The notes under the pieces are model-generated. The model searched no databases and was not told the origin of the DNA. It saw only the letters and a list, made by a program, of their open reading frames with translations. Made by a program: the position numbers and the translations under genes. Positions 1 to 56,641 of a DNA stretch of 56,641 nucleotides are shown piece by piece. How positions within the stretch are numbered: the stretch's first letter is position 1; each line of letters starts with the position of its first letter. This DNA is from a plasmid: the sequence record OW849040.1. The stretch is one strand, 5' to 3'.

Positions 1-720
1 ATGGATAAGTTGCTGAACAAAAAGATAAAAGTTAAGCAGTCTAACGAGCTTACCGAAGCTGCTTACTACCTCTCGCTAAAAGCAAAGCGCGTTCTCTGGT
101 TATGTCTTATGCAGACGTATTTCACAGCTTCAGTAAGCGAAGATGATGATGAGATGGCTGTACTCGGTGACTCTACTTTCAAAGTAAAGGTGGCTGACTA
201 TGAGCAAATTTTTCAGGTAAGCCGTAACCAGGCTATCAAGGATGTTAAAGAAGGCGTGTTTGAGTTAAGCCGTTCTGCGGTAATCTTTTACCCGAAAGAA
301 GGAAGTTTTGACTGCGTCGCGCGCCCCTGGCTAACAGAGGCTGGCAGCCGATCAGCTCGTGGTATCTGGGAAATCGAATTTAACCATAAACTCCTGCGGT
401 ACATTTACGGCCTGACGAACCAGTTCACCACCTACTCGCTCCGCGATTGTGGCAGTCTTCGAAATCCACGGACGATCCGCCTTTATGAAAGTCTTGCTCA
501 ATTCAAATCTTCAGGCTTATGGGTTACTACTCATGCTTGGTTAAATGACCGTTTCCTTTTGCCGGAATCCCAACAGAAGAACTTGGCAGAGTTGAAACGA
601 TCTTTCCTTGATCCTGCACTCAAGCAGATAAATGAGAAAACACCTTTACTTGCTAAGTATAGTATTGATGATTCAGGAAAATTTCTGTTCTCAATAATTG
701 ATAAGCAAAATCCCGTCTGA
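1..720 (+). CDS. repA: Replication initiator RepA, Rep_3 family, IncN-type
   Basis: 239-aa ORF at the window start, immediately followed by the 37-bp iteron array. Architecture matches IncN (R46/pKM101) repA-iteron replicons. The family name is recalled, not searched. Confidence 0.75.
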   Translation: MDKLLNKKIKVKQSNELTEAAYYLSLKAKRVLWLCLMQTYFTASVSEDDDEMAVLGDSTFKVKVADYEQIFQVSRNQAIKDVKEGVFELSRSAVIFYPKEGSFDCVARPWLTEAGSRSARGIWEIEFNHKLLRYIYGLTNQFTTYSLRDCGSLRNPRTIRLYESLAQFKSSGLWVTTHAWLNDRFLLPESQQKNLAELKRSFLDPALKQINEKTPLLAKYSIDDSGKFLFSIIDKQNPV

Positions 721-774
721 CATAAATCAGCACACATGAGCCTGTCATTTGACAAATTTTTGTCATGAAGATGG

Positions 775-1826
775 GCGAATTTCCACACAGCACCGGCGCC
801 CGGCAAGGTGGGCGGATTCCCACACGGCACCGGCGCCCGGCAAGGTGGGCGGATTCCCACACGGCACCGGCGCCCGGCAAGGTGGGCGGATTCCCACACG
901 GCTCCGGCGCCCGGCAAGGTGGGCGGATTCCCACACGGCACCGGCGCCCGGCAAGGTGGGCGGATTCCCACACGGCTCCGGCGCCCGGAAAGGGTGGGCG
1001 GATTTCCACACAGCACCGGCGCCCGGCAAGGTGGGCGGATTCCCACACGGCACCGGCGCCCGGAAAGGGTGGGCGGATTTCCACACAGCACCGGCGCCCG
1101 GCAAGGTGGGCGGATTTCCACACGGCACCGGCGCCCGGCAAGGTGGGCGGATTCCCACACGGCACCGGCGCCCGGCAAGGTGGGCGGATTCCCACACGGC
1201 TCCGGCGCCCGGCAAGGTGGGCGGATTCCCACACGGCACCGGCGCCCGGCAAGGTGGGCGGATTCCCACACGGCTCCGGCGCCCGGAAAGGGTGGGCGGA
1301 TTTCCACACAGCACCGGCGCCCGGCAAGGTGGGCGGATTCCCACACGGCACCGGCGCCCGGAAAGGGTGGGCGGATTTCCACACAGCACCGGCGCCCGGC
1401 AAGGTGGGCGGATTTCCACACGGCACCGGCGCCCGGCAAGGTGGGGGGATTCCCACACGGCACCGGCGCCCGGCAAGGTGGGCGGATTCCCACACGGCAC
1501 CGGCGCCCGGCAAGGTGGGCGGATTCCCACACAGCACCGGCGCCCGGCAAGGTGGGCGGATTCCCACACAGCACCGGCGCCCGGCAAGGTGGGCGGATTC
1601 CCACACGGCACCGGCGCCCGGCAAGGTGGGCGGATTTCCACACGGCACCGGCACCCGGCAAGGTGGGCGGATTCCCACACGGCACCGGCGCCCGGCAAGG
1701 TGGGCGGATTTCCACACAGCACCGGCGCCCGGAAAGGGTGGGTGGATTCCCACACGGCACCGGCGCCCGGTAAGGTGGGCGGATTTCCACACGACAGCGG
1801 CGCCCGGCAAGATGGGCGGATTCCCA
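775..1826. repeat. Iteron array: about 28 contiguous direct repeats of 37/38 bp (unit attcccacacggcaccggcgcccggcaaggtgggcgg, with gaaaggg / tttcc variants)
   Basis: Direct reading: period 37 (38 in variants with an extra g or t), continuous for about 1.05 kb downstream of repA. It spawns many overlapping artefactual ORFs in all frames. Confidence 0.9.
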
Positions 1827-1844
1827 TATCGACATGTATGTAGC

Positions 1845-2165
1845 TTGTGTTATCCGTGGATTGTGCAGCTCAGCGGGTCGCTGGTCGTATGGCGTAGTGT
1901 CCCCCGTAACCGGCCGCGTGCGGCCGCTAACTCGCAGTACGGCGCCGCGACCCGAAGGCGGGCCGCCGTTCCCGCGCGCAGGCGCGCGGCGCCCACTGCG
2001 CACCCCCGTGGGGGACATACGGCAGCTGTGTGGCGGTGAGCGGGATTAGGGCTTTGCAGGGAGGGGGCTGGGTCGGGCGATACGTTCAGCATTGCGGTTT
2101 CCGGCGATTTGCGGCCGGTGCCCGTTTAACTCCGGCGTGGTCGCCTTCCATGCCCTGACGGCATA
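1845..2165 (+). repeat. GC-rich CUP-associated module (A segment plus P2 segment), promoter-less copy in opposite orientation to the leading-region copies
   Basis: 1845-2040 is the reverse complement of 45541-45740 and of 50884-51095. 2041-2165 matches the reverse complement of the P2 segment (ttccggcgatttgcggccggtg / gtcgccttccatgccctgacgg). The TTGACT/GATAAT promoter part is absent. Confidence 0.6.
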
Positions 2166-2194
2166 AGAAAATAAAACCGCCATGCTGCGGTCAT

Positions 2195-2764
2195 TCATGA
2201 TTTTGTGGTGTAGCGATAAATAGTCATGCGAGAAACGTTGAAGCGCTTAGCAACTGCACCAACTGTCATTTCAGGATCAGCAAGTAAGATTCTAATTTGT
2301 TTAACATCTTCTTCAGAAAGTGACGGTTTTCTCCCTCCCACACGGCCCCTTGCGCGTGCAGCTGCAAGGCCTGAGCGCGTTCTTTCAATATTGCGGTTGC
2401 GTTCAAAGCTAGAGAATATCGCCATCAGATGAGTATAGATTTCCCCTATAACTGGCGCATTTGTGTCTATTCTGTCCTTGATGGCTATGAAAGTTATTCC
2501 GCGTTTCTTCAGGTCGTCGAGTAAAGTAATGACTTGACCCAATGAACCGCCGAGCCGATCTAGTGCCCAAACTACTAGGGTATCTCCCTCGCGCAATGCT
2601 TTCAGGCAGTTCTCCAGTTCCGGCGCACCTTTTTTGTCGCGCTTTGGGCCGCTACGTGAGGTCTGATCCTGATAGATTTGCTCACATCCAGCTTTTGTTA
2701 GTTCGTCAACCTGGTGCGCCACATCCTGAAGATGCGTAGATTTACGTGCATAGCCGATTTTCAT
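2195..2764 (-). CDS. resP: Serine recombinase / resolvase (plasmid multimer resolution, resP-like)
   Basis: N-terminal MKIGYARKST catalytic-serine motif and C-terminal HTH. 189 aa. Adjacent to the replicon as in IncN plasmids. Confidence 0.7.
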   Translation of the reverse strand: MKIGYARKSTHLQDVAHQVDELTKAGCEQIYQDQTSRSGPKRDKKGAPELENCLKALREGDTLVVWALDRLGGSLGQVITLLDDLKKRGITFIAIKDRIDTNAPVIGEIYTHLMAIFSSFERNRNIERTRSGLAAARARGRVGGRKPSLSEEDVKQIRILLADPEMTVGAVAKRFNVSRMTIYRYTTKS

Positions 2765-3156
2765 TCTTTTCTCGCTAATTAGTTATGGGGTTATTGTTAT
2801 GTTGATACAGTAACGAGTTTTGTTACATGAGGGGAGTCATTTTTCGGGAGAAGTCAGGACTTTTCAAGACTGTCACAAAAACCATCGTTTTTGATACATT
2901 AATTTAACCAATAGGTTGCAGATCAAATCGCCTGTAACAGCCTTTCTGGCTGTTTGTCGTTTTCAGAAGACGGCTGCACTGAACGTCAGAAGCCGACTGC
3001 ACTATAGCAGCGGAGGGGTTGGATCCATCAGGCAACGACGGGCTGCTGCCGGCCATCAGCGGACGCAGGGAGGACTTTCCGCAACCGGCCGTTCGATGCG
3101 GCACCGATGGCCTTCGCGCAGGGGTAGTGAATCCGCCAGGATTGACTTGCGCTGCC

Positions 3157-4170
3157 CTACCTCTCACTAGTGAGGGGCGGCAGCGCATCAAGCGGTGAGC
3201 GCACTCCGGCACCGCCAACTTTCAGCACATGCGTGTAAATCATCGTCGTAGAGACGTCGGAATGGCCGAGCAGATCCTGCACGGTTCGAATGTCGTAACC
3301 GCTGCGGAGCAAGGCCGTCGCGAACGAGTGGCGGAGGGTGTGCGGTGTGGCGGGCTTCGTGATGCCTGCTTGTTCTACGGCACGTTTGAAGGCGCGCTGA
3401 AAGGTCTGGTCATACATGTGATGGCGACGCACGACACCGCTCCGTGGATCGGTCGAATGCGTGTGCTGCGCAAAAACCCAGAACCACGGCCAGGAATGCC
3501 CGGCGCGCGGATACTTCCGCTCAAGGGCGTCGGGAAGCGCAACGCCGCTGCGGCCCTCGGCCTGGTCCTTCAGCCACCATGCCCGTGCACGCGACAGCTG
3601 CTCGCGCAGGCTGGGTGCCAAGCTCTCGGGTAACATCAAGGCCCGATCCTTGGAGCCCTTGCCCTCCCGCACGATGATCGTGCCGTGATCGAAATCCAGA
3701 TCCTTGACCCGCAGTTGCAAACCCTCACTGATCCGCATGCCCGTTCCATACAGAAGCTGGGCGAACAAACGATGCTCGCCTTCCAGAAAACCGAGGATGC
3801 GAACCACTTCATCCGGGGTCAGCACCACCGGCAAGCGCCGCGACGGCCGAGGTCTTCCGATCTCCTGAAGCCAGGGCAGATCCGTGCACAGCACCTTGCC
3901 GTAGAAGAACAGCAAGGCCGCCAATGCCTGACGATGCGTGGAGACCGAAACCTTGCGCTCGTTCGCCAGCCAGGACAGAAATGCCTCGACTTCGCTGCTG
4001 CCCAAGGTTGCCGGGTGACGCACACCGTGGAAACGGATGAAGGCACGAACCCAGTGGACATAAGCCTGTTCGGTTCGTAAACTGTAATGCAAGTAGCGTA
4101 TGCGCTCACGCAACTGGTCCAGAACCTTGACCGAACGCAGCGGTGGTAACGGCGCAGTGGCGGTTTTCAT
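3157..4170 (-). CDS. intI1: Class 1 integron integrase IntI1
   Basis: 337-aa tyrosine recombinase with the characteristic IntI1 sequence ([44 protein letters not shown]...). Confidence 0.95.
4055..4083 (+). promoter_or_regulatory. Integron cassette promoter Pc, hybrid variant (TGGACA-N17-TAAACT, PcH1-type). Downstream P2 (TTGTTA-N14-TACAGT) lacks the GGG insertion and is presumably inactive
   Basis: Hexamers and spacing read directly within the 5-prime part of intI1 on the cassette-coding strand. Confidence 0.7.
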
Positions 4171-4316
4171 GGCTTGTTATGACTGTTTTTTTGTACAGTC
4201 TATGCCTCGGGCATCCAAGCAGCAAGCGCGTTACGCCGTGGGTCGATGTTTGATGTTATGGAGCAGCAACGATGTTACGCAGCAGGGCAGTCGCCCTAAA
4301 ACAAAGTTAACCCAGG

Positions 4317-4799
4317 ATGAGAACCTTGAAAGTATCATTGATGGCTGCGAAAGCGAAAAACGGCGTGATTGGTTGCGGTCCAGACATACCCTGGTCCGCG
4401 AAAGGGGAGCAGCTACTTTTTAAAGCATTGACCTACAATCAGTGGCTTCTGGTGGGTCGCAAGACGTTTGAATCTATGGGCGCACTCCCCAATAGGAAAT
4501 ACGCGGTCGTTACCCGCTCAGGTTGGACATCAAATGATGACAATGTAGTTGTATTTCAGTCAATCGAAGAGGCCATGGACAGGCTAGCTGAATTCACCGG
4601 TCACGTTATAGTGTCTGGTGGCGGAGAAATTTACCGAGAAACATTACCCATGGCCTCTACGCTCCACTTATCGACGATCGACATCGAGCCAGAGGGGGAT
4701 GTTTTCTTCCCGAGTATTCCAAATACCTTCGAAGTTGTTTTTGAGCAACACTTTACTTCAAACATTAACTATTGCTATCAAATTTGGAAAAAGGGTTAA
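4317..4799 (+). CDS. dfrA14: Trimethoprim-resistant dihydrofolate reductase, dfrA5/dfrA14 group (dfrA14-like) gene cassette
   Basis: 160-aa ORF after attI1 with typical DfrA sequence ([53 protein letters not shown]...). Allele assignment is from memory and could be dfrA5/14/30. The native start may be the internal TTG giving MKVSLMAAK. Confidence 0.8.
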
Positions 4800-5010
4800 C
4801 AAAGCTATGCAATCGACGGCAAAAAGCTTCGTTCGCTTCGCGCACTACGCCTTTTCCGCGATTGATAGCGACGTTATGTGAATATTGAAATGAGCATTCC
4901 AAAGAAAGGAAGTAGAAAAATTATCGTGGGCGAAAATGAGTTTTTGTGGCTCATTAGGTCAAAACTCACATATTCGCAGGACTGTTTAGGTACAGAAATG
5001 ACTGCGGTCG

Positions 5011-5244
5011 TTGAACCGGATGCCGGTCCTCACTGATGAAGAAGTGAACACCGTACGGGAATCGTGCCGGCAGCTTGGAGCTATCGGCCGGAACCTCAAC
5101 CAGGTGGCCAGGGCCTTGAACATCGAGTTCAGGGAAAGTGACAAGCTCAAGCAAGAGGCCATCGAAAAACTGGCCGAACGGATCGACCAGCATTTGGACC
5201 ATGTGTCTGAGCTGTTCGATAAGACCTGGAGCCGGTGGCACGAT
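5011..5244 (+). pseudogene. mobC: mobC-like relaxosome accessory gene fragment from a small mobilisable plasmid, truncated by IRt
   Basis: The ORF (MNRMPVLTDEEVNTVRESCRQLGAIGRNLNQVARALN...) runs straight into the 25-bp IRt at 5245, so the last residues are IR-encoded. It occupies the place of the 3'-conserved segment. Confidence 0.55.
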
Positions 5245-5367
5245 TGTCATTTTCAGAAGACGACTGCACCAGTTGATTGGGCGTAATGGCTGTTGTGCAG
5301 CCAGCTCCTGACAGTTCAATATCAGAAGTGATCTGCACCAATCTCGACTATGCTCAATACTCGTGTG
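5245..5367. repeat. 123-bp IRt-end fragment (IRt 5245-5269), inverted relative to the copy at 6248-6399
   Basis: Exact reverse-complement relationship with 6277-6399 read directly. Confidence 0.85.
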
Positions 5368-6247
5368 GGCTCTGTTGCAAAAATCGTGAAGCTTGAGCAT
5401 GCTTGGCGGAGATTGGACGGACGGAACGATGACGGATTTCAAGTGGCGCCATTTCCAGGGTGATGTGATCCTGTGGGCGGTGCGCTGGTATTGTCGCTAT
5501 CCGATCAGCTATCGCGACCTTGAGGAAATGCTGGCGGAACGCGGCATTTCGGTCGACCATACGACGATCTATCGCTGGGTCCAGTGCTACGCCCCGGAGA
5601 TGGAGAAGCGGCTGCGCTGGTTCTGGCGGCGTGGCTTTGATCCGAGCTGGCGCCTGGATGAAACCTACGTCAAGGTGCGGGGCAAGTGGACCTACCTGTA
5701 CCGGGCAGTCGACAAGCGGGGCGACACGATCGATTTCTACCTGTCGCCGACCCGCAGCGCCAAGGCAGCGAAGCGGTTCCTGGGCAAGGCCCTGCGAGGC
5801 CTGAAGCACTGGGAAAAGCCTGCCACGCTCAATACCGACAAAGCGCCGAGCTATGGTGCAGCGATCACCGAATTGAAGCGCGAAGGAAAGCTGGACCGGG
5901 AGACGGCCCACCGGCAGGTGAAGTATCTCAATAACGTGATCGAGGCCGATCACGGAAAGCTCAAGATACTGATCAAGCCGGTGCGCGGTTTCAAATCGAT
6001 CCCCACGGCCTATGCCACGATCAAGGGATTCGAAGTCATGCGAGCCCTGCGCAAAGGACAGGCTCGCCCCTGGTGCCTGCAGCCCGGCATCAGGGGCGAG
6101 GTGCGCCTTGTGGAGAGAGCTTTTGGCATTGGGCCCTCGGCGCTGACGGAGGCCATGGGCATGCTCAACCACCATTTCGCAGCAGCCGCCTGATCGGCGC
6201 AGAGCGACAGCCTACCTCTGACTGCCGCCAATCTTTGCAACAGAGCC
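5368..6247 (+). mobile_element. IS6100 (IS6 family), 880 bp
   Basis: Terminal ggctctgttgcaaa at 5368 and its complement ending at 6247. Internal transposase matches IS6100. Confidence 0.9.
5429..6193 (+). CDS. tnpA: IS6100 transposase
   Basis: MTDFKWRHFQGDVILWAVRWYCRYPISYRDLEEMLAERGISVDHTTIYRWVQ... DDE IS6-family transposase. Confidence 0.9.
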   Translation: MTDFKWRHFQGDVILWAVRWYCRYPISYRDLEEMLAERGISVDHTTIYRWVQCYAPEMEKRLRWFWRRGFDPSWRLDETYVKVRGKWTYLYRAVDKRGDTIDFYLSPTRSAKAAKRFLGKALRGLKHWEKPATLNTDKAPSYGAAITELKREGKLDRETAHRQVKYLNNVIEADHGKLKILIKPVRGFKSIPTAYATIKGFEVMRALRKGQARPWCLQPGIRGEVRLVERAFGIGPSALTEAMGMLNHHFAAAA

Positions 6248-6399
6248 TCCGTCGCCATGCTCACCTCGCTTTGGTGCACACGAGTATTGAGCATAGTCGA
6301 GATTGGTGCAGATCACTTCTGATATTGAACTGTCAGGAGCTGGCTGCACAACAGCCATTACGCCCAATCAACTGGTGCAGTCGTCTTCTGAAAATGACA
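6248..6399. repeat. 152-bp IRt-end fragment ending in IRt (6375-6399). This is the In4-type structure of IS6100 flanked by inversely oriented 123-bp and 152-bp IRt ends
   Basis: 6277-6399 is the exact reverse complement of 5245-5367, and 6248-6276 extends it by 29 bp. Confidence 0.85.
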
Positions 6400-6453
6400 C
6401 TGTTTGTATATAATCATGAAAAAATGGTGAGTAGAGTTTCAGGGTAACAGGGG

Positions 6454-7668
6454 ATGCTTATGTCGGTTTTCCACAACTGGCTACTTGAGATCGCATGTGA
6501 GAATTACTTCGTCTACATCAAACGCCTTTCCGCCAACGATACCGGCGCAACAGGTGGTCACCAGGTAGGGCTTTATATCCCTTCAGGTATCGTTGAAAAA
6601 CTCTTTCCGTCTATCAACCATACCCGTGAACTGAACCCTTCGGTTTTTCTCACCGCACATGTGTCATCGCATGATTGCCCTGACAGCGAAGCCAGGGCAA
6701 TTTATTATAACAGCCGTCATTTTGGTAAAACCCGGAATGAAAAAAGGATTACCCGCTGGGGTAGAGGCAGCCCACTTCAGGATCCTGAAAATACAGGGGC
6801 TCTGACGCTCCTGGCTTTCAAGCTTGATGAGCAAGGGGGGGACTGTAAGGAAGTAAATATTTGGGTATGCGCCAGCACTGATGAAGAGGACGTCATTGAG
6901 ACCGCTATTGGTGAAGTTATACCCGGAGCGCTTATATCCGGCCCCGCAGGACAGATTCTAGGCGGACTATCTCTACAGCAAGCGCCAGTAAATCATAAAT
7001 ATATTCTACCTGAAGACTGGCACCTGCGCTTTCCGTCGGGAAGTGAAATTATTCAGTATGCAGCCAGCCATTATGTGAAAAATTCCCTTGATCCGGATGA
7101 GCAACTTCTTGACCGCCGGCGCGTGGAGTACGACATATTTCTATTGGTTGAGGAACTGCATGTTCTGGATATCATCCGGAAAGGATTTGGCTCTGTGGAT
7201 GAATTTATTGCGCTGGCCAATTCTGTCAGCAATCGCCGTAAATCCAGAGCCGGGAAGTCGCTGGAACTGCACCTGGAGCATCTATTCATTGAGCACGGCC
7301 TGCGACACTTTGCGACGCAGGCCATCACAGAAGGTAATAAAAAACCCGATTTCCTTTTCCCTTCCGCAGGGGCTTACCACGATACTGAGTTTCCCGTAGA
7401 AAATCTGCGCATGCTGGCAGTCAAGACTACCTGTAAGGATCGCTGGCGTCAGATACTGAATGAGGCCGATAAAATTCATCAGGTGCATCTGTTTACACTC
7501 CAGGAGGGAGTTTCTCTGGCTCAATATCGGGAGATGCGGGAGTCGGGTGTCAGATTGGTCGTGCCATCATCTCTGCACAAAAAATACCCGGAGGCGGTGA
7601 GAGCTGAGCTAATGACGCTAGGTGCGTTTATTGCTGAGCTGACAGGGCTTTACGCAGATATTCCATAG
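6454..7668 (+). CDS. ecoRIIR: Type IIE restriction endonuclease EcoRII (CCWGG)
   Basis: 404-aa ORF recognised from memory of the EcoRII sequence (MSVFHNWLLEIACENYFVYIKRLSANDTGATGGHQVGLYIPSG...). Convergent with the C5-methyltransferase gene, as in the EcoRII system. Confidence 0.75.
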   Translation: MLMSVFHNWLLEIACENYFVYIKRLSANDTGATGGHQVGLYIPSGIVEKLFPSINHTRELNPSVFLTAHVSSHDCPDSEARAIYYNSRHFGKTRNEKRITRWGRGSPLQDPENTGALTLLAFKLDEQGGDCKEVNIWVCASTDEEDVIETAIGEVIPGALISGPAGQILGGLSLQQAPVNHKYILPEDWHLRFPSGSEIIQYAASHYVKNSLDPDEQLLDRRRVEYDIFLLVEELHVLDIIRKGFGSVDEFIALANSVSNRRKSRAGKSLELHLEHLFIEHGLRHFATQAITEGNKKPDFLFPSAGAYHDTEFPVENLRMLAVKTTCKDRWRQILNEADKIHQVHLFTLQEGVSLAQYREMRESGVRLVVPSSLHKKYPEAVRAELMTLGAFIAELTGLYADIP

Positions 7669-7701
7669 ATTATCTCCCGGCATAAATACCGGGAGGAGCG
7701 A

Positions 7702-9135
7702 TCAGATTCGTTCAACCTTGCACGAATCGGCATTAACCGCTTTCAGGATATAAGGTTCAAGCAGTTTGGCTACGGCTTCAAACACGGGCACCACTACGGA
7801 GTTACCGAACTGCCTGTACGACTGAGTGTCTGACACAGGAATGCGAAAAGGCCTGCCATCTACTTTTTCAAAACCCATAAGGCGCGCGCACTCTCGCGGA
7901 GTCAGCCTGCGGGGCCGATGCGCCTGATTTTCTTCGTTCGCGAAGTCTGTTTCACCTGTGGCCATATCCCAGCCACGGTCTATCAGAATTTCAGACCCGT
8001 CTTTGTGATAGCGAGCAGAAAGCGTACGGGCAATGCTTTCTTTATTTTCAGGATTAACGAGGCCAAAACCGAATCCGTTACCCTTAGCTGCGTGCTTTTT
8101 GGCGTAGTTATAGAGATACTCCCAGAGTTTCGGCGTCAGTATATATTTGCTGTCAACCACGGGTTCCAGCAGTTCGCCAAATGACGGACGCTGTTCCGGA
8201 TAAAAACGACTAATATCGCGCAGGGTAAAGCCCTGGTGAATGTTCAGATCACGGCGGAAACCGACCAAAACGATACGTTCTCGGTGCTGAGGTAAAAAGT
8301 GCTTTCCGTCGATAACTTTAGGATCGTTTTTGCCCATCTCAGCTGCATCCGCAACTTCATAGCCCAGTTCGTCGAGGGTATCCATGATGACTTTAAAGGT
8401 TTTACCCTTGTCATGGCTCTTCAGGTTTTTAACGTTTTCAAGAACAAAGATGGCAGGTTTTTTTGCGCGGATAATACGCGCCACATCGAAGAAAAGCGTT
8501 CCCTGAGCCTCACATTCGAAACCATGCGCGCGCCCGAGCGAGTTTTTCTTGCTTACGCCCGCAAGGCTAAACGGTTGACAGGGGAAACCTGCTAGAAGTA
8601 CATCATGATCCGGCACATGCTCATTAATGTAAGCATAGGCATCGTTTTCAGGTACTTCAGGTTTATCACTGAGCGTGACTTCACGAATATCGAGATTGAA
8701 AGTGTGTTCCTGAGCATCGTTAAACCAGTTAGCTTTATATGTGCGCACAGCCTCTTTATTCCATTCACTGGTAAAAACGCACTGGCCACCGATGGTTTCG
8801 AAGCCCTTCCGTATACCTCCAATCCCAGCAAACAGGTCAATAAACCGGAAGGCATAGTCAGGGTGATGTGCAGGCGCTTCCGGAAGCATTTTTCGTAGAA
8901 GTTCCTCTTCGGCTAACGTCAGCGTCTTAGGTGAGCACTTACCATTAATCCAGCGATTAAGAGTCTCGCGACTCCACTCATTTTTACCAACTTTTCTAAG
9001 CAGTTCAGCCACGTACTTCTGGTCATAGATTTCCAGCACCTGCCCGAGCAGCTTTTTATCATTTTCCTGTCGCAGTTGTTCTTCCGCTTCTGCTTTCTCA
9101 AGCAGATCCTGCGCCAGTAATTCAAATTCAGACAT
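7702..9135 (-). CDS. ecoRIIM: C5-cytosine DNA methyltransferase M.EcoRII (Dcm-like)
   Basis: 477 aa from MSEFELLAQ (GGAGG RBS 5 nt upstream). Motifs FAGIGG, PCQ and ENV present. The ORF-track start at 9177 is an upstream in-frame extension. Confidence 0.85.
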
Positions 9136-9237
9136 ATTGCCTCCATTGGGTCTTATGGGTGAAACTGTATCACTCATTTGACCCAGATTGAATGTTTTTA
9201 TCTGGATATTTAAACAGGTTTATTGTTAGGTAACGCA

Positions 9238-9521
9238 CGTTGGCCACGCTGGAGCGTCTTCTGGGCCTGCTGTCGGCCTTTGAGGTCGTGGTATGGATGA
9301 CGGATGGCTGGCCGCTGTATGAACCCCGCCTGAAGGGAAAGCTGCACGTTATCAGCAAGCGTTACACTCAGCGCATTGAGCGACATAACCTGAATCTGAG
9401 ACAACATCTGGCAAGGCTGGGACGGAAGTCACTGTCGTTCTCAAAATCGGTGGAGCTGCATGACAAGGTCATCGGGCATTATCTGAACATAAAACACTAT
9501 CAGTAAGTTGGAGTCATTACC
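9238..9521 (+). mobile_element. IS1 remnant (3-prime about 0.28 kb: insB C-terminal part plus right IR)
   Basis: ORF 9240-9506 equals the IS1 InsB C-terminus ([47 protein letters not shown]). IS1 IR ggtaatgactccaacttactgat as its complement ends at 9521. Confidence 0.75.
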
Positions 9522-9723
9522 GGTTCTCTTTGTCTTTTAGTGATTCTATAAACCTCATTACGTCTGAATATAAAAATCTATTATTTGATTTATGTGGCTC
9601 ATGAGGTTGTGGGATGGTCTTGTTTTTGAATGTGCCAGTTTTCTTAATGGCAAAGATTAACTCACCTTCTGTTATTCCTAACATTTCAGCAAATGTTTTT
9701 GCTTCTATAGTTACTGACTTCAT
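9517..9723 (-). CDS. Small HTH DNA-binding protein (AlpA/excisionase-like fold suggested)
   Basis: 68 aa with KTFAEMLGITEGEL helix-turn-helix-like segment. 4-bp gap to the upstream gene suggests an operon. Confidence 0.4.
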   Translation of the reverse strand: MKSVTIEAKTFAEMLGITEGELIFAIKKTGTFKNKTIPQPHEPHKSNNRFLYSDVMRFIESLKDKENR

Positions 9724-9727
9724 TTAA

Positions 9728-10374
9728 TTAACTCTCATGGTATCGATTTTCTTTACCGGCATCTTTAACAATGGTGCTCGTTTCTAGTGTTGCTGCGGTA
9801 CGCTTCATCATCGTCTGCGGGGCGGTTGCGATAGTGAAGGAGCTGCCGGGCGTGAGCAAATCTATCAGGCGCTGGCCGCTGATAATCTCCATCCGTTCAC
9901 TGGCAATACTGACAGATTTTGAACCTGCGCCGGTTTTCCCGGTATGGCAAAACAGACCGCGACAGTTATGACGTTTAAGCAACTTCTCGAACTCCTGTAC
10001 GTGCTGTAAAGCAATATGGCCGCGATAGCGTTTAGCCTGAATAAGATAGCGATATTTTCCTATTATTACCTGGCCGTCAATGCCTCCATCGCCGGTATAG
10101 CGTTTGTTTCTGATGGTTCTGAAGCCATGCGCTTCAAATCCTTCCAGCAACAGTTCTTCAAACACAAAAGGATCAATTTTCCTCAGGTAGTTAATTTTTT
10201 GTGGGAAGCCCGGCAACGTCTTTATGCGCTCCAGCACCCGCCGCGCACTTTGCTGCTTCCTTTTGTGTCGCCTGTGCCGTACTGAACGCCGGAAGAATAC
10301 AACGGCAAGCAGTGCGATGGCGCTGCAAGCCCATAGAATAAGGTTTTCTGTAGTGGGGAAGGGGATCATGGTCA
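9728..10374 (-). CDS. Membrane-anchored Mrr-cat (restriction-endonuclease-like) domain protein
   Basis: N-terminal TM helix (LILWACSAIALLAVVFF) plus Mrr_cat-type motifs (FEELLLEGFEAHGF...GDGGIDG...YLIQAKRY). Start taken at MTMIPF. The ORF-track start at 10519 is an extension. Confidence 0.55.
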
Positions 10375-10424
10375 TAGTGGGCTTTCTGAGGGTAAAGAAA
10401 AGGGCGGTTAAACCGCCCTGGTGT

Positions 10425-10736
10425 TTAGCGACGGCTGTATACCTGCCACGAAGCGCTGCCTGACTGATTCTGGCAAATCCGCCCGTAAAGTACGGTGCCG
10501 GTCGAGTAGCGGGCGCCATTCAGATAGCAATAGCCGCTGGATTGCAGCAGTTCGTTGCGCAGCTTTTCTTCCTGCTTTGATAGCCGGGACTCCGCAGACT
10601 GCAAACGAACGGATAATTCGTTAATCTGGCGTTGCTGGTTATTCAGCTGGCTCTGCATCGCATTACCTTTATCCTGGCTGACGCAACCAGTTAAGAGAGC
10701 TGTACAGGCTAATGCACTTAATATTATTTTTTTCAC
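10425..10736 (-). CDS. Lipoprotein (signal peptide plus LTGC lipobox, coiled-coil N-terminal part)
   Basis: MKKIILSALACTALLTGC... lipobox. No family assignable by eye. Confidence 0.5.
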   Translation of the reverse strand: MKKIILSALACTALLTGCVSQDKGNAMQSQLNNQQRQINELSVRLQSAESRLSKQEEKLRNELLQSSGYCYLNGARYSTGTVLYGRICQNQSGSASWQVYSRR

Positions 10737-10771
10737 GTTGGCTCCTTAAATTGAGATTATTCCTAGTTCGC

Positions 10772-11086
10772 CTATAAGCGAACTTTCCCGTATTTACTTA
10801 TGATCTGGCTTATCATCGACTGGTTACTTCCACCTTCGCCATTATCCGGGCATTCATTAAGAAAAGCCTTCCTGGCATCCTTCGTGTGGTTGGGTAAAAA
10901 GCCGTGCTTGTTCTTTTTAACGATATTGAAGAAAGCAGCTTCAGCACTGTTACACTCGCTTCCGCCGCTATCGCCGGTGAGCTTGCCCGCCATGCACATA
11001 ATAACTTTGCAGGGATCTTCAGCATGGCTGGCAGGAATATAAAGCAGACTACCAGCTGCTATCAGAGGTATTAAGAGTTTCTTCAT
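10772..11086 (-). CDS. kikA: Secreted 104-aa protein, possibly KikA (IncN kik region ORF104)
   Basis: Signal peptide MKKLLIPLIAAGSLLYIPASHA, 104 aa. Size, signal peptide and IncN location fit the published kikA ORF104 description. This is a guess. Confidence 0.4.
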   Translation of the reverse strand: MKKLLIPLIAAGSLLYIPASHAEDPCKVIMCMAGKLTGDSGGSECNSAEAAFFNIVKKNKHGFLPNHTKDARKAFLNECPDNGEGGSNQSMISQIISKYGKVRL

Positions 11087-11427
11087 TGTTTTGTCCTTAA
11101 CAGTTTGTTCAGATATACACTCGCCAGAATGTTGATAACGGTAAGCAATATTAATAATAACGCTGCGTTATAAATAGATTTGTAACCTATATCGCCTGCA
11201 ATATATTCGACAACAAAAACGAAAATCGTTAAAATTGTGTAAAACTTGATTAACTTTCCTGTAATTTTCTTAACAATATAAGCAACTGAATAAGAGCCGG
11301 ATTTGATGATGCTGGCGAGTAACCTGATCGCATGGACACGAAATTTTCTAAAAATGGGCGGAATGGAAGATGCCTTTTTCTTCCTTCTGCTTTTTTGCCT
11401 TTCCGCAAAATCAATAAGTTCGCCCAT
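11083..11427 (-). CDS. Small integral membrane protein, basic N-terminus
   Basis: 114 aa, two hydrophobic helices, overlapping stop/start with the downstream gene. Confidence 0.4.
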   Translation of the reverse strand: MGELIDFAERQKSRRKKKASSIPPIFRKFRVHAIRLLASIIKSGSYSVAYIVKKITGKLIKFYTILTIFVFVVEYIAGDIGYKSIYNAALLLILLTVINILASVYLNKLLRTKQ

Positions 11428-11442
11428 TTTTATACCCTCCGG

Positions 11443-11748
11443 TTATATCTTCAGATCATCAAGTGATAAACCACTATCAAGCAGCTCTTTGAGCCATGTG
11501 GGTCGGCGGCCAGTCCCGGACCAGGTATTTTCTGCGTTCCTGGGGTCGCGGTATTTTGCTGGTCTATGTTCTCTGGGGTTGGCTACGCCCTGCATCTTCA
11601 TGGCTTCCAGGCTAATGCCAGCGTCCAATTTTGCAGTTAGCCAGGCCGGGCGCTTCCCTATACCAGTCCACGTATTAAAAGGGTTATCCGGGTCACGATA
11701 CACGGGTTCGCCTTTTGGTCGTTTTTCTGATTTCAGGGGAACCAGCAT
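11443..11748 (-). CDS. korB: DNA-binding protein with two tandem H-NS C-terminal-type motifs (TWTGIGKRPAWL / TWSGTGRRPTWL), KorB-like regulator upstream of the T4SS operon
   Basis: Duplicated H-NS-like motif read directly. Start placed at MLVPLKS behind GGAAGGAAGG RBS. The ORF track extends to 11820 via a TTG. korB naming comes from the IncN map position and is a guess. Confidence 0.5.
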   Translation of the reverse strand: MLVPLKSEKRPKGEPVYRDPDNPFNTWTGIGKRPAWLTAKLDAGISLEAMKMQGVANPREHRPAKYRDPRNAENTWSGTGRRPTWLKELLDSGLSLDDLKI

Positions 11749-11815
11749 CACCTTCCTTCCTTCAGCGGTTTTCTTTTCGTTTCTTCTTGACACGATCTCA
11801 TTAGCCCTTATCATA

Positions 11816-11847
11816 AACAAAAGTCGTCGAAATTACAATTACGCGGT
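11816..11847. promoter_or_regulatory. Conserved operator-like element acaaaagtcgtYgaaattRcaattNcg upstream of traL/virB1. Second copy at 18181-18212
   Basis: Two copies, each immediately 5-prime of a T4SS gene start. Core GAAATTGCAATTTC is a perfect palindrome in the second copy. Confidence 0.5.
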
Positions 11848-11856
11848 GAAACATAA

Positions 11857-12591
11857 ATGAGTAAACATCCAAAACTCCTGGTTCTCGCTCTGGCCTGCCT
11901 TGCTTGTGCTGGCCGTGCCAGTGCTGCGCCTGCCTCCGATGAAGTTGCCAGGCTTGCGCAGAGATGTGCGCCTGATGTTTCACCCTTAACGATGGCGTAC
12001 ATCGTCGGCCATGAGTCCTCAAATGGGCCGTACAGGATCAATATTAACGGTAGTATTCAGTTAAAACAGCAACCGCGTACTGAAGCTGAGGCCGTCAGCG
12101 TTGCGAAAGTTCTGCTGAAGGATAATAAAAGTTTTGATATGGGCCTTGCACAAATTAACTCAAATAATTTAGTGGGCCTGGGTCTTTCGGTTGACGATAT
12201 TTTCAAACCCTGCATCAACCTGCGGGCGAGCCAGACCATCCTTAAAGCCTGTTATGATAGCGCCCTGAAATCCTACCCAGCCGGGCAGGTTGCGCTGAGA
12301 CACGCGCTTTCCTGCTACAACACCGGCTCACTCACAAACGGGATTTCTAACGGGTATGTCACGAAAGTTATCAACGTGGCGCGTCAATCAACTGATTTGA
12401 AAATCCCTACGCTGCTACCTGACGGCCAGACCAGTGAGGACAGCACCGCGACTGAGCCTCAGCAGGCAAAAAGTACGGCGCCGCAGTATGACGGTGAACA
12501 AGATGTTTTTGGTTCGGGTGATGGCGATGCCTTCAGCCGAAATAATACGGATGCCTTTTTAACCAGACAGGAAACAGCGAAGGGGGAATGA
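11857..12591 (+). CDS. traL: VirB1-like lytic transglycosylase (pKM101 TraL)
   Basis: Signal peptide plus SLT domain. First gene of the VirB-order operon. Confidence 0.8.
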   Translation: MSKHPKLLVLALACLACAGRASAAPASDEVARLAQRCAPDVSPLTMAYIVGHESSNGPYRININGSIQLKQQPRTEAEAVSVAKVLLKDNKSFDMGLAQINSNNLVGLGLSVDDIFKPCINLRASQTILKACYDSALKSYPAGQVALRHALSCYNTGSLTNGISNGYVTKVINVARQSTDLKIPTLLPDGQTSEDSTATEPQQAKSTAPQYDGEQDVFGSGDGDAFSRNNTDAFLTRQETAKGE

Positions 12592-12881
12592 GGTTATGGA
12601 TGGAACGTTTGTACCTTGTATTGCAATCACAGATCCTGGAGCTATTTGAAGCAGGAAAAGTGAAGGAGGTAACGATAGAACGGGTTTCATTAAAGAAGTG
12701 GTATCCCGTTTTTCAGATAGACGATGAACAGCTGGGCCAGATCGCATGTTCCATTAGGGTTAACAAAGAGCATGAGCTACGAACCTGGGCTGATTTAAGG
12801 CTACTGGCAGAGTTTTTGAAAGATAAGTGTGGCGTTGAAGAATGCCGGTTAAATCTGCAATCAACAGAAGATAGTGAGTAA
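12588..12881 (+). CDS. Hypothetical protein between virB1 and virB2 homologues
   Basis: 97 aa, ATGA overlap with traL stop, AGGGGG RBS. Confidence 0.45.
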   Translation: MRLWMERLYLVLQSQILELFEAGKVKEVTIERVSLKKWYPVFQIDDEQLGQIACSIRVNKEHELRTWADLRLLAEFLKDKCGVEECRLNLQSTEDSE

Positions 12882-12890
12882 GGAGAAAGT

Positions 12891-13184
12891 ATGACCACGT
12901 TGTTTAAGAAGTATGGCCCTGCGGTAGTTATGGGCGTTTTGTCCATTGCCCTGCCGCAAATTGCGCTGGCCGCTGGCACCGATACTGGTGAATCAACCGC
13001 TACATCAATCCAGACGTGGTTGAGCACATGGATTCCAATTGGTTGTGCTATTGCGATCATGGTTAGTTGCTTTATGTGGATGCTTCACGTAATCCCAGCC
13101 AGCTTTATTCCTCGTATCGTAATCTCGCTGATTGGTATTGGTTCTGCATCATTTCTGGTTTCCCTGACGGGCGTAGGAAGCTGA
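12891..13184 (+). CDS. traM: VirB2-like pilin (pKM101 TraM)
   Basis: 97 aa, long signal peptide and two hydrophobic segments typical of T-pilin. Confidence 0.8.
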   Translation: MTTLFKKYGPAVVMGVLSIALPQIALAAGTDTGESTATSIQTWLSTWIPIGCAIAIMVSCFMWMLHVIPASFIPRIVISLIGIGSASFLVSLTGVGS

Positions 13185-13196
13185 ACAACGCGAAAA

Positions 13197-13215
13197 GGGG
13201 GGACTTTTGTCCCCC
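13197..13215 (+). terminator. Intra-operon hairpin GGGGGGAC-TTTT-GTCCCCC directly after the pilin gene (likely partial terminator/attenuator)
   Basis: Perfect 7-8 bp GC stem, T-rich loop, read directly. Confidence 0.5.
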
Positions 13216-13233
13216 AAAGTGAGGACTACAAAG

Positions 13234-13551
13234 ATGTTCGTTGACGGGAAAAGACCGCTTTTCAAAGGTGCGACTCGCTTACCTCGCGCGCTGGGTGTAC
13301 CACGTAATGTAGCTATGATGATATTCATGATTTCTGCCTCGCTTTTTATGATTATTCATATGTGGGCGATTCTGGTGTTCGTCTTTTTGTGGATTCCTTC
13401 AGCTGCATTAACAAAATATGACGACCGCATGTTTCGAATTATGGGCCTGTGGTTGAAAACCAAATTCAGTAATTGGTTTGATTCTCCGTTTAAGCAGTGG
13501 GGAGGATCGTCTTATTCCTCTGTTGACTACAAACGTAAGGGTTTAAAATAA
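13234..13551 (+). CDS. traA: VirB3-like (pKM101 TraA)
   Basis: Small membrane protein. Start at MFVDGK behind GAGGA RBS. The ORF track extends to 13207. Confidence 0.75.
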   Translation: MFVDGKRPLFKGATRLPRALGVPRNVAMMIFMISASLFMIIHMWAILVFVFLWIPSAALTKYDDRMFRIMGLWLKTKFSNWFDSPFKQWGGSSYSSVDYKRKGLK

Positions 13552-16151
13552 TGAGAGCTGCCACCGCTACGAAGCCAAAAAAAATTGATGCCTACCGTAA
13601 GGAGCCATCAGTAAATAAAAAGTATTTGCCCTATTCTTATCACCTCAATGATTACGTGATTTCGATGGAAAACGGCGATCTGATGGCTTTTTTCAAGCTG
13701 GATGGCCGCACACATGACTGCGCATCAGATCGGGAACTGGTCACCTGGCATAAAGACCTTAATACGCTGGTCAAGAGCTTCGGAACAGACCATGTAGAGC
13801 TGTGGACGCATGAATATCACCATGAGGCTAAAGAGTACCCGGATGGTGAGTATGACCATTTTTTCCCTGCTTATGTTGATCAATATAACCGTAAGCTGCA
13901 CGGTGATTCCAAGCAGCTGATTAATGACCTTTATCTGACCGTTATTTACAAACAGGTAGGGGATAAAACACAGAAGTTTCTGGCGAAATTTGAAAAGCCG
14001 ACTCGTGACGAAATTCAGCAAATGCAGAATGAGGCGCTTGAAGGTCTGGAAGATATTTCTGAACAAATCCTGGAAGCAATGAAGCCGTATGGCATTCAGC
14101 AGTTGGGTATCTATTATCGTGACAAACGCGGTGTTGAAATTCCTGCGCCTGATAAAAAAGAACGTGAAGAACTTGCTGAAGTCGATGAATCAGACATTTT
14201 TGACGAAGCCATTGTTATCGAACGCAACGAGCCTGAACCTTCGCAGGCTCACGCTTATTCAAAAGCGCTGGAGTTCCTTTATTTCCTCGCAAATATGGAA
14301 TGGGCCATCGTGCCTGTTTGCCGTGATCGTATCCGTGAGTACATCATGGACAACCGCCCTGTTAGCTCCCTGTGGGGGGATGTTGTCCAGATCAGAACGG
14401 TAGATCACAACTTCTATACCACCGGCATTGAATTTCGTGAATACGAAGAAGATACAGAGCCAGGCCAGCTTAACATGCTTAAAGAAGCCGATTTTGAATA
14501 CCTTCTGACGCAGAGTTTTTCTTGCCTCTCTGAATCTTCAGCTAAAACGTTTCTGACGCATCAGGAAAAATCTTTGCAGGAAACGCGCGACCGTGCGCAA
14601 AGCCAGCTGGCACAGCTTGGTACTGCGCTCGATATGCTGACGTCCAGAGAGTTCGTGATGGGCTACCATCATGGAACCGTGCATGTCTGGGATAATGACC
14701 AAAACGCGGTACAGCGCAAAGCGCGTCGTGTGAAGGTTATGCTAACCGGCTGTGGCGTGGTTGGCGGGACTATCAGCCTGGCCTCTGAGGCTGCATATTA
14801 TGCGAGACTGCCTGGCAACCAGAAATGGGCGCCGCGCCCGGTTCCGATAAACTCATGGAACTTCCTGCACTTCAGCCCGTTCCACAATTTTATGCGTGGC
14901 AAGCCTGACAATAACCCGTGGGGGCCAGCGCTGACCATGTTCCGCACGATCAGCGGTACGCCACTCTATTTTAATTTCCATGTGACCCCGCTTGAAGAAC
15001 TTTCCTACGGTAAACGCCCGCTGGGCCATGCGTTAATAACGGGTATGTCGGGGGAAGGTAAAACCACGCTGCTTAACTTCCTGCTGGCGCAGTCAATGAA
15101 GTACAACCCGCGGCTTTTTGTTTATGACCGTGACCGCGGTATGGAGCCGTTCATTCGAAGCGTTGGTGGCTACTATAAAGTTCTGCAACAGGGTATGCCG
15201 TCCGGGTTTGCCCCGCTTCAGATTGAACCGACCAAACGCAATATTGCCCTCATTAAAAACCTGTTCCGCATTTGTGTGGAAACCACCAATAACGGGCCTA
15301 TCAGCGCAACGATGGCTACCGAACTGGCTGAAGGCGTTGATGCGGTTATGGGGGAAGGCTCACTTATTCCACGCGAGGCGCGCACCGTTACTATCCTGGA
15401 CGGGTACGTGAATGAAGTTGTGGAAAATGGCGTATCACTGAAAGGGCTGCTGCGCGAATGGACGCGCGAAGGCCAGTATGGCTGGCTGTTTGACAATGAT
15501 AAAGACAGCCTGGATCTCAGCGCGAATGATATTTTTGGCTTCGATTTATCCGAGTTTATCGCAGCCAAAGAGGAAGTATCCAGCCCGGCCCGTACTCCGC
15601 TCATGATGTACCTTCTGTACCGGGTACGTGACTCCATCGACGGCAAACGCCGCGTCATTCAGTGCTTTGACGAGTTCCACGCCTACCTTGACGATCCGGT
15701 TATCGAGCGTGAAGTTAAGCGTGGTATCAAAACTGACCGTAAGAAAGACGCTATCTATGTGTTTGCCACGCAGGAGCCGAACGATGCGCTGTCCAGCCGT
15801 ATTGGCCGCACGATCATGTCGCAGACCGTCACAAAAATCTGCCTGCGCGATCCGGAAGCTATCCGAGAGGATTATGCCTTCCTTACTGATGCTGAATACG
15901 ACGCGCTGATGTCGATTACCGAACACTCCAGACAGTTCCTGGTTAAACAAGGGCAACAGTCTGCGATTGCTTCTTTCAATCTCTACCCTCGCAACAGCGA
16001 CGATATTGATGCAGATATTAAGACAATGGACAACGTTCTTAGCGTGTTGTCCGGTGAACCACAAAACGCCGAAATTGCGCATGAGCTGGTTGAACGGCTC
16101 GGTAATGACCCTGAAGTATGGCTCAAAGAATACTGGCGCCTGACGGCTTAA
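13551..16151 (+). CDS. traB: VirB4-like ATPase (pKM101 TraB)
   Basis: 866 aa, Walker A GMSGEGKT. Confidence 0.9.
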
Positions 16152-16168
16152 CAACGAGGCAAAACACC

Positions 16169-16882
16169 ATGAAAAAAACACTGACGGCAGTATTGCTGAC
16201 CACCGGCCTGATTCTGGGAGGCGCGCAAAGCGCTTCCGCAGGCATCATCGTGACCAACCCTACTGAGCTGGCTAAACAGGTCGAGCAGCTTCAGCAAATG
16301 GCGCAGCAGCTGGAGCAGCTTAAAAGCCAGCTGCAAACGCAGAAAAATATGTATGAGTCGATGGCAAAGACAACCAACCTGGGCGATCTGCTGGGGACGT
16401 CTACCAGCACGCTGGCAAATAATTTGCCGGACAACTGGAAGGAGATCTACAGCGACGCCATGAACTCCAGTTCTTCCGTCACGCCTTCAGTTAACAGCAT
16501 GATGGGCCAGTTTAATGCGGAAGTTGACGACATGACGCCCAGCGAAGCAATTACCTACATGAACAAAAAGCTGGCTGAAAAAGGCGCTTATGACCGCGTT
16601 ATGGCAGAAAAAGCCTACAACAACCAGATGCAGGAACTAACCGATATGCAGGAGCTGACGGAGCAGATTAAAACGACTCCAGACCTGAAATCGATTGCTG
16701 ACTTACAGGCCCGTATCCAGACGTCACAGGGTGCTATTCAGGGTGAGCAGGCGAAGCTGAATCTGATGAACATGTTGCAGCAGTCACAGGACAAGCTATT
16801 ACGTGCGCAGAAAGAACGTGCCACCCACAATTTTGTTTTTGGAACCGGCGGGGACGTTACCGCGTCACCTTCAATTAACTGA
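16169..16882 (+). CDS. traC: VirB5-like minor pilus subunit (pKM101 TraC)
   Basis: Signal peptide [24 protein letters not shown], coiled-coil. GAGG RBS. The ORF-track start 16118 is an extension. Confidence 0.75.
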
Positions 16883-16889
16883 GGTAATT

Positions 16890-17117
16890 ATGAAAAAACT
16901 ACTGCTTGTTATCCCTTTCCTCCTGGTGGCCTGCGATGCCTCGCATGACGTGGAGTGGTACAAAAAACATGAGAAAGAGCGCAAGGCAACAATTCAGGAA
17001 TGCAAGAAAGACGCGGATGAACTTCAGAAACCTGATTGCAAAAACGCGCGCGAAGCCGATCGTCAGCTGTTTGTGTTCGGCAAAAAAGACGGCGAAATCA
17101 ATTCACCGAAAATTTAG
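16890..17117 (+). CDS. eex: Entry-exclusion lipoprotein (Eex-like) between virB5 and virB6 homologues
   Basis: 75-aa lipoprotein (LLVAC lipobox) in the position of pKM101 eex. Confidence 0.6.
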   Translation: MKKLLLVIPFLLVACDASHDVEWYKKHEKERKATIQECKKDADELQKPDCKNAREADRQLFVFGKKDGEINSPKI

Positions 17118-17132
17118 GAGTAAGGAGGCAAT

Positions 17133-18173
17133 ATGGCATTCACCCTAGTCGCAGACATTTTCGCAAAAGTAGACGGGGCGATTACGTCAATGGTGAGCGC
17201 CAATGTTGCCACCATTATCTCTGATGTAACGCCTCTGATTGCCACCTGTCTGACAATCAAGCTGATGGTTCAGGGGATGTACTCAGCGTTTAATCCGGGG
17301 GCGGGCGACAGCCTGAGTTCGCTGATTAAAGAGTATCTTTCCATAGCCCTTATCCTGAGCTTTGCAACGGCGGGCGGCTGGTATCAACAGGAACTGGTCA
17401 ACGTGGCGCTTCACCTGCCGGATGATTTTGCCGGGATACTGTCTGCCCCTAATAAAGTCGGTGCAAGTGGCGTACCGGCGATTATTGATAGCGGTATTGA
17501 AAAAGGTATCAAGATCGTCAACACCGCATGGGAAGCCGCAGACGTGTTTTCATCGAGCGGCCTGGCCGCGTATGCCATTGGCGGCATTATGATGATTGCT
17601 ACCGTTGTGCTGGGCGGCCTCGGTGCGGGCTTTGTGATCATGGCTAAGATCCTTCTGGCCGTTACGCTTTGTTTTGGCCCGATTGCAATCTTCTGCCTGC
17701 TGTGGGGAGCGACAAAAAACATCTTTGCTCGCTGGCTGGCGTCGGTCATTAACTATGGCCTTGTCGTCGTCATTCTTGCGCTCGTGTTTGGTTTCATCAT
17801 GCAGATGTTCGACAACCTCCTGTCCTCGATGAACTCTGATGCCGCTTACTCATCAATCACTGGTTCTATCTCCGCCTTATTACTGACGGTCATTTCCGTT
17901 TTCGTTCTGTTCCAGATTCCGCAAATTGCCGCCAGCTGGGGTAGCGGTATCAGCGCCGGAGTTGCTGACGCCGCACGCTCTACGGGTTCTTCCATGCAGG
18001 CGCTTGGCAATATGGGCAGCCACGGCATGTTTGGCGGTAATGCGTTCAGAGGCGGTAACAGTGGCGGCGGCCAGCAATCGGCAGGTGGAGGAAGTGGCAG
18101 CAACAGCGGAGGAAGCAGTGGTTCTAATTTAAGTGGTAAGGCAAGGGGCAGTCGCGGGAAGAAGGCTGCATAA
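17133..18173 (+). CDS. traD: VirB6-like polytopic membrane protein (pKM101 TraD)
   Basis: 346 aa, multiple TM segments, Gly/Ser-rich tail. Confidence 0.8.
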   Translation: MAFTLVADIFAKVDGAITSMVSANVATIISDVTPLIATCLTIKLMVQGMYSAFNPGAGDSLSSLIKEYLSIALILSFATAGGWYQQELVNVALHLPDDFAGILSAPNKVGASGVPAIIDSGIEKGIKIVNTAWEAADVFSSSGLAAYAIGGIMMIATVVLGGLGAGFVIMAKILLAVTLCFGPIAIFCLLWGATKNIFARWLASVINYGLVVVILALVFGFIMQMFDNLLSSMNSDAAYSSITGSISALLLTVISVFVLFQIPQIAASWGSGISAGVADAARSTGSSMQALGNMGSHGMFGGNAFRGGNSGGGQQSAGGGSGSNSGGSSGSNLSGKARGSRGKKAA

Positions 18174-18180
18174 AATTAAA

Positions 18181-18212
18181 ACAAAAGTCGTTGAAATTGC
18201 AATTTCGGCGAC
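18181..18212. promoter_or_regulatory. Second copy of the acaaaagtcgttGAAATTGCAATTTCggcgac operator-like palindrome, upstream of traN/virB7
   Basis: See 11816-11847. 14-bp perfect palindrome core. Confidence 0.5.
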
Positions 18213-18255
18213 TTATTATAATTAGTACGTTCAACAACCGATAATGGATGCCGTA

Positions 18256-18402
18256 ATGCGCAGCTTATTGCTTATGGGAGTTCTTCTGATTAGCGCCTGT
18301 TCCAGCGGGCATAAACCGCCACCGGAGCCGGACTGGAGCAACACCGTTCCAGTAAACAAAACAATCCCGGTTGATACGCAAGGTGGTGCAAATGAAAGCT
18401 AA
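18256..18402 (+). CDS. traN: VirB7-like lipoprotein (pKM101 TraN)
   Basis: 48 aa, [15 protein letters not shown] lipobox. Overlaps the virB8 start. Confidence 0.7.
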
Positions 18403-19090
18403 TAAAAAAACAGGGCTTACACGTGAAGCCATTAAAGAGTTCAACGAAAGCCGTAAAGGGCTTGAAGTTGATCTGATGGATGAAGTGCTGAAGTCCCGGC
18501 GTACCGCCTGGATGGTTGCCACCGGTTCAGCGGTGGTAACTGTTTTTGCACTCTCTTTAGTTGGTTACGTGGTGCATAAGTACAGCCAGCCAATCCCCGC
18601 ACATCTGCTAACGCTCAACGAGGCCACTCACGAAGTACAGCAGGTCAAGCTGACCCGCGACCAGACCTCTTATGGTGACGAAATTGATAAGTTCTGGCTG
18701 ACACAATATGTCATTCACCGTGAGAGCTATGACTTCTATTCAGTTCAGGTCGACTATACGGCCGTTGGCTTAATGTCCACGCCGAACGTGGCAGAGTCTT
18801 ACCAGAGCAAGTTCAAGGGCCGCAACGGTCTTGATAAGGTTCTGGGCGACAGTGAAACGACCCGCGTGAAGATTAACTCTGTGATCCTCGATAAACCGCA
18901 CGGCGTAGCAACGATACGCTTTACTACGGTTCGCCGCGTGCGCAGCAATCCCGTTGATGATCAGCCGCAGCGCTGGATTGCCATTATGGGGTATGAATAT
19001 AAATCGCTGGCGATGAATGCTGAGCAGCGTTATGTCAACCCGCTGGGTTTCCGCGTGACGAGTTATCGCGTCAACCCTGAAGTTAACTGA
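18392..19090 (+). CDS. traE: VirB8-like (pKM101 TraE)
   Basis: Bitopic protein, one TM after a basic N-terminus. Start at MKANKK. The ORF track starts at 18371. Confidence 0.8.
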
Positions 19091-19100
19091 GGGCTGCCCC

Positions 19101-21145
<2,045 letters not shown>

Positions 21146-21186
21146 AAAAGTGGGCGCTTAGCGCCCGCTTTTCTTCAGGAGTAATC

Positions 21187-22182
21187 ATGACTGATGCAGC
21201 TTTCTATCAACTTGGCCCACTGCGCGAGTATTTAGAAGATCCTACTGTTTTTGAAATTCGCATTAACTGCTTTCAGGAAGTTATCTGTGATACGTTCAGC
21301 GGCCGCAGGGTTGTGCAGAACGCGGCAATTACGGCAGATTTTATTAGGAACCTTGCTAAATCGTTGGTGAGCAGCAACAAGCTGACCATGCAGGCCATTA
21401 ATGACGTGATCCTGCCTGGCGGGATCAGGGGCGTTATCTGTCTGCCCCCTGCGGTGATTGACGGTACAACGGCCGTAGCGTTTCGTAAGGATTTGGCGGC
21501 CGATAAAAATCTGGAGCAGCTGACCAGCGAGGGGATTTTCAGTGACTGCCGGAAGATTACCGGCAGCAAGCAAAGCCTAACGGATGATGATTTTTTCCTT
21601 AAAGAGCTGCACAGCAGCGAAAAATGGCCCGCATTCCTGCAAACCGCCGTTGAGAAGAAACGCACTATCGTGATCTGCGGTGAAACCGGGTCGGGGAAAA
21701 CGGTACTCACGCGCGCGCTGTTAAAATCGCTACATAAAGACGAGCGTGTAATTATTTTAGAGGACGTTCACGAAGTCACGGTCGATCACGTTGTAGAAGC
21801 CGTTTATATGATGTACGGCGATGCAGGAAAGATCGGCCGCGTCAGCGCCACTGATGCCCTGCGAGCCTGTATGCGTCTGACACCGGGCCGTATCATCATG
21901 ACTGAGCTTAGGGATGATGCTGCGTGGGATTATCTTAAAGCACTTAATACCGGCCATCCAGGCGGTGTTATGTCAACGCACGCTAACTCTGCGCGCGATG
22001 CCTTTAACCGTATTGGGCTGCTTATCAAGGCGACCCCTATCGGCCGTATGCTCGATATGAGCGATATTATGCGAATGCTCTACTCCACCATTGACGTTGT
22101 GGTGCATATGGAAAAGCGGAAAATCAAAGAAATTTATTTTGACCCTGAATATAAAATGCAGTGTGTGAACGGGAGCCTGTAA
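21187..22182 (+). CDS. traG: VirB11-like secretion ATPase (pKM101 TraG)
   Basis: 331 aa, Walker A GETGSGKT. Preceded by hairpin GGGCGCT-TA-AGCGCCC (21150-21172). Confidence 0.9.
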   Translation: MTDAAFYQLGPLREYLEDPTVFEIRINCFQEVICDTFSGRRVVQNAAITADFIRNLAKSLVSSNKLTMQAINDVILPGGIRGVICLPPAVIDGTTAVAFRKDLAADKNLEQLTSEGIFSDCRKITGSKQSLTDDDFFLKELHSSEKWPAFLQTAVEKKRTIVICGETGSGKTVLTRALLKSLHKDERVIILEDVHEVTVDHVVEAVYMMYGDAGKIGRVSATDALRACMRLTPGRIIMTELRDDAAWDYLKALNTGHPGGVMSTHANSARDAFNRIGLLIKATPIGRMLDMSDIMRMLYSTIDVVVHMEKRKIKEIYFDPEYKMQCVNGSL

Positions 22183-22715
22183 TGAAAAACTTAGCAACCT
22201 GGCTTCTGGCCGCAGCATTTACGACAGCCGCCCTGCCCGCCTTTGCGGTGGAACCATCCGTTCAGGTTGGCTACTCGCCTGAAGGAAGCGCCCGCGTTCT
22301 CGTCCTGAGCGCCATTGACTCCGCAAAAACCTCGATACGGATGATGGCTTATTCTTTTACCGCCCCGGATATTATGAAGGCACTGGTAGCAGCCAAAAAA
22401 CGGGGAGTTGATGTGAAAATCGTAATTGATGAAAGGGGCAATACGGGGCGCGCCAGCATTGCGGCCATGAACTACATAGCGAACAGCGGCATCCCTTTGC
22501 GTACTGACAGTGATTTCCCTATCCAGCATGACAAGGTGATCATCGTGGATAATGTGACCGTTGAAACTGGCAGCTTTAATTTCACCAAAGCGGCCGAAAC
22601 GAAAAACTCGGAGAATGCGGTGGTGATCTGGAACATGCCTAAGCTCGCTGAATCATTCCTCGAACACTGGCAAGACCGCTGGAATCGGGGGAGAGACTAC
22701 CGTTCCAGCTACTGA
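22182..22715 (+). CDS. nuc: Phospholipase-D-family periplasmic endonuclease (pKM101 Nuc-like)
   Basis: 177 aa with signal peptide, directly after virB11 as in pKM101. Confidence 0.75.
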   Translation: MKNLATWLLAAAFTTAALPAFAVEPSVQVGYSPEGSARVLVLSAIDSAKTSIRMMAYSFTAPDIMKALVAAKKRGVDVKIVIDERGNTGRASIAAMNYIANSGIPLRTDSDFPIQHDKVIIVDNVTVETGSFNFTKAAETKNSENAVVIWNMPKLAESFLEHWQDRWNRGRDYRSSY

Positions 22716-22721
22716 ATACTG

Positions 22722-22746
22722 ACCGCCGAAAGGCGGTTTTTTTTGT
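22722..22746 (+). terminator. Rho-independent terminator (CCGCCGAAAGGCGG plus T-run) ending the T4SS/nuc operon
   Basis: Read directly. Confidence 0.7.
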
Positions 22747-22888
22747 TCAAAGAAACTGATCTCAGTATCGCGCACGGGGCAGCTGGCCAACGTCGCCGGC
22801 ATCGCGCCGGCAAAAATCGAAAAACAGAAATATCAGCAAGATAGCTTAAACAGGTGTCGGGAAATTTCGTTGAGATATTTTGAAGGAA

Positions 22889-23178
22889 TCACAGTGTAAG
22901 CAGGCGGCCTATTTCAAAAAAGGCGGCTGTACGGTAGTCACTGACTCTCTCGCAGATCTTCCCGCTCATGTACCAGTAATACCCGTCAGTGCTGACAATA
23001 TCGAGCAAATACCGCATATCATAAACCGTATCGGGTATTACCTCACCCTCACCGGCCAGAACGCCGCTGGCAATAGAATGGTTCCCTCCTCGTACAAAGC
23101 CTATCCGCCAGGGCAACCACAAAGTAACGCGGTGGTTAATATCCTGTACCCACGGATTGCCCTTAGCGCTGCCTATAT
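22889..23178 (-). pseudogene. fipA: 3-prime half (94 codons) of a 208-aa backbone gene split by the 23179-36583 transposon. The 5-prime half is 36584-36925. Possibly fipA
   Basis: Reading frame continues in phase across the TATAT target duplication from ...SALADI (36584 side) to GSAKGNPWVQ... (23178 side). fipA naming is only from pKM101 gene order (nuc-fipA-traI). Confidence 0.5.
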
Positions 23179-23442
23179 GGGGTCTGAGGTCCAACCATGC
23201 GAAAAACCACGTTAAGAAAGCAACCTTCTGAAAAGGCGACGTTTATCAGTTTTTTTTCCGGCCATAAAGGGGGCGGAAATTATTCCCTGCACGGGTATTC
23301 GCAAGGATTTCGGTAGTGCTCTGGCTCTGCCCCCCATAACCTGGCGGACAGAGCATGATTGGGAAAGCGGTACCCTCACGGCAGAAACGATTGACGCAGG
23401 CTATATTTCTATTATTCTGGAAATATAGATAAAGGAGGTATT

Positions 23443-23624
23443 ATGGATTTAAACACTGCTGCAAACGCACTTCGAGAACTGGGCCACCCGACACGTCTCA
23501 GCATATACCGGGAGCTGGTCAGGGCGGGTCATGAAGGCCTGCCGGTTGGCGAACTGCAGAAGCACCTTGAGATTCCTGCCTCCACGCTCAGCCATCATCT
23601 TTCAGCGCTGATATCCGCTGGACG
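23443..23624 (+). pseudogene. ArsR/SmtB-family regulator gene, truncated by IS26 after about 60 codons. Upstream inverted repeat ATATTTC-N10-GAAATAT (23414-23437) is a likely operator
   Basis: HTH segment PTRLSIYRELVRAGHEGLPVGELQKHLEIPASTLSHHLSAL. The ORF runs into the IS26 IRL at 23625. Confidence 0.5.
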
Positions 23625-24443
23625 GCACTGTTGCAAATAGTCGGTGGTGATAAACTTATCATCCCCTTTTGCTGATGGAGCTGCACATGAACCCATTCAA
23701 AGGCCGGCATTTTCAGCGTGACATCATTCTGTGGGCCGTACGCTGGTACTGCAAATACGGCATCAGTTACCGTGAGCTGCAGGAGATGCTGGCTGAACGC
23801 GGAGTGAATGTCGATCACTCCACGATTTACCGCTGGGTTCAGCGTTATGCGCCTGAAATGGAAAAACGGCTGCGCTGGTACTGGCGTAACCCTTCCGATC
23901 TTTGCCCGTGGCACATGGATGAAACCTACGTGAAGGTCAATGGCCGCTGGGCGTATCTGTACCGGGCCGTCGACAGCCGGGGCCGCACTGTCGATTTTTA
24001 TCTCTCCTCCCGTCGTAACAGCAAAGCTGCATACCGGTTTCTGGGTAAAATCCTCAACAACGTGAAGAAGTGGCAGATCCCGCGATTCATCAACACGGAT
24101 AAAGCGCCCGCCTATGGTCGCGCGCTTGCTCTGCTCAAACGCGAAGGCCGGTGCCCGTCTGACGTTGAACACCGACAGATTAAGTACCGGAACAACGTGA
24201 TTGAATGCGATCATGGCAAACTGAAACGGATAATCGGCGCCACGCTGGGATTTAAATCCATGAAGACGGCTTACGCCACCATCAAAGGTATTGAGGTGAT
24301 GCGTGCACTACGCAAAGGCCAGGCCTCAGCATTTTATTATGGTGATCCCCTGGGCGAAATGCGCCTGGTAAGCAGAGTTTTTGAAATGTAAGGCCTTTGA
24401 ATAAGACAAAAGGCTGCCTCATCGCTAACTTTGCAACAGTGCC
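23625..24443 (+). mobile_element. IS26 (complete copy). No 8-bp target duplication (cgctggac vs ttttttcc), consistent with IS26-mediated rearrangement
   Basis: GGCACTGTTGCAAA ends at both termini. Tnp26 ORF intact. Confidence 0.9.
23687..24391 (+). CDS. tnp26: IS26 transposase Tnp26
   Basis: 234 aa MNPFKGRHFQRDIILWAVRWYCKYGISYRELQEMLAERGVNVDHSTIYRWVQRYAPEM... Confidence 0.9.
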   Translation: MNPFKGRHFQRDIILWAVRWYCKYGISYRELQEMLAERGVNVDHSTIYRWVQRYAPEMEKRLRWYWRNPSDLCPWHMDETYVKVNGRWAYLYRAVDSRGRTVDFYLSSRRNSKAAYRFLGKILNNVKKWQIPRFINTDKAPAYGRALALLKREGRCPSDVEHRQIKYRNNVIECDHGKLKRIIGATLGFKSMKTAYATIKGIEVMRALRKGQASAFYYGDPLGEMRLVSRVFEM

Positions 24444-24895
24444 TTTTTTCCTGCGGTGTACGACGCCGACGCCGCTCAGGTCCTGATAACACTCCAACCA
24501 TCTTATCGTTCTGACTGGTATTAAACATAGTTCCAAGACTACCTCTTATTTTAAGAGAGTCGAAGTGTCTGGTGATCTATGGGGCCAGTCTAGCCCTCTT
24601 CCAAGTGTAGGGAGATATAGTCAAAGTTTGCTTCTCCGCCGATGAGTCCGCCCTGCGTCGGATAGTCCGATTTTTTACCGGCGAAGCACGGCTCTCCTAA
24701 CCCTATCTAAAGCGAATAACTTTTTTCAACAGGGCCGCGTGCCAATGCAAGAGCGATAGGCGCTCTACGCGCCAATTTGACCACTTAAAACAGGTAAATT
24801 GAGGGGTTGTAATGTGTTGATGTAACAGGCTTTTATTTTAATGTCTTGGCATATGTATAATGGTAGTCTAGCCCTCCTTTCAACAAGGAGTACTC

Positions 24896-25552
24896 ATGGA
24901 AACCTACAATCATACATATCGGCACCACAACTTTTCACATAAAGACTTAAGTGATCTCACCTTCACCGCTTGCACATTCATTCGCAGCGACTTTCGACGT
25001 GCTAACTTGCGTGATACGACATTCGTCAACTGCAAGTTCATTGAACAGGGTGATATCGAAGGCTGCCACTTTGATGTCGCAGATCTTCGTGATGCAAGTT
25101 TCCAACAATGCCAACTTGCGATGGCAAACTTCAGTAATGCCAATTGCTACGGTATAGAGTTCCGTGCGTGTGATTTAAAAGGTGCCAACTTTTCCCGAAC
25201 AAACTTTGCCCATCAAGTGAGTAATCGTATGTACTTTTGCTCAGCATTTATTTCTGGATGTAATCTTTCCTATGCCAATATGGAGAGGGTTTGTTTAGAA
25301 AAATGTGAGTTGTTTGAAAATCGCTGGATAGGAACGAACCTAGCGGGTGCATCACTGAAAGAGTCAGACTTAAGTCGAGGTGTTTTTTCCGAAGATGTCT
25401 GGGGGCAATTTAGCCTACAGGGTGCCAATTTATGCCACGCCGAACTCGACGGTTTAGATCCCCGCAAAGTCGATACATCAGGTATCAAAATTGCAGCCTG
25501 GCAGCAAGAACTGATTCTCGAAGCACTGGGTATTGTTGTTTATCCTGACTAA
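24896..25552 (+). CDS. qnrS1: Pentapeptide-repeat quinolone-resistance protein QnrS1
   Basis: 218 aa METYNHTYRHHNFSHKDLSDLTFTACTFIRSDF..., recalled as QnrS1. Allele-level identity not verifiable here. Confidence 0.85.
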   Translation: METYNHTYRHHNFSHKDLSDLTFTACTFIRSDFRRANLRDTTFVNCKFIEQGDIEGCHFDVADLRDASFQQCQLAMANFSNANCYGIEFRACDLKGANFSRTNFAHQVSNRMYFCSAFISGCNLSYANMERVCLEKCELFENRWIGTNLAGASLKESDLSRGVFSEDVWGQFSLQGANLCHAELDGLDPRKVDTSGIKIAAWQQELILEALGIVVYPD

Positions 25553-25870
25553 TTGCTTTGATGTGTGATTTTAAACGCTCAAATTTATAAAACGAATAAT
25601 ATTGTCAACCTTGCAATAATAGACATAGGGACAACCATGTATAAATTTTTACCCTCAGGCGTCTTCACAATAGAGCCATATAGCAGTGGGTCACTTAGTG
25701 GGCTTAATTTTTCCATTAAAGATAATATTAATATTGCTCAGTATAAAACATCATATGGTAGCCCATCTTGGCAAGTAAACATAAGGCTGCCATTTATAAG
25801 GCACTGTTGCAAAAATGTGGAGGTGATAGGGGTACTACGCCGGAACCCCAGATTTTTCCGTCCGTTCAAA

Positions 25871-26485
25871 TTATCCACGGTTGAACAGCTTGATCCCGTC
25901 CGCCCGCAGTTGACCAACAGGGGAAATATGCCTGTACAAAGTTTGCCGGGTTATCCCAAGTTCCTGGCATAGCGTACTGACCTTTGTTTCTGATTGTCCC
26001 ATTGATGCCATTGCCAGTCGCAGTTTGACTGGCGTCATTTTATAAGGTCGGCCGCCGTTCCGCCCACGGGCTCTTGCTGATGCCAGACCTGCAGTCGTTC
26101 TTTCAGCAATCAGTTCGCGCTCAAACTCCGCCAGTGCGGCAAAGATACCGAAGACAAGCTTGCCAGCGGCCGTTGTTGTGTCGATAGTCGCCCCGTGACC
26201 GGTCAGCACTTTCAGACCGGTCCCCCTCGCGGTCAGGTCGTGCACTGTATTAATGAGATGACGAAGATCACGACCGAGGCGGTCCAGCTTCCATACGACC
26301 AGCGTGTCTCCGGGTCGTAGTGCTTTCAGACAGGCTGTAAGTCCAGGACGCTCTTCTCGTTTGCCCGATGCCCGGTCCTCATAAAAATGTGCGGCATCAA
26401 CACCTGCGGCGATCAGTGCATCACGTTGTAAATCATTCGTCTGCGAACCATCCGCTTTTGACATCCGAATATATCCGATGAACAT
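25871..26485 (-). CDS. tnpR: Serine recombinase / resolvase (TnpR-like) linked to qnrS1
   Basis: Start MFIGYIRMS (catalytic Ser motif) behind AGAGGAAAT RBS. 204 aa with C-terminal HTH. The ORF track extends to 26539. Confidence 0.75.
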   Translation of the reverse strand: MFIGYIRMSKADGSQTNDLQRDALIAAGVDAAHFYEDRASGKREERPGLTACLKALRPGDTLVVWKLDRLGRDLRHLINTVHDLTARGTGLKVLTGHGATIDTTTAAGKLVFGIFAALAEFERELIAERTTAGLASARARGRNGGRPYKMTPVKLRLAMASMGQSETKVSTLCQELGITRQTLYRHISPVGQLRADGIKLFNRG

Positions 26486-26852
26486 ATTTCCTCTGTCACA
26501 TATACGTTCGATTATGTGACATTCTGATTTGGGTACCATAATCTGTCAACGGTAGTCACATTACCCGTAATTTAAATTATGACACGTAAAGGTTCTATGT
26601 TAATGAGGCACTGTTGCAAAGTTAGCGATGAGGCAGCCTTTTGTCTTATTCAAAGGCCTTACATTTCAAAAACTCTGCTTACCAGGCGCATTTCGCCCAG
26701 GGGATGGGGTCTGACGCTCAGTGGAACGAAAACTCACGTTAAGGGATTTTGGTCATGAGATTATCAAAAAGGATCTTCACCTAGATCCTTTTAAATTAAA
26801 AATGAAGTTTTAAATCAATCTAAAGTATATATGAGTAAACTTGGTCTGACAG

Positions 26853-27725
<873 letters not shown>

Positions 27726-27895
27726 TCAATATTATTGAAGCATTTACCAGGGTTATTGTCTCATGAGCGGATACATATTTGAATGTATTTAGAAAAATAA
27801 ACAAATAGGGGTTCCGCGCACATTTCCCCGAAAAGTGCCACCTGACGTCTAAGAAACCATTATTATCATGACATTAACCTATAAAAATAGGCGTA

Positions 27896-28555
<660 letters not shown>

Positions 28556-28616
28556 TTATAACATTTCGTACGGTTGGAAAAATGTTACTAAATGCCCGTC
28601 AGGCAGGGAGGCCGAT

Positions 28617-31600
28617 ATGCCCGTTGACTTTCTGACCACTGAGCAGACTGAAAGCTATGGCAGATTCACCGGTGAACCGGATGAGCTTCAGCTGGCACGA
28701 TATTTTCACCTTGATGAAGCAGACAAGGAATTTATCGGAAAAAGCAGAGGTGATCACAACCGTCTGGGCATTGCCCTGCAAATTGGATGTGTCCGTTTTC
28801 TGGGCACCTTCCTCACCGATATGAATCATATTCCTTCCGGCGTCCGGCATTTTACCGCCAGACAGCTCGGGATTCGTGATATCACCGTTCTTGCAGAATA
28901 CGGTCAGAGGGAAAATACCCGCCGTGAGCATGCAGCGCTGATACGTCAGCACTATCAGTATCGTGAATTTGCCTGGCCCTGGACATTTCGCCTTACCCGT
29001 CTTTTATATACCCGGAGCTGGATAAGCAACGAACGTCCTGGCCTGCTTTTCGATCTGGCGACAGGGTGGCTTATGCAACATCGTATTATTCTCCCCGGAG
29101 CCACTACGCTGACCCGGTTGATTTCAGAGGTAAGGGAAAAGGCGACGTTGCGCCTGTGGAACAAACTGGCACTGATACCGTCAGCCGAACAGCGTTCACA
29201 GCTGGAGATGCTGCTGGGGCCAACTGATTGCAGCCGCCTGTCTTTACTGGAATCACTGAAAAAGGGCCCTGTGACCATCAGTGGTCCGGCGTTTAATGAA
29301 GCAATTGAACGCTGGAAAACTCTGAACGATTTTGGCCTGCATGCTGAAAACCTGAGTACACTCCCGGCTGTGCGCCTGAAAAATCTCGCACGTTATGCTG
29401 GTATGACTTCGGTGTTCAATATTGCCAGGATGTCACCGCAGAAAAGGATGGCGGTTCTGGTTGCCTTTGTCCTTGCATGGGAAACGCTGGCGCTGGATGA
29501 TGCATTGGACGTTCTGGACGCCATGCTGGCCGTTATCATCCGTGACGCCAGAAAGATTGGGCAGAAAAAACGGCTCCGCTCGCTGAAGGATCTGGATAAA
29601 TCTGCATTGGCGCTCGCCAGCGCATGTTCGTACCTGCTGAAAGAAGAAACACCGGACGAATCGATTCGTGCTGAGGTGTTCAGCTACATCCCAAGGCAAA
29701 AGCTGGCTGAAATCATCACGCTTGTCCGTGAAATTGCCCGGCCCTCAGACGATAATTTTCATGAAGAAATGGTGGAGCAGTACGGGCGCGTTCGTCGTTT
29801 CCTGCCCCATCTGCTGAATACCGTTAAATTTTCATCCGCACCTGCCGGGGTTACCACTCTGAATGCCTGTGACTACCTCAGCCGGGAGTTCAGCTCACGG
29901 CGGCAGTTTTTTGACGACGCACCAACGGAAATTATCAGTCGGTCATGGAAACGGCTGGTGATTAACAAGGAAAAACATATCACCCGCAGGGGATACACGC
30001 TCTGCTTTCTCAGTAAACTGCAGGATAGTCTGAGGCGGAGGGATGTCTACGTTACCGGCAGTAACCGGTGGGGAGATCCTCGTGCAAGATTACTACAGGG
30101 TGCTGACTGGCAGGCAAACCGGATTAAGGTTTATCGTTCTTTGGGGCACCCGACAGACCCGCAGGAAGCAATAAAATCTCTGGGTCATCAGCTTGATAGT
30201 CGTTACAGACAGGTTGCTGCACGTCTTTGCGAAAATGAGGCTGTCGAACTCGATGTTTCTGGCCCGAAGCCCCGGTTGACAATTTCTCCCCTCGCCAGTC
30301 TTGATGAGCCGGACAGTCTGAAACGACTGAGCAAAATGATCAGTGATCTACTCCCTCCGGTGGATTTAACGGAGTTGCTGCTCGAAATTAACGCCCATAC
30401 CGGATTTGCTGATGAGTTTTTCCATGCTAGTGAAGCCAGTGCCAGAGTTGATGATCTGCCCGTCAGCATCAGCGCCGTGCTGATGGCTGAAGCCTGCAAT
30501 ATCGGTCTGGAACCACTGATCAGATCAAATGTTCCTGCACTGACCCGACACCGGCTGAACTGGACAAAAGCGAACTATCTGCGGGCTGAAACTATCACCA
30601 GCGCTAATGCCAGACTGGTTGATTTTCAGGCAACGCTGCCACTGGCACAGATATGGGGTGGAGGAGAAGTGGCATCTGCAGATGGAATGCGCTTTGTTAC
30701 GCCAGTCAGAACAATCAATGCCGGACCGAACCGCAAATACTTTGGTAATAACAGAGGGATCACCTGGTACAACTTTGTGTCCGATCAGTATTCCGGCTTT
30801 CATGGCATCGTTATACCGGGGACGCTGAGGGACTCTATCTTTGTGCTGGAAGGTCTTCTGGAACAGGAGACCGGGCTGAATCCAACCGAAATTATGACCG
30901 ATACAGCAGGTGCCAGCGAACTTGTCTTTGGCCTTTTCTGGCTGCTGGGATACCAGTTTTCTCCACGCCTGGCTGATGCCGGTGCTTCGGTTTTCTGGCG
31001 AATGGACCATGATGCCGACTATGGCGTGCTGAATGATATTGCCAGAGGGCAATCAGATCCCCGAAAAATAGTCCTTCAGTGGGACGAAATGATCCGGACC
31101 GCTGGCTCCCTGAAGCTGGGCAAAGTACAGGTTTCAGTGCTGGTCCGTTCATTGCTGAAAAGTGAACGTCCTTCCGGACTGACTCAGGCAATCATTGAAG
31201 TGGGGCGCATCAACAAAACGCTGTATCTGCTTAATTATATTGATGATGAAGATTACCGCCGGCGCATTCTGACCCAGCTTAATCGGGGAGAAAGTCGCCA
31301 TGCCGTTGCCAGAGCCATCTGTCACGGTCAAAAAGGTGAGATAAGAAAACGATATACCGACGGTCAGGAAGATCAACTGGGCACACTGGGGCTGGTCACT
31401 AACGCCGTCGTGTTATGGAACACTATTTATATGCAGGCAGCCCTGGATCATCTCCGGGCGCAGGGTGAAACACTGAATGATGAAGATATCGCACGCCTCT
31501 CCCCGCTTTGCCACGGACATATCAATATGCTCGGCCATTATTCCTTCACGCTGGCAGAACTGGTGACCAAAGGACATCTGAGACCATTAAAAGAGGCGTC

Positions 31601-31622
31601 AGAGGCAGAAAACGTTGCTTAA
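28617..31622 (+). CDS. tnpA: Tn3-family transposase TnpA
   Basis: 1001 aa from MPVDFLTTEQ. Stop lies inside the terminal IR. The ORF track extends upstream to 28458. Confidence 0.9.
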   Translation: MPVDFLTTEQTESYGRFTGEPDELQLARYFHLDEADKEFIGKSRGDHNRLGIALQIGCVRFLGTFLTDMNHIPSGVRHFTARQLGIRDITVLAEYGQRENTRREHAALIRQHYQYREFAWPWTFRLTRLLYTRSWISNERPGLLFDLATGWLMQHRIILPGATTLTRLISEVREKATLRLWNKLALIPSAEQRSQLEMLLGPTDCSRLSLLESLKKGPVTISGPAFNEAIERWKTLNDFGLHAENLSTLPAVRLKNLARYAGMTSVFNIARMSPQKRMAVLVAFVLAWETLALDDALDVLDAMLAVIIRDARKIGQKKRLRSLKDLDKSALALASACSYLLKEETPDESIRAEVFSYIPRQKLAEIITLVREIARPSDDNFHEEMVEQYGRVRRFLPHLLNTVKFSSAPAGVTTLNACDYLSREFSSRRQFFDDAPTEIISRSWKRLVINKEKHITRRGYTLCFLSKLQDSLRRRDVYVTGSNRWGDPRARLLQGADWQANRIKVYRSLGHPTDPQEAIKSLGHQLDSRYRQVAARLCENEAVELDVSGPKPRLTISPLASLDEPDSLKRLSKMISDLLPPVDLTELLLEINAHTGFADEFFHASEASARVDDLPVSISAVLMAEACNIGLEPLIRSNVPALTRHRLNWTKANYLRAETITSANARLVDFQATLPLAQIWGGGEVASADGMRFVTPVRTINAGPNRKYFGNNRGITWYNFVSDQYSGFHGIVIPGTLRDSIFVLEGLLEQETGLNPTEIMTDTAGASELVFGLFWLLGYQFSPRLADAGASVFWRMDHDADYGVLNDIARGQSDPRKIVLQWDEMIRTAGSLKLGKVQVSVLVRSLLKSERPSGLTQAIIEVGRINKTLYLLNYIDDEDYRRRILTQLNRGESRHAVARAICHGQKGEIRKRYTDGQEDQLGTLGLVTNAVVLWNTIYMQAALDHLRAQGETLNDEDIARLSPLCHGHINMLGHYSFTLAELVTKGHLRPLKEASEAENVA

Positions 31623-32381
31623 CGTGAGTTTTCGTTCCACTGAGCGTCAGACCCCGGGATCACCATAATAAAATGCTGAGGCCTGGCCTTTGCGTAGTGC
31701 ACGCATCACCTCAATACCTTTGATGGTGGCGTAAGCCGTCTTCATGGATTTAAATCCCAGCGTGGCGCCGATTATCCGTTTCAGTTTGCCATGATCGCAT
31801 TCAATCACGTTGTTCCGGTACTTAATCTGTCGGTGTTCAACGTCAGACGGGCACCGGCCTTCGCGTTTGAGCAGAGCAAGCGCGCGACCATAGGCGGGCG
31901 CTTTATCCGTGTTGATGAATCGCGGGATCTGCCACTTCTTCACGTTGTTGAGGATTTTACCCAGAAACCGGTATGCAGCTTTGCTGTTACGACGGGAGGA
32001 GAGATAAAAATCGACAGTGCGGCCCCGGCTGTCGACGGCCCGGTACAGATACGCCCAGCGGCCATTGACCTTCACGTAGGTTTCATCCATGTGCCACGGG
32101 CAAAGATCGGAAGGGTTACGCCAGTACCAGCGCAGCCGTTTTTCCATTTCAGGCGCATAACGCTGAACCCAGCGGTAAATCGTGGAGTGATCGACATTCA
32201 CTCCGCGTTCAGCCAGCATCTCCTGCAGCTCACGGTAACTGATGCCGTATTTGCAGTACCAGCGTACGGCCCACAGAATGATGTCACGCTGAAAATGCCG
32301 GCCTTTGAATGGGTTCATGTGCAGCTCCATCAGCAAAAGGGGATGATAAGTTTATCACCACCGACTATTTGCAACAGTGCC

Positions 32382-32499
32382 CAGTCCACGCCTCAGAACT
32401 TGTGGGCTCGCTTTTAAAAAGTTCCCGTCCGTCAGGGCTGGCGCAGGCGATTATGGAGGTGGGACGGGTCAACAAGACGCTGTACCTCCTCAACTACAT
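32382..32499 (+). pseudogene. Internal fragment (about 39 codons, ...LKSSRPSGLAQAIMEVGRVNKTLYLLNY) of a Tn3/gamma-delta-like tnpA. Continues at 36164-36550 on the other side of Tn5403
   Basis: In-frame continuity LLNY / IDDEDYRRRILTQ across the Tn5403 insertion. 5-prime side cut by IS26. Confidence 0.7.
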
Positions 32500-32532
32500 G
32501 GGGTCGGTTCCGGCTGAGGGCGAAATGACACC

Positions 32533-35430
32533 CTAAGCTTTCGGTTCCTTGGGCCAAAGATATTCGCCAGTCAGTAGAATGTGCGCCCAGCCCAATGGGG
32601 ATATGTGGGGAAGAAATTCAGGGGGAACATCCAACCCTTCGTTCCGCCGCTCCGTGACGGCATGACCAAGATGGACGGTATTCCAGTAAATGATCACCGC
32701 AGTCAATAAATTGAGCCCAGCGATTCGGTAGTGCTGCCCCTCTGTCGTGCGATCGCGAATTTCCCCCTGCCTCCCGATACGGAGCGCATTTTTGAGCGCA
32801 TGGTGGGCCTCTCCCTTGTTAAGACCGATCTGAGCACGCCGCTGCATGTCCGTATCCAGGATCCACTCAATAATGAAAAGGGTCCGTTCAATACGACCAA
32901 CTTCACGAAGCGCAACTGCAAGGTTGTTTTGTCGTGGGTAAGAAGCGAGCTTGCGCAGGAGTTGGCTGGGCCTGATTTTGCCAGCGGTCATCGTCGCGGC
33001 ACAACGGAAAATATCAGGCCAGTTCGCAACGATAAGATCCTCCCGGGCTTTTCCACCTACCAACTTGCGTAACTCCCTGGGGGTCGTATCGGGATTAAAT
33101 ACGTACAACCGCTTCGATGGCAGATCCCTGATTCGCAGAACGAGATTGTAGCCGAGCAGGCTACTGGCTCCGAACAAATGGTCGGTGAATCCTGCTGTAT
33201 CGGCATACTGTTCGCGAACATGGCGACCGACCTCGTTCATCAGTAGTCCATCGAGAATATACGGTGCCTCGCTCACGGTCGCCGGGATCGACTGACAAGC
33301 GAATGGCGCGAACTGGTCGCTTACGTGAGTATACGCTTTGAGGCCGGGAACAGAACCATATTTGGCATTGACCATGTTCATGACTTCGCCATGCCGCGCT
33401 GTCGGGAAAAACTGACCATCGCTCGATGCTGACGTGCCCATCCCCCAGACGCGTGACATCGGCAGTTTACCCTGCGCGGCCACCACAATTGCCAATGCCT
33501 GGTTCATGGCTTCGCTTTCAACATGCCAGCGGGCAAGGCGTGAGAGCTGCCAGTAATCATGCGTGTTTGTAGCTTCCGCCATCTTACGCAGGCCCAGATT
33601 GAGCCCTTCAGCGAGCAGGACGTTGAGCAGACCGATCCGGTCGCGACATGGAGCCCCGGTTCTCAGATGGGTAAACGCATCTGTGAAACCAAGGGCTGCA
33701 TCAACTTCAAGCAGCATGTCGGTAATCCGAACGGACGGCATTCGGCGATACAGATCCAGTATGAGTGCCTCGGCACCATCCGGCACGTCTGCTGTCAACC
33801 TGTCGATCCGCAACGTTCCATCTTCTATGCTACCGTGCGGAATAGTGCCGTTACGGGCAGCCCGGGCCAGCCGCTTAAGAGCGATCGTGAGTCGCGCCTT
33901 TCTGTCTGCCAGCCAATCCTGTGGGTTGGAAGGCACGGCCAGTTTTGCATTTTCCTGCGCCGCGATCATCGGCACCAGTACCTGCTTGAGGTCACCATAG
34001 CGGCGCGAATGAGCGAGCCAGACATCTCCGGAACGAAAAGCATCCCGGAGGTGAAAGAGTACCGCCACTTCCCAAAGACGGGTATCTCCTTTTTCCTGAG
34101 CTCGTAAATGACGGTTCCATTTGGAGCTGGGCCGCAGGAAACGCCTTTCTGGCGATGCAACACCTTTCATCTCTCCGATCGACAAAGCTGCTGCTACCAA
34201 TGGTCCGGCGACCGGCGCGGCTTCGAGCTTCAGACAGCGCAACATGCGGGGCGCATAACGACGAAAGCGATGGTATCCCTGCCCGACATATGCAAGAGGC
34301 TCATCGGCTAGCGTGTTGCTGAGTTGAGTCCCTGTCGCTACCAGTTGAGCGAGCCGGTCCCATGCAACCGAACTGGCGACAGCCATCTCCAGCGGGGTTC
34401 CGTCACTGCGGGCCTCAAGCAACGAAGCTCCCAGCGCGGTGAAGGTACGGATCGTATCCGTGAGTGTGGCTTTAGAGCCGGAAATTGTTTCGTCATGCTG
34501 GCGCTTCGCTTCCCGCCAGGTTTTTCCTACGATCCTGTCATGGGTTTCGACTATGGCATCAGCAATCGCCGCTTCCCACTCCACAACACAGACGGCAAGG
34601 ATCGCCCAGCGGCGGTCCGAAGTGATGTCACGCAAACCGTCGGTGAAGTAGCGTTCACCCTGCCGACGCAGCCGGGCAATGCGATGGGCAGGTATGCTGG
34701 CCAAAGCACTATGATTGATATTCAGGGTACGCAGAAATTCGAGCCTGTCGAGCAAACGGTTAGCAGCAGCCGAGTTGTTACCAACCTCGAAGTTGCGAAG
34801 CCAGATGAAACGACTGATATTGCCGGCGAGCATTTCACTCAGAAGTTTGTCCAGGTGATCGCGAACATCCGCTGTTAAATTTTCCGCAATCCGCGTTTCA
34901 ATCCGCCGCTCAGCGGCGACCAGAGCATCCGCGCACAAGCGCTCGATTGTCGATACTGCGGGCAGAATGGTGGAAGTTTCCCGACACCGCACAATAAAAC
35001 GATGAGCAAGATCCTCGTTTGATCTGGCATCTTCGGCCTGGCCGAAAGTCCACTCCCGCAGATCACGGGCACCACGGCCCGTGAAGGTCTTGTAGCCGTA
35101 AATTTCGCGCAGCGTGTCCATGTGCTGCTGACGGGTTTGGCGCCGTGTGGCATAAGTGAGAAGCGCATCAGCCGGAACTCCAAGCTGAGCACCGACGAAG
35201 GAAAGGACTTCACGCGGGATCATCTCACCAGGAGCCAGTGCACGGCCCGGATATCGTAAGGCACAAAGTTGCAGGGCAAAGCCAATCCTGTTTTCCGGTC
35301 TGCGGCGCTGCCTAATGTTTTCCAGGTCATCATCGCCCAGCGTGTAGAACTTCAGTAGCGACAGTTCGTCCGTGGGCAGATCGAACAGCGCTGCTCGCTG
35401 CCGTTCGGTGAAAATATGGCGTCGTGACAT
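32533..35430 (-). CDS. tnpA: Tn5403-like transposase TnpA
   Basis: 965 aa MSRRHIFTERQRAALFDLPTDELSLLKFYTLGDDDLENIRQRR... Tn3-family DDE transposase. Stop inside the IR. Confidence 0.85.
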   Translation of the reverse strand: MSRRHIFTERQRAALFDLPTDELSLLKFYTLGDDDLENIRQRRRPENRIGFALQLCALRYPGRALAPGEMIPREVLSFVGAQLGVPADALLTYATRRQTRQQHMDTLREIYGYKTFTGRGARDLREWTFGQAEDARSNEDLAHRFIVRCRETSTILPAVSTIERLCADALVAAERRIETRIAENLTADVRDHLDKLLSEMLAGNISRFIWLRNFEVGNNSAAANRLLDRLEFLRTLNINHSALASIPAHRIARLRRQGERYFTDGLRDITSDRRWAILAVCVVEWEAAIADAIVETHDRIVGKTWREAKRQHDETISGSKATLTDTIRTFTALGASLLEARSDGTPLEMAVASSVAWDRLAQLVATGTQLSNTLADEPLAYVGQGYHRFRRYAPRMLRCLKLEAAPVAGPLVAAALSIGEMKGVASPERRFLRPSSKWNRHLRAQEKGDTRLWEVAVLFHLRDAFRSGDVWLAHSRRYGDLKQVLVPMIAAQENAKLAVPSNPQDWLADRKARLTIALKRLARAARNGTIPHGSIEDGTLRIDRLTADVPDGAEALILDLYRRMPSVRITDMLLEVDAALGFTDAFTHLRTGAPCRDRIGLLNVLLAEGLNLGLRKMAEATNTHDYWQLSRLARWHVESEAMNQALAIVVAAQGKLPMSRVWGMGTSASSDGQFFPTARHGEVMNMVNAKYGSVPGLKAYTHVSDQFAPFACQSIPATVSEAPYILDGLLMNEVGRHVREQYADTAGFTDHLFGASSLLGYNLVLRIRDLPSKRLYVFNPDTTPRELRKLVGGKAREDLIVANWPDIFRCAATMTAGKIRPSQLLRKLASYPRQNNLAVALREVGRIERTLFIIEWILDTDMQRRAQIGLNKGEAHHALKNALRIGRQGEIRDRTTEGQHYRIAGLNLLTAVIIYWNTVHLGHAVTERRNEGLDVPPEFLPHISPLGWAHILLTGEYLWPKEPKA

Positions 35431-35524
35431 ACAAATTCGTCCCTTTTGAAGTATAGTCTGTTTTGGACAACAGCCAGCCCATATAAATCAGGGCGTTCCG
35501 ATACAAAAATCCAGGAGGGTTCAA

Positions 35525-36130
35525 TTGGGACATCGTGCCGCCATTTACTGCCGGGTTTCAACAGCGGATCAGTCTTGTGAACGCCAGGAATTTGATCTGC
35601 GAGCCTTCGCCGGCCGTGCCGGCTACGACGTGGTGGGAATATTTAAGGAAACAGGTTCAGGAACTAAACTCGACCGGGCCGAGCGAAAGAAAGTCCTGGC
35701 GCTTGCCCAGTCCAGACAAATTGATGCAATCCTGGTCACTGAGCTTTCCCGGTGGGGGCGCTCGACGCTCGATCTGCTCAATACGCTACGTGAACTGGAG
35801 AACTGGAAGGTTTCCGTGATAGCCATGAATGGAATGGCGTTCGATCTTTCGTCGCCGTATGGACGAATGCTGGCGACGTTTCTTTCCGGCATTGCGGAGT
35901 TTGAGCGGGATCTCATCAGCGAGCGGGTCAAGTCAGGCCTTGCTGTTGCGAAGGCACGTGGTAAGAGGCTTGGTCGTCAGGCCGGAGTGCGACCAAAATC
36001 AGACCGACTTTTGCCTAAGGTGGTTGCGATGAGGGCCGAGGGACGCAGCTATCGCTGGATCGCACGCGAGCTCGGTATCAGCAAGAATACCGTCGCTGAC
36101 ATCGTGCAACGACACAGAGCTAACGCTTAG
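35525..36130 (+). CDS. tnpR: Tn5403-like resolvase TnpR
   Basis: 201 aa AIYCRVSTADQS serine recombinase, divergent from tnpA with the res region 35431-35524. Stop inside the right IR. Confidence 0.85.
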   Translation: MGHRAAIYCRVSTADQSCERQEFDLRAFAGRAGYDVVGIFKETGSGTKLDRAERKKVLALAQSRQIDAILVTELSRWGRSTLDLLNTLRELENWKVSVIAMNGMAFDLSSPYGRMLATFLSGIAEFERDLISERVKSGLAVAKARGKRLGRQAGVRPKSDRLLPKVVAMRAEGRSYRWIARELGISKNTVADIVQRHRANA

Positions 36131-36163
36131 GGTGTCATTTCGCCCTCAGCCGGAACCGACCCC

Positions 36164-36550
36164 TACATTGATGATGAAGAATATCGTCGCAGGATACTGA
36201 CTCAGCTTAACCGGGGAGAAGGCCGTCACGCCGTGGCAAGGGCGATCTGTTACGGCCAACGTGGTGAGATTAGAAAACGTTACCGTGAGGGGCAGGAGGA
36301 TCAACTGGGTGCGCTGGGGCTTGTCACTAACGCAGTTGTATTGTGGAACACGCTTTATATGCAGGAAGCGCTATCACATTTGCGCAGCGCTGGTGAGATC
36401 CCGGAAGACGAGCATATCTCACGCCTGTCGCCACTGATGTACGGTCATATCAACATGCTGGGACATTATACGTTCACGCTGCCGGAAAATATTCTGAAGG
36501 GAGAGTTGAGGCCATTAAATTTCAATTCAAACAATGAATTATTGCCTTAA
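36164..36550 (+). pseudogene. C-terminal 128 codons of the interrupted Tn3/gamma-delta-like tnpA, ending inside the right-hand IR at 36546-36583
   Basis: About 80 percent identical by eye to the Tn3 TnpA C-terminus (YIDDEDYRRRILTQLNRGE...HINMLGHY). Confidence 0.7.
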
Positions 36551-36559
36551 CGTGGTTTT

Positions 36560-36925
36560 TTACACGATTGAACCTCGAACCCCTATATCGGCTAAAGCAC
36601 TCCGGTAGCTTGATTCACCCCACGGCCACGGCAGGATCTTGGCCGTCGCAAGCGCCAGGGGAAAATCTTCAGCTGCAAGCCTGAGTGATTTCATGTGCGT
36701 GTAATCCATCGCCCAGATGATTTTTGTGAAGAAGAACTCGCGCTCGTTCATGTCCGGGCGCGCGTCCTGGCCCTCCGTGCCAACGGCCAGCAAGTAATCG
36801 GCCTGAATTGGCAGTATCAGCGCGCGTAGTAAGTCATGGATCGCCGGTTGCGGCAGTCTGCGCGCCAGATTAATTACCCGGTCGAACTTCAGTTTATCCT
36901 GCTTGCGCTTGTCGGTCTGCTCCAT
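36560..36925 (-). pseudogene. fipA: 5-prime 114 codons of the split backbone gene (fipA candidate) fused to 7 IR-encoded codons. Translationally coupled to traI (shared ATGA)
   Basis: See 22889-23178. The tail GVRGSIV* is encoded by the transposon IR. Confidence 0.5.
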
Positions 36926-39900
36926 CAGATTTCATGGCCCCCTTCTTCATGCTCATGCTCATGGGTGTGTTCTTTTCCGGTATGGCTCTGTTCCGCCTGA
37001 GACGTCTGCGGCATGGCGTAATCGTCGTAAATGCTGCTGTCAAAGTCGTAGTCTGATGCTTCGGCATAATGCTCGTAATCGGCATACTCCTGCGCGCTCC
37101 ACTGCTGATCGTCGGCAGCAGCATAATCATGGGCCAGTTCTGCATCATTTTGCTGTGCTTCATGACGCCGCAGGCCAACGGAATCATCCATAGGGTTCTG
37201 CTTAAGATGAAAGGCGTCCTCTGCGTTGCTCACCGGCTGATAATCAGTGCCGGTTGTCATGTTATGTTCATCGGGTTTCTGGTTAAACGCCATGCTTTCC
37301 CCCGTGGCTTCTGGCAGACCTTTTTCAGCTGATCGGGTTTCTAAACTGGTATCGCGGCCAATATCCTTAAACCTGGCCTCAAGCCCAAAGAAACGGTCAA
37401 TTTCTGCGGCCGTGGTTTTCGGGCTGTCGCGGCTCACGCTCGATGCCAAAGATTTTTTATCGTCGGTAAAAATTTCCACCTCATGACGCGCACGCGAAAT
37501 ACCAACATAAAAAACGTCCTTAGAAGTGGTAAGCGATTTGGTATCTATGTTGAACAACACGCGATCACAGGTAAGCCCCTGGGATTTGTGGACGGTGGTT
37601 GCATAAGCATAGGAAAGATAAGAAGCCTGTTTTTTGTCCAGCTCAACCGTGCGCCCTTTTTTGTCCTCAAGCGTCAGTTTTTCACCCTCCACGGTTTTCA
37701 CCGTGAAGCGGTCGCCGTTGGCAACGTCCAGCGTTTTATCGTTACGCGTTACCATGACCTTATCGCCCGGCGCCAGTTCGGCGCTGACTGCCTGGTATAC
37801 AGACAGCTTGGTGTGTGTACGCGGGCTGAAAGCGATCTGCTCACCGCTGCTGCTTTCAACCGTCAATTTGTTGCCCGGCCCGGTATCAAGAACCTGGTAA
37901 GACTCGCCCCGCTTCATACCATTTTTGTAATCCTGTTCGGGGATAATGATTTGCCCTTTACTGAAATAACGGCTGTCGCGGCGTTCCGCCTGTGTCGAAT
38001 CCACGCGGTCAAGTAGCGTGAACGTTTCGCCGGTTCCGGCAAGCCCCAGATTGCCCCGGATGTAGTCATTGAGGGTTTTGCGTGAGGCGTTCGTACCAGA
38101 GATTATCAGGGTGGCATCCTGTTGTTCTGAGGACAGAGACAGGTAGCGATCGGCAAGTTGAGCGAGTCGGGGCGCTTCTTCCTTCAGTTCGTTCACGCCG
38201 GTGATATTTTTCAGGGCGCGCGCGGCATTACCTTCAGCGGCATACTTAACCGCCTCAAGCAAAACTTCATTCTTCTGTCGCTGAATGTCTTTCATGTAGC
38301 TGGTCTGCATACCTGCTTTAATCAGCTGCTCAAAAGGCTTACCGGCTTCTACCGCTTTCGTCTGTGACGTATCCCCCAGGAATACCGCGCGAGCGTTATG
38401 CTTCTCGATCACCTCCATCAGCTGTTTCATCTGCCGGGCGGGTATAACCCCGGCTTCATCAATGAATACGACTGATTTTTCATCCAGCTTTTTATCCTTC
38501 GCTTTGAGGAAGGCGGCAACGGTGCGGGCCGGTAATCCATCATCTTCAAGCGCTTTTTTCTGTGTCCCATAGGGGGCCAGCGCCGTGACCTTCAGCCCTT
38601 GTGACTCCAGCAGCTCTTTAGCGGCCATCGTCATATAGCTTTTACCGGTACCGGCGTAACCATGTGCGGCCACAAAACGATCTTTGCTCGTCACAATTTC
38701 TGTAACTGCGCGCATCTGCTCATTCTTGAGGGTTTTCCCGGCGAGCAGCTGGCCTGCAATCTCTGCGGTCAGCTGTCGCGGCATCTGCCCCCGGCCGCGT
38801 GATTCGATAGTCAGAATGGAACGCTCAAGGCGAATACCCTCCACGGTAGTGACGCGGTGGCTGGTCTTTTTAAGCCTGCCGTTTTTAATACCATCATCTA
38901 CCGCAAAACGGGCTTTATCCGCACGCATCCCGCTATTCGTCAGCGAGTCGATCCACTCTTTGCGCGTCAGAGTTTCGGCCATAACTGAAGCACCGACCTT
39001 CAGCGTTGATTGATACCGGGCTTCGCCCTCGATGATGGCGCCCTTCTGTACCGCCTTCAGGTACGCTTTTTCAACATCGGCCATTGTGGCATGGCCCAGC
39101 ACCTGCTTATTAGCGATCTGAATCAGCTTCTGGCGTTCAAAGCTGGCATCGCGCTCTGACAGCGACTTAACTGCAAACTGGATAGCCCGGTCAGCTTTAA
39201 CCTCAGGGCTGGTAAAATCCGGGGCCATGTTGCGCGCAATATCAGCCTCCAGAGGTTTACCGTGTCCCTGCCATTCACGGTTATCAAAATCAATGCCTAG
39301 CGTTTTGGCGCGGCTGGCCCATTCCTGGTGAATTTCTTCACGGGAATGCTCTGTTTTCTTTTCACGCGTCGCCATCGAGACGCGGCTTTTCGTCTGAGCA
39401 TCGGCGGTTTCCCGCGTCAGGCCCATTGCAGCGAGTCCCTTTTCAATTTGCTCCGACCGGCGGGAAAAAGCGCGAATCTGTTCGTCTGAAAAATGGGCCA
39501 TATCGAACGTGTTATTTTTGCTGTTGTAACGCAGCTCATAACCGGCTTTGGTCAACTCCAGCGCCAGCTCCTGTTTGTAAACATCGCCCAGGTGCATTTT
39601 GTTACGCATCAGCTCATCATTTTTGAGCGCGCGCCACTGGCCGTCCTCGCGCTGGGTCATGTTCATGACAAAAGCGTGGGTGTGCAAATCAGGATCTAGC
39701 GCCCTGGACGTTTCGTGGCGAAAAGTAGCGACGACAAGGTTATTGGTATTCTGGGTTACTGATTTCCCCTGGCGAGTCGTCCGGGCCTGCGCGAGTTTTT
39801 CAGCTTCACGCACAGCAGCGGCAACAGCTTTTTCATGAGCCTCGATAATGGTTTTATCGCCGTGTATCAGCGCCTGCATGGATACCCCTTTAGGCGCTGA

Positions 39901-40161
39901 AAACGTCAGGTCGTAGCCCAGACGCTCTTTTTTGGCATCACCCACGTGTCGCTGCATATGCGTGAAGGTATCTATCTCTCCGACAAGCAGCTCTTTAAAC
40001 CGGGCTGATTCAACGTCCCCGGATAAGCCGAGGGCTTCAGCTCCGGTTCCCTGCCAGGACGTGAATGATGAATCCTTACTGTAGTAATCATCCTTTGCAT
40101 CAGAGTAGTAGCCCACAACGCTAGTGACGTTCTGGCGGGTAATCGTGGTTATATCAAGCAT
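36925..40161 (-). CDS. traI: MOBF relaxase-helicase (TrwC family, pKM101 TraI-like)
   Basis: 1078 aa. N-terminal relaxase with HxH-type histidines (DPDLHTHAFV). Helicase Walker A GYAGTGKS. Acidic His/Glu-rich tail. Confidence 0.85.
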   Translation of the reverse strand: MLDITTITRQNVTSVVGYYSDAKDDYYSKDSSFTSWQGTGAEALGLSGDVESARFKELLVGEIDTFTHMQRHVGDAKKERLGYDLTFSAPKGVSMQALIHGDKTIIEAHEKAVAAAVREAEKLAQARTTRQGKSVTQNTNNLVVATFRHETSRALDPDLHTHAFVMNMTQREDGQWRALKNDELMRNKMHLGDVYKQELALELTKAGYELRYNSKNNTFDMAHFSDEQIRAFSRRSEQIEKGLAAMGLTRETADAQTKSRVSMATREKKTEHSREEIHQEWASRAKTLGIDFDNREWQGHGKPLEADIARNMAPDFTSPEVKADRAIQFAVKSLSERDASFERQKLIQIANKQVLGHATMADVEKAYLKAVQKGAIIEGEARYQSTLKVGASVMAETLTRKEWIDSLTNSGMRADKARFAVDDGIKNGRLKKTSHRVTTVEGIRLERSILTIESRGRGQMPRQLTAEIAGQLLAGKTLKNEQMRAVTEIVTSKDRFVAAHGYAGTGKSYMTMAAKELLESQGLKVTALAPYGTQKKALEDDGLPARTVAAFLKAKDKKLDEKSVVFIDEAGVIPARQMKQLMEVIEKHNARAVFLGDTSQTKAVEAGKPFEQLIKAGMQTSYMKDIQRQKNEVLLEAVKYAAEGNAARALKNITGVNELKEEAPRLAQLADRYLSLSSEQQDATLIISGTNASRKTLNDYIRGNLGLAGTGETFTLLDRVDSTQAERRDSRYFSKGQIIIPEQDYKNGMKRGESYQVLDTGPGNKLTVESSSGEQIAFSPRTHTKLSVYQAVSAELAPGDKVMVTRNDKTLDVANGDRFTVKTVEGEKLTLEDKKGRTVELDKKQASYLSYAYATTVHKSQGLTCDRVLFNIDTKSLTTSKDVFYVGISRARHEVEIFTDDKKSLASSVSRDSPKTTAAEIDRFFGLEARFKDIGRDTSLETRSAEKGLPEATGESMAFNQKPDEHNMTTGTDYQPVSNAEDAFHLKQNPMDDSVGLRRHEAQQNDAELAHDYAAADDQQWSAQEYADYEHYAEASDYDFDSSIYDDYAMPQTSQAEQSHTGKEHTHEHEHEEGGHEI

Positions 40162-41690
40162 CAGATCTCCCTCAGTTCAATGCCAGGAACAGGGTTTTTG
40201 CGATGGTATTTAACGTGTTTAGCCTTGAACTTAGCGACGGGCATATCACCAGGCAACGCCAGATAGCCGGTGAGGTTTGGCAACATTGATATTTCGGTAG
40301 GCGTTACGGCACGAACAACTTTAACGTCGCGGCGTTTACGGACAATCCAGGGCTTCTGAGGATCGGATTCTTTACGCTCAACTTCGCCTTCTATCTCACC
40401 GAGTGAGCGCGACATTTGATCCAACGTTTCATCACCGAGACGGCTGCCGCCCAGCACGATGTTAGAACGCATGTTAGCCAGAATTGTCTGAGCCATATCC
40501 CGACCATAAACCTTAACCAGCTGAGAATAGGTTTGATAGCCAGCATAAACACACAGACCGCTTTTACGCCCTTTGGTCAGTGCATCGTTGAGGTTTGGCA
40601 GAAACTGGAGTGATTCCAGCTCGTCAATAAATACATTAATGCGGCTTTCTTTTTCACCCATACCCAGCACGATAGAAAAAATCGAATCCAGCCAGCAGGA
40701 AATTAGCGGATTAAGTGACCTTTTCATTTCTTCCTGCCAGGTGATAAACAGGGTTCCCGGCTTTCCATCATCAAGCCAGTCACGCAGGGAAAAATTACCT
40801 TCCGGCATTTTCAAATGTGGGGCAAGATTCTTACTGAGAACAAATCGCGCGCTTCCAACTGCTTTTTCAGACCCGGAAAAAATAGCTTCGGCAGGCGTCC
40901 CCATTAAAAATTCTTTTAATTTTTTCTGGTCAACGTTACAGGCCCAGTGAATAACTTCTTCCATAGTTACTGTGCTATATAGGCTGTGAAGTTTTTTCGA
41001 AACTTCACTAAAAATAAGACGGCCATAGCCGAACCATTCTTCAGTAGCCATATCAGGGCTTTCCTGAACAATAGAGTTCACTAAGCGCTCGTAATCATAT
41101 GAACGGCGAATTTCATTGAAAAACACCCAGCCTTCAGTGCGTTTATCATAGGCGTTTAAAATAACATCGCCGGGACGATAGAAATTCTTTAAGAAGCCCC
41201 CATTTGGATCTAAAGCAATATTTTTGCCGCCTCTAATGATGCTCTTAAATAACAGTTCATTGAAAATTGTGGTTTTACCAGTACCGGTTGTACCGGCAAT
41301 CGAAAAATGCAAGTTCTCAGCGTATGTAGGTATGGGGATATTAGCCACGGTTAACTGGTTGACACCTCTTTCGCGTGTTTTATCAGCGAGTGTTCTGGCG
41401 CGAACAAGCTCTGTACCACGATAAATCTTTTTGAATCTTTCGCCTTTAAACACGCGTGATTTATCATAAATGATAAAAGCGATCAGACCGCCAACACCAA
41501 TAAACCAGCCAGCAATTAAAGCTGACCATAAAGGCCATAGCGAAAAAGTATTCTTAACCAGATACGGAATCAGGTATTTAGCCGTGGATGGATCAATACC
41601 GTAGGTAAATTTTGCAACTAGAAACCATACCATCACTGGAGGCAAAGTAATTGCAAATAAAAATGCTAAGCCTCTTTCTCTATCGTCCAT
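40161..41690 (-). CDS. traJ: Type IV coupling protein (VirD4/TrwB family, pKM101 TraJ-like)
   Basis: Start MDDRERG behind GGAG RBS. N-terminal TM helices, Walker A GTTGTGKT. The ORF track extends to 41738 into traK. Confidence 0.85.
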   Translation of the reverse strand: MDDRERGLAFLFAITLPPVMVWFLVAKFTYGIDPSTAKYLIPYLVKNTFSLWPLWSALIAGWFIGVGGLIAFIIYDKSRVFKGERFKKIYRGTELVRARTLADKTRERGVNQLTVANIPIPTYAENLHFSIAGTTGTGKTTIFNELLFKSIIRGGKNIALDPNGGFLKNFYRPGDVILNAYDKRTEGWVFFNEIRRSYDYERLVNSIVQESPDMATEEWFGYGRLIFSEVSKKLHSLYSTVTMEEVIHWACNVDQKKLKEFLMGTPAEAIFSGSEKAVGSARFVLSKNLAPHLKMPEGNFSLRDWLDDGKPGTLFITWQEEMKRSLNPLISCWLDSIFSIVLGMGEKESRINVFIDELESLQFLPNLNDALTKGRKSGLCVYAGYQTYSQLVKVYGRDMAQTILANMRSNIVLGGSRLGDETLDQMSRSLGEIEGEVERKESDPQKPWIVRKRRDVKVVRAVTPTEISMLPNLTGYLALPGDMPVAKFKAKHVKYHRKNPVPGIELREI

Positions 41691-41691
41691 T

Positions 41692-42108
41692 TCAGCGCTC
41701 CTTTTTTGGTTCCCAGACTTTGTAGCCGTTACGTTCAACCTCTGCTTTTGCCGCTTTGGTTTTGCCCGGTTCTGCTATCGAGCGCAGGAGGATTAGCGTT
41801 TCAATAGCGAGTGATTCATGCAACATCATCTGTCCTGCCGGTGGGAATTTTACGCCAGATAGCGTTTCGGTTATTGCCTTCAGCTCATCGCGCAGTGGGC
41901 CAAAATCCGCATCTGAAGCACGGTCAAAAAGATAATCCAGTTTGCGATTTACGTCGCTCAGCCGGTCGGCAACTATTTTCAACCCGGACTCCCGATCACC
42001 TGGGCCAGCTTCAATGCAGCGCCGCAGATAATCTGACCGATTACCTCCTGAAACCAGGTCTATATAGGCCAAAAGTTCATCTGATACTTTTGCGGTTATT
42101 ATTGGCAT
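41692..42108 (-). CDS. traK: Relaxosome accessory protein (TrwA/TraK-like, RHH)
   Basis: 138 aa, adjacent to oriT-like AT-rich region, upstream of the coupling protein gene. Confidence 0.65.
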   Translation of the reverse strand: MPIITAKVSDELLAYIDLVSGGNRSDYLRRCIEAGPGDRESGLKIVADRLSDVNRKLDYLFDRASDADFGPLRDELKAITETLSGVKFPPAGQMMLHESLAIETLILLRSIAEPGKTKAAKAEVERNGYKVWEPKKER

Positions 42109-42440
42109 TCAGTCCTCACATTGTGCATTTTTTAAACAAAAAATTGGGATCTAACAAGCTGAAATCTTAGTATTACCAAAGTAATAAAGCAAACTCATTA
42201 TAAAACAATGAGTTATTGGGTGTTTTTAATACCTAATTATTACCGAATATTGTTGCTATTTATTTTTTTATCTTTTAAATCAGTATGATAGCGTGATTTA
42301 TCGCGCTGCGTTAGGTGTATAGCAGGTTAAGGGATAAAAAATCATCTTTTTTGGTAGGGGCGATCTACGTAGGTTAAGGACTAACTGGCTAAAAAGCGTT
42401 CAATATTCCGTATTCATGCTTGCATGAATACCAGTACAAC
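42109..42440. other. Putative oriT region: AT-rich, inverted repeats AAACTCATT-N7-AATGAGTT (42194-42218) and GTATTCATGC-TT-GCATGAATAC (42408-42432)
   Basis: Position between traK and stbA as in R388/pKM101-type plasmids. The nic site could not be assigned. Confidence 0.45.
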
Positions 42441-42595
42441 AAAAGTACATCAAAATTACATCAAAATTACATCACTTGAAGGTTGACAGTACAACAAAAT
42501 TACATCATTCTTTGGTCATGAGGTAGCCAGTACAACAAAAGTACATCAAAAGTACATCAAAATTACATCAAAATTACATCATTCTAAATGAGGGT
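42425..42595 (+). promoter_or_regulatory. Two arrays of tandem 9-bp repeats (TACATCAAA[A/G]) upstream of stbA, likely StbA binding sites / stbA promoter
   Basis: agtacaacaaaagtacatcaaaattacatcaaaattacatca repeated twice with a shorter middle copy, read directly. Confidence 0.6.
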
Positions 42596-42598
42596 ACT

Positions 42599-43018
42599 AT
42601 GAAGCCCAAAAGTATCAGGGCGGCACTTCAGTTGATGTTGCCGGAAATAGAAGAAATGCTGTCACTGGGAGTTTCCAGGGAGGAAATTTATAAGGCAGTT
42701 TCTGAACGCTTCGGCCTGGAAGGTGTGAACGTTCGTAGCTTTGATACGTCCCTATATAGAGCGCGGCAAATCCGGAAAAATGGAATGCACAATACACATG
42801 AAAGGATGCCGAACAATGATGATAGTGTATTGCACAATACACAAAAAGGAGGTAGCGAGAAAGGTGCAGAGGAAAGTGTATTGCACAATACACAAACGCC
42901 GCCTGAGCCTGAACCGCAAGGAAGTGAAAAAAAAGAAAGTCCCGGCATTATTGATAAAGAGTTCTTCAATAAAATCAGTGAAGATTTCGACCCTAAGATG
43001 TTCAATAAAAAATTCTGA
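42599..43018 (+). CDS. stbA: StbA-like DNA-binding plasmid stability protein
   Basis: 139 aa. First gene after the repeat arrays. Contains two copies of the 18-bp palindrome GTGTATTGCACAATACAC in its coding sequence. Confidence 0.6.
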   Translation: MKPKSIRAALQLMLPEIEEMLSLGVSREEIYKAVSERFGLEGVNVRSFDTSLYRARQIRKNGMHNTHERMPNNDDSVLHNTQKGGSEKGAEESVLHNTQTPPEPEPQGSEKKESPGIIDKEFFNKISEDFDPKMFNKKF

Positions 43019-43026
43019 GGTGATTT

Positions 43027-43743
43027 ATGAAAGTAGCGGTAATTAATTACAGTGGCAGCGTTGGTAAAACCTTAATTTCATCCTACCTGTTAGCCCCGCG
43101 TCTGACTGGAGCAAAATTCTATGCGGTTGAAACTATCAACCAGTCTGCTTCCGATCTGGGGATTGAGAATGTTTCCATTTTTAAAGGTGATGACTTTTCA
43201 CGGTTGATTGAAGATATTGTTTTTGAAGATGCCGGGATTATTGATATTGGTGCGTCAAACGTAGAAGCGTTCCTGATGGCAATGTCCCGCTTTGACAGTG
43301 GCGCGAATGAATTTGATAAGTATGTAATCCCGGTTACGCCTGATAATAAGGCCATTGATGAAAGCCTGAAAACAGCACATACGTTAAGTAAGGCAGGTGT
43401 AAGCAGCGATAAAATCATCTTTGTTCCAAACCGCATTAGTCCAGATAGTGAAGTAGAGGATGTACTGGCGCCGGTATTTGAATTTGTCAAACGAACGAAA
43501 GTTGGCAAAATCAGCAAGAAATCTGTTATTTATAACAGTGAAGTTTTCGAATATCTCGCGTATCACCGTATCTCATTCGAAGCATTGACCGCTGAAGATC
43601 CAGAAGAATTTAAAGCCCGCGCTAAACAAACAACGGATGCTGACGAGCGCAAAAAACTGGCCCGCCGTTATACCTACATGAAACAGGCAATTCCTGTTAA
43701 AGCTAATCTCGATAAAGCATATGCGGCTTTAATGGGAGAATAA
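43027..43743 (+). CDS. stbB: StbB-like ParA/Soj-family ATPase (deviant Walker A)
   Basis: 238 aa, N-terminal MKVAVINYSGSVGKT. Confidence 0.65.
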   Translation: MKVAVINYSGSVGKTLISSYLLAPRLTGAKFYAVETINQSASDLGIENVSIFKGDDFSRLIEDIVFEDAGIIDIGASNVEAFLMAMSRFDSGANEFDKYVIPVTPDNKAIDESLKTAHTLSKAGVSSDKIIFVPNRISPDSEVEDVLAPVFEFVKRTKVGKISKKSVIYNSEVFEYLAYHRISFEALTAEDPEEFKARAKQTTDADERKKLARRYTYMKQAIPVKANLDKAYAALMGE

Positions 43744-43744
43744 A

Positions 43745-44113
43745 ATGGAAAAGCAGCCAGATAAATTTGAAGTTCTGATGGATTGGTTTTTAGGTGACGC
43801 GAAGGAAATCACCGCAAGTCAGAAAGAAATGACTGAGATACTTTCTGCGCTTTCGGAAAAGCTGGCAAAAGACACCGAAAGTTTAGGAGAGACGGCAGAC
43901 TCTCTTAAACGGACTTTAGTAGAAAACCAGCGTTCAATTAGCCTGGCAATTAGTGATGATGCTAAGGCGCGTGAGGAATTTCTGACGAAGTTCCGCCGCG
44001 CGCAGGCGTCCAGAGCTGAGACGTTAACCCGTCAGATCCTTTTTATTACAGCTGGCTGCACTATTGTGGGCGCCGCCGTGGGTGCCGCGATAGCCATAAT
44101 TCTACTGAGATAA
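43745..44113 (+). CDS. stbC: StbC-like small protein, C-terminal TM helix
   Basis: 122 aa, ATGG overlap with the stbB stop. Followed by terminator 44119-44142. Confidence 0.5.
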   Translation: MEKQPDKFEVLMDWFLGDAKEITASQKEMTEILSALSEKLAKDTESLGETADSLKRTLVENQRSISLAISDDAKAREEFLTKFRRAQASRAETLTRQILFITAGCTIVGAAVGAAIAIILLR

Positions 44114-44118
44114 TGTAA

Positions 44119-44142
44119 ACCGGGCATGTCCCGGTTTTTTTT
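44119..44142 (+). terminator. Rho-independent terminator ACCGGGCATGTCCCGGT plus T8
   Basis: Read directly. Confidence 0.75.
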
Positions 44143-44260
44143 CAAGCGAAGCGCGGAGGCCGCAGGCCGGAGGCATTAGTGGCCGCCGCCCGAAGGGGCG
44201 AGACGCGTAGCGGCTCGATGCGCAGCACGGCAGAACGGCCCCGCAGGGGTAATGCCCGGT
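44140..44260. repeat. GC-rich B-type repeat copy (B family. Other copies 45780-45960, 46400-46560, 51160-51290)
   Basis: Shared blocks gcggaggccgNaggccggaggc ... ggctcgatgcgcagcacNgcagaNcggcccc with compensatory hairpin variants. Confidence 0.7.
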
Positions 44261-44294
44261 TTAATTCAACGTGACAGTCACGTGGAGGAAAAAT

Positions 44295-44639
44295 ATGAAT
44301 GACCGACAGCGTGAACAAGCCCGTATTCGCCAGGCCCGGCGCCGCGCGCGACTCAAAGAGGAAGGCGCTAGCGTGACAGTCACGCTAACAAAACAGGAAG
44401 AAGCAATGTTACAGGAGCTTTGCCGGGTTCGTCGTCCAGGACGAACAGCCTATTCCACGAATGAGTTTTTCCAACTGCTGCTGATCCGAAACTGGCAACA
44501 GTGGCAGGAGCAAAAGGCGCAGCTGGGGAAATGCCAGGCTTGCGGAAAGCTGAAAGCGGAGGGAGGTTGCGGCGGCGAACGGCAGAGCGAAACCTTTAAC
44601 TGCTGGCTAGCCGTCGAAGCAAACGAGCTTAATGTGTAG
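44295..44639 (+). CDS. Small basic Cys-containing protein, likely DNA-binding autoregulator
   Basis: 114 aa from MNDRQREQARIRQARRRARLKEE behind GGAGG RBS. Palindrome ACGTGACAGTCACGT at 44269-44283 just upstream and again inside the gene at 44370-44386. Confidence 0.45.
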   Translation: MNDRQREQARIRQARRRARLKEEGASVTVTLTKQEEAMLQELCRVRRPGRTAYSTNEFFQLLLIRNWQQWQEQKAQLGKCQACGKLKAEGGCGGERQSETFNCWLAVEANELNV

Positions 44640-44710
44640 TGTATTGTGCTATACAGAAATTGCCAAAAGCAGCGCGGAGTAATAACTGAAACGGCCGCGC
44701 AGCGGAAAGA

Positions 44711-44739
44711 AAAAAGCCCGGTCAATCCGGGTTTTTTTC
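44711..44739. terminator. Bidirectional terminator AAAAAAGCCCGG-TCAAT-CCGGGTTTTTTT between convergent genes
   Basis: Read directly. Confidence 0.7.
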
Positions 44740-44749
44740 TTTCGGCGGC

Positions 44750-45070
44750 TCAGTAATCGTCTAGATCTCCGCAGCCCAGCGGGCAACAATTACGCTCAAT
44801 ACCGTGGCTGCAATAATCGTTTTCCCGATCCTGCCGGATTTCTTCCGCGATCTCGTCTTGGGTCAGATAGTCAAATTCACGCCGCGCTACCGCGATCAGT
44901 TCTTCCCGATACTCGGCCGGAACGCCAGCAAGATAGCCGTCAATAACCGCGCTCAGGCGGCGCTGATACAGTTCATAAATCAGGCCGCAGCGGGGCTGCT
45001 GTTCGCGCGCAAAACTCTCACACTGGCGACGAAAATCTTCAAGAGTCTGCTCAAGGGTTTGTGTGGTCAT
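44750..45070 (-). CDS. Hypothetical acidic protein with C-terminal Cys cluster (CSHGIERNCCPLGCGD)
   Basis: 106 aa. Second gene of the first CUP-driven transcript, after hairpin GACCCGGC-CAA-GCCGGGTC. Confidence 0.45.
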   Translation of the reverse strand: MTTQTLEQTLEDFRRQCESFAREQQPRCGLIYELYQRRLSAVIDGYLAGVPAEYREELIAVARREFDYLTQDEIAEEIRQDRENDYCSHGIERNCCPLGCGDLDDY

Positions 45071-45124
45071 GTCGTTTGTCCTCGATCTTTCTGTTAAAGA
45101 CCCGGCTTGGCCGGGTCGTCAGTG

Positions 45125-45304
45125 CTATTTAGTTTGTTGCAGCAGCTGGTCTAATTTTGCCGCCAGTGCATACGTCGATGTGAAAGCGCCTTGCAGGCGC
45201 TGATTAGGCAGCTGGTTGAACGCTTCGAGGCAGGCGCGCAGCAATAATTCTTTCTGAGATTCGACTTCTTTTTTCAGCTGGGAAGGGGTGGTAACAGTGG
45301 TCAT
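45125..45304 (-). CDS. 59-aa hypothetical protein directly behind a CUP promoter copy
   Basis: MTTVTTPSQLKKEVESQKELLLRACLEAFNQLPNQRLQGAFTSTYALAAKLDQLLQQTK. AGGAG RBS. Not in the ORF track because under 60 aa. Confidence 0.45.
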   Translation of the reverse strand: MTTVTTPSQLKKEVESQKELLLRACLEAFNQLPNQRLQGAFTSTYALAAKLDQLLQQTK

Positions 45305-45960
45305 GCTTACTCCTTAGTGATCCGATACCGGCAATTTTTCGGGTGGCGGTATTGCCTCCCGATGATTTAATTATCGGTGATTACGCCTTTAAAGTCAATA
45401 CAAGTACGGAATTTATTTACATGTTTTTATGCCCGTCAGGGCATGGAAGGCGACCGCGCCGGACTCCACCGGACACCGGCCGCAAATCGCCGGAAACTGC
45501 GGGACTGACCGGAGCAACAGGCCAACCCCCCTTCCTGCTAAGCCATAACCCAGCCCGCCGCCACGCAGCTGCCGCACGTCCCCCACGGGGGTGCGCAGTG
45601 GGCGCCGCGCGCCTGCGCGCGGGTACGGCGGCCCGCCTGCGGGTCGCGGCGCCGTACTGCGAGTTAGCGGCCGCCGCGCGGCCGGTTACGGGGGACACCG
45701 CACCGTCACGGCCAGCGCCCCGCTGAGCTGCACAATCCACGGATAACACAATAGCGCACTGGCAAAGGATGCCGACGCCTGAAGGGCGTTGGCACCCCGA
45801 AGGGGCGGGGCGGCCGCTTGCGGCCGGGCGAGTCCGGCGCAGGGTGTGGCCTGCCAAGCGGAGCGCGGAGGCCGAAGGCCGGAGGCGTTAGCGGCCGCTG
45901 CCCGCGTAAGCGGGGCGAGACGGGAACCGGCTCGATGCGCAGCACAGCAGAGCGGCCCCG
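45305..45960 (-). repeat. Full CUP-like module: P1 promoter/operator (TTGACT-N17-GATAAT at 45370-45398 on minus strand, palindrome CCGATGATTTAATTATCGG), P2 GC-rich segment, A repeat (45541-45740), B repeat (45780-45960)
   Basis: P1 recurs at 46990-47100, 47485-47555 (partial), 48205-48432, 52680-52915 and 56100-56170, each directly 5-prime of a minus-strand gene. Confidence 0.7.
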
Positions 45961-46070
45961 AAGGGGTAACGCCCTGTGTGGCATCAGGATTTAGCACAAT
46001 GTCAGAACATAAACTGGAGAGATCACCGGCAAGCAGCTGCAAAGGGGCGGCACAGCCGCCCCGATGGCTG

Positions 46071-46178
46071 TTACTTGTCTTTGTCGCGTAGCACTTTGAT
46101 TAGGCCGGTTACGGCCGTAATCAGAGCGGCCAGCGAGGTGATGATTTGCGGTAGGTTTTCGAGGATGGTAGAGGTCAT
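46071..46178 (-). CDS. Candidate 35-aa hydrophobic peptide (MTSTILENLPQIITSLAALITAVTGLIKVLRDKDK)
   Basis: Short ORF with one predicted TM helix and a charged tail, downstream of a perfect 16-bp inverted repeat. Coding status unproven. Confidence 0.25.
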   Translation of the reverse strand: MTSTILENLPQIITSLAALITAVTGLIKVLRDKDK

Positions 46179-46399
46179 ATAGCACCTGTAGAGAAGTTGG
46201 CGGGGTGTCGTTTCCGACGGCCGCACTGTAACCGGGCGAATAAGGCAGGTTGTCAACAGCTTGAGCGAAGCGTCTGTTGACAACCTGCCGCGCCCGGTTT
46301 CACTGCGGTCATAGGCGGAACGACCCACGCCAACGGAACGGCTTTATGACCGGGCAGCTGAGATACCGGCGAACCTGGCTGGCGGCTGACGCCAGCCGC

Positions 46400-46560
46400 C
46401 AAGCGCCAGCGCGGAGGGCGAAGCCCGGAGGCCAAGCGGAGCGCGGAGGCCGAAGGCCGGAGGCGTTAGCGGCCGCTGCCCGCGTAAGCGGGGCGAGACG
46501 GGAACCGGCTCGATGCGCAGCACAGCAGAGCGGCCCCGAAGGGGTAACGCCCGGAGTCTG
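46400..46560. repeat. B-type GC-rich repeat copy
   Basis: Near-identical to 45800-45960. Confidence 0.7.
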
Positions 46561-46655
46561 CCGCTGTTTATCTCTCGTTCCATCTGAAATCGGCGGTAAG
46601 GCCATTAAAAGGGTCAGTTTATCAGGGGGGCGTTAGCCCCCCATGTTGTTAATCA

Positions 46656-46988
46656 TCAGGCAATATCGTCTTTGTAGCAGGCATAACCGAAGCTAAGCTC
46701 TGTTTTCATATAGTGGCGGGCAAAGTCCCAGGCATCGTGGCCGAAGTCCTCATAATCTGCCAGGACGATTTCGCGGGCTTTGTGCCATTGCTGTACGGAA
46801 GAAAGCGGCAGAACAGGGCAGGGAAGCGACCAGTCAGTGACGGTGTTGCAGATCATATCTGCCAGACGCTCCAGGGAGCCGTAAACCAGCTCTGTGCGCA
46901 GATCCGCCACCATGCGTTGTTTACGCAGTGATGCCAGATAATCAATCTCTTTGGTTATATCAGAATTTAAGCGGGTCTGGTAATCCAT
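46656..46988 (-). CDS. Hypothetical 110-aa protein (CUP-driven)
   Basis: AAGGAG RBS. Promoter TTGACT-N17-GATAAT at 47055-47083. Confidence 0.5.
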   Translation of the reverse strand: MDYQTRLNSDITKEIDYLASLRKQRMVADLRTELVYGSLERLADMICNTVTDWSLPCPVLPLSSVQQWHKAREIVLADYEDFGHDAWDFARHYMKTELSFGYACYKDDIA

Positions 46989-47196
46989 GATGTACTCCTT
47001 TGCGCGCCGATACCGGCAATTTTGCGGGCGACGGTGTTGCCTCCCGATGATTTAATTATCGGTGATTATGTCCTCAAAGTCAATATAAGTACTGAATGTG
47101 CATACAAAATTTTATATCTTGCAAAGCGTTCATAGAGTGCCTGAATCGCTTTCTGACAGCCTCAATAAAAAAGGCGGGGATTACCCGCCTTTTTTC

Positions 47197-47481
47197 TTAC
47201 AGCTGCTTACGTGGCTTTTTACGCGTCATATACAACGGTATCGCGCAGTCTACCGCGTACAAAAAGCACGCCAGCGCGCCGCAACCGTACAGAAACGCAA
47301 GCGGCTTATTATCGAAGTAGCTGAAAACCCCTGTCGCCGCACACAGGCCCAGAACAGAGACGCAGGCGCAGGTGATCTGCACCAGATCCCTGTATCCCGC
47401 ACGAACGATAAACCAGGGCAGGGCAAGCGCAGCGGCGCTAAAAATTAATGCGAGAGGGACAAAAACGAGATAGTGATACAT
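47197..47481 (-). CDS. Small membrane protein (94 aa, three hydrophobic segments)
   Basis: Behind a partial P1 operator/leader copy (47485-47555) that lacks the -35 part. Confidence 0.45.
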   Translation of the reverse strand: MYHYLVFVPLALIFSAAALALPWFIVRAGYRDLVQITCACVSVLGLCAATGVFSYFDNKPLAFLYGCGALACFLYAVDCAIPLYMTRKKPRKQL

Positions 47482-47549
47482 GTGAACTCCTTGATGGTTG
47501 CCGATACCGGCGATTGTTCGGGCGGCGGTATTGCCACCCGATGATTTAA

Positions 47550-47909
47550 TTAGAGGTTTTGCGCGTCCAGGAGATTGACCTGAGCCGGGGTAACGTGAAA
47601 CTTTTCCCCTTTATGGATCACGTTATGCGGGGCGCTAATTTCATCACTGATAAAGCTAACCGGGTAACGTTTTTTACCGCAAATCCGCTCGCTAAACCAC
47701 GCCACTTTTGCCGCTGGCCGATCCACTGGATGAACAATCACACCGGCCATGCTGCAACCCGTTGCGGGTTCGTCCAGCGTAATGCTTACCGGGACTGTAT
47801 CCCGGTAAAAAAACTTAACCGGCGGCACACCTGCCTGCGTAGCGGCTGCGACAACTGCAAGCCCGATAACCGCTATCCGATTAATAAGCATTTTATTCCC
47901 CTTACTCAT
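47550..47909 (-). CDS. Secreted/periplasmic 119-aa protein
   Basis: Signal peptide MLINRIAVIGLAVVAAATQA. Overlaps the stop of the upstream gene (47906). Confidence 0.45.
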   Translation of the reverse strand: MSKGNKMLINRIAVIGLAVVAAATQAGVPPVKFFYRDTVPVSITLDEPATGCSMAGVIVHPVDRPAAKVAWFSERICGKKRYPVSFISDEISAPHNVIHKGEKFHVTPAQVNLLDAQNL

Positions 47910-48202
47910 GCTGATATCACCTTGCCAGCTGTTACCAGTTTACGAAATTCGCTTTCATGAATTTCACGCCCATGCTCAAGCGTTGAATACACGTTGCCGA
48001 TAAGCCAGTTACCAGCCGTTTTTGTCTCGGTATACCACCATGCTTCTGTCAGAGTAAGCAGCGGTTCGCTATCCTCGCCCTTCTCATAGATCCAGATTTT
48101 AGTGACGTCTTTACCCGTTTCGTTGCTGCCCTGAATGGTAGGGTCAAAGGTATGTTCAATCTCTATATCGAAGTAACGCTGAAGGAAGTTAGTAAAGTGC
48201 AT
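47906..48202 (-). CDS. Hypothetical 98-aa cytoplasmic protein (CUP-driven, first gene of a three-gene unit)
   Basis: Start MHFTNF behind AGGAG RBS. The ORF track extends to 48232. Confidence 0.45.
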   Translation of the reverse strand: MHFTNFLQRYFDIEIEHTFDPTIQGSNETGKDVTKIWIYEKGEDSEPLLTLTEAWWYTETKTAGNWLIGNVYSTLEHGREIHESEFRKLVTAGKVISA

Positions 48203-48204
48203 GA

Positions 48205-48432
48205 CGACTCCTGTAAGCGCCGATACCGGCAATTTTTCGGGTGGCGGTGTTGCCTCCCGATGATTTAATTATCGGTGATTACGCCTTTAAAGTCAATACA
48301 AGTACGGAATTTATTTACATGTTTTTATGCCCGTCAGGGCATGGAAGGCGACCGCGCCGGACTCCACCGGACACCGGCCGCAAATCGCCGGAAACTGCGG
48401 GACTGACCGGAGCAACAGGCCAACCCCCCTTC
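48205..48432 (-). repeat. CUP-like module copy (P1 plus P2) truncated at its distal end by the 48433-50883 insertion
   Basis: Identical to 45305-45530 up to ...ccccccttcct, then diverges. Confidence 0.7.
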
Positions 48433-48658
48433 CTTGTATCTAACAGTTTGTGGTGATTAGCTACCACCACTGAAGCAGAGTGAGCCGCCCCCTTCCCTTA
48501 AGGTCAGAAAAGTCTGCACCGCTGAACCTTGTTTAGCAGCATATGGCCCTCCGCTTCACCTTTCACGCCAGCACATCAGGTTGAACGGTTACCGGGAGCT
48601 CGACTCCGTATGTACAAGGCGAACAGGCGTGACGGTTTATGTGAGAGGAGTTTAACCA

Positions 48659-49653
48659 TGTTTCCAGTCGGCATTGACGTAAGTAAAAACACCCTGGATC
48701 TTTGCATGCTTTATGACGGTATCAAAGGACGCATAAAAACCCGTAACATCCAAAATAACAGACATTCAGTTGAAAATATTCTTCGCTGGCTCAGGCTCCA
48801 GCACTGCGGTCCGGAAGATGTTCATGTGGTGATGGAGGCTACCGGGGTTTATCACGAACGGCTGGCTACTGAGTTACATGATGCTGGTTTCTATGTCTCT
48901 CTGGCCAACCCTCACCGTAGCAGAGAGTTTGCACGCGGCATGGGAATAATGACAAAAACGGATAAGGTGGATGCGTATATGCTGGCCTGCTACGCATTCC
49001 TTAAGAACCCTCACCGCTGGGAGCCGCCGGCACCCGAAATCAGATATCTCGGTGCACTCCTGCGACGGCGGGATGTTCTGCTGGGTGATGCCCTGCGTGA
49101 GGAGAACAGGCTGGAGAAATACCTGTCCACAGACACACCTGCAGATATTATCAGTTCCTGCATGCATATGGCGCAGCTGCTGCGCGACGAGGTAAGCAAT
49201 ATCGAGCGGCAGATTAAAGCGCATATCAAAGCCAGCCCTGCACTGAGGCGTGATTATACACTTCTGACCTCAATTAAATCTGTTGGCCCCCAGCTGGGAA
49301 TGCATATGCTGGTCGTGCTTCGCAGCCATGACTTTTCATCAGCTGAGCAGGCTGCCGCCTTTCTGGGCGTGGTGCCGATCGAGAAACGTTCAGGCACATC
49401 GGTCCGGAGCCGGCCCCGGATGTCGAAAATCGGTCCGCCTCAGTTGAGAGCGAAGCTTTACATGTCTGCGCTGTGCGGAAAAATCTACAATAAGCGGATG
49501 CGTAATATTTACGACGAGATGTGCCTGCGGGGTAAACCTAAAATGGTGGCCATTGGTGCGCTGATGCGGAAACTGGTGCACTGGTGTTATGGCGTCCTGA
49601 AGACCGGAATCGTTTTTAATGATGAAGGCCTGAAACAAGTACTGTCAACCTGA
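48659..49653 (+). CDS. IS110-family (DEDD) transposase
   Basis: 331 aa from MFPVGIDVSKNTLDLCML with N-terminal DEDD-type RuvC-like domain and C-terminal helix-hairpin-helix region typical of IS110/IS1111 transposases. GAGG RBS. Confidence 0.75.
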
Positions 49654-49788
49654 CTGTACCAGGTGGCACTAAACACAAAATAACGCTCGCTGCAGTAAGT
49701 GAGCGCAGTCTGCTATGAGCGAATAGCTGACATTCAGCTTCCGCTTATGAGTAGAATAATGGCTTTAGAGAAATGAGGAATCTGAACT

Positions 49789-50424
49789 TTATATAAAATC
49801 CTTTAACTCCTCAGCATTAATGTTCGCCAGCATTGAAGCTTTCAAGTTTGGGGATGATGCGAGATACCTCGAGATCAGGTTGAATCCTGCGGTATATCCT
49901 AGCCACCTGGGCAAATTTCCTGTTCCGAAAAACCAGGCATTATGGTCGTAATCAGTGCGATGCCAGTTTTCAAGCATTTGTGGATAGTAGGGCTGAATAG
50001 TATCGGAATGGAGGCTTTCCCAAGGCTCAGGTTCACCACCAAAAAGCTCAATAGAAAAATGCCCGGCAAGCCCTTCTGAGACTAACACCTCTCCCAACGT
50101 TGAGCCATATCCCGGCCCTGTCCACCTAACTGCATGGTGCAGTTCATGCACAAACATTCGTTCAATAGAGTGCGCATCATTTTTGCAAAATGCAGAATTT
50201 TCAGGATCAACAGTTATATAGATAACGCCAGCTTCAGGGCAAAAACCAAGATGCCCTTTTTCCGGGATGACAAACTTCCCAGCTTTAACCACCACATCCA
50301 GTGAATGAATCGGCATTAACCTTTTGGCTTGTTCGTAGGTATCAGTCAGGTTTATTTGAAGCCATTCACAGTGAGCGGTGAGTTTCTTCTGCGCATTCAG
50401 AATGTGGAGATTCATTTGAGACAT
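49789..50424 (-). CDS. HExxH zinc-metallopeptidase-like protein (Mpr-like)
   Basis: 211 aa with HELHHAVRW motif. Function inferred from motif only. Confidence 0.5.
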   Translation of the reverse strand: MSQMNLHILNAQKKLTAHCEWLQINLTDTYEQAKRLMPIHSLDVVVKAGKFVIPEKGHLGFCPEAGVIYITVDPENSAFCKNDAHSIERMFVHELHHAVRWTGPGYGSTLGEVLVSEGLAGHFSIELFGGEPEPWESLHSDTIQPYYPQMLENWHRTDYDHNAWFFGTGNLPRWLGYTAGFNLISRYLASSPNLKASMLANINAEELKDFI

Positions 50425-50883
50425 TACGGTACCACGCCAAAAGCGTCACTAAATCGCCACACATTAACACACAAAGCGAATGTCATGGTGTTGCTCAACA
50501 GTTGAGGGCCAAACCATTAACAGCAATGTCCGCATTTGGCACAAAGCAGACATTAAAGACTACAGCATCGGATGCCGCGTTAGCGGCATGGAGGCGCCAG
50601 ATGAAGCTGCATGTATCTGTGGAGTCAAATGGCGCCGAAAGCCCGGCGTAGCCGGTTACCTGGCTATAAATTCTGCCACCCTCCCCCCTGCCCTGATTAG
50701 CCTTAACCCGCTTACAGCACTGAAGAAGTTAAAGTAATCCCTTTTAACCCCGGTGAGCGGGCTTTACGGCGTTTACGACGTAAAGGGCGTGATTTCCGGG
50801 GCCTTAGCGGCGGCAGCTTGCTGCTGACGCTTAGGGGGATGTTCTTCAGTTATTTCAGCAACACCAGGGAACTTAACACGGTA

Positions 50884-51290
50884 GCTGCTAAGCCATAACC
50901 CAGCCCGCCGCCACGCAGCTGCCGCACGTCCCCCACGGGGGTGCGCAGTGGGCGCCGCGCGCCTGCGCGCGGGTACGGCGGCCCGCCTGCGGGTCGCGGC
51001 GCCGTACTGCGAGTTAGCGGCCGCCGCGCGGCCGGTTACGGGGGACACCGCACCGTCACGGCCAGCGCCCCACTGAGCTGCACAATCCACGGATAATGCA
51101 GGAGACGAATCATGATAGGAGGCTGAAGGGGAAATGAGCGGCAGCAGGGGAAGGGGTTGCCAAGCGGAGCGCGGAGGCCGCAGGCCGGAGGCGTCAGTGG
51201 CAGCTGCCCGCGTGAGCGGGGCGAGACGCGTAGCGGCTCGATGCGCAGCACAGCAGAACGGCCCCGGAGGGGTGACGTCCGGGGGTTCGC
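50884..51290. repeat. A-type (50884-51095) and B-type (51160-51290) GC-rich repeat copies
   Basis: A copy about 98 percent identical to 45541-45740. Confidence 0.7.
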
Positions 51291-51309
51291 TTTTAAAGAT
51301 TTTCGACCA

Positions 51310-51477
51310 CATCAGTAAATCGTAGTGACACCATGAAGCAAAAGTATCGTGCAGACCAGAATCAACAACAGTAACAGCAGACCTTTTTTTCGACGTAATA
51401 AAACCGGCCCCAAAGCGCCCGCAAGAAGCACACTCAACACGATTTCCGTTATGCTAATCGTATTCATAATCTCTCAC
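51310..51477 (-). CDS. 55-aa two-helix membrane peptide (MNTISITEIVLSVLLAGALGPVLLRRKKGLLLLLLILVCTILLLHGVTTIY)
   Basis: GAGAG RBS 6 nt upstream. Not in the ORF track (under 60 aa). Confidence 0.3.
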
Positions 51478-51539
51478 GTTTCCCTTTTTAGAACTCTGCC
51501 ACACACGGATAAAACCTTATAACAAAGCAACAAAACCCG

Positions 51540-51779
51540 TTATTCAGACACGGTAATGCCTAGTTTTTTTGCCAGAATTTCAGATGACAAAGAAACCCTT
51601 ATCGACTTCCCGGTTACAAGGTGAATGATTGTGGCTTCATGCCCTTCAACAGAGTGGGATATTAACTCACGCTGAATGATATGCGTCTCTCCATCATTTC
51701 CCGTCACGGCTATTAGGCTCTCTGTAGAACAGGGGTTGATACTACTAATGTTGGTGTTGTTTTCGGTTTTGTTCAGCAT
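51540..51779 (-). CDS. Hypothetical 79-aa protein
   Basis: Follows the 134-aa gene with a 10-bp gap. Same transcript probable. Confidence 0.4.
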   Translation of the reverse strand: MLNKTENNTNISSINPCSTESLIAVTGNDGETHIIQRELISHSVEGHEATIIHLVTGKSIRVSLSSEILAKKLGITVSE

Positions 51780-51788
51780 CGCTGATCC

Positions 51789-52193
51789 TCAAATATCGGT
51801 TTGTGTTACGTCTGCCGCTTTGCGCTGGATAAGCGACTTAAAGAAATCCGACGCCTTCAGAATATCGCTATCCTGGAAGTCGGGAAATGTCGCTTCTGTC
51901 AGCTCCTGCGCCGTACCTGCCCGTATAACGGTTTCATCGCGGATCATCGTTCGCTTAACGCCATCAGCCTGTTTTTTGCTGAAGGAGTGCCGGAAAATAA
52001 TCGCGTATTGGCCGCCGCTATCCTGATGAACAGAAGTATCCCAGCGATGATTACCCTGTTTACGATAGTGGTGATAGATTTGCTGGCCGTAGCGCTCCTG
52101 ATCGGAATTACGGTAATCGAACATTAACAGTTCCAAAAGCATTAACCGATCTGGCAATTGCCAGGCGGTAGGGTGTTGAAGTGTCGCTAACAT
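51789..52193 (-). CDS. Hypothetical 134-aa protein. Palindrome CGTGACAGTCACG (52207-52219) just upstream
   Basis: Possible antirestriction-type leading-region protein by context only. Confidence 0.4.
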   Translation of the reverse strand: MLATLQHPTAWQLPDRLMLLELLMFDYRNSDQERYGQQIYHHYRKQGNHRWDTSVHQDSGGQYAIIFRHSFSKKQADGVKRTMIRDETVIRAGTAQELTEATFPDFQDSDILKASDFFKSLIQRKAADVTQTDI

Positions 52194-52250
52194 AGTTTCC
52201 CCTGAGCGTGACAGTCACGATAAGGCGGGCTTTGCCCGCCTGGTTATCAG

Positions 52251-52676
52251 TTAATCAATGGCACGATAAATACGATTCTGGCTTTCGTTCTCCAGCGTAT
52301 TAACGTACTCCCGCAACAGGTGATACCGGTTAGCCATCGTTTCGTTCAGTTCGGCTTTGCCTTCTTCATATGCCAGCCCGCAAAAGTAACTGTAGGCATA
52401 CAGACAAACAATAATCCCTACTTCGCGCGCGCTGCATTCACCTTCAAAATAGTTAGGTAACGAGAGCCAAAGAGGTTGGGGCGCTTCCATAAAAAACGCG
52501 CCATTGCTGGCCTGAAGGTATTCCCAATACCCTCCCTGGTAGTCTTTAGCGTAACGATTCAGAAAGGACTGAATGAAGTGATCTGCGCTGAAGAAAGCGC
52601 CACGAAATGCCGCAGGCATGAAGTTCATGCGGGCGTTTTCAGAAATGTAGCGGGCGGTGATTTCGATAGTTTCCAT
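52251..52676 (-). CDS. Hypothetical 141-aa protein, first gene behind a CUP promoter copy (size consistent with IncN ArdB, unverified)
   Basis: AAGAGGAAG RBS. Promoter TTGACT-N17-GATAAT in 52680-52800. Terminator hairpin GGCGGGC-TTT-GCCCGCC after it. Confidence 0.45.
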   Translation of the reverse strand: METIEITARYISENARMNFMPAAFRGAFFSADHFIQSFLNRYAKDYQGGYWEYLQASNGAFFMEAPQPLWLSLPNYFEGECSAREVGIIVCLYAYSYFCGLAYEEGKAELNETMANRYHLLREYVNTLENESQNRIYRAID

Positions 52677-52679
52677 GAT

Positions 52680-52915
52680 ACTTCCTCTTTAAGCCGATAC
52701 CGGCGATGGTTAAGCGGCAGGCACATCACCTGCCACTTTTTAATTATCGTACAATGGGGCGTTAAAGTCAATACAAGTACGGATTATATTTACCTAATTT
52801 TATGCCCGTCAGAGCATGGAAGGCGACCTCGCCGGACTCCACCGGACACCGGGGGCAAATCGCCGGAAACTGCGGGACTGACCGGAGCGACAGGCCACCC
52901 CCCTCCCTGCTAGCC
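52680..52915 (-). repeat. CUP-like module copy (divergent P1 with leader hairpin GGCAGGTGATGTGCCTGCC, then P2, then a deleted A remnant)
   Basis: Alignable to 45305-45560 by eye. Confidence 0.65.
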
Positions 52916-53057
52916 CGCCGCCACGCGGCCGGTTACAGGGGACACTGAGAAAGCAGAAAGCCAACAAACACTATATATAGCGTTCGTTGGCAGCTGAAGC
53001 AGCACTACATATAGTAGAGTACCTGTAAAACTTGCCAACCTGACCATAACAGCGATA

Positions 53058-53073
53058 CTGTATAAGTAAACAG
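53058..53073 (+). promoter_or_regulatory. LexA (SOS) box CTGTATAAGTAAACAG upstream of mucA/umuD homologue
   Basis: CTGT-N8-ACAG consensus read directly, 18 bp before the start codon. Confidence 0.8.
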
Positions 53074-53090
53074 TGATTTGGAAGATCGCT

Positions 53091-53531
53091 ATGAAGGTCG
53101 ATATTTTTGAAAGCTCCGGCGCCAGCCGGGTACACAGCATCCCTTTTTATCTGCAAAGAATTTCTGCGGGGTTCCCCAGCCCGGCCCAGGGCTATGAAAA
53201 GCAGGAGTTAAACCTGCATGAGTATTGTGTTCGTCACCCTTCAGCAACTTACTTCCTGCGGGTTTCTGGCTCGTCAATGGAAGATGGCCGCATCCATGAT
53301 GGTGACGTACTGGTTGTGGATCGCTCGCTGACGGCCAGCCACGGCTCAATCGTAGTCGCCTGCATCCATAATGAATTTACCGTGAAGCGGCTACTGCTGA
53401 GGCCCAGACCCTGCCTGATGCCGATGAACAAAGATTTTCCTGTGTACTACATTGACCCGGATAATGAGAGCGTTGAAATCTGGGGAGTGGTTACGCATTC
53501 CCTTATCGAGCATCCGGTATGTTTGCGCTGA
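53091..53531 (+). CDS. mucA: UmuD/MucA-type self-cleaving subunit of translesion polymerase V
   Basis: 146 aa with LexA-like Ser/Lys cleavage domain (SGSSM ... K). mucA naming from IncN/pKM101 context. Confidence 0.8.
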   Translation: MKVDIFESSGASRVHSIPFYLQRISAGFPSPAQGYEKQELNLHEYCVRHPSATYFLRVSGSSMEDGRIHDGDVLVVDRSLTASHGSIVVACIHNEFTVKRLLLRPRPCLMPMNKDFPVYYIDPDNESVEIWGVVTHSLIEHPVCLR

Positions 53532-54784
53532 TTGATGTCAATGGCATGTACGCCAGCTGTGAGCAGGCATTTAGGCCAGATCTGGCAAACCGAGCAGTGG
53601 CCGTTTTATCCAACAATGACGGCAACATTGTGGCCCGTAATTACCTGGCGAAGAAAGCGGGCCTGAAAATGGGCGATCCGTACTTCAAAGTCAGACCCAT
53701 AATCGAGCGTCATAACATCGCTATTTTTAGCTCTAATTACACTCTCTATGCCTCCATGTCGGCCCGGTTCGCGGCCGTAGTTGAGTCCCTTGCAAGCCAC
53801 GTCGAACAGTATTCAATCGACGAGCTTTTTGTTGACTGCAAAGGGATAACGGCCGCCATGAGCCTTGACGCTTTCGGGCGCCAACTGCGCGAGGAAGTCA
53901 GGCGACACACAACGCTGGTATGCGGGGTCGGTATTGCCCGTACTAAGACGCTGGCGAAGCTGTGTAACCACGCTGCAAAAACATGGCCCGCTACTGGCGG
54001 GGTGGTTGCTCTGGACGATGGCGCCAGACTGAAGAAATTAATGAGCATCCTGCCGGTTGCGGAAGTCTGGGGCGTCGGCCATCGTACAGAGAAAGCACTC
54101 GCCACAATGGGGATCAAAACGGTGCTGGATTTAGCCAGGGCAGATACGCGCCTAATCCGTAAGACGTTTGGTGTTGTGCTTGAAAGAACGGTACGGGAGC
54201 TACGCGGCGAGGCTTGCTTCAGCCTGGAAGAAAACCCTCCGGCGAAGCAGCAGATTGTTGTATCGCGCTCATTCGGCCAACGCGTAGTAGCCCTGGCGGA
54301 TATGCAGCAGGCGATCACCGGATTTGCAGCGCGCGCAGCTGAAAAACTGCGTAATGAGCGGCAATACTGCCGCGTCATAAGCGTCTTTATCCGCACCAGT
54401 CCTTATTCAGTGCGTGATACACAGTATGCCAATCAGGCAACCGAAAAACTGACGGTGGCAACCCAGGACAGCCGCACGATAATTCAGGCGGCACAAGCCG
54501 CGCTGGCGCGGATCTGGCGGGAAGATATTGCGTATGCAAAAGCAGGGATCATGCTGGCCGATTTCAGCGGAAAGGAGGCCCAGCTGGATTTATTCGACTC
54601 TGCTACGCCTTCAGCTGGCAGCGAGGCGTTAATGGCTGTTCTCGATGGCATAAACCGGCGTGGCAAGAGCCAGCTGTTTTTTGCAGGCCAGGGCATCGAT
54701 AACTCCTTTGCCATGCGCCGTCAGATGTTGTCACCTGATTACACGACAGACTGGCGCTCGATACCAACAGCAACCATCAAATAA
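53519..54784 (+). CDS. mucB: UmuC/MucB-type Y-family DNA polymerase
   Basis: 421 aa MFALIDVNGMYASCE (UmuC N-terminal signature). Overlaps the mucA stop. Confidence 0.85.
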   Translation: MFALIDVNGMYASCEQAFRPDLANRAVAVLSNNDGNIVARNYLAKKAGLKMGDPYFKVRPIIERHNIAIFSSNYTLYASMSARFAAVVESLASHVEQYSIDELFVDCKGITAAMSLDAFGRQLREEVRRHTTLVCGVGIARTKTLAKLCNHAAKTWPATGGVVALDDGARLKKLMSILPVAEVWGVGHRTEKALATMGIKTVLDLARADTRLIRKTFGVVLERTVRELRGEACFSLEENPPAKQQIVVSRSFGQRVVALADMQQAITGFAARAAEKLRNERQYCRVISVFIRTSPYSVRDTQYANQATEKLTVATQDSRTIIQAAQAALARIWREDIAYAKAGIMLADFSGKEAQLDLFDSATPSAGSEALMAVLDGINRRGKSQLFFAGQGIDNSFAMRRQMLSPDYTTDWRSIPTATIK

Positions 54785-54898
54785 TTACCGGCGCCGCACG
54801 CGGGCCGGTCAACCCCTCAACCGGCCGAAACGAGTTTCGGCGCGGTTTCGCGGTTTTCGGTAAAAGGCGTTTCATCTGTATAAAAGATCAGCTAAATT

Positions 54899-54920
54899 AT
54901 GTGTATTGCACAATACATAT
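54899..54920. promoter_or_regulatory. Palindromic operator-like site TGTATTG-CA-CAATACA at the promoter of the SprT-like gene. Same palindrome occurs twice inside stbA (42825-42842, 42886-42903)
   Basis: Read directly. Confidence 0.5.
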
Positions 54921-54934
54921 ATGTGAGGTTAACA

Positions 54935-55726
54935 GTGAATTTGCCTACGCCCGAAACCTACGATGAACTTCAGAGAGCCTACGATTTTTTTAATGAGAAG
55001 CTATTCAGCAACGAGCTGCCGCCATGCCTGATAACGTTGCAGCGTGAGAAGCGAACGTATGGCTATTGTTCCTTTAAGCGTTTCGTCGGCCGTGAGAGTG
55101 GGTACACGGTAGACGAGATCGCTATGAATCCGGTGTATTTCTCGATCAGAACCATAAAGGCCACGCTTTCAACACTGGTGCATGAGATGGTTCATCAGTG
55201 GCAATTCCATTTTGGCGAGCCTGGCCGCCGTGGCTATCACAACAAACAGTGGGCGGCCCGGATGGAACGGGTAGGACTAATGCCTTCTGATACCGGCGAA
55301 CCGGGAGGCAGGAAAGTGGGCCAGAGCATGACCCATTATATTATTGCCGGTGGCCCTTTCGATATGGCCTGTGATGAACTGCTGACAGGCCATTTCCGGC
55401 TTTCCTGGATGGACAGGTTTCCGCCTTACCAGCCTAAGCCTGGCGCTGTGCTAAGCCCTACAGGAAAAGGCTATATTGACGACGAGGAAGATGATAGCGA
55501 ACACGAACAGGAGGTGGAGGAAGGGCGCGACCCGGTTGAACTCGACGACGAGATCATAGAGGCCATGCGATTTGTAACCCCGCCGCCTGAAGCGCCGGTG
55601 AACAAAACAAACCGGGAAAAGTACAGCTGCCCGGTGTGTCATATCAATCTCTGGGGTAAACCGGGGATAGTGGTTTACTGTGGTGGCGAGCACTGTAATA
55701 AAGCCGCGTTAGTAGTCTTAAAATAA
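54935..55726 (+). CDS. SprT-like zinc-metallopeptidase domain protein with C-terminal Cys4 zinc ribbon
   Basis: HEMVHQW motif, acidic linker, CPVCH...CGGEHC. GTG start behind GAGG RBS. The ORF track starts at 54899. Confidence 0.55.
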   Translation: MNLPTPETYDELQRAYDFFNEKLFSNELPPCLITLQREKRTYGYCSFKRFVGRESGYTVDEIAMNPVYFSIRTIKATLSTLVHEMVHQWQFHFGEPGRRGYHNKQWAARMERVGLMPSDTGEPGGRKVGQSMTHYIIAGGPFDMACDELLTGHFRLSWMDRFPPYQPKPGAVLSPTGKGYIDDEEDDSEHEQEVEEGRDPVELDDEIIEAMRFVTPPPEAPVNKTNREKYSCPVCHINLWGKPGIVVYCGGEHCNKAALVVLK

Positions 55727-55740
55727 AGTCCTTTCGGACT

Positions 55741-56082
55741 TTATTTTTTTTCCATTTCCGAGGTCGTGATGTTATTAATGCTGTACTTCGCGGCTTCTTT
55801 TAAAACAGTTTCAGCAAGGCTTGCTGGTATCCAGACCTGAACTAATTTTAATGGTTCGCCGTTCTCGGCTTTAAGAGTGGTGTTCTGGTACAAATCCCAG
55901 ATTCGCTTAACGGTGCTGGAAATGTTTTGCTTGGAACGGCCTACTCGCGTGGCTACGTCTGATGATTTCTCACCTTTGACAAGCACGGAATAGCCAATAT
56001 CTGTTGTGATGTGTGCAAAGGAAGCCATTTGCGGCAGCAGCTGTTTCCATTCTGTTTCTGAAATTCTGTTTTTCTGAGCCAT
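55741..56082 (-). CDS. KorA/TrfB-family HTH repressor (candidate CUP regulator, ArdK-like)
   Basis: 113 aa from MAQKNRISETEW behind GGAGG RBS. HTH segment SDVATRVGRSKQNISSTVKRIW resembles KorA. Promoter carries a P1-like TTGACC element (56100-56170). Confidence 0.5.
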   Translation of the reverse strand: MAQKNRISETEWKQLLPQMASFAHITTDIGYSVLVKGEKSSDVATRVGRSKQNISSTVKRIWDLYQNTTLKAENGEPLKLVQVWIPASLAETVLKEAAKYSINNITTSEMEKK

Positions 56083-56447
56083 CTGTGGCGCCTCCGTAGT
56101 TTTGGTTACAGAAAGGATATACTCAGAATAAACTGGGGTCAATACAAGTACGATTTTTATAAACTTTATTTTATTTGAGGGTGAGGCCCGGTGCGGCAGC
56201 AGCGCGGGCCTCGATGGTGCCGCGAAGGTGCTGGCGCCATGCTTGGATTAAAACATGAACCGTGAAGAACTGCGAAACTTGTTTTCGCGGTTCTGAGGGG
56301 TTGACCGAGCCGCGAAGCGGCGCTGGTAAGCGATGATATGCACATATCCACAGGCATATTTTTAAAAGGTATTTTATAGATTTTTTATCTTTTTAAAGTC
56401 TTTTAGAGCTATATAACTCATTGATTTAAAATCATAAATAAGTGTTA

Positions 56448-56560
56448 TCTCTGGGAATCCGCCCACCTTGTTATGGGAATTGGCCCACCTATCTATGGGA
56501 AACACCCCACCTTACTATGGGAATTAGCCCACCTTGTTATGGGAATTGGCCCACCTTAGA
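56448..56560 (+). repeat. Five direct 22-bp repeats (gggaattggcccaccttgttat consensus), iteron- or centromere-like, preceded by an AT-rich stretch
   Basis: Exact 22-bp phasing read directly. The cognate gene is presumably beyond the window end. Confidence 0.7.
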
Positions 56561-56641
56561 CGAAACTGTAAAAAATGTATTTACTTGTTTGAACTTTGTG
56601 GTAGTGTGGAGAGTAATTTTTAACCCACAAAGGCAAGGCTC

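Follow-up and report, generated by a model that had tools for sequence, protein, structure and literature searches.

What does a protein composed of two H-NS-type DNA-binding domains do at the head of a conjugative transfer operon? In the 56,641-nucleotide stretch of plasmid DNA analyzed here (OW849040.1, hereafter the window), an original prediction had placed two genes upstream of a T4SS, one for a KikA-like secreted protein of 104 aa and the other for an adjacent regulator of 101 aa. In the regulator the H-NS C-terminal motif was seen twice and the H-NS oligomerization domain was missing, an architecture that was considered unusual. We have examined the identity of the two genes, the domains of the putative regulator, the DNA on which it might act, and the extent to which its architecture recurs in other proteins.

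Identity and gene order of the locus

The region from 10400 to 12700 was 100% identical to many plasmids typed as IncN (875 matching plasmid records), and differed from the DNA of R46, the parent of pKM101, at about a dozen positions in 1.2 kb. In GenBank the genes of the locus carry the names 'IncN plasmid KikA protein', 'KorB', 'traL protein' and korA. Both predicted ORFs are present on the minus strand (10772-11086 and 11443-11748), and a comparison of their products with those of pKM101/R46 gave 99% (KikA) and 100% (KorB) identity to R46. Published primers for the cloning of pKM101 kikA (PMC12288468) matched exactly at both ends of the 104-aa ORF, at 11053-11086 on the minus strand and at 10772-10807 on the plus strand. 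From the R46 identities, the annotations and the primer matches, the KikA-like protein is KikA and the protein with the tandem motif is KorB. The main features of the locus are the following:

10772-11086, minus strand: kikA, coding for a 104-aa Sec-exported four-cysteine protein of the TrbM/KikA/Pep family (ORF, Pfam TrbM, R46 identity and primers)
11083-11427, minus strand: gene for a 114-aa conserved hypothetical membrane protein, between korB and kikA (ORF list and hydropathy)
11443-11793, minus strand: korB, 116 aa when read from the GTG at 11793 (R46 identity, the GenBank 'KorB' CDS, and protein P0001, a 'KorB' of 116 aa)
11857-12591, plus strand: traL, coding for a VirB1-like lytic transglycosylase, first gene of the T4SS operon (Pfam SLT; annotated 'traL protein')
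12600-12881, plus strand: korA, coding for a KorA-family repressor, the partner of KorB (NCBIfam NF041289, 122 bits against a cut-off of 100, and annotation)

The three minus-strand ORFs are co-oriented and run from korB through the 114-aa ORF to kikA. The two predicted genes are thus not adjacent, as had been proposed, since the 114-aa ORF sits between them. The divergent plus-strand operon codes for the VirB1-like lytic transglycosylase, the KorA-family regulator, the VirB2 pilin, VirB3 and VirB4, and korB lies directly upstream of these genes (traL-korA-traM-traA-traB), in agreement with the predicted location upstream of the T4SS. The order kikA-orf-korB, divergent from traL-korA-traM, is the same in R46. 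The 114-aa product has a basic N-terminus and, as judged by hydropathy, two hydrophobic helices at about residues 59-77 and 84-106; no family match was obtained in Pfam, NCBIfam or PHROGs, and a hypothetical ORF occupies the equivalent position in R46 and in three divergent plasmid loci (L003, L004 and L005). A tblastn search of the window revealed no paralogue of KikA or KorB. We consider it highly probable that the locus is the kikA-orf114-korB operon of an IncN backbone of the R46/pKM101 type, divergent from traL-korA-traM-traA-traB, with KikA as an exported T4SS helper and KorB as a two-domain protein that acts as co-repressor together with KorA. Both kikA and korB were named in the 1990s and are routinely annotated, and their identification adds nothing new.

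KikA as an exported T4SS accessory protein

By inspection, the N-terminus of KikA, MKKLLIPLIAAGSLLYIPASHA followed by ED, reads as a typical Sec signal sequence (MKK, a hydrophobic core, and ASHA before the ED), and cysteines are found at residues 26, 31, 45 and 79. The KikA homologues of L003 and L005 have the same signal peptide and four-cysteine pattern. Export by a signal peptide and four disulfide-forming cysteines are the hallmark of the TrbM/KikA/Pep family (PMC13311141). KikA passed the Pfam TrbM family (PF07424) with 27.5 bits against a cut-off of 21, in a match that covers only positions 10-70 of the 156-position profile; it fell far below the cut-off of the NCBIfam TrbM equivalog, as expected for a non-equivalog, and no sequence relative in the PDB and no PHROG family were found. 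With TrbM (RP4/R751), Pep (pKM101) and the KikA of R388 it has in common the signal peptide, the four cysteines, the linkage to a T4SS and the TrbM Pfam match, but IncN KikA is 104 aa long and those proteins 193-199 aa; R388 kikA, on the other strand, codes for a product of 193 aa.

The pKM101 kikA locus is described as two ORFs, one embedded in the other (PMC12288468), and in agreement with that description a second ORF is found inside kikA:

10813-11025, minus strand: ORF70, a 70-codon ATG ORF embedded in kikA, in the +1 frame relative to kikA and on the same strand

ORF70 is present in the window and in R46, and is not conserved in the divergent kikA homologues of L003 and L005. The 104-aa signal-peptide protein had been matched to ORF104 of the IncN kikA locus, and this assignment held: relative to KikA of pKM101/R46 and pCU1 (Hengen 1992; Holcik & Iyer 1996) it shows 103/104 identical residues, the sole change being a conservative one in the signal peptide (I17L), with the primer sites at both ends and the embedded ORF in place.

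The role first ascribed to KikA was lethality to Klebsiella, and here the picture is wider. KikA of pKM101 is reportedly needed for pilus production and efficient transfer, and is toxic to K. oxytoca and not to K. pneumoniae KPPR1S (PMC12288468). According to the literature, proteins of the TrbM/KikA/Pep family promote conjugation and, on the cell surface, are found in association with VirB5. The possibility that kikA codes primarily for a dedicated toxin against Klebsiella recipients, rather than for a T4SS component, has in its favor the historic kik phenotype, a selective growth inhibition of K. oxytoca, but the protein belongs to a family of exported T4SS accessory/adhesin proteins, and kikA keeps its place beside the T4SS genes in distantly related plasmids from non-enteric hosts. 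We regard such a dedicated toxin as very unlikely. KikA is nowadays seen as a T4SS accessory of the adhesin family, Sec-exported and disulfide-stabilized, that aids the T4SS pilus and mating function and is also toxic when expressed in Klebsiella oxytoca.

KorB carries two H-NS-type C-terminal domains

KorB of the window was identical to R46 KorB (WP_011867773) at 123/123 residues, and the records agree in its position, upstream of orf114-kikA and divergent from traL, and differ only in the start that was chosen (101, 116 or 123 aa). KorB of IncN R46/pKM101 is reportedly the subject of the study by More, Pohlman & Winans (1996). When the whole protein was scanned, the H-NS C-terminal domain (PF00816) was the sole significant Pfam family, in two stretches (E 2.3e-29). 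The two halves of KorB were then scanned separately against PF00816, whose gathering cut-off is 25.6 bits:

11596-11706, minus strand: KorB H-NS-type C-terminal domain 1, YRDPDNPFNTWTGIGKRPAWL... (47.8 bits, E 1.2e-12 scanned alone)
11446-11559, minus strand: KorB H-NS-type C-terminal domain 2, YRDPRNAENTWSGTGRRPTWL... (58.5 bits, E 5.5e-16 scanned alone)

These are exactly the two motifs that had been noticed in the 101-aa reading, and the profile search agrees with that observation. When aligned with each other, the halves showed 56% identity over 36 aa (E 1e-15). The scores of the separate halves, together with this identity, rule out an artefact or chance as the cause of the motif duplication.

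Both domains have the TWxGxGR-P loop of the H-NS C-terminal domain; in domain 1 (GKRP) a lysine replaces the arginine that is critical for minor-groove contact in H-NS and Ler. Domain 2 gave phmmer matches to the C-terminal domains of Ler, StpA and H-NS in the PDB, and domain 1 is the one shared with single-domain homologues (AlphaFold2 pLDDT ∼84-90). The AlphaFold2 model of the 116-aa form (mean pLDDT 75.5) shows a pair of compact domains (pLDDT 82-92), each folded as a hairpin plus a helix, with some 12 linker residues of lower confidence between them, and residues 1-24 are disordered. The best four Foldseek matches of the model in the PDB were the Ler CTD-DNA complex (2lev), Bv3F, and the C-terminal domains of Salmonella and E. 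coli H-NS, and the model superimposed on 2lev with an rmsd of 1.5 Å over 41 columns.

The absence of an H-NS oligomerization domain was also confirmed. Pfam detected no N-terminal H-NS or oligomerization domain, either in the whole protein or in the halves, and only 15-39 residues, predicted to be disordered and too short for such a domain, precede domain 1. On KorB the NCBIfam equivalogs of H-NS and StpA scored 32-38 bits, against cut-offs of 202-211. KorB thus has in common with H-NS, StpA and Ler the profile, the fold and the loop of the DNA-binding C-terminal domain, but it lacks their N-terminal coiled-coil dimerization/oligomerization domain and has two DNA-binding domains in tandem. A protein of this build would not form filaments of the H-NS type by the known route. 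With KorB of the IncP-1 plasmids (RK2/RP4) only the name is in common, both being 'kil-override' regulators of plasmid genes. IncP-1 KorB is a ParB-family protein, and ParB-type N-terminal or HTH domains are absent from IncN KorB in Pfam, where PF00816 was the only significant match; the folds are unrelated and the shared name is a coincidence.

The start codon of korB

Four start codons can be proposed for korB: ATG 11748 (101 aa), GTG 11793 (116 aa), ATG 11814 (123 aa, the RefSeq annotation of R46) and TTG 11820 (125 aa). A strong Shine-Dalgarno sequence (GGAAGGAAGG) precedes ATG 11748. The homologues point elsewhere. In L003 and L004, as annotated, and in L005, in frame, korB starts with (A/G)TG-TCA-AG, an arrangement also found at GTG 11793 of the window; this start is the reverse complement of the -35 box of the virB1 promoter, CTTGACA(T/C). 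Moreover, where KorB reads MLVPL the single-domain homologues lack a methionine, so their start must lie upstream. The conserved start and the missing methionine together favor the 116-aa form, in agreement with GenBank. The start of korB is ambiguous, and as far as sequence comparison goes GTG 11793 is favored over ATG 11748; internal initiation at ATG 11748 is still conceivable. An ORF of 101 aa does exist, as had been predicted, but it is probably short at its N-terminus. The length of the basic tail of KorB depends on which start is used.

A repeated operator at the tra promoters

Between korB and traL, and at the second tra promoter, the following elements were found; the promoter positions are consensus predictions only.

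11787-11814, plus strand: predicted traL (virB1/kilA) promoter, TTGACA-16-TATCAT (11/12 match to the consensus)
11810-11838, minus strand: predicted korB promoter, TTGTAA-17-TATGAT (9/12 match to the consensus)
11815-11843, either strand: operator O1, AAACAAAAGTCGTCGAAATTACAATTACG, with the imperfect dyad core GAAATTACAATTAC at 11829-11842 (repeated at O2)
18179-18214, either strand: operator O2, at the second tra promoter (traN/traE), with the 29-nt copy at 18179-18207, a palindrome and a 30-bp dyad

The predicted -10 boxes of korB and traL overlap. O1 stands directly after the -10 box of traL, and overlaps the -35 box of korB and about +1 to +22 of the traL transcript. Its best local match anywhere in the window was a 26/29 copy at 18179-18207, upstream of traN/traE. 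The core of this second copy, GAAATTGCAATTTC, is a perfect palindrome at 18193-18206 within a 30-bp dyad (18185-18214), and O2 overlaps a predicted promoter (-35 TTGAAA, -10 TATTAT) at 18191-18219. An element at 11816-11847 had been singled out in the original prediction; it is real, and is better bounded at 11815-11843. The promoter regions have a GC content of 30-35%, against 51% for the window.

The CTTGACA...-10 arrangement of the traL promoter was also found in L003, L004, L005 and R388, the sequence compared for the latter being NC_028464. The core palindrome of the operator lies between the virB1 promoter and the start codon in L003, which is a second IncN-type plasmid, and in Pseudomonas, Caballeronia and Xanthomonas plasmids, and in R388 it is carried by PkikA and PkorA. 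At R388 PtrwH no copy with at most one mismatch was detected, and a degenerate palindrome box, TCAAAATTGCAATCC, can be recognized on reading the sequence. The plasmids that code for a two-domain KorB have a more degenerate palindrome at the traL/korB promoter (O1 of the window, and L004), and no recognizable palindrome was seen at the two-domain homologue of Burkholderia (L010).

A 5′ extension of the operator, AAA(C/T)AAAAGTCGT, is present in the window and in L004, both with a two-domain KorB, and is absent from L003, L005 and R388. That this extension tracks the two-domain KorB is a lead only, given two related positives and an L010 locus that has no palindrome.

Relatives of KorB and the occurrence of tandem domains

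The module in which a virB1 gene is divergent from the genes for an H-NS-domain protein, a membrane ORF and KikA is kept in divergent IncN-type plasmids and in Pseudomonas plasmids. In Burkholderia (L010), too, a korB homologue and a VirB1-like gene are divergently oriented, and in Caballeronia and Xanthomonas the palindrome accompanies this arrangement. The number of domains varies among these proteins, with two in IncN1, L004 and Burkholderia L010, and one in L003, L005 and Caballeronia. The KorB of R388 (IncW) is likewise a small protein with an H-NS C-terminal domain, divergent from the kikA/trwN/korA T4SS genes and with the AAATTGCAATTT palindrome in the promoter. It has 95 aa, and its one C-terminal domain follows about 50 aa of charged, helical sequence, whereas IncN KorB has two domains.

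To what extent is the tandem arrangement unusual? An exhaustive HMMER search with KorB returned 1858 relatives at E <= 1e-3. Two core motifs were counted in 89 of the 167 KorB relatives that were retrieved, three in 7, and eleven in a single protein of 801 aa, so that about 97 of the 167 have at least two, a count that is enriched by the query's own two domains. Pfam also assigned tandem H-NS domains to six unrelated proteins of 160-210 aa; P0021 has nine H-NS stretches, and P0046 is a fusion of PNP_UDP_1, TRADD-N and two H-NS domains. The architecture of KorB is therefore unusual relative to textbook H-NS, and in this sense the original description is apt, but in the databases the tandem H-NS C-terminal arrangement is clearly recurrent and not rare. 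Our literature search found no open-access paper that treats IncN KorB as an H-NS-type or tandem protein, which is weak evidence of absence, as most subscription journals lay outside the search.

A crude clustering of the 36-aa domains by identity placed the first domains of the enterobacterial proteins in one group and their second domains in another, which suggests that a single ancient duplication took place in that clade. Domain 2 of the Burkholderia protein and the two domains of P0024 were nearer to single-domain sequences or to sequences of their own protein; this hints, weakly and from short sequences, at independent duplications.

A model for the action of KorB

In the text of PMC5062321 that cites More 1996, KorA and KorB are said to regulate negatively the mating-pore (kil/T4SS) genes of pKM101. 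For R388, six repressors were detected, of which KorB was not one, and the palindrome-bearing promoters are repressed by KorA on its own (PMC3937220). For this reason KorA is the best candidate for the core palindrome and KorB would act as an accessory co-repressor, a role consistent with the joint restraint of the kil/T4SS genes by both proteins that PMC5062321 attributes to More 1996. The lack of repressor activity of R388 KorB on its own suggests that KorB may need KorA, or may act other than by repression.

We propose that KorB, composed of a short basic disordered tail and two H-NS/Ler-type domains, would shut down the tra promoters together with KorA. KorA would sit on the core palindrome, GAAATTnCAATTTC, and KorB would bind the minor groove of the AT-rich operator or of its flank through the G-K/R-R-P loops of both domains; the low GC content of the promoter regions (30-35%) suits minor-groove binding by domains of the H-NS type. 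Which protein contacts which bases, KorA those of the palindrome and KorB those that flank it, we infer from these comparisons. The tandem domains would provide bivalent binding in one polypeptide and would replace the dimerization of a KorB of the R388 type, which presumably comes from the helical N-terminus. Relatives with one domain, and the R388 protein with its helical N-terminus, suggest this substitution of a duplicated domain for dimerization. Binding at O1 would repress both divergent promoters and make korB autoregulated, as the overlap of O1 with the korB -35 box and the traL transcript start suggests.

Alternatively, KorB itself could read the core palindrome, each of its two H-NS-type domains taking one AAATT half-site and KorA acting elsewhere or through KorB, so that the tandem would be equivalent to a dimeric repressor. 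Two domains would fit two half-sites, and the half-sites, TCGAAATT and TCGTTGAAATT, resemble a high-affinity H-NS motif, tCG(t/a)T(a/t)AATT, that is said to come from Lang et al. 2007. Against this reading, the palindrome is also found in plasmids with a one-domain KorB, and it is the plasmids with a two-domain KorB (O1 of the window, and L004) that have the more degenerate palindrome at traL/korB. The behavior of the R388 proteins, where KorA and not KorB represses alone at such promoters, points the same way, and we judge a palindrome-reading KorB improbable.

It could also be argued that KorB, like Ler, is an anti-silencer or competitor of host H-NS, one that displaces H-NS filaments from AT-rich plasmid promoters or, in the manner of a stealth protein, spares the H-NS pool. 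The closest match of KorB in structure and sequence is Ler, an H-NS antagonist; KorB has no oligomerization domain, the tra promoter regions are AT-rich, and R388 KorB alone repressed no promoter. Ler, however, possesses an N-terminal oligomerization domain, which KorB does not, and the gene owes its name to a kil-override phenotype. Furthermore, KorA and KorB are described as negative regulators whose loss leads to excess kil/T4SS expression, again in the part of PMC5062321 that cites More 1996. An anti-silencing role is in our opinion quite improbable.

Returning to KorB as a co-repressor that flanks KorA, a broader reading of the family may be offered tentatively. The H-NS-type domain of KorB would have been duplicated more than once (in the enterobacterial IncN clade, in the Burkholderia clade and possibly in P0024), as an alternative to coiled-coil dimerization. 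The product would be a monomeric, bivalent and operator-specific co-repressor, whose domain 2 reads IncN-specific outer half-sites (AAAAGTCG...CGACTT) on either side of the conserved KorA palindrome. Tandem H-NS C-terminal domains, in 2 to about 11 copies and sometimes fused to enzymatic or effector domains, would then form a widespread and essentially unstudied class of the H-NS fold that is independent of oligomerization. We put this reading forward as a possibility, and a rather uncertain one.

Implications for IncN transfer

IncN plasmids rank among the main vehicles of carbapenemase and ESBL genes, and KorA and KorB keep their transfer genes switched off. The kikA/korB sequence is identical or near-identical in hundreds of sequenced plasmids, and the point that has been under-discussed is that the transfer co-repressor KorB is built solely from two H-NS-type DNA-binding domains. 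The KorB proteins with two domains, with one domain, and with a coiled coil plus one domain offer a natural series for testing operator-specific repression without H-NS filaments, and the conserved operator provides a defined DNA substrate on which the model of bivalent, oligomerization-independent repression by the H-NS fold can be tested.

Overlapping predicted promoters and the dyad at the second tra promoter

The predicted promoters of traL, the first T4SS gene, and of the divergent regulator gene korB (11787-11838) overlap face to face and share a common -10 region (TATCAT on one strand, TATGAT on the other). The -35 box of traL is the reverse complement of the korB start codon, and this arrangement of promoter and start codon is kept in the three related plasmid loci compared with the window (L003, L004 and L005). 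A 30-bp dyad is present at the second tra promoter, that of traN/traE:

18185-18214, second tra promoter, dyad AAGTCGTTGAAATTGCAATTTCGGCGACTT

Among the operators seen, the outer arms of this dyad, AAGTCG and CGACTT, were found only in those of IncN type; they were absent from the operator versions of the IncW plasmid R388, Pseudomonas and Caballeronia.

Genes around kikA and the backbone edge

The slot between korB and kikA, which codes for a Sec-exported protein, is filled by an ORF in every related plasmid examined. In the window this is a conserved ORF:

11083-11427, minus strand, 114-aa ORF, N-terminus basic, two membrane helices predicted

It had no family match in Pfam, NCBIfam or PHROGs. 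A 1-nt indel close to its 3′ end distinguishes it from the ORF of the plasmid R46, so that the R46 annotation is longer (125 aa) and overlaps kikA. Three further ORFs lie on the other side of kikA, the first directly downstream of it:

10425-10736, minus strand, 103-aa lipoprotein with an LTGC lipobox
9728-10519, minus strand, 263-aa ORF with an Mrr_cat restriction-endonuclease domain
9240-9506, plus strand, 88-aa ORF adjoining the Mrr_cat ORF

The lipoprotein, labelled hypothetical in every record, has a coiled-coil region that gives weak Lpp/OprI-like matches. The Mrr_cat ORF is annotated as shorter elsewhere (489 nt in CP026198). Judged by eye, the 88-aa ORF looks like a C-terminal fragment of an IS1-type transposase, which suggests an insertion scar at the backbone edge.

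korB and its relatives elsewhere

A 588-bp contig of a Streptococcus infantis assembly (NZ_JAHZPU010000082.1) carries an IncN korB that is 97% identical, almost certainly a contamination of that assembly. L003 is a plasmid of 34 kb, typed as IncN, whose KorB has one domain only. It codes for an Hha/YmoA-family protein (L003 positions 4621-4857), its gene lying a few genes downstream of kikA; proteins of this family are partners of H-NS N-terminal domains.

Among the KorB homologues from the HMMER search, two very long ones hold many repeats of the H-NS C-terminal domain: P0021 (801 aa) shows nine Pfam stretches and 11 core motifs, and P0036 (942 aa) eight matched stretches. The metagenomic protein P0046 (499 aa) combines a TRADD-like N-terminal domain and a PNP_UDP_1 phosphorylase-superfamily domain with two C-terminal H-NS-type domains, and looks like a conflict-system-style effector in which the tandem H-NS domains would serve as a DNA anchor.

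Follow-up and report, generated by a model that had tools for sequence, protein, structure and literature searches.

The window analysed here, the whole 56,641-nucleotide stretch of record OW849040.1, makes up an entire conjugative IncN plasmid (56.6 kb), and a large Tn3-family element splits one of its backbone genes, the non-essential fipA. As in R46 and pRSB203, fipA lies directly downstream of the relaxase gene traI and is convergent with nuc. The genes that frame the insertion, the two pieces of fipA and the ends of the element are arranged as follows.

22161-22715, plus strand: nuc, a phospholipase D-family nuclease gene convergent with fipA (Pfam PLDc_2; annotated phospholipase D/nuc in relatives)
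22889-23178, minus strand: fipA 3' fragment, codons about 114-208 plus stop, including the left TATAT (from in-silico excision; collinear with R46 and pRSB203 to 23178)
23174-23178: target-site duplication TATAT, left copy, 5 bp (single copy in R46 and pRSB203)
23179-23216, plus strand: 38-bp inverted repeat (IR) of the Tn6292-type element, distal to tnpA (also in E. coli ET82 plasmid unnamed3)
36546-36583, minus strand: 38-bp IR of the Tn6292-type element, at the tnpA end (the pair also in ET82)
36584-36588: target-site duplication TATAT, right copy, 5 bp (single copy in R46 and pRSB203)
36560-36925, minus strand: truncated fipA reading frame of 121 amino acids, comprising 115 native residues and VRGSIV from the IR (translation)
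36925-40161, minus strand: traI, MobF relaxase-helicase gene (Pfam TrwC and AAA_30; same arrangement in R46 and pRSB203)

Excising the 13,405-bp element together with one TATAT in silico restored an uninterrupted 208-amino-acid reading frame on the minus strand, which reads ...SALADIGSAKGNPW... across the joint, just as the initial annotation of this DNA had proposed for a gene that could be rejoined in frame. The native 5' fragment occupies 36584-36925 and the split falls after codon 115 of the 627-bp gene, leaving the 121-amino-acid stub as the only product that keeps the start codon in its native context. A full-length match to Pfam DUF6710 (PF20457; E = 7.1e-45, residues 7-206 against positions 9-198 of the 205-position profile) appears only once the two halves are rejoined; NCBIfam holds no model for the rejoined 208-amino-acid protein. 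The protein is identical at 205 of 208 residues to the one encoded between traI (mobF) and nuc in R46, and fipA/FipA is the name given to the gene in pRSB203 and several other IncN records. What had been offered as a suggestion, that the gene could be fipA, is borne out by this homologue at the same IncN position, by the DUF6710 match and by the pRSB203 annotation. The gene agrees with fipA of R46 and of pKM101, a deletion derivative of R46, in its length of 208 amino acids, in where it lies and in sharing 1 nt between its start and the traI stop, but is split here. The equivalent gene of plasmid N3 has been reported as 100% identical to pKM101 FipA, AAC63100 (PMC3347995).

The traI stop codon TGA (36927-36925) and the fipA start codon ATG (36925-36923) share one nucleotide on the minus strand; the overlap had been recognized earlier, although it takes the form TGATG rather than the ATGA then given. 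Because the stop and the start abut, translational coupling between traI and fipA remains plausible. As fipA ends the run of genes behind traI and converges with nuc, its splitting is expected to have no polar effect on the transfer genes. A terminator scan placed a terminator-like hairpin 3' of nuc, at 22721-22738.

Both ends of the outer element have the Tn3-type form GGGG...AAAAACCACGTTAAG. The left IR is GGGGTCTGAGGTCCAACCATGCGAAAAACCACGTTAAG (38 bp) and the right IR, in reverse complement, is GGGGTTCGAGGTTCAATCGTGTAAAAAACCACGTTAAG; the two are identical at 31 of 38 positions, and each has TATAT immediately outside it, at the coordinates first reported. Across both strands of the window, with up to 9 substitutions allowed, neither IR had any further match besides its partner. 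The window would be expected to hold about 4e-8 matches at 31/38 or better by chance, and about 4e-11 once a matching 5-mer is added, and on that last expectation we rejected a chance origin of the IR pair with its TATAT copies. The seven mismatches exceed those of many Tn3-family elements, and this divergence, together with an interior much rearranged by IS26, an element that commonly fuses fragments of unrelated origin, could be read to mean that the two repeats are ends of different Tn3-family transposons brought together by recombination or deletion, such that the 13.4 kb between them would never have been mobile as a unit. We consider this extremely improbable: the pair lies between exact 5-bp direct repeats of the target, their removal with the segment restores the gene exactly, and the identical IR pair encloses a 4.8-kb form of the element in the unrelated E. 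coli ET82 plasmid unnamed3, where the site is a different one and has its own duplication, CTTTA/CTTTA. The ET82 copy effectively refutes a hybrid origin of the ends, and because the same IR pair occurs there with another duplication the two outer ends here belong to one transposon.

Between these ends, the element is made up of the following parts.

23443-23623, plus strand: ArsR/SmtB-family regulator gene, cut by IS26 (Pfam HTH_20/HTH_5 on the reading frame 23443-23640; annotated as partial in ET82)
23624-24443, plus strand: IS26, 820 bp, intact, without an 8-bp flanking duplication (14-bp IRs; IS6-family transposase)
24896-25552, plus strand: qnrS1, quinolone resistance (NCBIfam QnrS, 516.8 bits, 1-218/218; annotated QnrS1 in relatives)
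25871-26539, minus strand: serine recombinase gene, the resolvase gene (tnpR) of the Tn6292-type element (Pfam Resolvase, 1e-42; Tn6292 gene order, PMC5027574)
26607-26705, minus strand: second copy of IS26, right-end 99 bp (IS26 IR at 26607-26620)
26706-31655, plus strand: Tn1/Tn2/Tn3-group transposon, 4,950 bp, inserted in IS26 (perfect Tn3 38-bp IRs at both ends; GGGAT flanks)
26853-27713, minus strand: blaTEM-1, in the 4,950-bp transposon (NCBIfam blaTEM, 665 bits)
27896-28489, minus strand: tnpR reading frame of the 4,950-bp blaTEM-1 transposon
28458-31622, plus strand: tnpA reading frame of the 4,950-bp blaTEM-1 transposon (NCBIfam transpos_Tn3, 1157 bits)
31656-32381, minus strand: second copy of IS26, the other 726 bp (IRs, flanks)
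32382-32499, plus strand: Tn6292-type tnpA remnant, first piece, between IS26 and Tn5403
32500-36163, minus strand: Tn5403, 3,664 bp, complete (42-nt inverted arms, 98% complementary; TACAT on both sides)
32533-35430, minus strand: tnpA of Tn5403 (Tn3-family transposase, 980 bits; annotated Tn5403-family transposase in matching records)
35525-36130, plus strand: tnpR of Tn5403 (Pfam Resolvase)
36164-36545, plus strand: Tn6292-type tnpA remnant, second piece, the 3' end (Pfam DDE_Tn3, profile positions 312-389 of 389)

Two further Tn3-family transposons are thus contained in the element. The Tn3/Tn2-like unit with blaTEM-1 and Tn5403 both follow the textbook plan of the family: their 38-bp ends are of the GGGG...ACGTTAAG type, each has duplicated 5 bp of its target, and tnpA and tnpR diverge. 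Here they are passengers nested in the outer element and not the splitters of fipA. The blaTEM-1 transposon divides the second IS26 into parts of 99 and 726 bp, which equal 820 bp plus a 5-bp duplication. Tn5403 similarly divides the outer tnpA remnant, and the second copy of its TACAT duplication (36164-36168) opens the second piece; joining 32382-32499 to 36169-36545 gives in frame the C-terminal ~165 amino acids of a Tn3-family transposase, the frame stopping just inside the IR at 36548-36550. In pKPC-47e and pKOX105 the two pieces are contiguous, representing the empty Tn5403 site. The resolvase of the outer element is of the serine type and lies next to its transposase module, whereas tnpA survives only as a remnant, and the outer element is therefore defective.

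The word "composite", used for the element at first, does not apply in its technical sense: what is found is a mosaic of nested parts whose base is a unit transposon of the Tn3 family. We also rejected a composite transposon bounded by IS26, as the outer ends are Tn3-type IRs and not insertion sequences, and the two internal IS26 copies lack matching 8-bp flanks. Applied to the outer element, "composite" fits solely in the loose sense of mosaic.

The outer element is thus a Tn3-family unit transposon of the Tn6292 type, degraded and with qnrS1 as cargo; we take the name from its gene content, its gene order and its position in fipA, as compared with published accounts of Tn6292. Both Tn6292 and fipA as an integration site have been described already (PMC5027574), fipA "interrupted into two fragments" is in print (PMC6045649), and the insertion in fipA is published in PMC5027574, PMC7522282 and PMC6045649. 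Our analysis confirms that the insertion is real and was correctly interpreted, and equally that it is already known and ordinary. Its closest known counterparts are Tn6292 and the derivatives Tn6360 and Tn6696 in fipA of the IncN1 plasmids pP378-IMP, pIMP-HZ1, pNDM-BTR, pNDM1-CBG, pKOX105 and pKPC-47e, which share with the present element the backbone gene, the insertion point, the 38-bp ends and the content of qnrS1, resolvase, IS26 and truncated tnpA. Relative to these, the plasmid described here has two additions, a blaTEM-1 Tn1/2/3-type transposon within one IS26 and, within the tnpA stub, Tn5403 in complete form, and it is without the ISKpn19, KPC, NDM or SHV-12 segments that those relatives carry. 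The exact 13.4-kb arrangement had no collinear full-length match in PLSDB or among complete E. coli genomes: five PLSDB records reached at least 80% coverage of the element, but as 6-8 joined pieces over 26-28 kb, and 0 complete E. coli genome records reached that coverage. The parts of this mosaic are thus known ones, combined in a new way.

The uninterrupted site and the junctions bear on how often the insertion arose. At the uninterrupted site TATAT occurs once in R46 and once in pRSB203, and not in the two copies that would have spoken against a target duplication. The rejoined DNA of 1,791 bp aligned in one collinear piece with uninterrupted IncN backbones at 99.4-99.8% identity, and in 111 records at least 80% of it was covered at one place. 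Of the three checks suggested with the initial annotation, on homologues at this position, on the number of TATAT copies in intact relatives and on uninterrupted backbones, none spoke against its interpretation. The left fipA junction is 100% identical in 409 public plasmid records and the right in 159, each at at least 80% coverage. These records include pKOX105 and pKPC-47e, both compared in detail, whose junctions are 100% identical to those of the present plasmid and whose interiors differ. Base-for-base identity of both junctions in plasmids with differing interiors supports the single transposition originally proposed, and from these junctions, rather than from a backbone phylogeny, we infer one origin of the fipA insertion; recombination between IncN backbones could likewise spread one junction. 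The transposition had also been called ancient, which holds only in the sense that it lies at the root of a large plasmid lineage whose members are still almost the same in sequence.

The shared junction might instead reflect a true hotspot, with Tn6292-type elements entering the same base pair at the fipA TATAT independently several times rather than in one ancestral event. Tn3-family elements favour AT-rich targets, and pMTY1887_IncN carries an independent insertion of about 1.4 kb elsewhere in fipA, so that the gene evidently tolerates repeated hits. The term "hotspot" has moreover been used for fipA in published papers. Against repeated entry, the junction records listed agree at 100% in position, orientation, the 5-bp duplication and about 400 bp inward from either end, and those interior differences that we examined can be put down to later events involving IS26, Tn5403 and Tn1/2/3-type transposons. 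The plus strand of this plasmid alone holds 40 copies of TATAT, and the sole other insertion of the same element examined, that in ET82, used CTTTA, so that strict site specificity is not evident. We accordingly judge recurrent insertion very unlikely, and favour a single entry of an element whose interior was later remodelled in place.

Building on the observed anatomy, empty site, gene identity and sharing of junctions across plasmids, we propose a history of which the single origin, the order of events and the loss of function are the inferred parts. A qnrS1-carrying Tn3-family unit transposon of the Tn6292 type would have entered fipA once, in an ancestor of the lineage, duplicating TATAT. 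Copies of IS26 would then have deleted most of the outer transposase gene and part of the cargo, the blaTEM-1 Tn1/2/3-type transposon would have entered one IS26 with duplication of GGGAT, and Tn5403 would have entered the leftover transposase stub with duplication of TACAT. As it stands, the outer element is unable to move on its own, and all that the plasmid encodes of FipA is the 121-amino-acid N-terminal stub. We hold this account as a whole, a single Tn6292-type insertion into fipA with later decay and growth in place and loss of FipA, with high confidence.

The functional consequence most readily anticipated concerns transfer of other plasmids. The activity reported for FipA is inhibition of IncP plasmid transfer via the TraG coupling protein, and PMC5696584 cites Santini and Stanisich 1998 for the action on TraG. 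Judged from its broken gene, the plasmid has probably lost this inhibition of IncP transfer, and the 121-amino-acid stub could keep some activity. That the disruption is more than a neutral scar, having helped the success of the IncN1 lineage or having given the stub an altered activity, is an idea we regard as unlikely. If it were true, the conjugation systems of co-resident IncP plasmids, and possibly others, would be freed from interference by the loss of FipA; in the other case, altered activity would reside in the 121-amino-acid N-terminal stub, which still abuts the traI stop. The tally of 111 uninterrupted records against 159-409 junction records does not contradict selection, and resistance-driven clonal spread explains these counts equally well.

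In summary, the plasmid brings known modules together in yet another arrangement, and the value of the fipA finding is practical only. The sole question that it makes more testable, a modest one, is whether loss of FipA changes interference between plasmids. In pKPC-47e, pKOX105 and other records the 366-bp coding sequence of the stub bears the name "DUF6710 family protein" or "FipA", and by calling the 121-amino-acid stub an intact "DUF6710 family protein" annotation pipelines hide a broken gene. The fipA::Tn6292 junction can serve to mark the lineage of a widespread family of IncN1 resistance plasmids carrying qnrS1, KPC, NDM, VIM, IMP or SHV-12.

Sequence comparison at both ends of the 13,405-bp insertion between traI and nuc revealed that a Tn3-family element entered fipA with a 5-bp target duplication and that further insertions, each with its own duplication, were later nested within it. 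The 38-bp Tn3-type end at 23179-23216 (GGGGTCTGAGGTCCAACCATGCGAAAAACCACGTTAAG) has an imperfect inverted partner at 36546-36583, identical at 31 of 38 positions, and TATAT lies directly outside each inverted repeat (IR; 23174-23178 and 36584-36588), as the initial annotation had placed them. When both strands of the window were scanned allowing up to nine substitutions, the partner was the sole match to either repeat, and IR pairs of this quality accompanied by an identical 5-mer are expected ~4e-11 times by chance. Excision in silico of the element and one TATAT restores the predicted in-frame product, an unbroken minus-strand ORF of 208 aa whose joint reads ...SALADIGSAKGNPW..., and intact R46 and pRSB203 each carry a single TATAT at the corresponding site, confirming a true duplication. 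The start of the gene overlaps the traI stop as had been described, with TGA and ATG sharing one base (TGATG) rather than forming the proposed ATGA.

The suggestion that the split gene could be fipA is borne out by both protein and position. Pfam DUF6710 covers the rejoined protein over its full length (E 7e-45; residues 7-206 on profile positions 9-198 of 205), with no corresponding model in NCBIfam. In R46, a 208-aa DUF6710 gene immediately follows that of the MobF relaxase (traI) and faces the phospholipase-D nuclease gene (nuc) in convergent orientation; the DUF6710 product is identical to the rejoined protein at 205 of 208 residues. This same gene is annotated as fipA in pRSB203 and as FipA in several other records, and its equivalent in plasmid N3 has been reported to be 100% identical to pKM101 FipA AAC63100 (PMC3347995). 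Across the joint, the 1,791-bp sequence forms a single alignment with uninterrupted IncN backbones at 99.4-99.8% identity, and at least 80% of it is covered at one place in 111 PLSDB records. The original interpretation therefore stands, as the refutation tests proposed with it, a missing homologue at this position or two TATAT copies in intact relatives, were all run and none went against it.

A single Tn3-family unit transposon underlies the outer element, now a nested mosaic; this reading retains the family assignment of the initial annotation and replaces its description as a composite transposon. Its parts are as follows.

Components of the Tn6292-type insertion in fipA
23179-23216, terminal IR
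23443-23623, truncated ArsR-family gene
23624-24443, intact IS26
24896-25552, qnrS1
25871-26539, minus strand, serine resolvase
26607-26705 plus 31656-32381, second IS26, split
26706-31655, 4,950-bp Tn1/2/3-type transposon with blaTEM-1, perfect Tn3 IRs, duplication GGGAT
32382-32499, 118-bp piece of a Tn3-family transposase gene
32500-36163, complete 3,664-bp Tn5403, duplication TACAT
36164-36545, second TACAT copy (36164-36168), then the remaining transposase 3' end from 36169 into the IR
36546-36583, terminal IR

Once Tn5403 is taken out, the two flanking transposase pieces join in frame to encode the C-terminal ~165 residues of a Tn3-type transposase. The same stub adjoins IS26 uninterrupted in pKPC-47e and pKOX105, indicating that Tn5403 is a later arrival. 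Neither IS26 copy of the element has an 8-bp duplication, which fits deletions or rearrangements driven by IS26 rather than a simple insertion. Without an intact transposase, the outer element is immobile on its own. A lone perfect 14-bp IS26 terminal repeat (GGCACTGTTGCAAA) with no adjoining IS26 sequence lies at 25800-25813, between qnrS1 and the resolvase gene, and may be a trace of past IS26 activity or a chance occurrence.

Unequal ends might also arise if the two IRs came from different transposons. This is ruled out by E. coli ET82 plasmid unnamed3 (NZ_CP101008.1, 8255-13035), where a 4.8-kb qnrS1 version of the element (ArsR', IS26, qnrS1, resolvase, IS26, transposase stub) sits in an unrelated backbone, bounded by the identical pair of IR sequences and by a different 5-bp duplication, CTTTA. 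The two ends thus belong to one transposon, and the CTTTA duplication argues against strict target specificity. The transposase of the ET82 version is already truncated by IS26, so that this copy either moved before the truncation or was mobilised in trans.

The insertion is ordinary and already known, since the element has been named Tn6292 and "a region within fipA" published as one of its two integration sites in IncN1 plasmids (PMC5027574). Of the two junctions, the left (fipA 3' half, IR and interior) is covered to at least 80% in 409 records of PLSDB and the right in 159, and both are 100% identical among the matches listed. Carriers include pKOX105, pKPC-47e and a 75.6-kb K. pneumoniae plasmid, whose interiors differ in carrying KPC-2, SHV-12 or other cargo. 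As identical junctions enclose differing interiors, we infer that fipA was split by one ancestral insertion event, and the published "hotspot" probably describes in-place remodelling of that one insertion. The single transposition of the initial annotation is thereby retained, and "ancient" is to be read solely as ancestral to a large lineage whose members are still nearly identical. A separate ~1.4-kb insertion lies elsewhere in fipA in pMTY1887_IncN (NZ_CP128967.1, 1342-2732), where it contains a "replication protein" ORF and divides the gene into a 5' stub of 57 aa and a 3' ORF of 150 aa; as its position differs, fipA has received more than one insertion over the history of IncN plasmids.

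The left junction as searched (window 22780-23580) spans the fipA 3' half, IR, ArsR' and the IS26 edge, and large Vibrio cholerae, Proteus mirabilis and Klebsiella plasmids are among its 409 records. A piece of IncN backbone appears to have travelled with the resistance region, probably by IS26 or cointegrate formation. The exact 13.4-kb arrangement has no collinear match in PLSDB or complete E. coli genomes, and its modules and junction types are all familiar. Block 26706-36163 (blaTEM-1 transposon, 726 bp of IS26, 118-bp Tn6292 tnpA stub and Tn5403) has matches of ~100% identity in varied plasmids, including CTX-M-15-carrying E. coli plasmids and Klebsiella plasmids, that end at the Tn5403 end and consist of 2-8 joined pieces, so identity does not imply collinearity. 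In L006, the only relative inspected for this, the order of Tn5403 and the blaTEM transposon differs, and some of these matches at least are therefore not collinear.

Comparison with R46 shows the window to be a complete circular IncN plasmid beginning at repA, with position 1 corresponding to the opening base of the R46 repA and position 56641 to the base that precedes it. A second accessory region (2955-9517) places a class 1 integron (intI1 3157-4170, dfrA14, IS6100) beside EcoRII-type restriction-modification genes and matches pKPC-47e-like IncN plasmids and several large plasmids at 100% identity across 6.9 kb. The stretch 45282-50885 (conserved upstream repeats, ccg/ard area) aligns with R46 only in short, rearranged pieces, in keeping with descriptions of repeat-mediated rearrangement in IncN plasmids.

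What remains of fipA is a 121-aa ORF of 115 native residues followed by VRGSIV from the IR. In sibling plasmids this ORF (36560-36925) is annotated as "DUF6710 family protein" or "FipA", with its fragment status unflagged. As fipA is the last gene after traI and convergent with nuc, no polarity on transfer genes is expected from the insertion; nuc has its own terminator-like hairpin. The plasmid has likely lost the activity reported for FipA, inhibition of IncP plasmid transfer through the TraG coupling protein.

Follow-up and report, generated by a model that had tools for sequence, protein, structure and literature searches.

Precedents for priming on single-stranded DNA are provided by the pas of phage phiX174 with PriA (PMC5778457) and by the n'-pas ssiA and ssiB of plasmid ColE1 (PMC3167613), and it has been suggested that the ColE1 pas primes the strand transferred in conjugation (PMC4595007). 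The sso elements allow the second strand to be made and render acquisition by transconjugants more efficient, and the sso1 element of ICEBs1 is needed for acquisition (PMC4595007). It has also been reported that the entering strand of F is primed repeatedly (bioRxiv 10.64898/2026.01.09.698686). Here we analyze an IncN resistance plasmid, OW849040.1 (56,641 nt; hereafter the window, with positions counted from its first letter), carrying a repeat family, B, that on sequence grounds most likely helps turn the incoming single strand into double-stranded DNA.

Two interspersed GC-rich repeat families had been proposed for this plasmid, and both are real: B is present in four copies on the + strand, and A in two direct copies and an inverted one (Table 1). 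A covariance model of B yields exactly four matches in the window, all on the + strand and with E-values from 5e-17 to 9e-13, a result that holds partly by construction, since near-identical copies from a sister plasmid sat in the training alignment. The bounds of B2 and B3 in the original prediction were shifted, as positions 45780-45852 correspond to a lineage-specific 5' extension and positions 46400-46430 to a tandem half-copy. The extension is kept beside B in a divergent IncN-type plasmid, where its stems have changed and still pair, and the stem of the half-copy shows a compensated change relative to GGCC/GGCC. B1 lies directly behind the terminator hairpin and T-run of stbC, with orfD downstream (both + strand genes), and carries seven C-GNA-G mini-hairpin motifs on the + strand and none on the - strand. 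B2 is placed upstream of A and of the ccgAI/ccgAII CUP promoter, and B3, read on the gene strand, precedes a long hairpin and a 35-aa ORF lacking a CUP. B4 lies upstream of A copy 2; its stem changes relative to B2 are compensated, and the loop of its Pb hairpin holds GTGAGCG. The notion that the repeats always lie upstream of CUP promoters applies to the B2-A-CUP arrangement, but not to B1 (stbC/orfD), to B3 or to B4-A, which a 2.45 kb block cuts off from CUP.

Table 1. Coordinates of the repeat copies and associated features in the window.
Feature	Position	Strand	Details
Inverted A + distal 104 nt of CUP	1845-2161	-	repeat families I2, I4, I7, I9; 87-95% complementary
B1	44141-44261	+	CM 90.4 bits, E 5e-17; CAAGCGAAGCGCGG 5' motif at 44143-44156
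CUP repeat	45302-45536	-	repeat families D2, D5, D11; promoter TTGACT-17-GATAAT (45398 to 45370) driving ccgAI
A copy 1	45535-45746	+	repeat family D6; 212 nt, 100% identical to 50885-51096; continues CUP 45302-45536
B2 5' extension	45785-45852	+	extra hairpins CCCC-GAA-GGGG and GGCCGC-TT-GCGGCC; IncN-lineage
B2	45853-45978	+	CM 73.1 bits; repeat families D4, D8, D9; 5' motif 45855-45868
Tandem half-copy of B 5' end	46400-46430	+	CAAGCGCCAGCGCGG + GGGC-GAA-GCCC hairpin; from sequence and alignment
B3	46431-46556	+	CM 69.5 bits; repeat family D4; 98% identity to B2
2.45 kb block	48436-50886		IS110-family transposase + DUF2268 peptidase gene; separates CUP copy from A copy 2
A copy 2	50885-51096	+	repeat family D6; left flank 50760-50884
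B4	51159-51296	+	CM 71.7 bits; 5' motif 51161-51174; 88% identity to B2

Family B is a multi-hairpin element of 120-170 nt and 70-75% G+C, with five to six short GNA-loop hairpins and with GNRA-like loops (GTAA, GTGA, GAGA) also present. Its six-helix model shows changes on both sides in 26 of 28 pairs, and 93.2% of the cells are paired over about 140 distinct copies, as opposed to 77.0% in shuffles. The covariation score (0.289) is likewise far above that of shuffled (0.079) and slid (at most 0.05) controls, and the signal persists on a structure-blind MAFFT alignment. True compensatory changes with varying loops, as originally predicted for B, are seen within the window itself: CGC-GTA-GCG in B1 and B4 alternates with CGG-GAA-CCG in B2 and B3, and a long-range helix reads GGCATTA/TAATGCC in B1, GGCGTTA/TAACGCC in B2 and B3, and GGCGTCA/TGACGTC in B4. 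A further stem swap opposes GGCC-GNA-GGCC to GGGC-GAA-GCCC. The minimum free energy of B is no better than that of shuffles (z -0.2 to -1.4), so that support for the structure comes from covariation and not from energy.

The fold of B is strand-specific. Counts of xC-GNA-Gx motifs are 539 for the + strand and 7 for the - strand (shuffle expectation 58), and those of GCGNAGC heptamers 336 and 6, respectively, in 139 distinct copies; each copy has two to three exact GCGNAGC and about four C-GNA-G triloop motifs, with N varying. Among mismatches, G(5')-A(3') outnumbers T-C by 94 to 3, whereas G-T and A-C (73 vs. 57) do not discriminate the strands. Two long unpaired segments, GGCTCGATGCGCAGCACGACAGCGCG and CAAGCGNAGCGCG, are conserved, and B has an invariant core of its own, GGCTCGATGCGCAGCAC. 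Taken with the orientation along the inferred transferred strand, the covariation and the strand-asymmetric hairpin motifs strongly support B as a structured nucleic-acid element, not coding sequence, that may act as single-stranded DNA on conjugative entry. The first supposition that the ORFs lying across the repeats are artefacts is supported: a Pfam search of five ORFs across A and B gave no match, the RefSeq annotation has no CDS over these regions, and copies differ from each other by a 5-nt indel.

B is a large, unannotated and widespread family, and not an IncN feature. Its core pattern is found in more than 118 genome stretches of Beta- and Gammaproteobacteria and in 1057-1360 plasmid records, and the B model detects 152 copies in 99 sources, with multi-copy loci holding every copy on one strand. 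There are one to four copies per element, often two to four, and those of ICEs are intergenic, upstream of DUF932, RadC and DUF2958 genes. Rfam searches returned no relevant match for the window at E<=1, no match at gathering score for 16 related loci and no relevant match for L056 at E<=10; B matches no curated covariance model on either strand, the radC motif and mobile-element-associated motifs included. The original prediction had missed this breadth of B beyond IncN.

The orientation of B follows transfer polarity, not local transcription. All 12 copies from IncN1, PCN061p4, pCCBH28525_KPC and pDC3000A lie on the T-strand as inferred from relaxase/oriT geometry, a count that covers these four related-style backbones, with the ICE copies standing outside it. 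This placement holds for copies co-directional with their neighbouring genes (B1 and the post-stbC copy of PCN061p4) and for the remaining ones, which are antisense to theirs. B has been found in leading regions alone, where most copies precede the operons by 130-600 nt, and at the IncN sites the element separates an operon's terminator-like hairpin from the promoter of the following operon.

We give about an even chance to the reading that B serves for single-strand initiation, or as a complementary-strand origin, upstream of leading-region operons. Its position on the inferred transferred strand, together with a core motif in common with the complementary-strand origin of phiX174, points to a conversion element as the likely function. 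The 5' motif of B, CAAGCGAAGCGCGG, matches 14 of 14 positions of the phiX174 viral strand (p<=0.004, viral strand only) in the F-G intergenic region, which we take to hold the PriA primosome site, with the motif in or next to it. The ColE1 module CCGAGCGTAGCGAG matches at 13 of 14 positions (p=0.014), and ColE1 1328-1375 presumably corresponds to ssiA. Of the AAGCGG-type motifs, AAGCGG itself is present in B2-B4, and B4 also has GTGAGCG. The likeness of both replicons to B is confined to modules of 13-15 nt, and the whole-element B model scores phiX174 at only 6 bits. The 5' motif recurs in many ssDNA phages, among them Microviridae and Inoviridae. It appears 86 times in IMG/VR and 29 times for the reversed control, an excess of only about three-fold that includes some chance matches. 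It is enriched in small contigs (28 vs. 7), mostly on the coding strand, and when 10 small contigs were tested, the largest ORF of 6 coded for a Microviridae or Inoviridae hallmark protein. B presents the orientation (indirectly), the conserved hairpins and the sequence relation that would be expected of a PriA-type site.

Under this proposal, the T-strand would enter the recipient 5' end first, and each operon would arrive just before its B copy. B would fold as single-stranded DNA while SSB covers the remaining strand, and the folded element would recruit priming proteins of the host, of which a PriA-type primosome, known from the phiX174 pas and from ssiA of ColE1, is the most plausible. 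Synthesis of the new strand would then proceed from B back toward oriT, across the adjacent promoter and genes, so that CUP-type double-strand promoters would quickly become duplex, and early expression of establishment and anti-restriction genes would follow from it. Family A would take no part in this device.

The least improbable of the alternatives, though still an unlikely one, is that B is a structured RNA controlling leading-region genes, acting either in cis from the gene strand, as a regulatory leader or 3' element, or from the + strand, as an antisense or small RNA. Covariation alone cannot separate RNA from single-stranded DNA, and both the intergenic location of the ICE copies upstream of genes and the GNRA-like loops would suit an RNA. 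The orientation of B, however, tracks transfer polarity in co-directional and antisense copies alike, the IncN copies lie between a terminator-like hairpin and the next promoter, and the + strand has no promoter-like site 5' of B. Moreover, G-U is not favoured over A-C among the mismatches, which is unusual in functional RNA, Rfam gives no match on either strand, and GNA triloops closed by C:G pairs are a DNA-stability motif.

Slightly less credence is due to the idea that B is a new class of single-strand promoter at which host RNA polymerase starts on the folded T-strand, as in Frpo/ssi. Modelled on F and ColIb-P9, the product would be early mRNA and/or primer RNA. B lies indeed on the T-strand, upstream of genes whose template is the T-strand; new non-Frpo classes have lately been found in IncI1 and IncF plasmids (PMC12672017), and DNA synthesis is also primed by Frpo transcripts (bioRxiv 10.64898/2026.01.09.698686). 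Against this, no TTGACA/TATAAT-like hexamers occur within or across the B hairpins, B consists of many short GC-rich hairpins with no long promoter-mimicking stem, an ordinary strong CUP promoter stands between B and genes that are 130-600 nt away, and the + strand neighbours of B1 cannot use the T-strand as template. In a promoter scan of positions 43900-47200, no promoter-like site fell within B; the only ones were those of the CUP repeats and a single site at 44666. A Frpo-type promoter is not supported, since -35/-10 hexamers are missing and several short hairpins take the place of one; of the predicted promoter-like structure used at conjugative entry, a structured element that may act as single-stranded DNA is supported for B and the Frpo-like promoter is not.

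It is improbable that B acts as a single-strand barrier or insulator whose stable mini-hairpins stall complementary-strand synthesis or exonucleases. In such a scheme, conversion of the leading region would be delayed or compartmentalised, as reported for ssp2 of F. The crowding of GCGNAGC-type mini-hairpins in B, restricted to the T-strand, would fit, and the ssp2 hairpin of F is a roadblock resolved by UvrD (bioRxiv 10.64898/2026.01.09.698686). Yet a barrier leaves unexplained both the conserved unpaired segments and the motif common to phage complementary-strand origins, and if a double-strand promoter had such a block upstream of it, expression of the adjacent operon would be delayed, not helped. 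Most improbable is the view that both families are functionless GC-rich repeats of a selfish or neutral kind, either REP/MITE-like or simple duplications spread by recombination. In its favour, all known copies of A share at least 84% identity, A is limited to IncN1/IncR plasmids and has neither compensated changes nor fold signal, and the repeats promote rearrangements, the absence of ardA relative to typical IncN plasmids being consistent with B-B recombination. The structure of B, however, has persisted through numerous compensated changes in elements of Beta- and Gammaproteobacteria, its orientation is strictly uniform, its copies are few and restricted to leading regions, and it has no associated transposase or RAYT. 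A REP/BIME/MITE-like identity of B, including the REP-like mobile repeat once envisaged, does not fit its one to four uniformly oriented copies in the leading regions of mobile elements; the sole IS of the region is unrelated to B.

For A, on the other hand, the selfish or neutral reading probably applies. The CUP (conserved upstream) repeats of IncN plasmids were reportedly described by Delver and Belogurov in 1997. Family A is restricted to IncN1/IncR plasmids and is continuous with CUP at two sites of the window (45302-45746 and, inverted, 1845-2161, where it adjoins 37-bp iterons), and at a third site too in a typical IncN plasmid. To all appearances, A is a plain segment from upstream of a promoter, the distal portion of a long CUP repeat, and was duplicated together with CUP. 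Its folding energy is no better than that of shuffles (z +0.36 and +0.95), and its alignment contains no compensatory change, the few differences breaking pairs or sitting in loops. There is no evidence of conserved structure in A, and neither the compensatory support nor the structured-element role initially extended to it is borne out. To the left of A copy 2 there is no CUP; the DNA found there adjoins A in IncR plasmids as well. The view that one copy is the target of an IS110-family insertion proved imprecise: the break lies at the CUP/A junction (48435/50887), and the insert is an IS110-family plus DUF2268 block that recurs as a unit beside A-like DNA in Klebsiella plasmids.

Among known systems, the CUP repeats have a common distribution in the regulon with A, whereas B is distinct from them and occurs much more widely. 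The d(GCGNAGC) DNA mini-hairpins are, according to Hirao and co-workers, reportedly extraordinarily stable; B carries the exact heptamers, for which a role in B may be inferred, but the known motif is a physical-chemical one and not a genetic element. With Frpo/ssi1-3 of F and ColIb-P9 and the class 2-3 pESBL promoters, B has in common its T-strand and leading-region location, several copies per plasmid and a position upstream of establishment and anti-defence genes, and Frpo-type transcripts are able to prime the complementary strand. Frpo, however, consists of one long hairpin containing A+T, in which the -35 and -10 boxes are re-formed, and B, unlike it, precedes an ordinary double-strand promoter. 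As proposed here, B would resemble the sso of rolling-circle plasmids and ICEBs1 sso1 as an orientation-specific folded element of single-stranded DNA, although sso families are Gram-positive, mostly dependent on RNA polymerase, usually present once per element and without sequence relation to B. Like the phiX174 pas and the ColE1 n'-pas, B is hairpin-based and in one orientation, and would act as single-stranded DNA; phiX174 has CAAGCGAAGCGCGG and AAGCGG in common with it, and ColE1 CCGAGCGNAGCGAG, GTGAGCG and AAGCGG. As opposed to both, B is longer and multi-branched, possesses an invariant core absent from either, and is a multi-copy element confined to conjugative leading regions.

The plasmid is of the IncN1 (R46/pKM101) type, and the T4CP gene lies directly across oriT from the region studied here; from the position of this gene, the region is assigned as the leading region. 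Repeat finding and a covariance model locate exactly four copies of the GC-rich multi-hairpin repeat, family B, in the window, all of them on the + strand. The second and third copies in the original prediction are real, but the spans assigned to them also took in a lineage-specific 5' extension and a tandem half-copy. The claim that stems are conserved while loops vary is borne out for family B; compensated changes are already apparent among the four window copies (CGC-GTA-GCG versus CGG-GAA-CCG; GGCATTA/TAATGCC versus GGCGTTA/TAACGCC versus GGCGTCA/TGACGTC; GGCC/GGCC versus GGGC/GCCC). The proposal that the open reading frames across families A and B are artefacts agrees with the lack of any Pfam match and of RefSeq annotation in these regions.

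Features of the window discussed in the text
Feature	Coordinates	Strand	Remarks
37-bp iterons	698-1887
Family A, inverted copy	1845-2161		also spans 104 nt at the distal end of CUP
123-nt perfect inverted repeat	5245-5367 / 6277-6399		accessory region
726-nt perfect inverted repeat	23624-24349 / 31656-32381		accessory region
11-bp repeat arrays	42420-42592		AAAGTACATCA-like; just upstream of stbA, near oriT
stbABC	ending 44113	+
5' flank of B1	44117-44142	+
B1	44141-44261	+
CUP-controlled regulon	44.7-52.7 kb	-	ccgAII, ccgAI, ccgC, ccgD, ardR, ardB and others
Family A, direct copy	45535-45746		212 nt
Region lacking ardA	45746-46431		versus 4600-6140 of locus L001
5' extension	45785-45852		lineage-specific
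B2	45853-45978	+
35-aa ORF	46074-46178	-
Long hairpin	46229-46297		between B3 and the 35-aa ORF
Tandem half-copy of B	46400-46430
B3	46431-46556	+
2451-bp block	48436-50886		IS110-family transposase and DUF2268 (Zn-peptidase) genes; between CUP (48435) and A (50887)
DNA just left of A	50760-50884
Family A, direct copy	50885-51096		212 nt
B4	51159-51296	+
22-bp repeats	56449-56556		window end

The conserved structure of family B, examined on an alignment of 84 diverse copies, consists of six helices (Pa, P1, Pb, Pc outer, Pc inner and Pd), of which P1 is a long-range helix closing a multi-branch loop. RNAalifold recovered this structure only partially from the MAFFT alignment, because the variable hairpins are gapped there, and its output was replaced by a hand-specified six-helix structure which, together with the 84-copy alignment, was used to build covariance model R1. 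Both the model-fitted and the MAFFT-only alignments exceed their shuffled counterparts in every measure compared, and slid controls fall well below them.

Pairing and covariation in family B under two alignments
Measure	Model-fitted	MAFFT-only
Distinct rows	139	84
Cells paired, observed / shuffled	93.2% / 77.0%	91.9% / 84.2%
Pairs changed on both sides	26/28	16/28
Cells changed on both sides, observed / shuffled	420 / 127	124 / 36.5
Covariation score, observed / shuffled	0.289 / 0.079	0.156 / 0.058
Shuffles reaching observed value	0/500	0/500
Slid controls	36-43% paired, score <=0.05	score <=0.033

The folding energies of single copies, computed with DNA parameters on both strands, are no better than those of shuffled sequences (z between -0.2 and -1.4 for B, above zero for A) and hence constitute no proof by themselves; with a G+C content of 70-80%, this thermodynamic test is uninformative. 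Rfam holds no family matching B on either strand, and a full-text literature search returned no paper with its core sequence.

The balance of G-T (73) and A-C (57) combinations does not decide by count which strand of B is folded. The hairpins of B consist almost wholly of C-GNA-G triloops, often as the exact heptamer GCGNAGC with a varying N. Among 139 distinct copies the C-GNA-G motif occurs 539 times on the + strand and 7 times on the - strand, the number expected from shuffles being 58, and GCGNAGC occurs 336 and 6 times, respectively; within the window, clusters of C-GNA-G are restricted to the + strand of the B copies. Helix-end juxtapositions are likewise skewed, with 94 instances of G(5')-A(3') and 3 of T-C. 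GNA triloops closed by a C:G pair have reportedly been described by Hirao and colleagues as "extraordinarily stable" DNA mini-hairpins.

When the T-strand is defined as the one that, read 5' to 3', leaves oriT on the side opposite the relaxase operon and enters the leading region, family B falls on this inferred strand in 4/4 copies of the window and, in three other plasmid backbones, in 4/4 copies of PCN061p4, 3/3 of pCCBH28525_KPC and the single copy of pDC3000A (1/1). In these four backbones the leading region holds every B copy, and the tra and replication modules hold none. Co-directional neighbouring genes are seen only for B1, for the copy that follows stbC in PCN061p4 and for one copy of pCCBH28525_KPC, the remaining copies being antisense to their neighbours. 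Action as an RNA, as a roadblock or as a selfish repeat is kept as a rival explanation for the element. Its presence on the T-strand whatever the direction of adjacent genes speaks against a role at the transcript level linked to those genes. A single-strand promoter of the Frpo type is less likely, since no -35 or -10 hexamers were found in B, and a sigma-70 promoter in its conserved stretches (TTGAAG/TTGACG in GATTGAAG) was rejected because neither inspection by eye nor a promoter scan yielded a -10 hexamer at the right spacing.

Family B is widespread. The query matches 1057 plasmid records, Pseudomonas plasmids included, and the invariant core, searched as an exact pattern in one-genome-per-species contigs, is present in more than 118 stretches; hosts among the matches listed include Variovorax, Comamonas, Hydrogenophaga, Thauera, Aromatoleum, Pseudomonas, Stutzerimonas, Xanthomonas, Stenotrophomonas and Burkholderia. 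Model R1 identifies 152 copies from 99 sources, many loci carrying two to four copies, always on the same strand; the common long form spans about 165 nt, and IncN plasmids carry a short form. Many draft contigs, from Aromatoleum, Pseudomonas, Oxalicibacterium and other taxa, start or end exactly inside the element (e.g. L024, L040, L041, L054, L009, L092 and L118), which marks B as a frequent assembly breakpoint and thus as multi-copy. In ICE-like loci, DUF932, RadC and DUF2958 genes lie 5' of B on the opposite strand at 130-300 nt, and YhcG and DUF736 genes lie on its other side. Open reading frames running through the conserved element were excluded from this neighbour analysis; an apparent association of the DUF2958 gene with 89 of 126 copies was rejected, as such spurious frames had generated the count. 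About 12 of the 31 IMG/VR matches to the core are true elements, and these matches are uninformative on double-stranded DNA phages, since the sole contig with identifiable neighbours (L127) has plasmid- or ICE-like genes (SRAP, UmuC, PLD).

Several further observations concern the surroundings of family B. Directly 5' of GGCAAGCG on the + strand, several subfamilies present 4-8 consecutive T, a short GC hairpin or both, as in the window and in loci L031, L018 and L021; in IncN plasmids this is the stbC terminator. Unrelated plasmids of E. coli (IncI-gamma/K1) have acquired a B1-type copy near sul2 along with the beginning of orfD; this single copy (L003, 3999-4119) lies about 2 kb from sul2 and shows 86% identity to the query. 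Typical IncN plasmids, pKp1050-4 for instance, carry ardA and about 1.35 kb that the window lacks; the end points lie inside two B copies, CP021899 has the same arrangement, and the sequences are consistent with a loss through B-B recombination. The long hairpin next to B3 is near-perfect (CCGGGCG..AGGCAGGTTGTCAACAG-[CTTGAGCGAAGCGT]-CTGTTGACAACCTGCC..CGCCCGG), with TTGACA in its arms and a GCGAAGC mini-hairpin in its apical loop on the + strand; Rfam returned only a spurious miRNA match, and the hairpin may serve as an operator palindrome or form a further structure of the T-strand. Elsewhere in the window, the 11-bp arrays and 22-bp repeats are probably protein-binding iterons, and the perfect inverted repeats probably correspond to IS copies bounding a resistance segment.

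Family A presents a different picture. Its two direct copies are identical, the family is at least 84% identical wherever found, in IncN1 and IncR plasmids only, and it is continuous with CUP. Compensated changes and a fold signal are both lacking, the few positions at which copies differ breaking pairs or sitting in loops, and, with one copy inverted, it is not orientation-locked to the T-strand. The best reading of family A is as the distal portion of long CUP repeats, and it matters only as a recombination substrate. The original prediction, largely right in its observations, was right in spirit for B, and its interpretation is unsupported for A. The IS110-family block does separate CUP from A, but targeted insertion into a repeat copy is no likelier than recombination through A, for the block is found with its junctions in Klebsiella plasmids as well, and an IncR plasmid has next to its A the same DNA that lies immediately left of A here. 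K. pneumoniae plasmids sized 70-77 kb carry the block as a unit, and part of it has matches in more than 4000 plasmid records, the majority from Klebsiella.

The hexamer of n' sites, AAGCGG, was the lead that prompted a comparison of family B with phiX174. The F-G intergenic region of this phage contains CCAAGCGAAGCGCGGTAGG, identical to the 5' motif of B1 at 14/14 positions and to that of B2-B4 at 14/15, as well as GAAGCGG, and its local alignment with B beats 500 dinucleotide shuffles on the viral strand only (p 0.002-0.004). ColE1 carries CCGAGCGTAGCGAG followed by GTGAGCGAGGAAGCGG, the former matching the long-form B module CCGAGCGGAGCGAG at 13/14 positions (p=0.014). Both matched stretches are taken here to lie at the functional sites of phiX174 and ColE1. 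BLAST of the 32-nt 5' end of B against phage records gave chance matches only. The 18-nt pattern CAAGCGNAGCGCGGNAGG is found in 86 IMG/VR stretches, against 29 for a reversed control, and in 28 against 7 when contigs of up to 9.5 kb are considered; in small contigs it favours the dominant coding strand (33 versus 9) and is often intergenic and adjoining a hairpin, and the largest open reading frame encodes a Microviridae or Inoviridae hallmark protein in 6 of 10 small contigs tested. Across diverse members of both families (L166, L167, L197, L207, L215, L235 and others), the pattern recurs between genes, usually on the coding strand and immediately 3' of a hairpin; in some loci (L226, L233) B-like modules come after it (GGCC-GAA-GGCC; TAGGGATTGAAG).

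As judged from sequence, family B is a new, widespread and putative variant of single-strand initiation or origin elements. From its observed structure, strand, position and motif sharing we infer a priming step at plasmid entry. The T-strand would enter 5' end first, presenting each leading operon and then its B copy; B would fold, evade SSB coating and recruit host priming, and synthesis would run back through A/CUP and the genes, yielding a duplex CUP promoter able to fire ahead of ArdK accumulation. More broadly, we tentatively suggest, giving the idea somewhat less than an even chance, that B represents an unrecognised, widespread class of complementary-strand origin, with a CAAGCGNAGCGCG(G) core common to single-stranded DNA phages (Microviridae, Inoviridae) and proteobacterial conjugative plasmids and ICEs. 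Several copies, each just upstream of a leading operon, would direct host-primed second-strand synthesis that switches on double-strand promoters operon by operon at entry, an alternative to Frpo-type single-strand transcription in broad-host-range and GC-rich elements. Strand conversion and the switching on of establishment and anti-defence genes are poorly understood where Frpo-type promoters are absent, as in IncN-type backbones and many GC-rich ICEs, and a conserved, easily recognised T-strand DNA element would give a direct, testable handle on both. Family B occurs in more than 1000 sequenced plasmids, carbapenemase-carrying IncN plasmids among them, and in many ICEs, and as an orientation marker it would allow both the leading region and the strand that is transferred to be predicted with nothing but sequence. 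If the proposal is true, a common origin module would link conjugative elements and single-stranded DNA phages.

Known systems offer points of comparison for such a role. The PriA primosome assembles at the phiX174 pas (PMC5778457), ColE1 carries the n'-pas ssiA and ssiB (PMC3167613), and the sso of an ICE matters for its acquisition (PMC4595007). The F strand is primed repeatedly on entry, its hairpins being primers or roadblocks (bioRxiv 10.64898/2026.01.09.698686).
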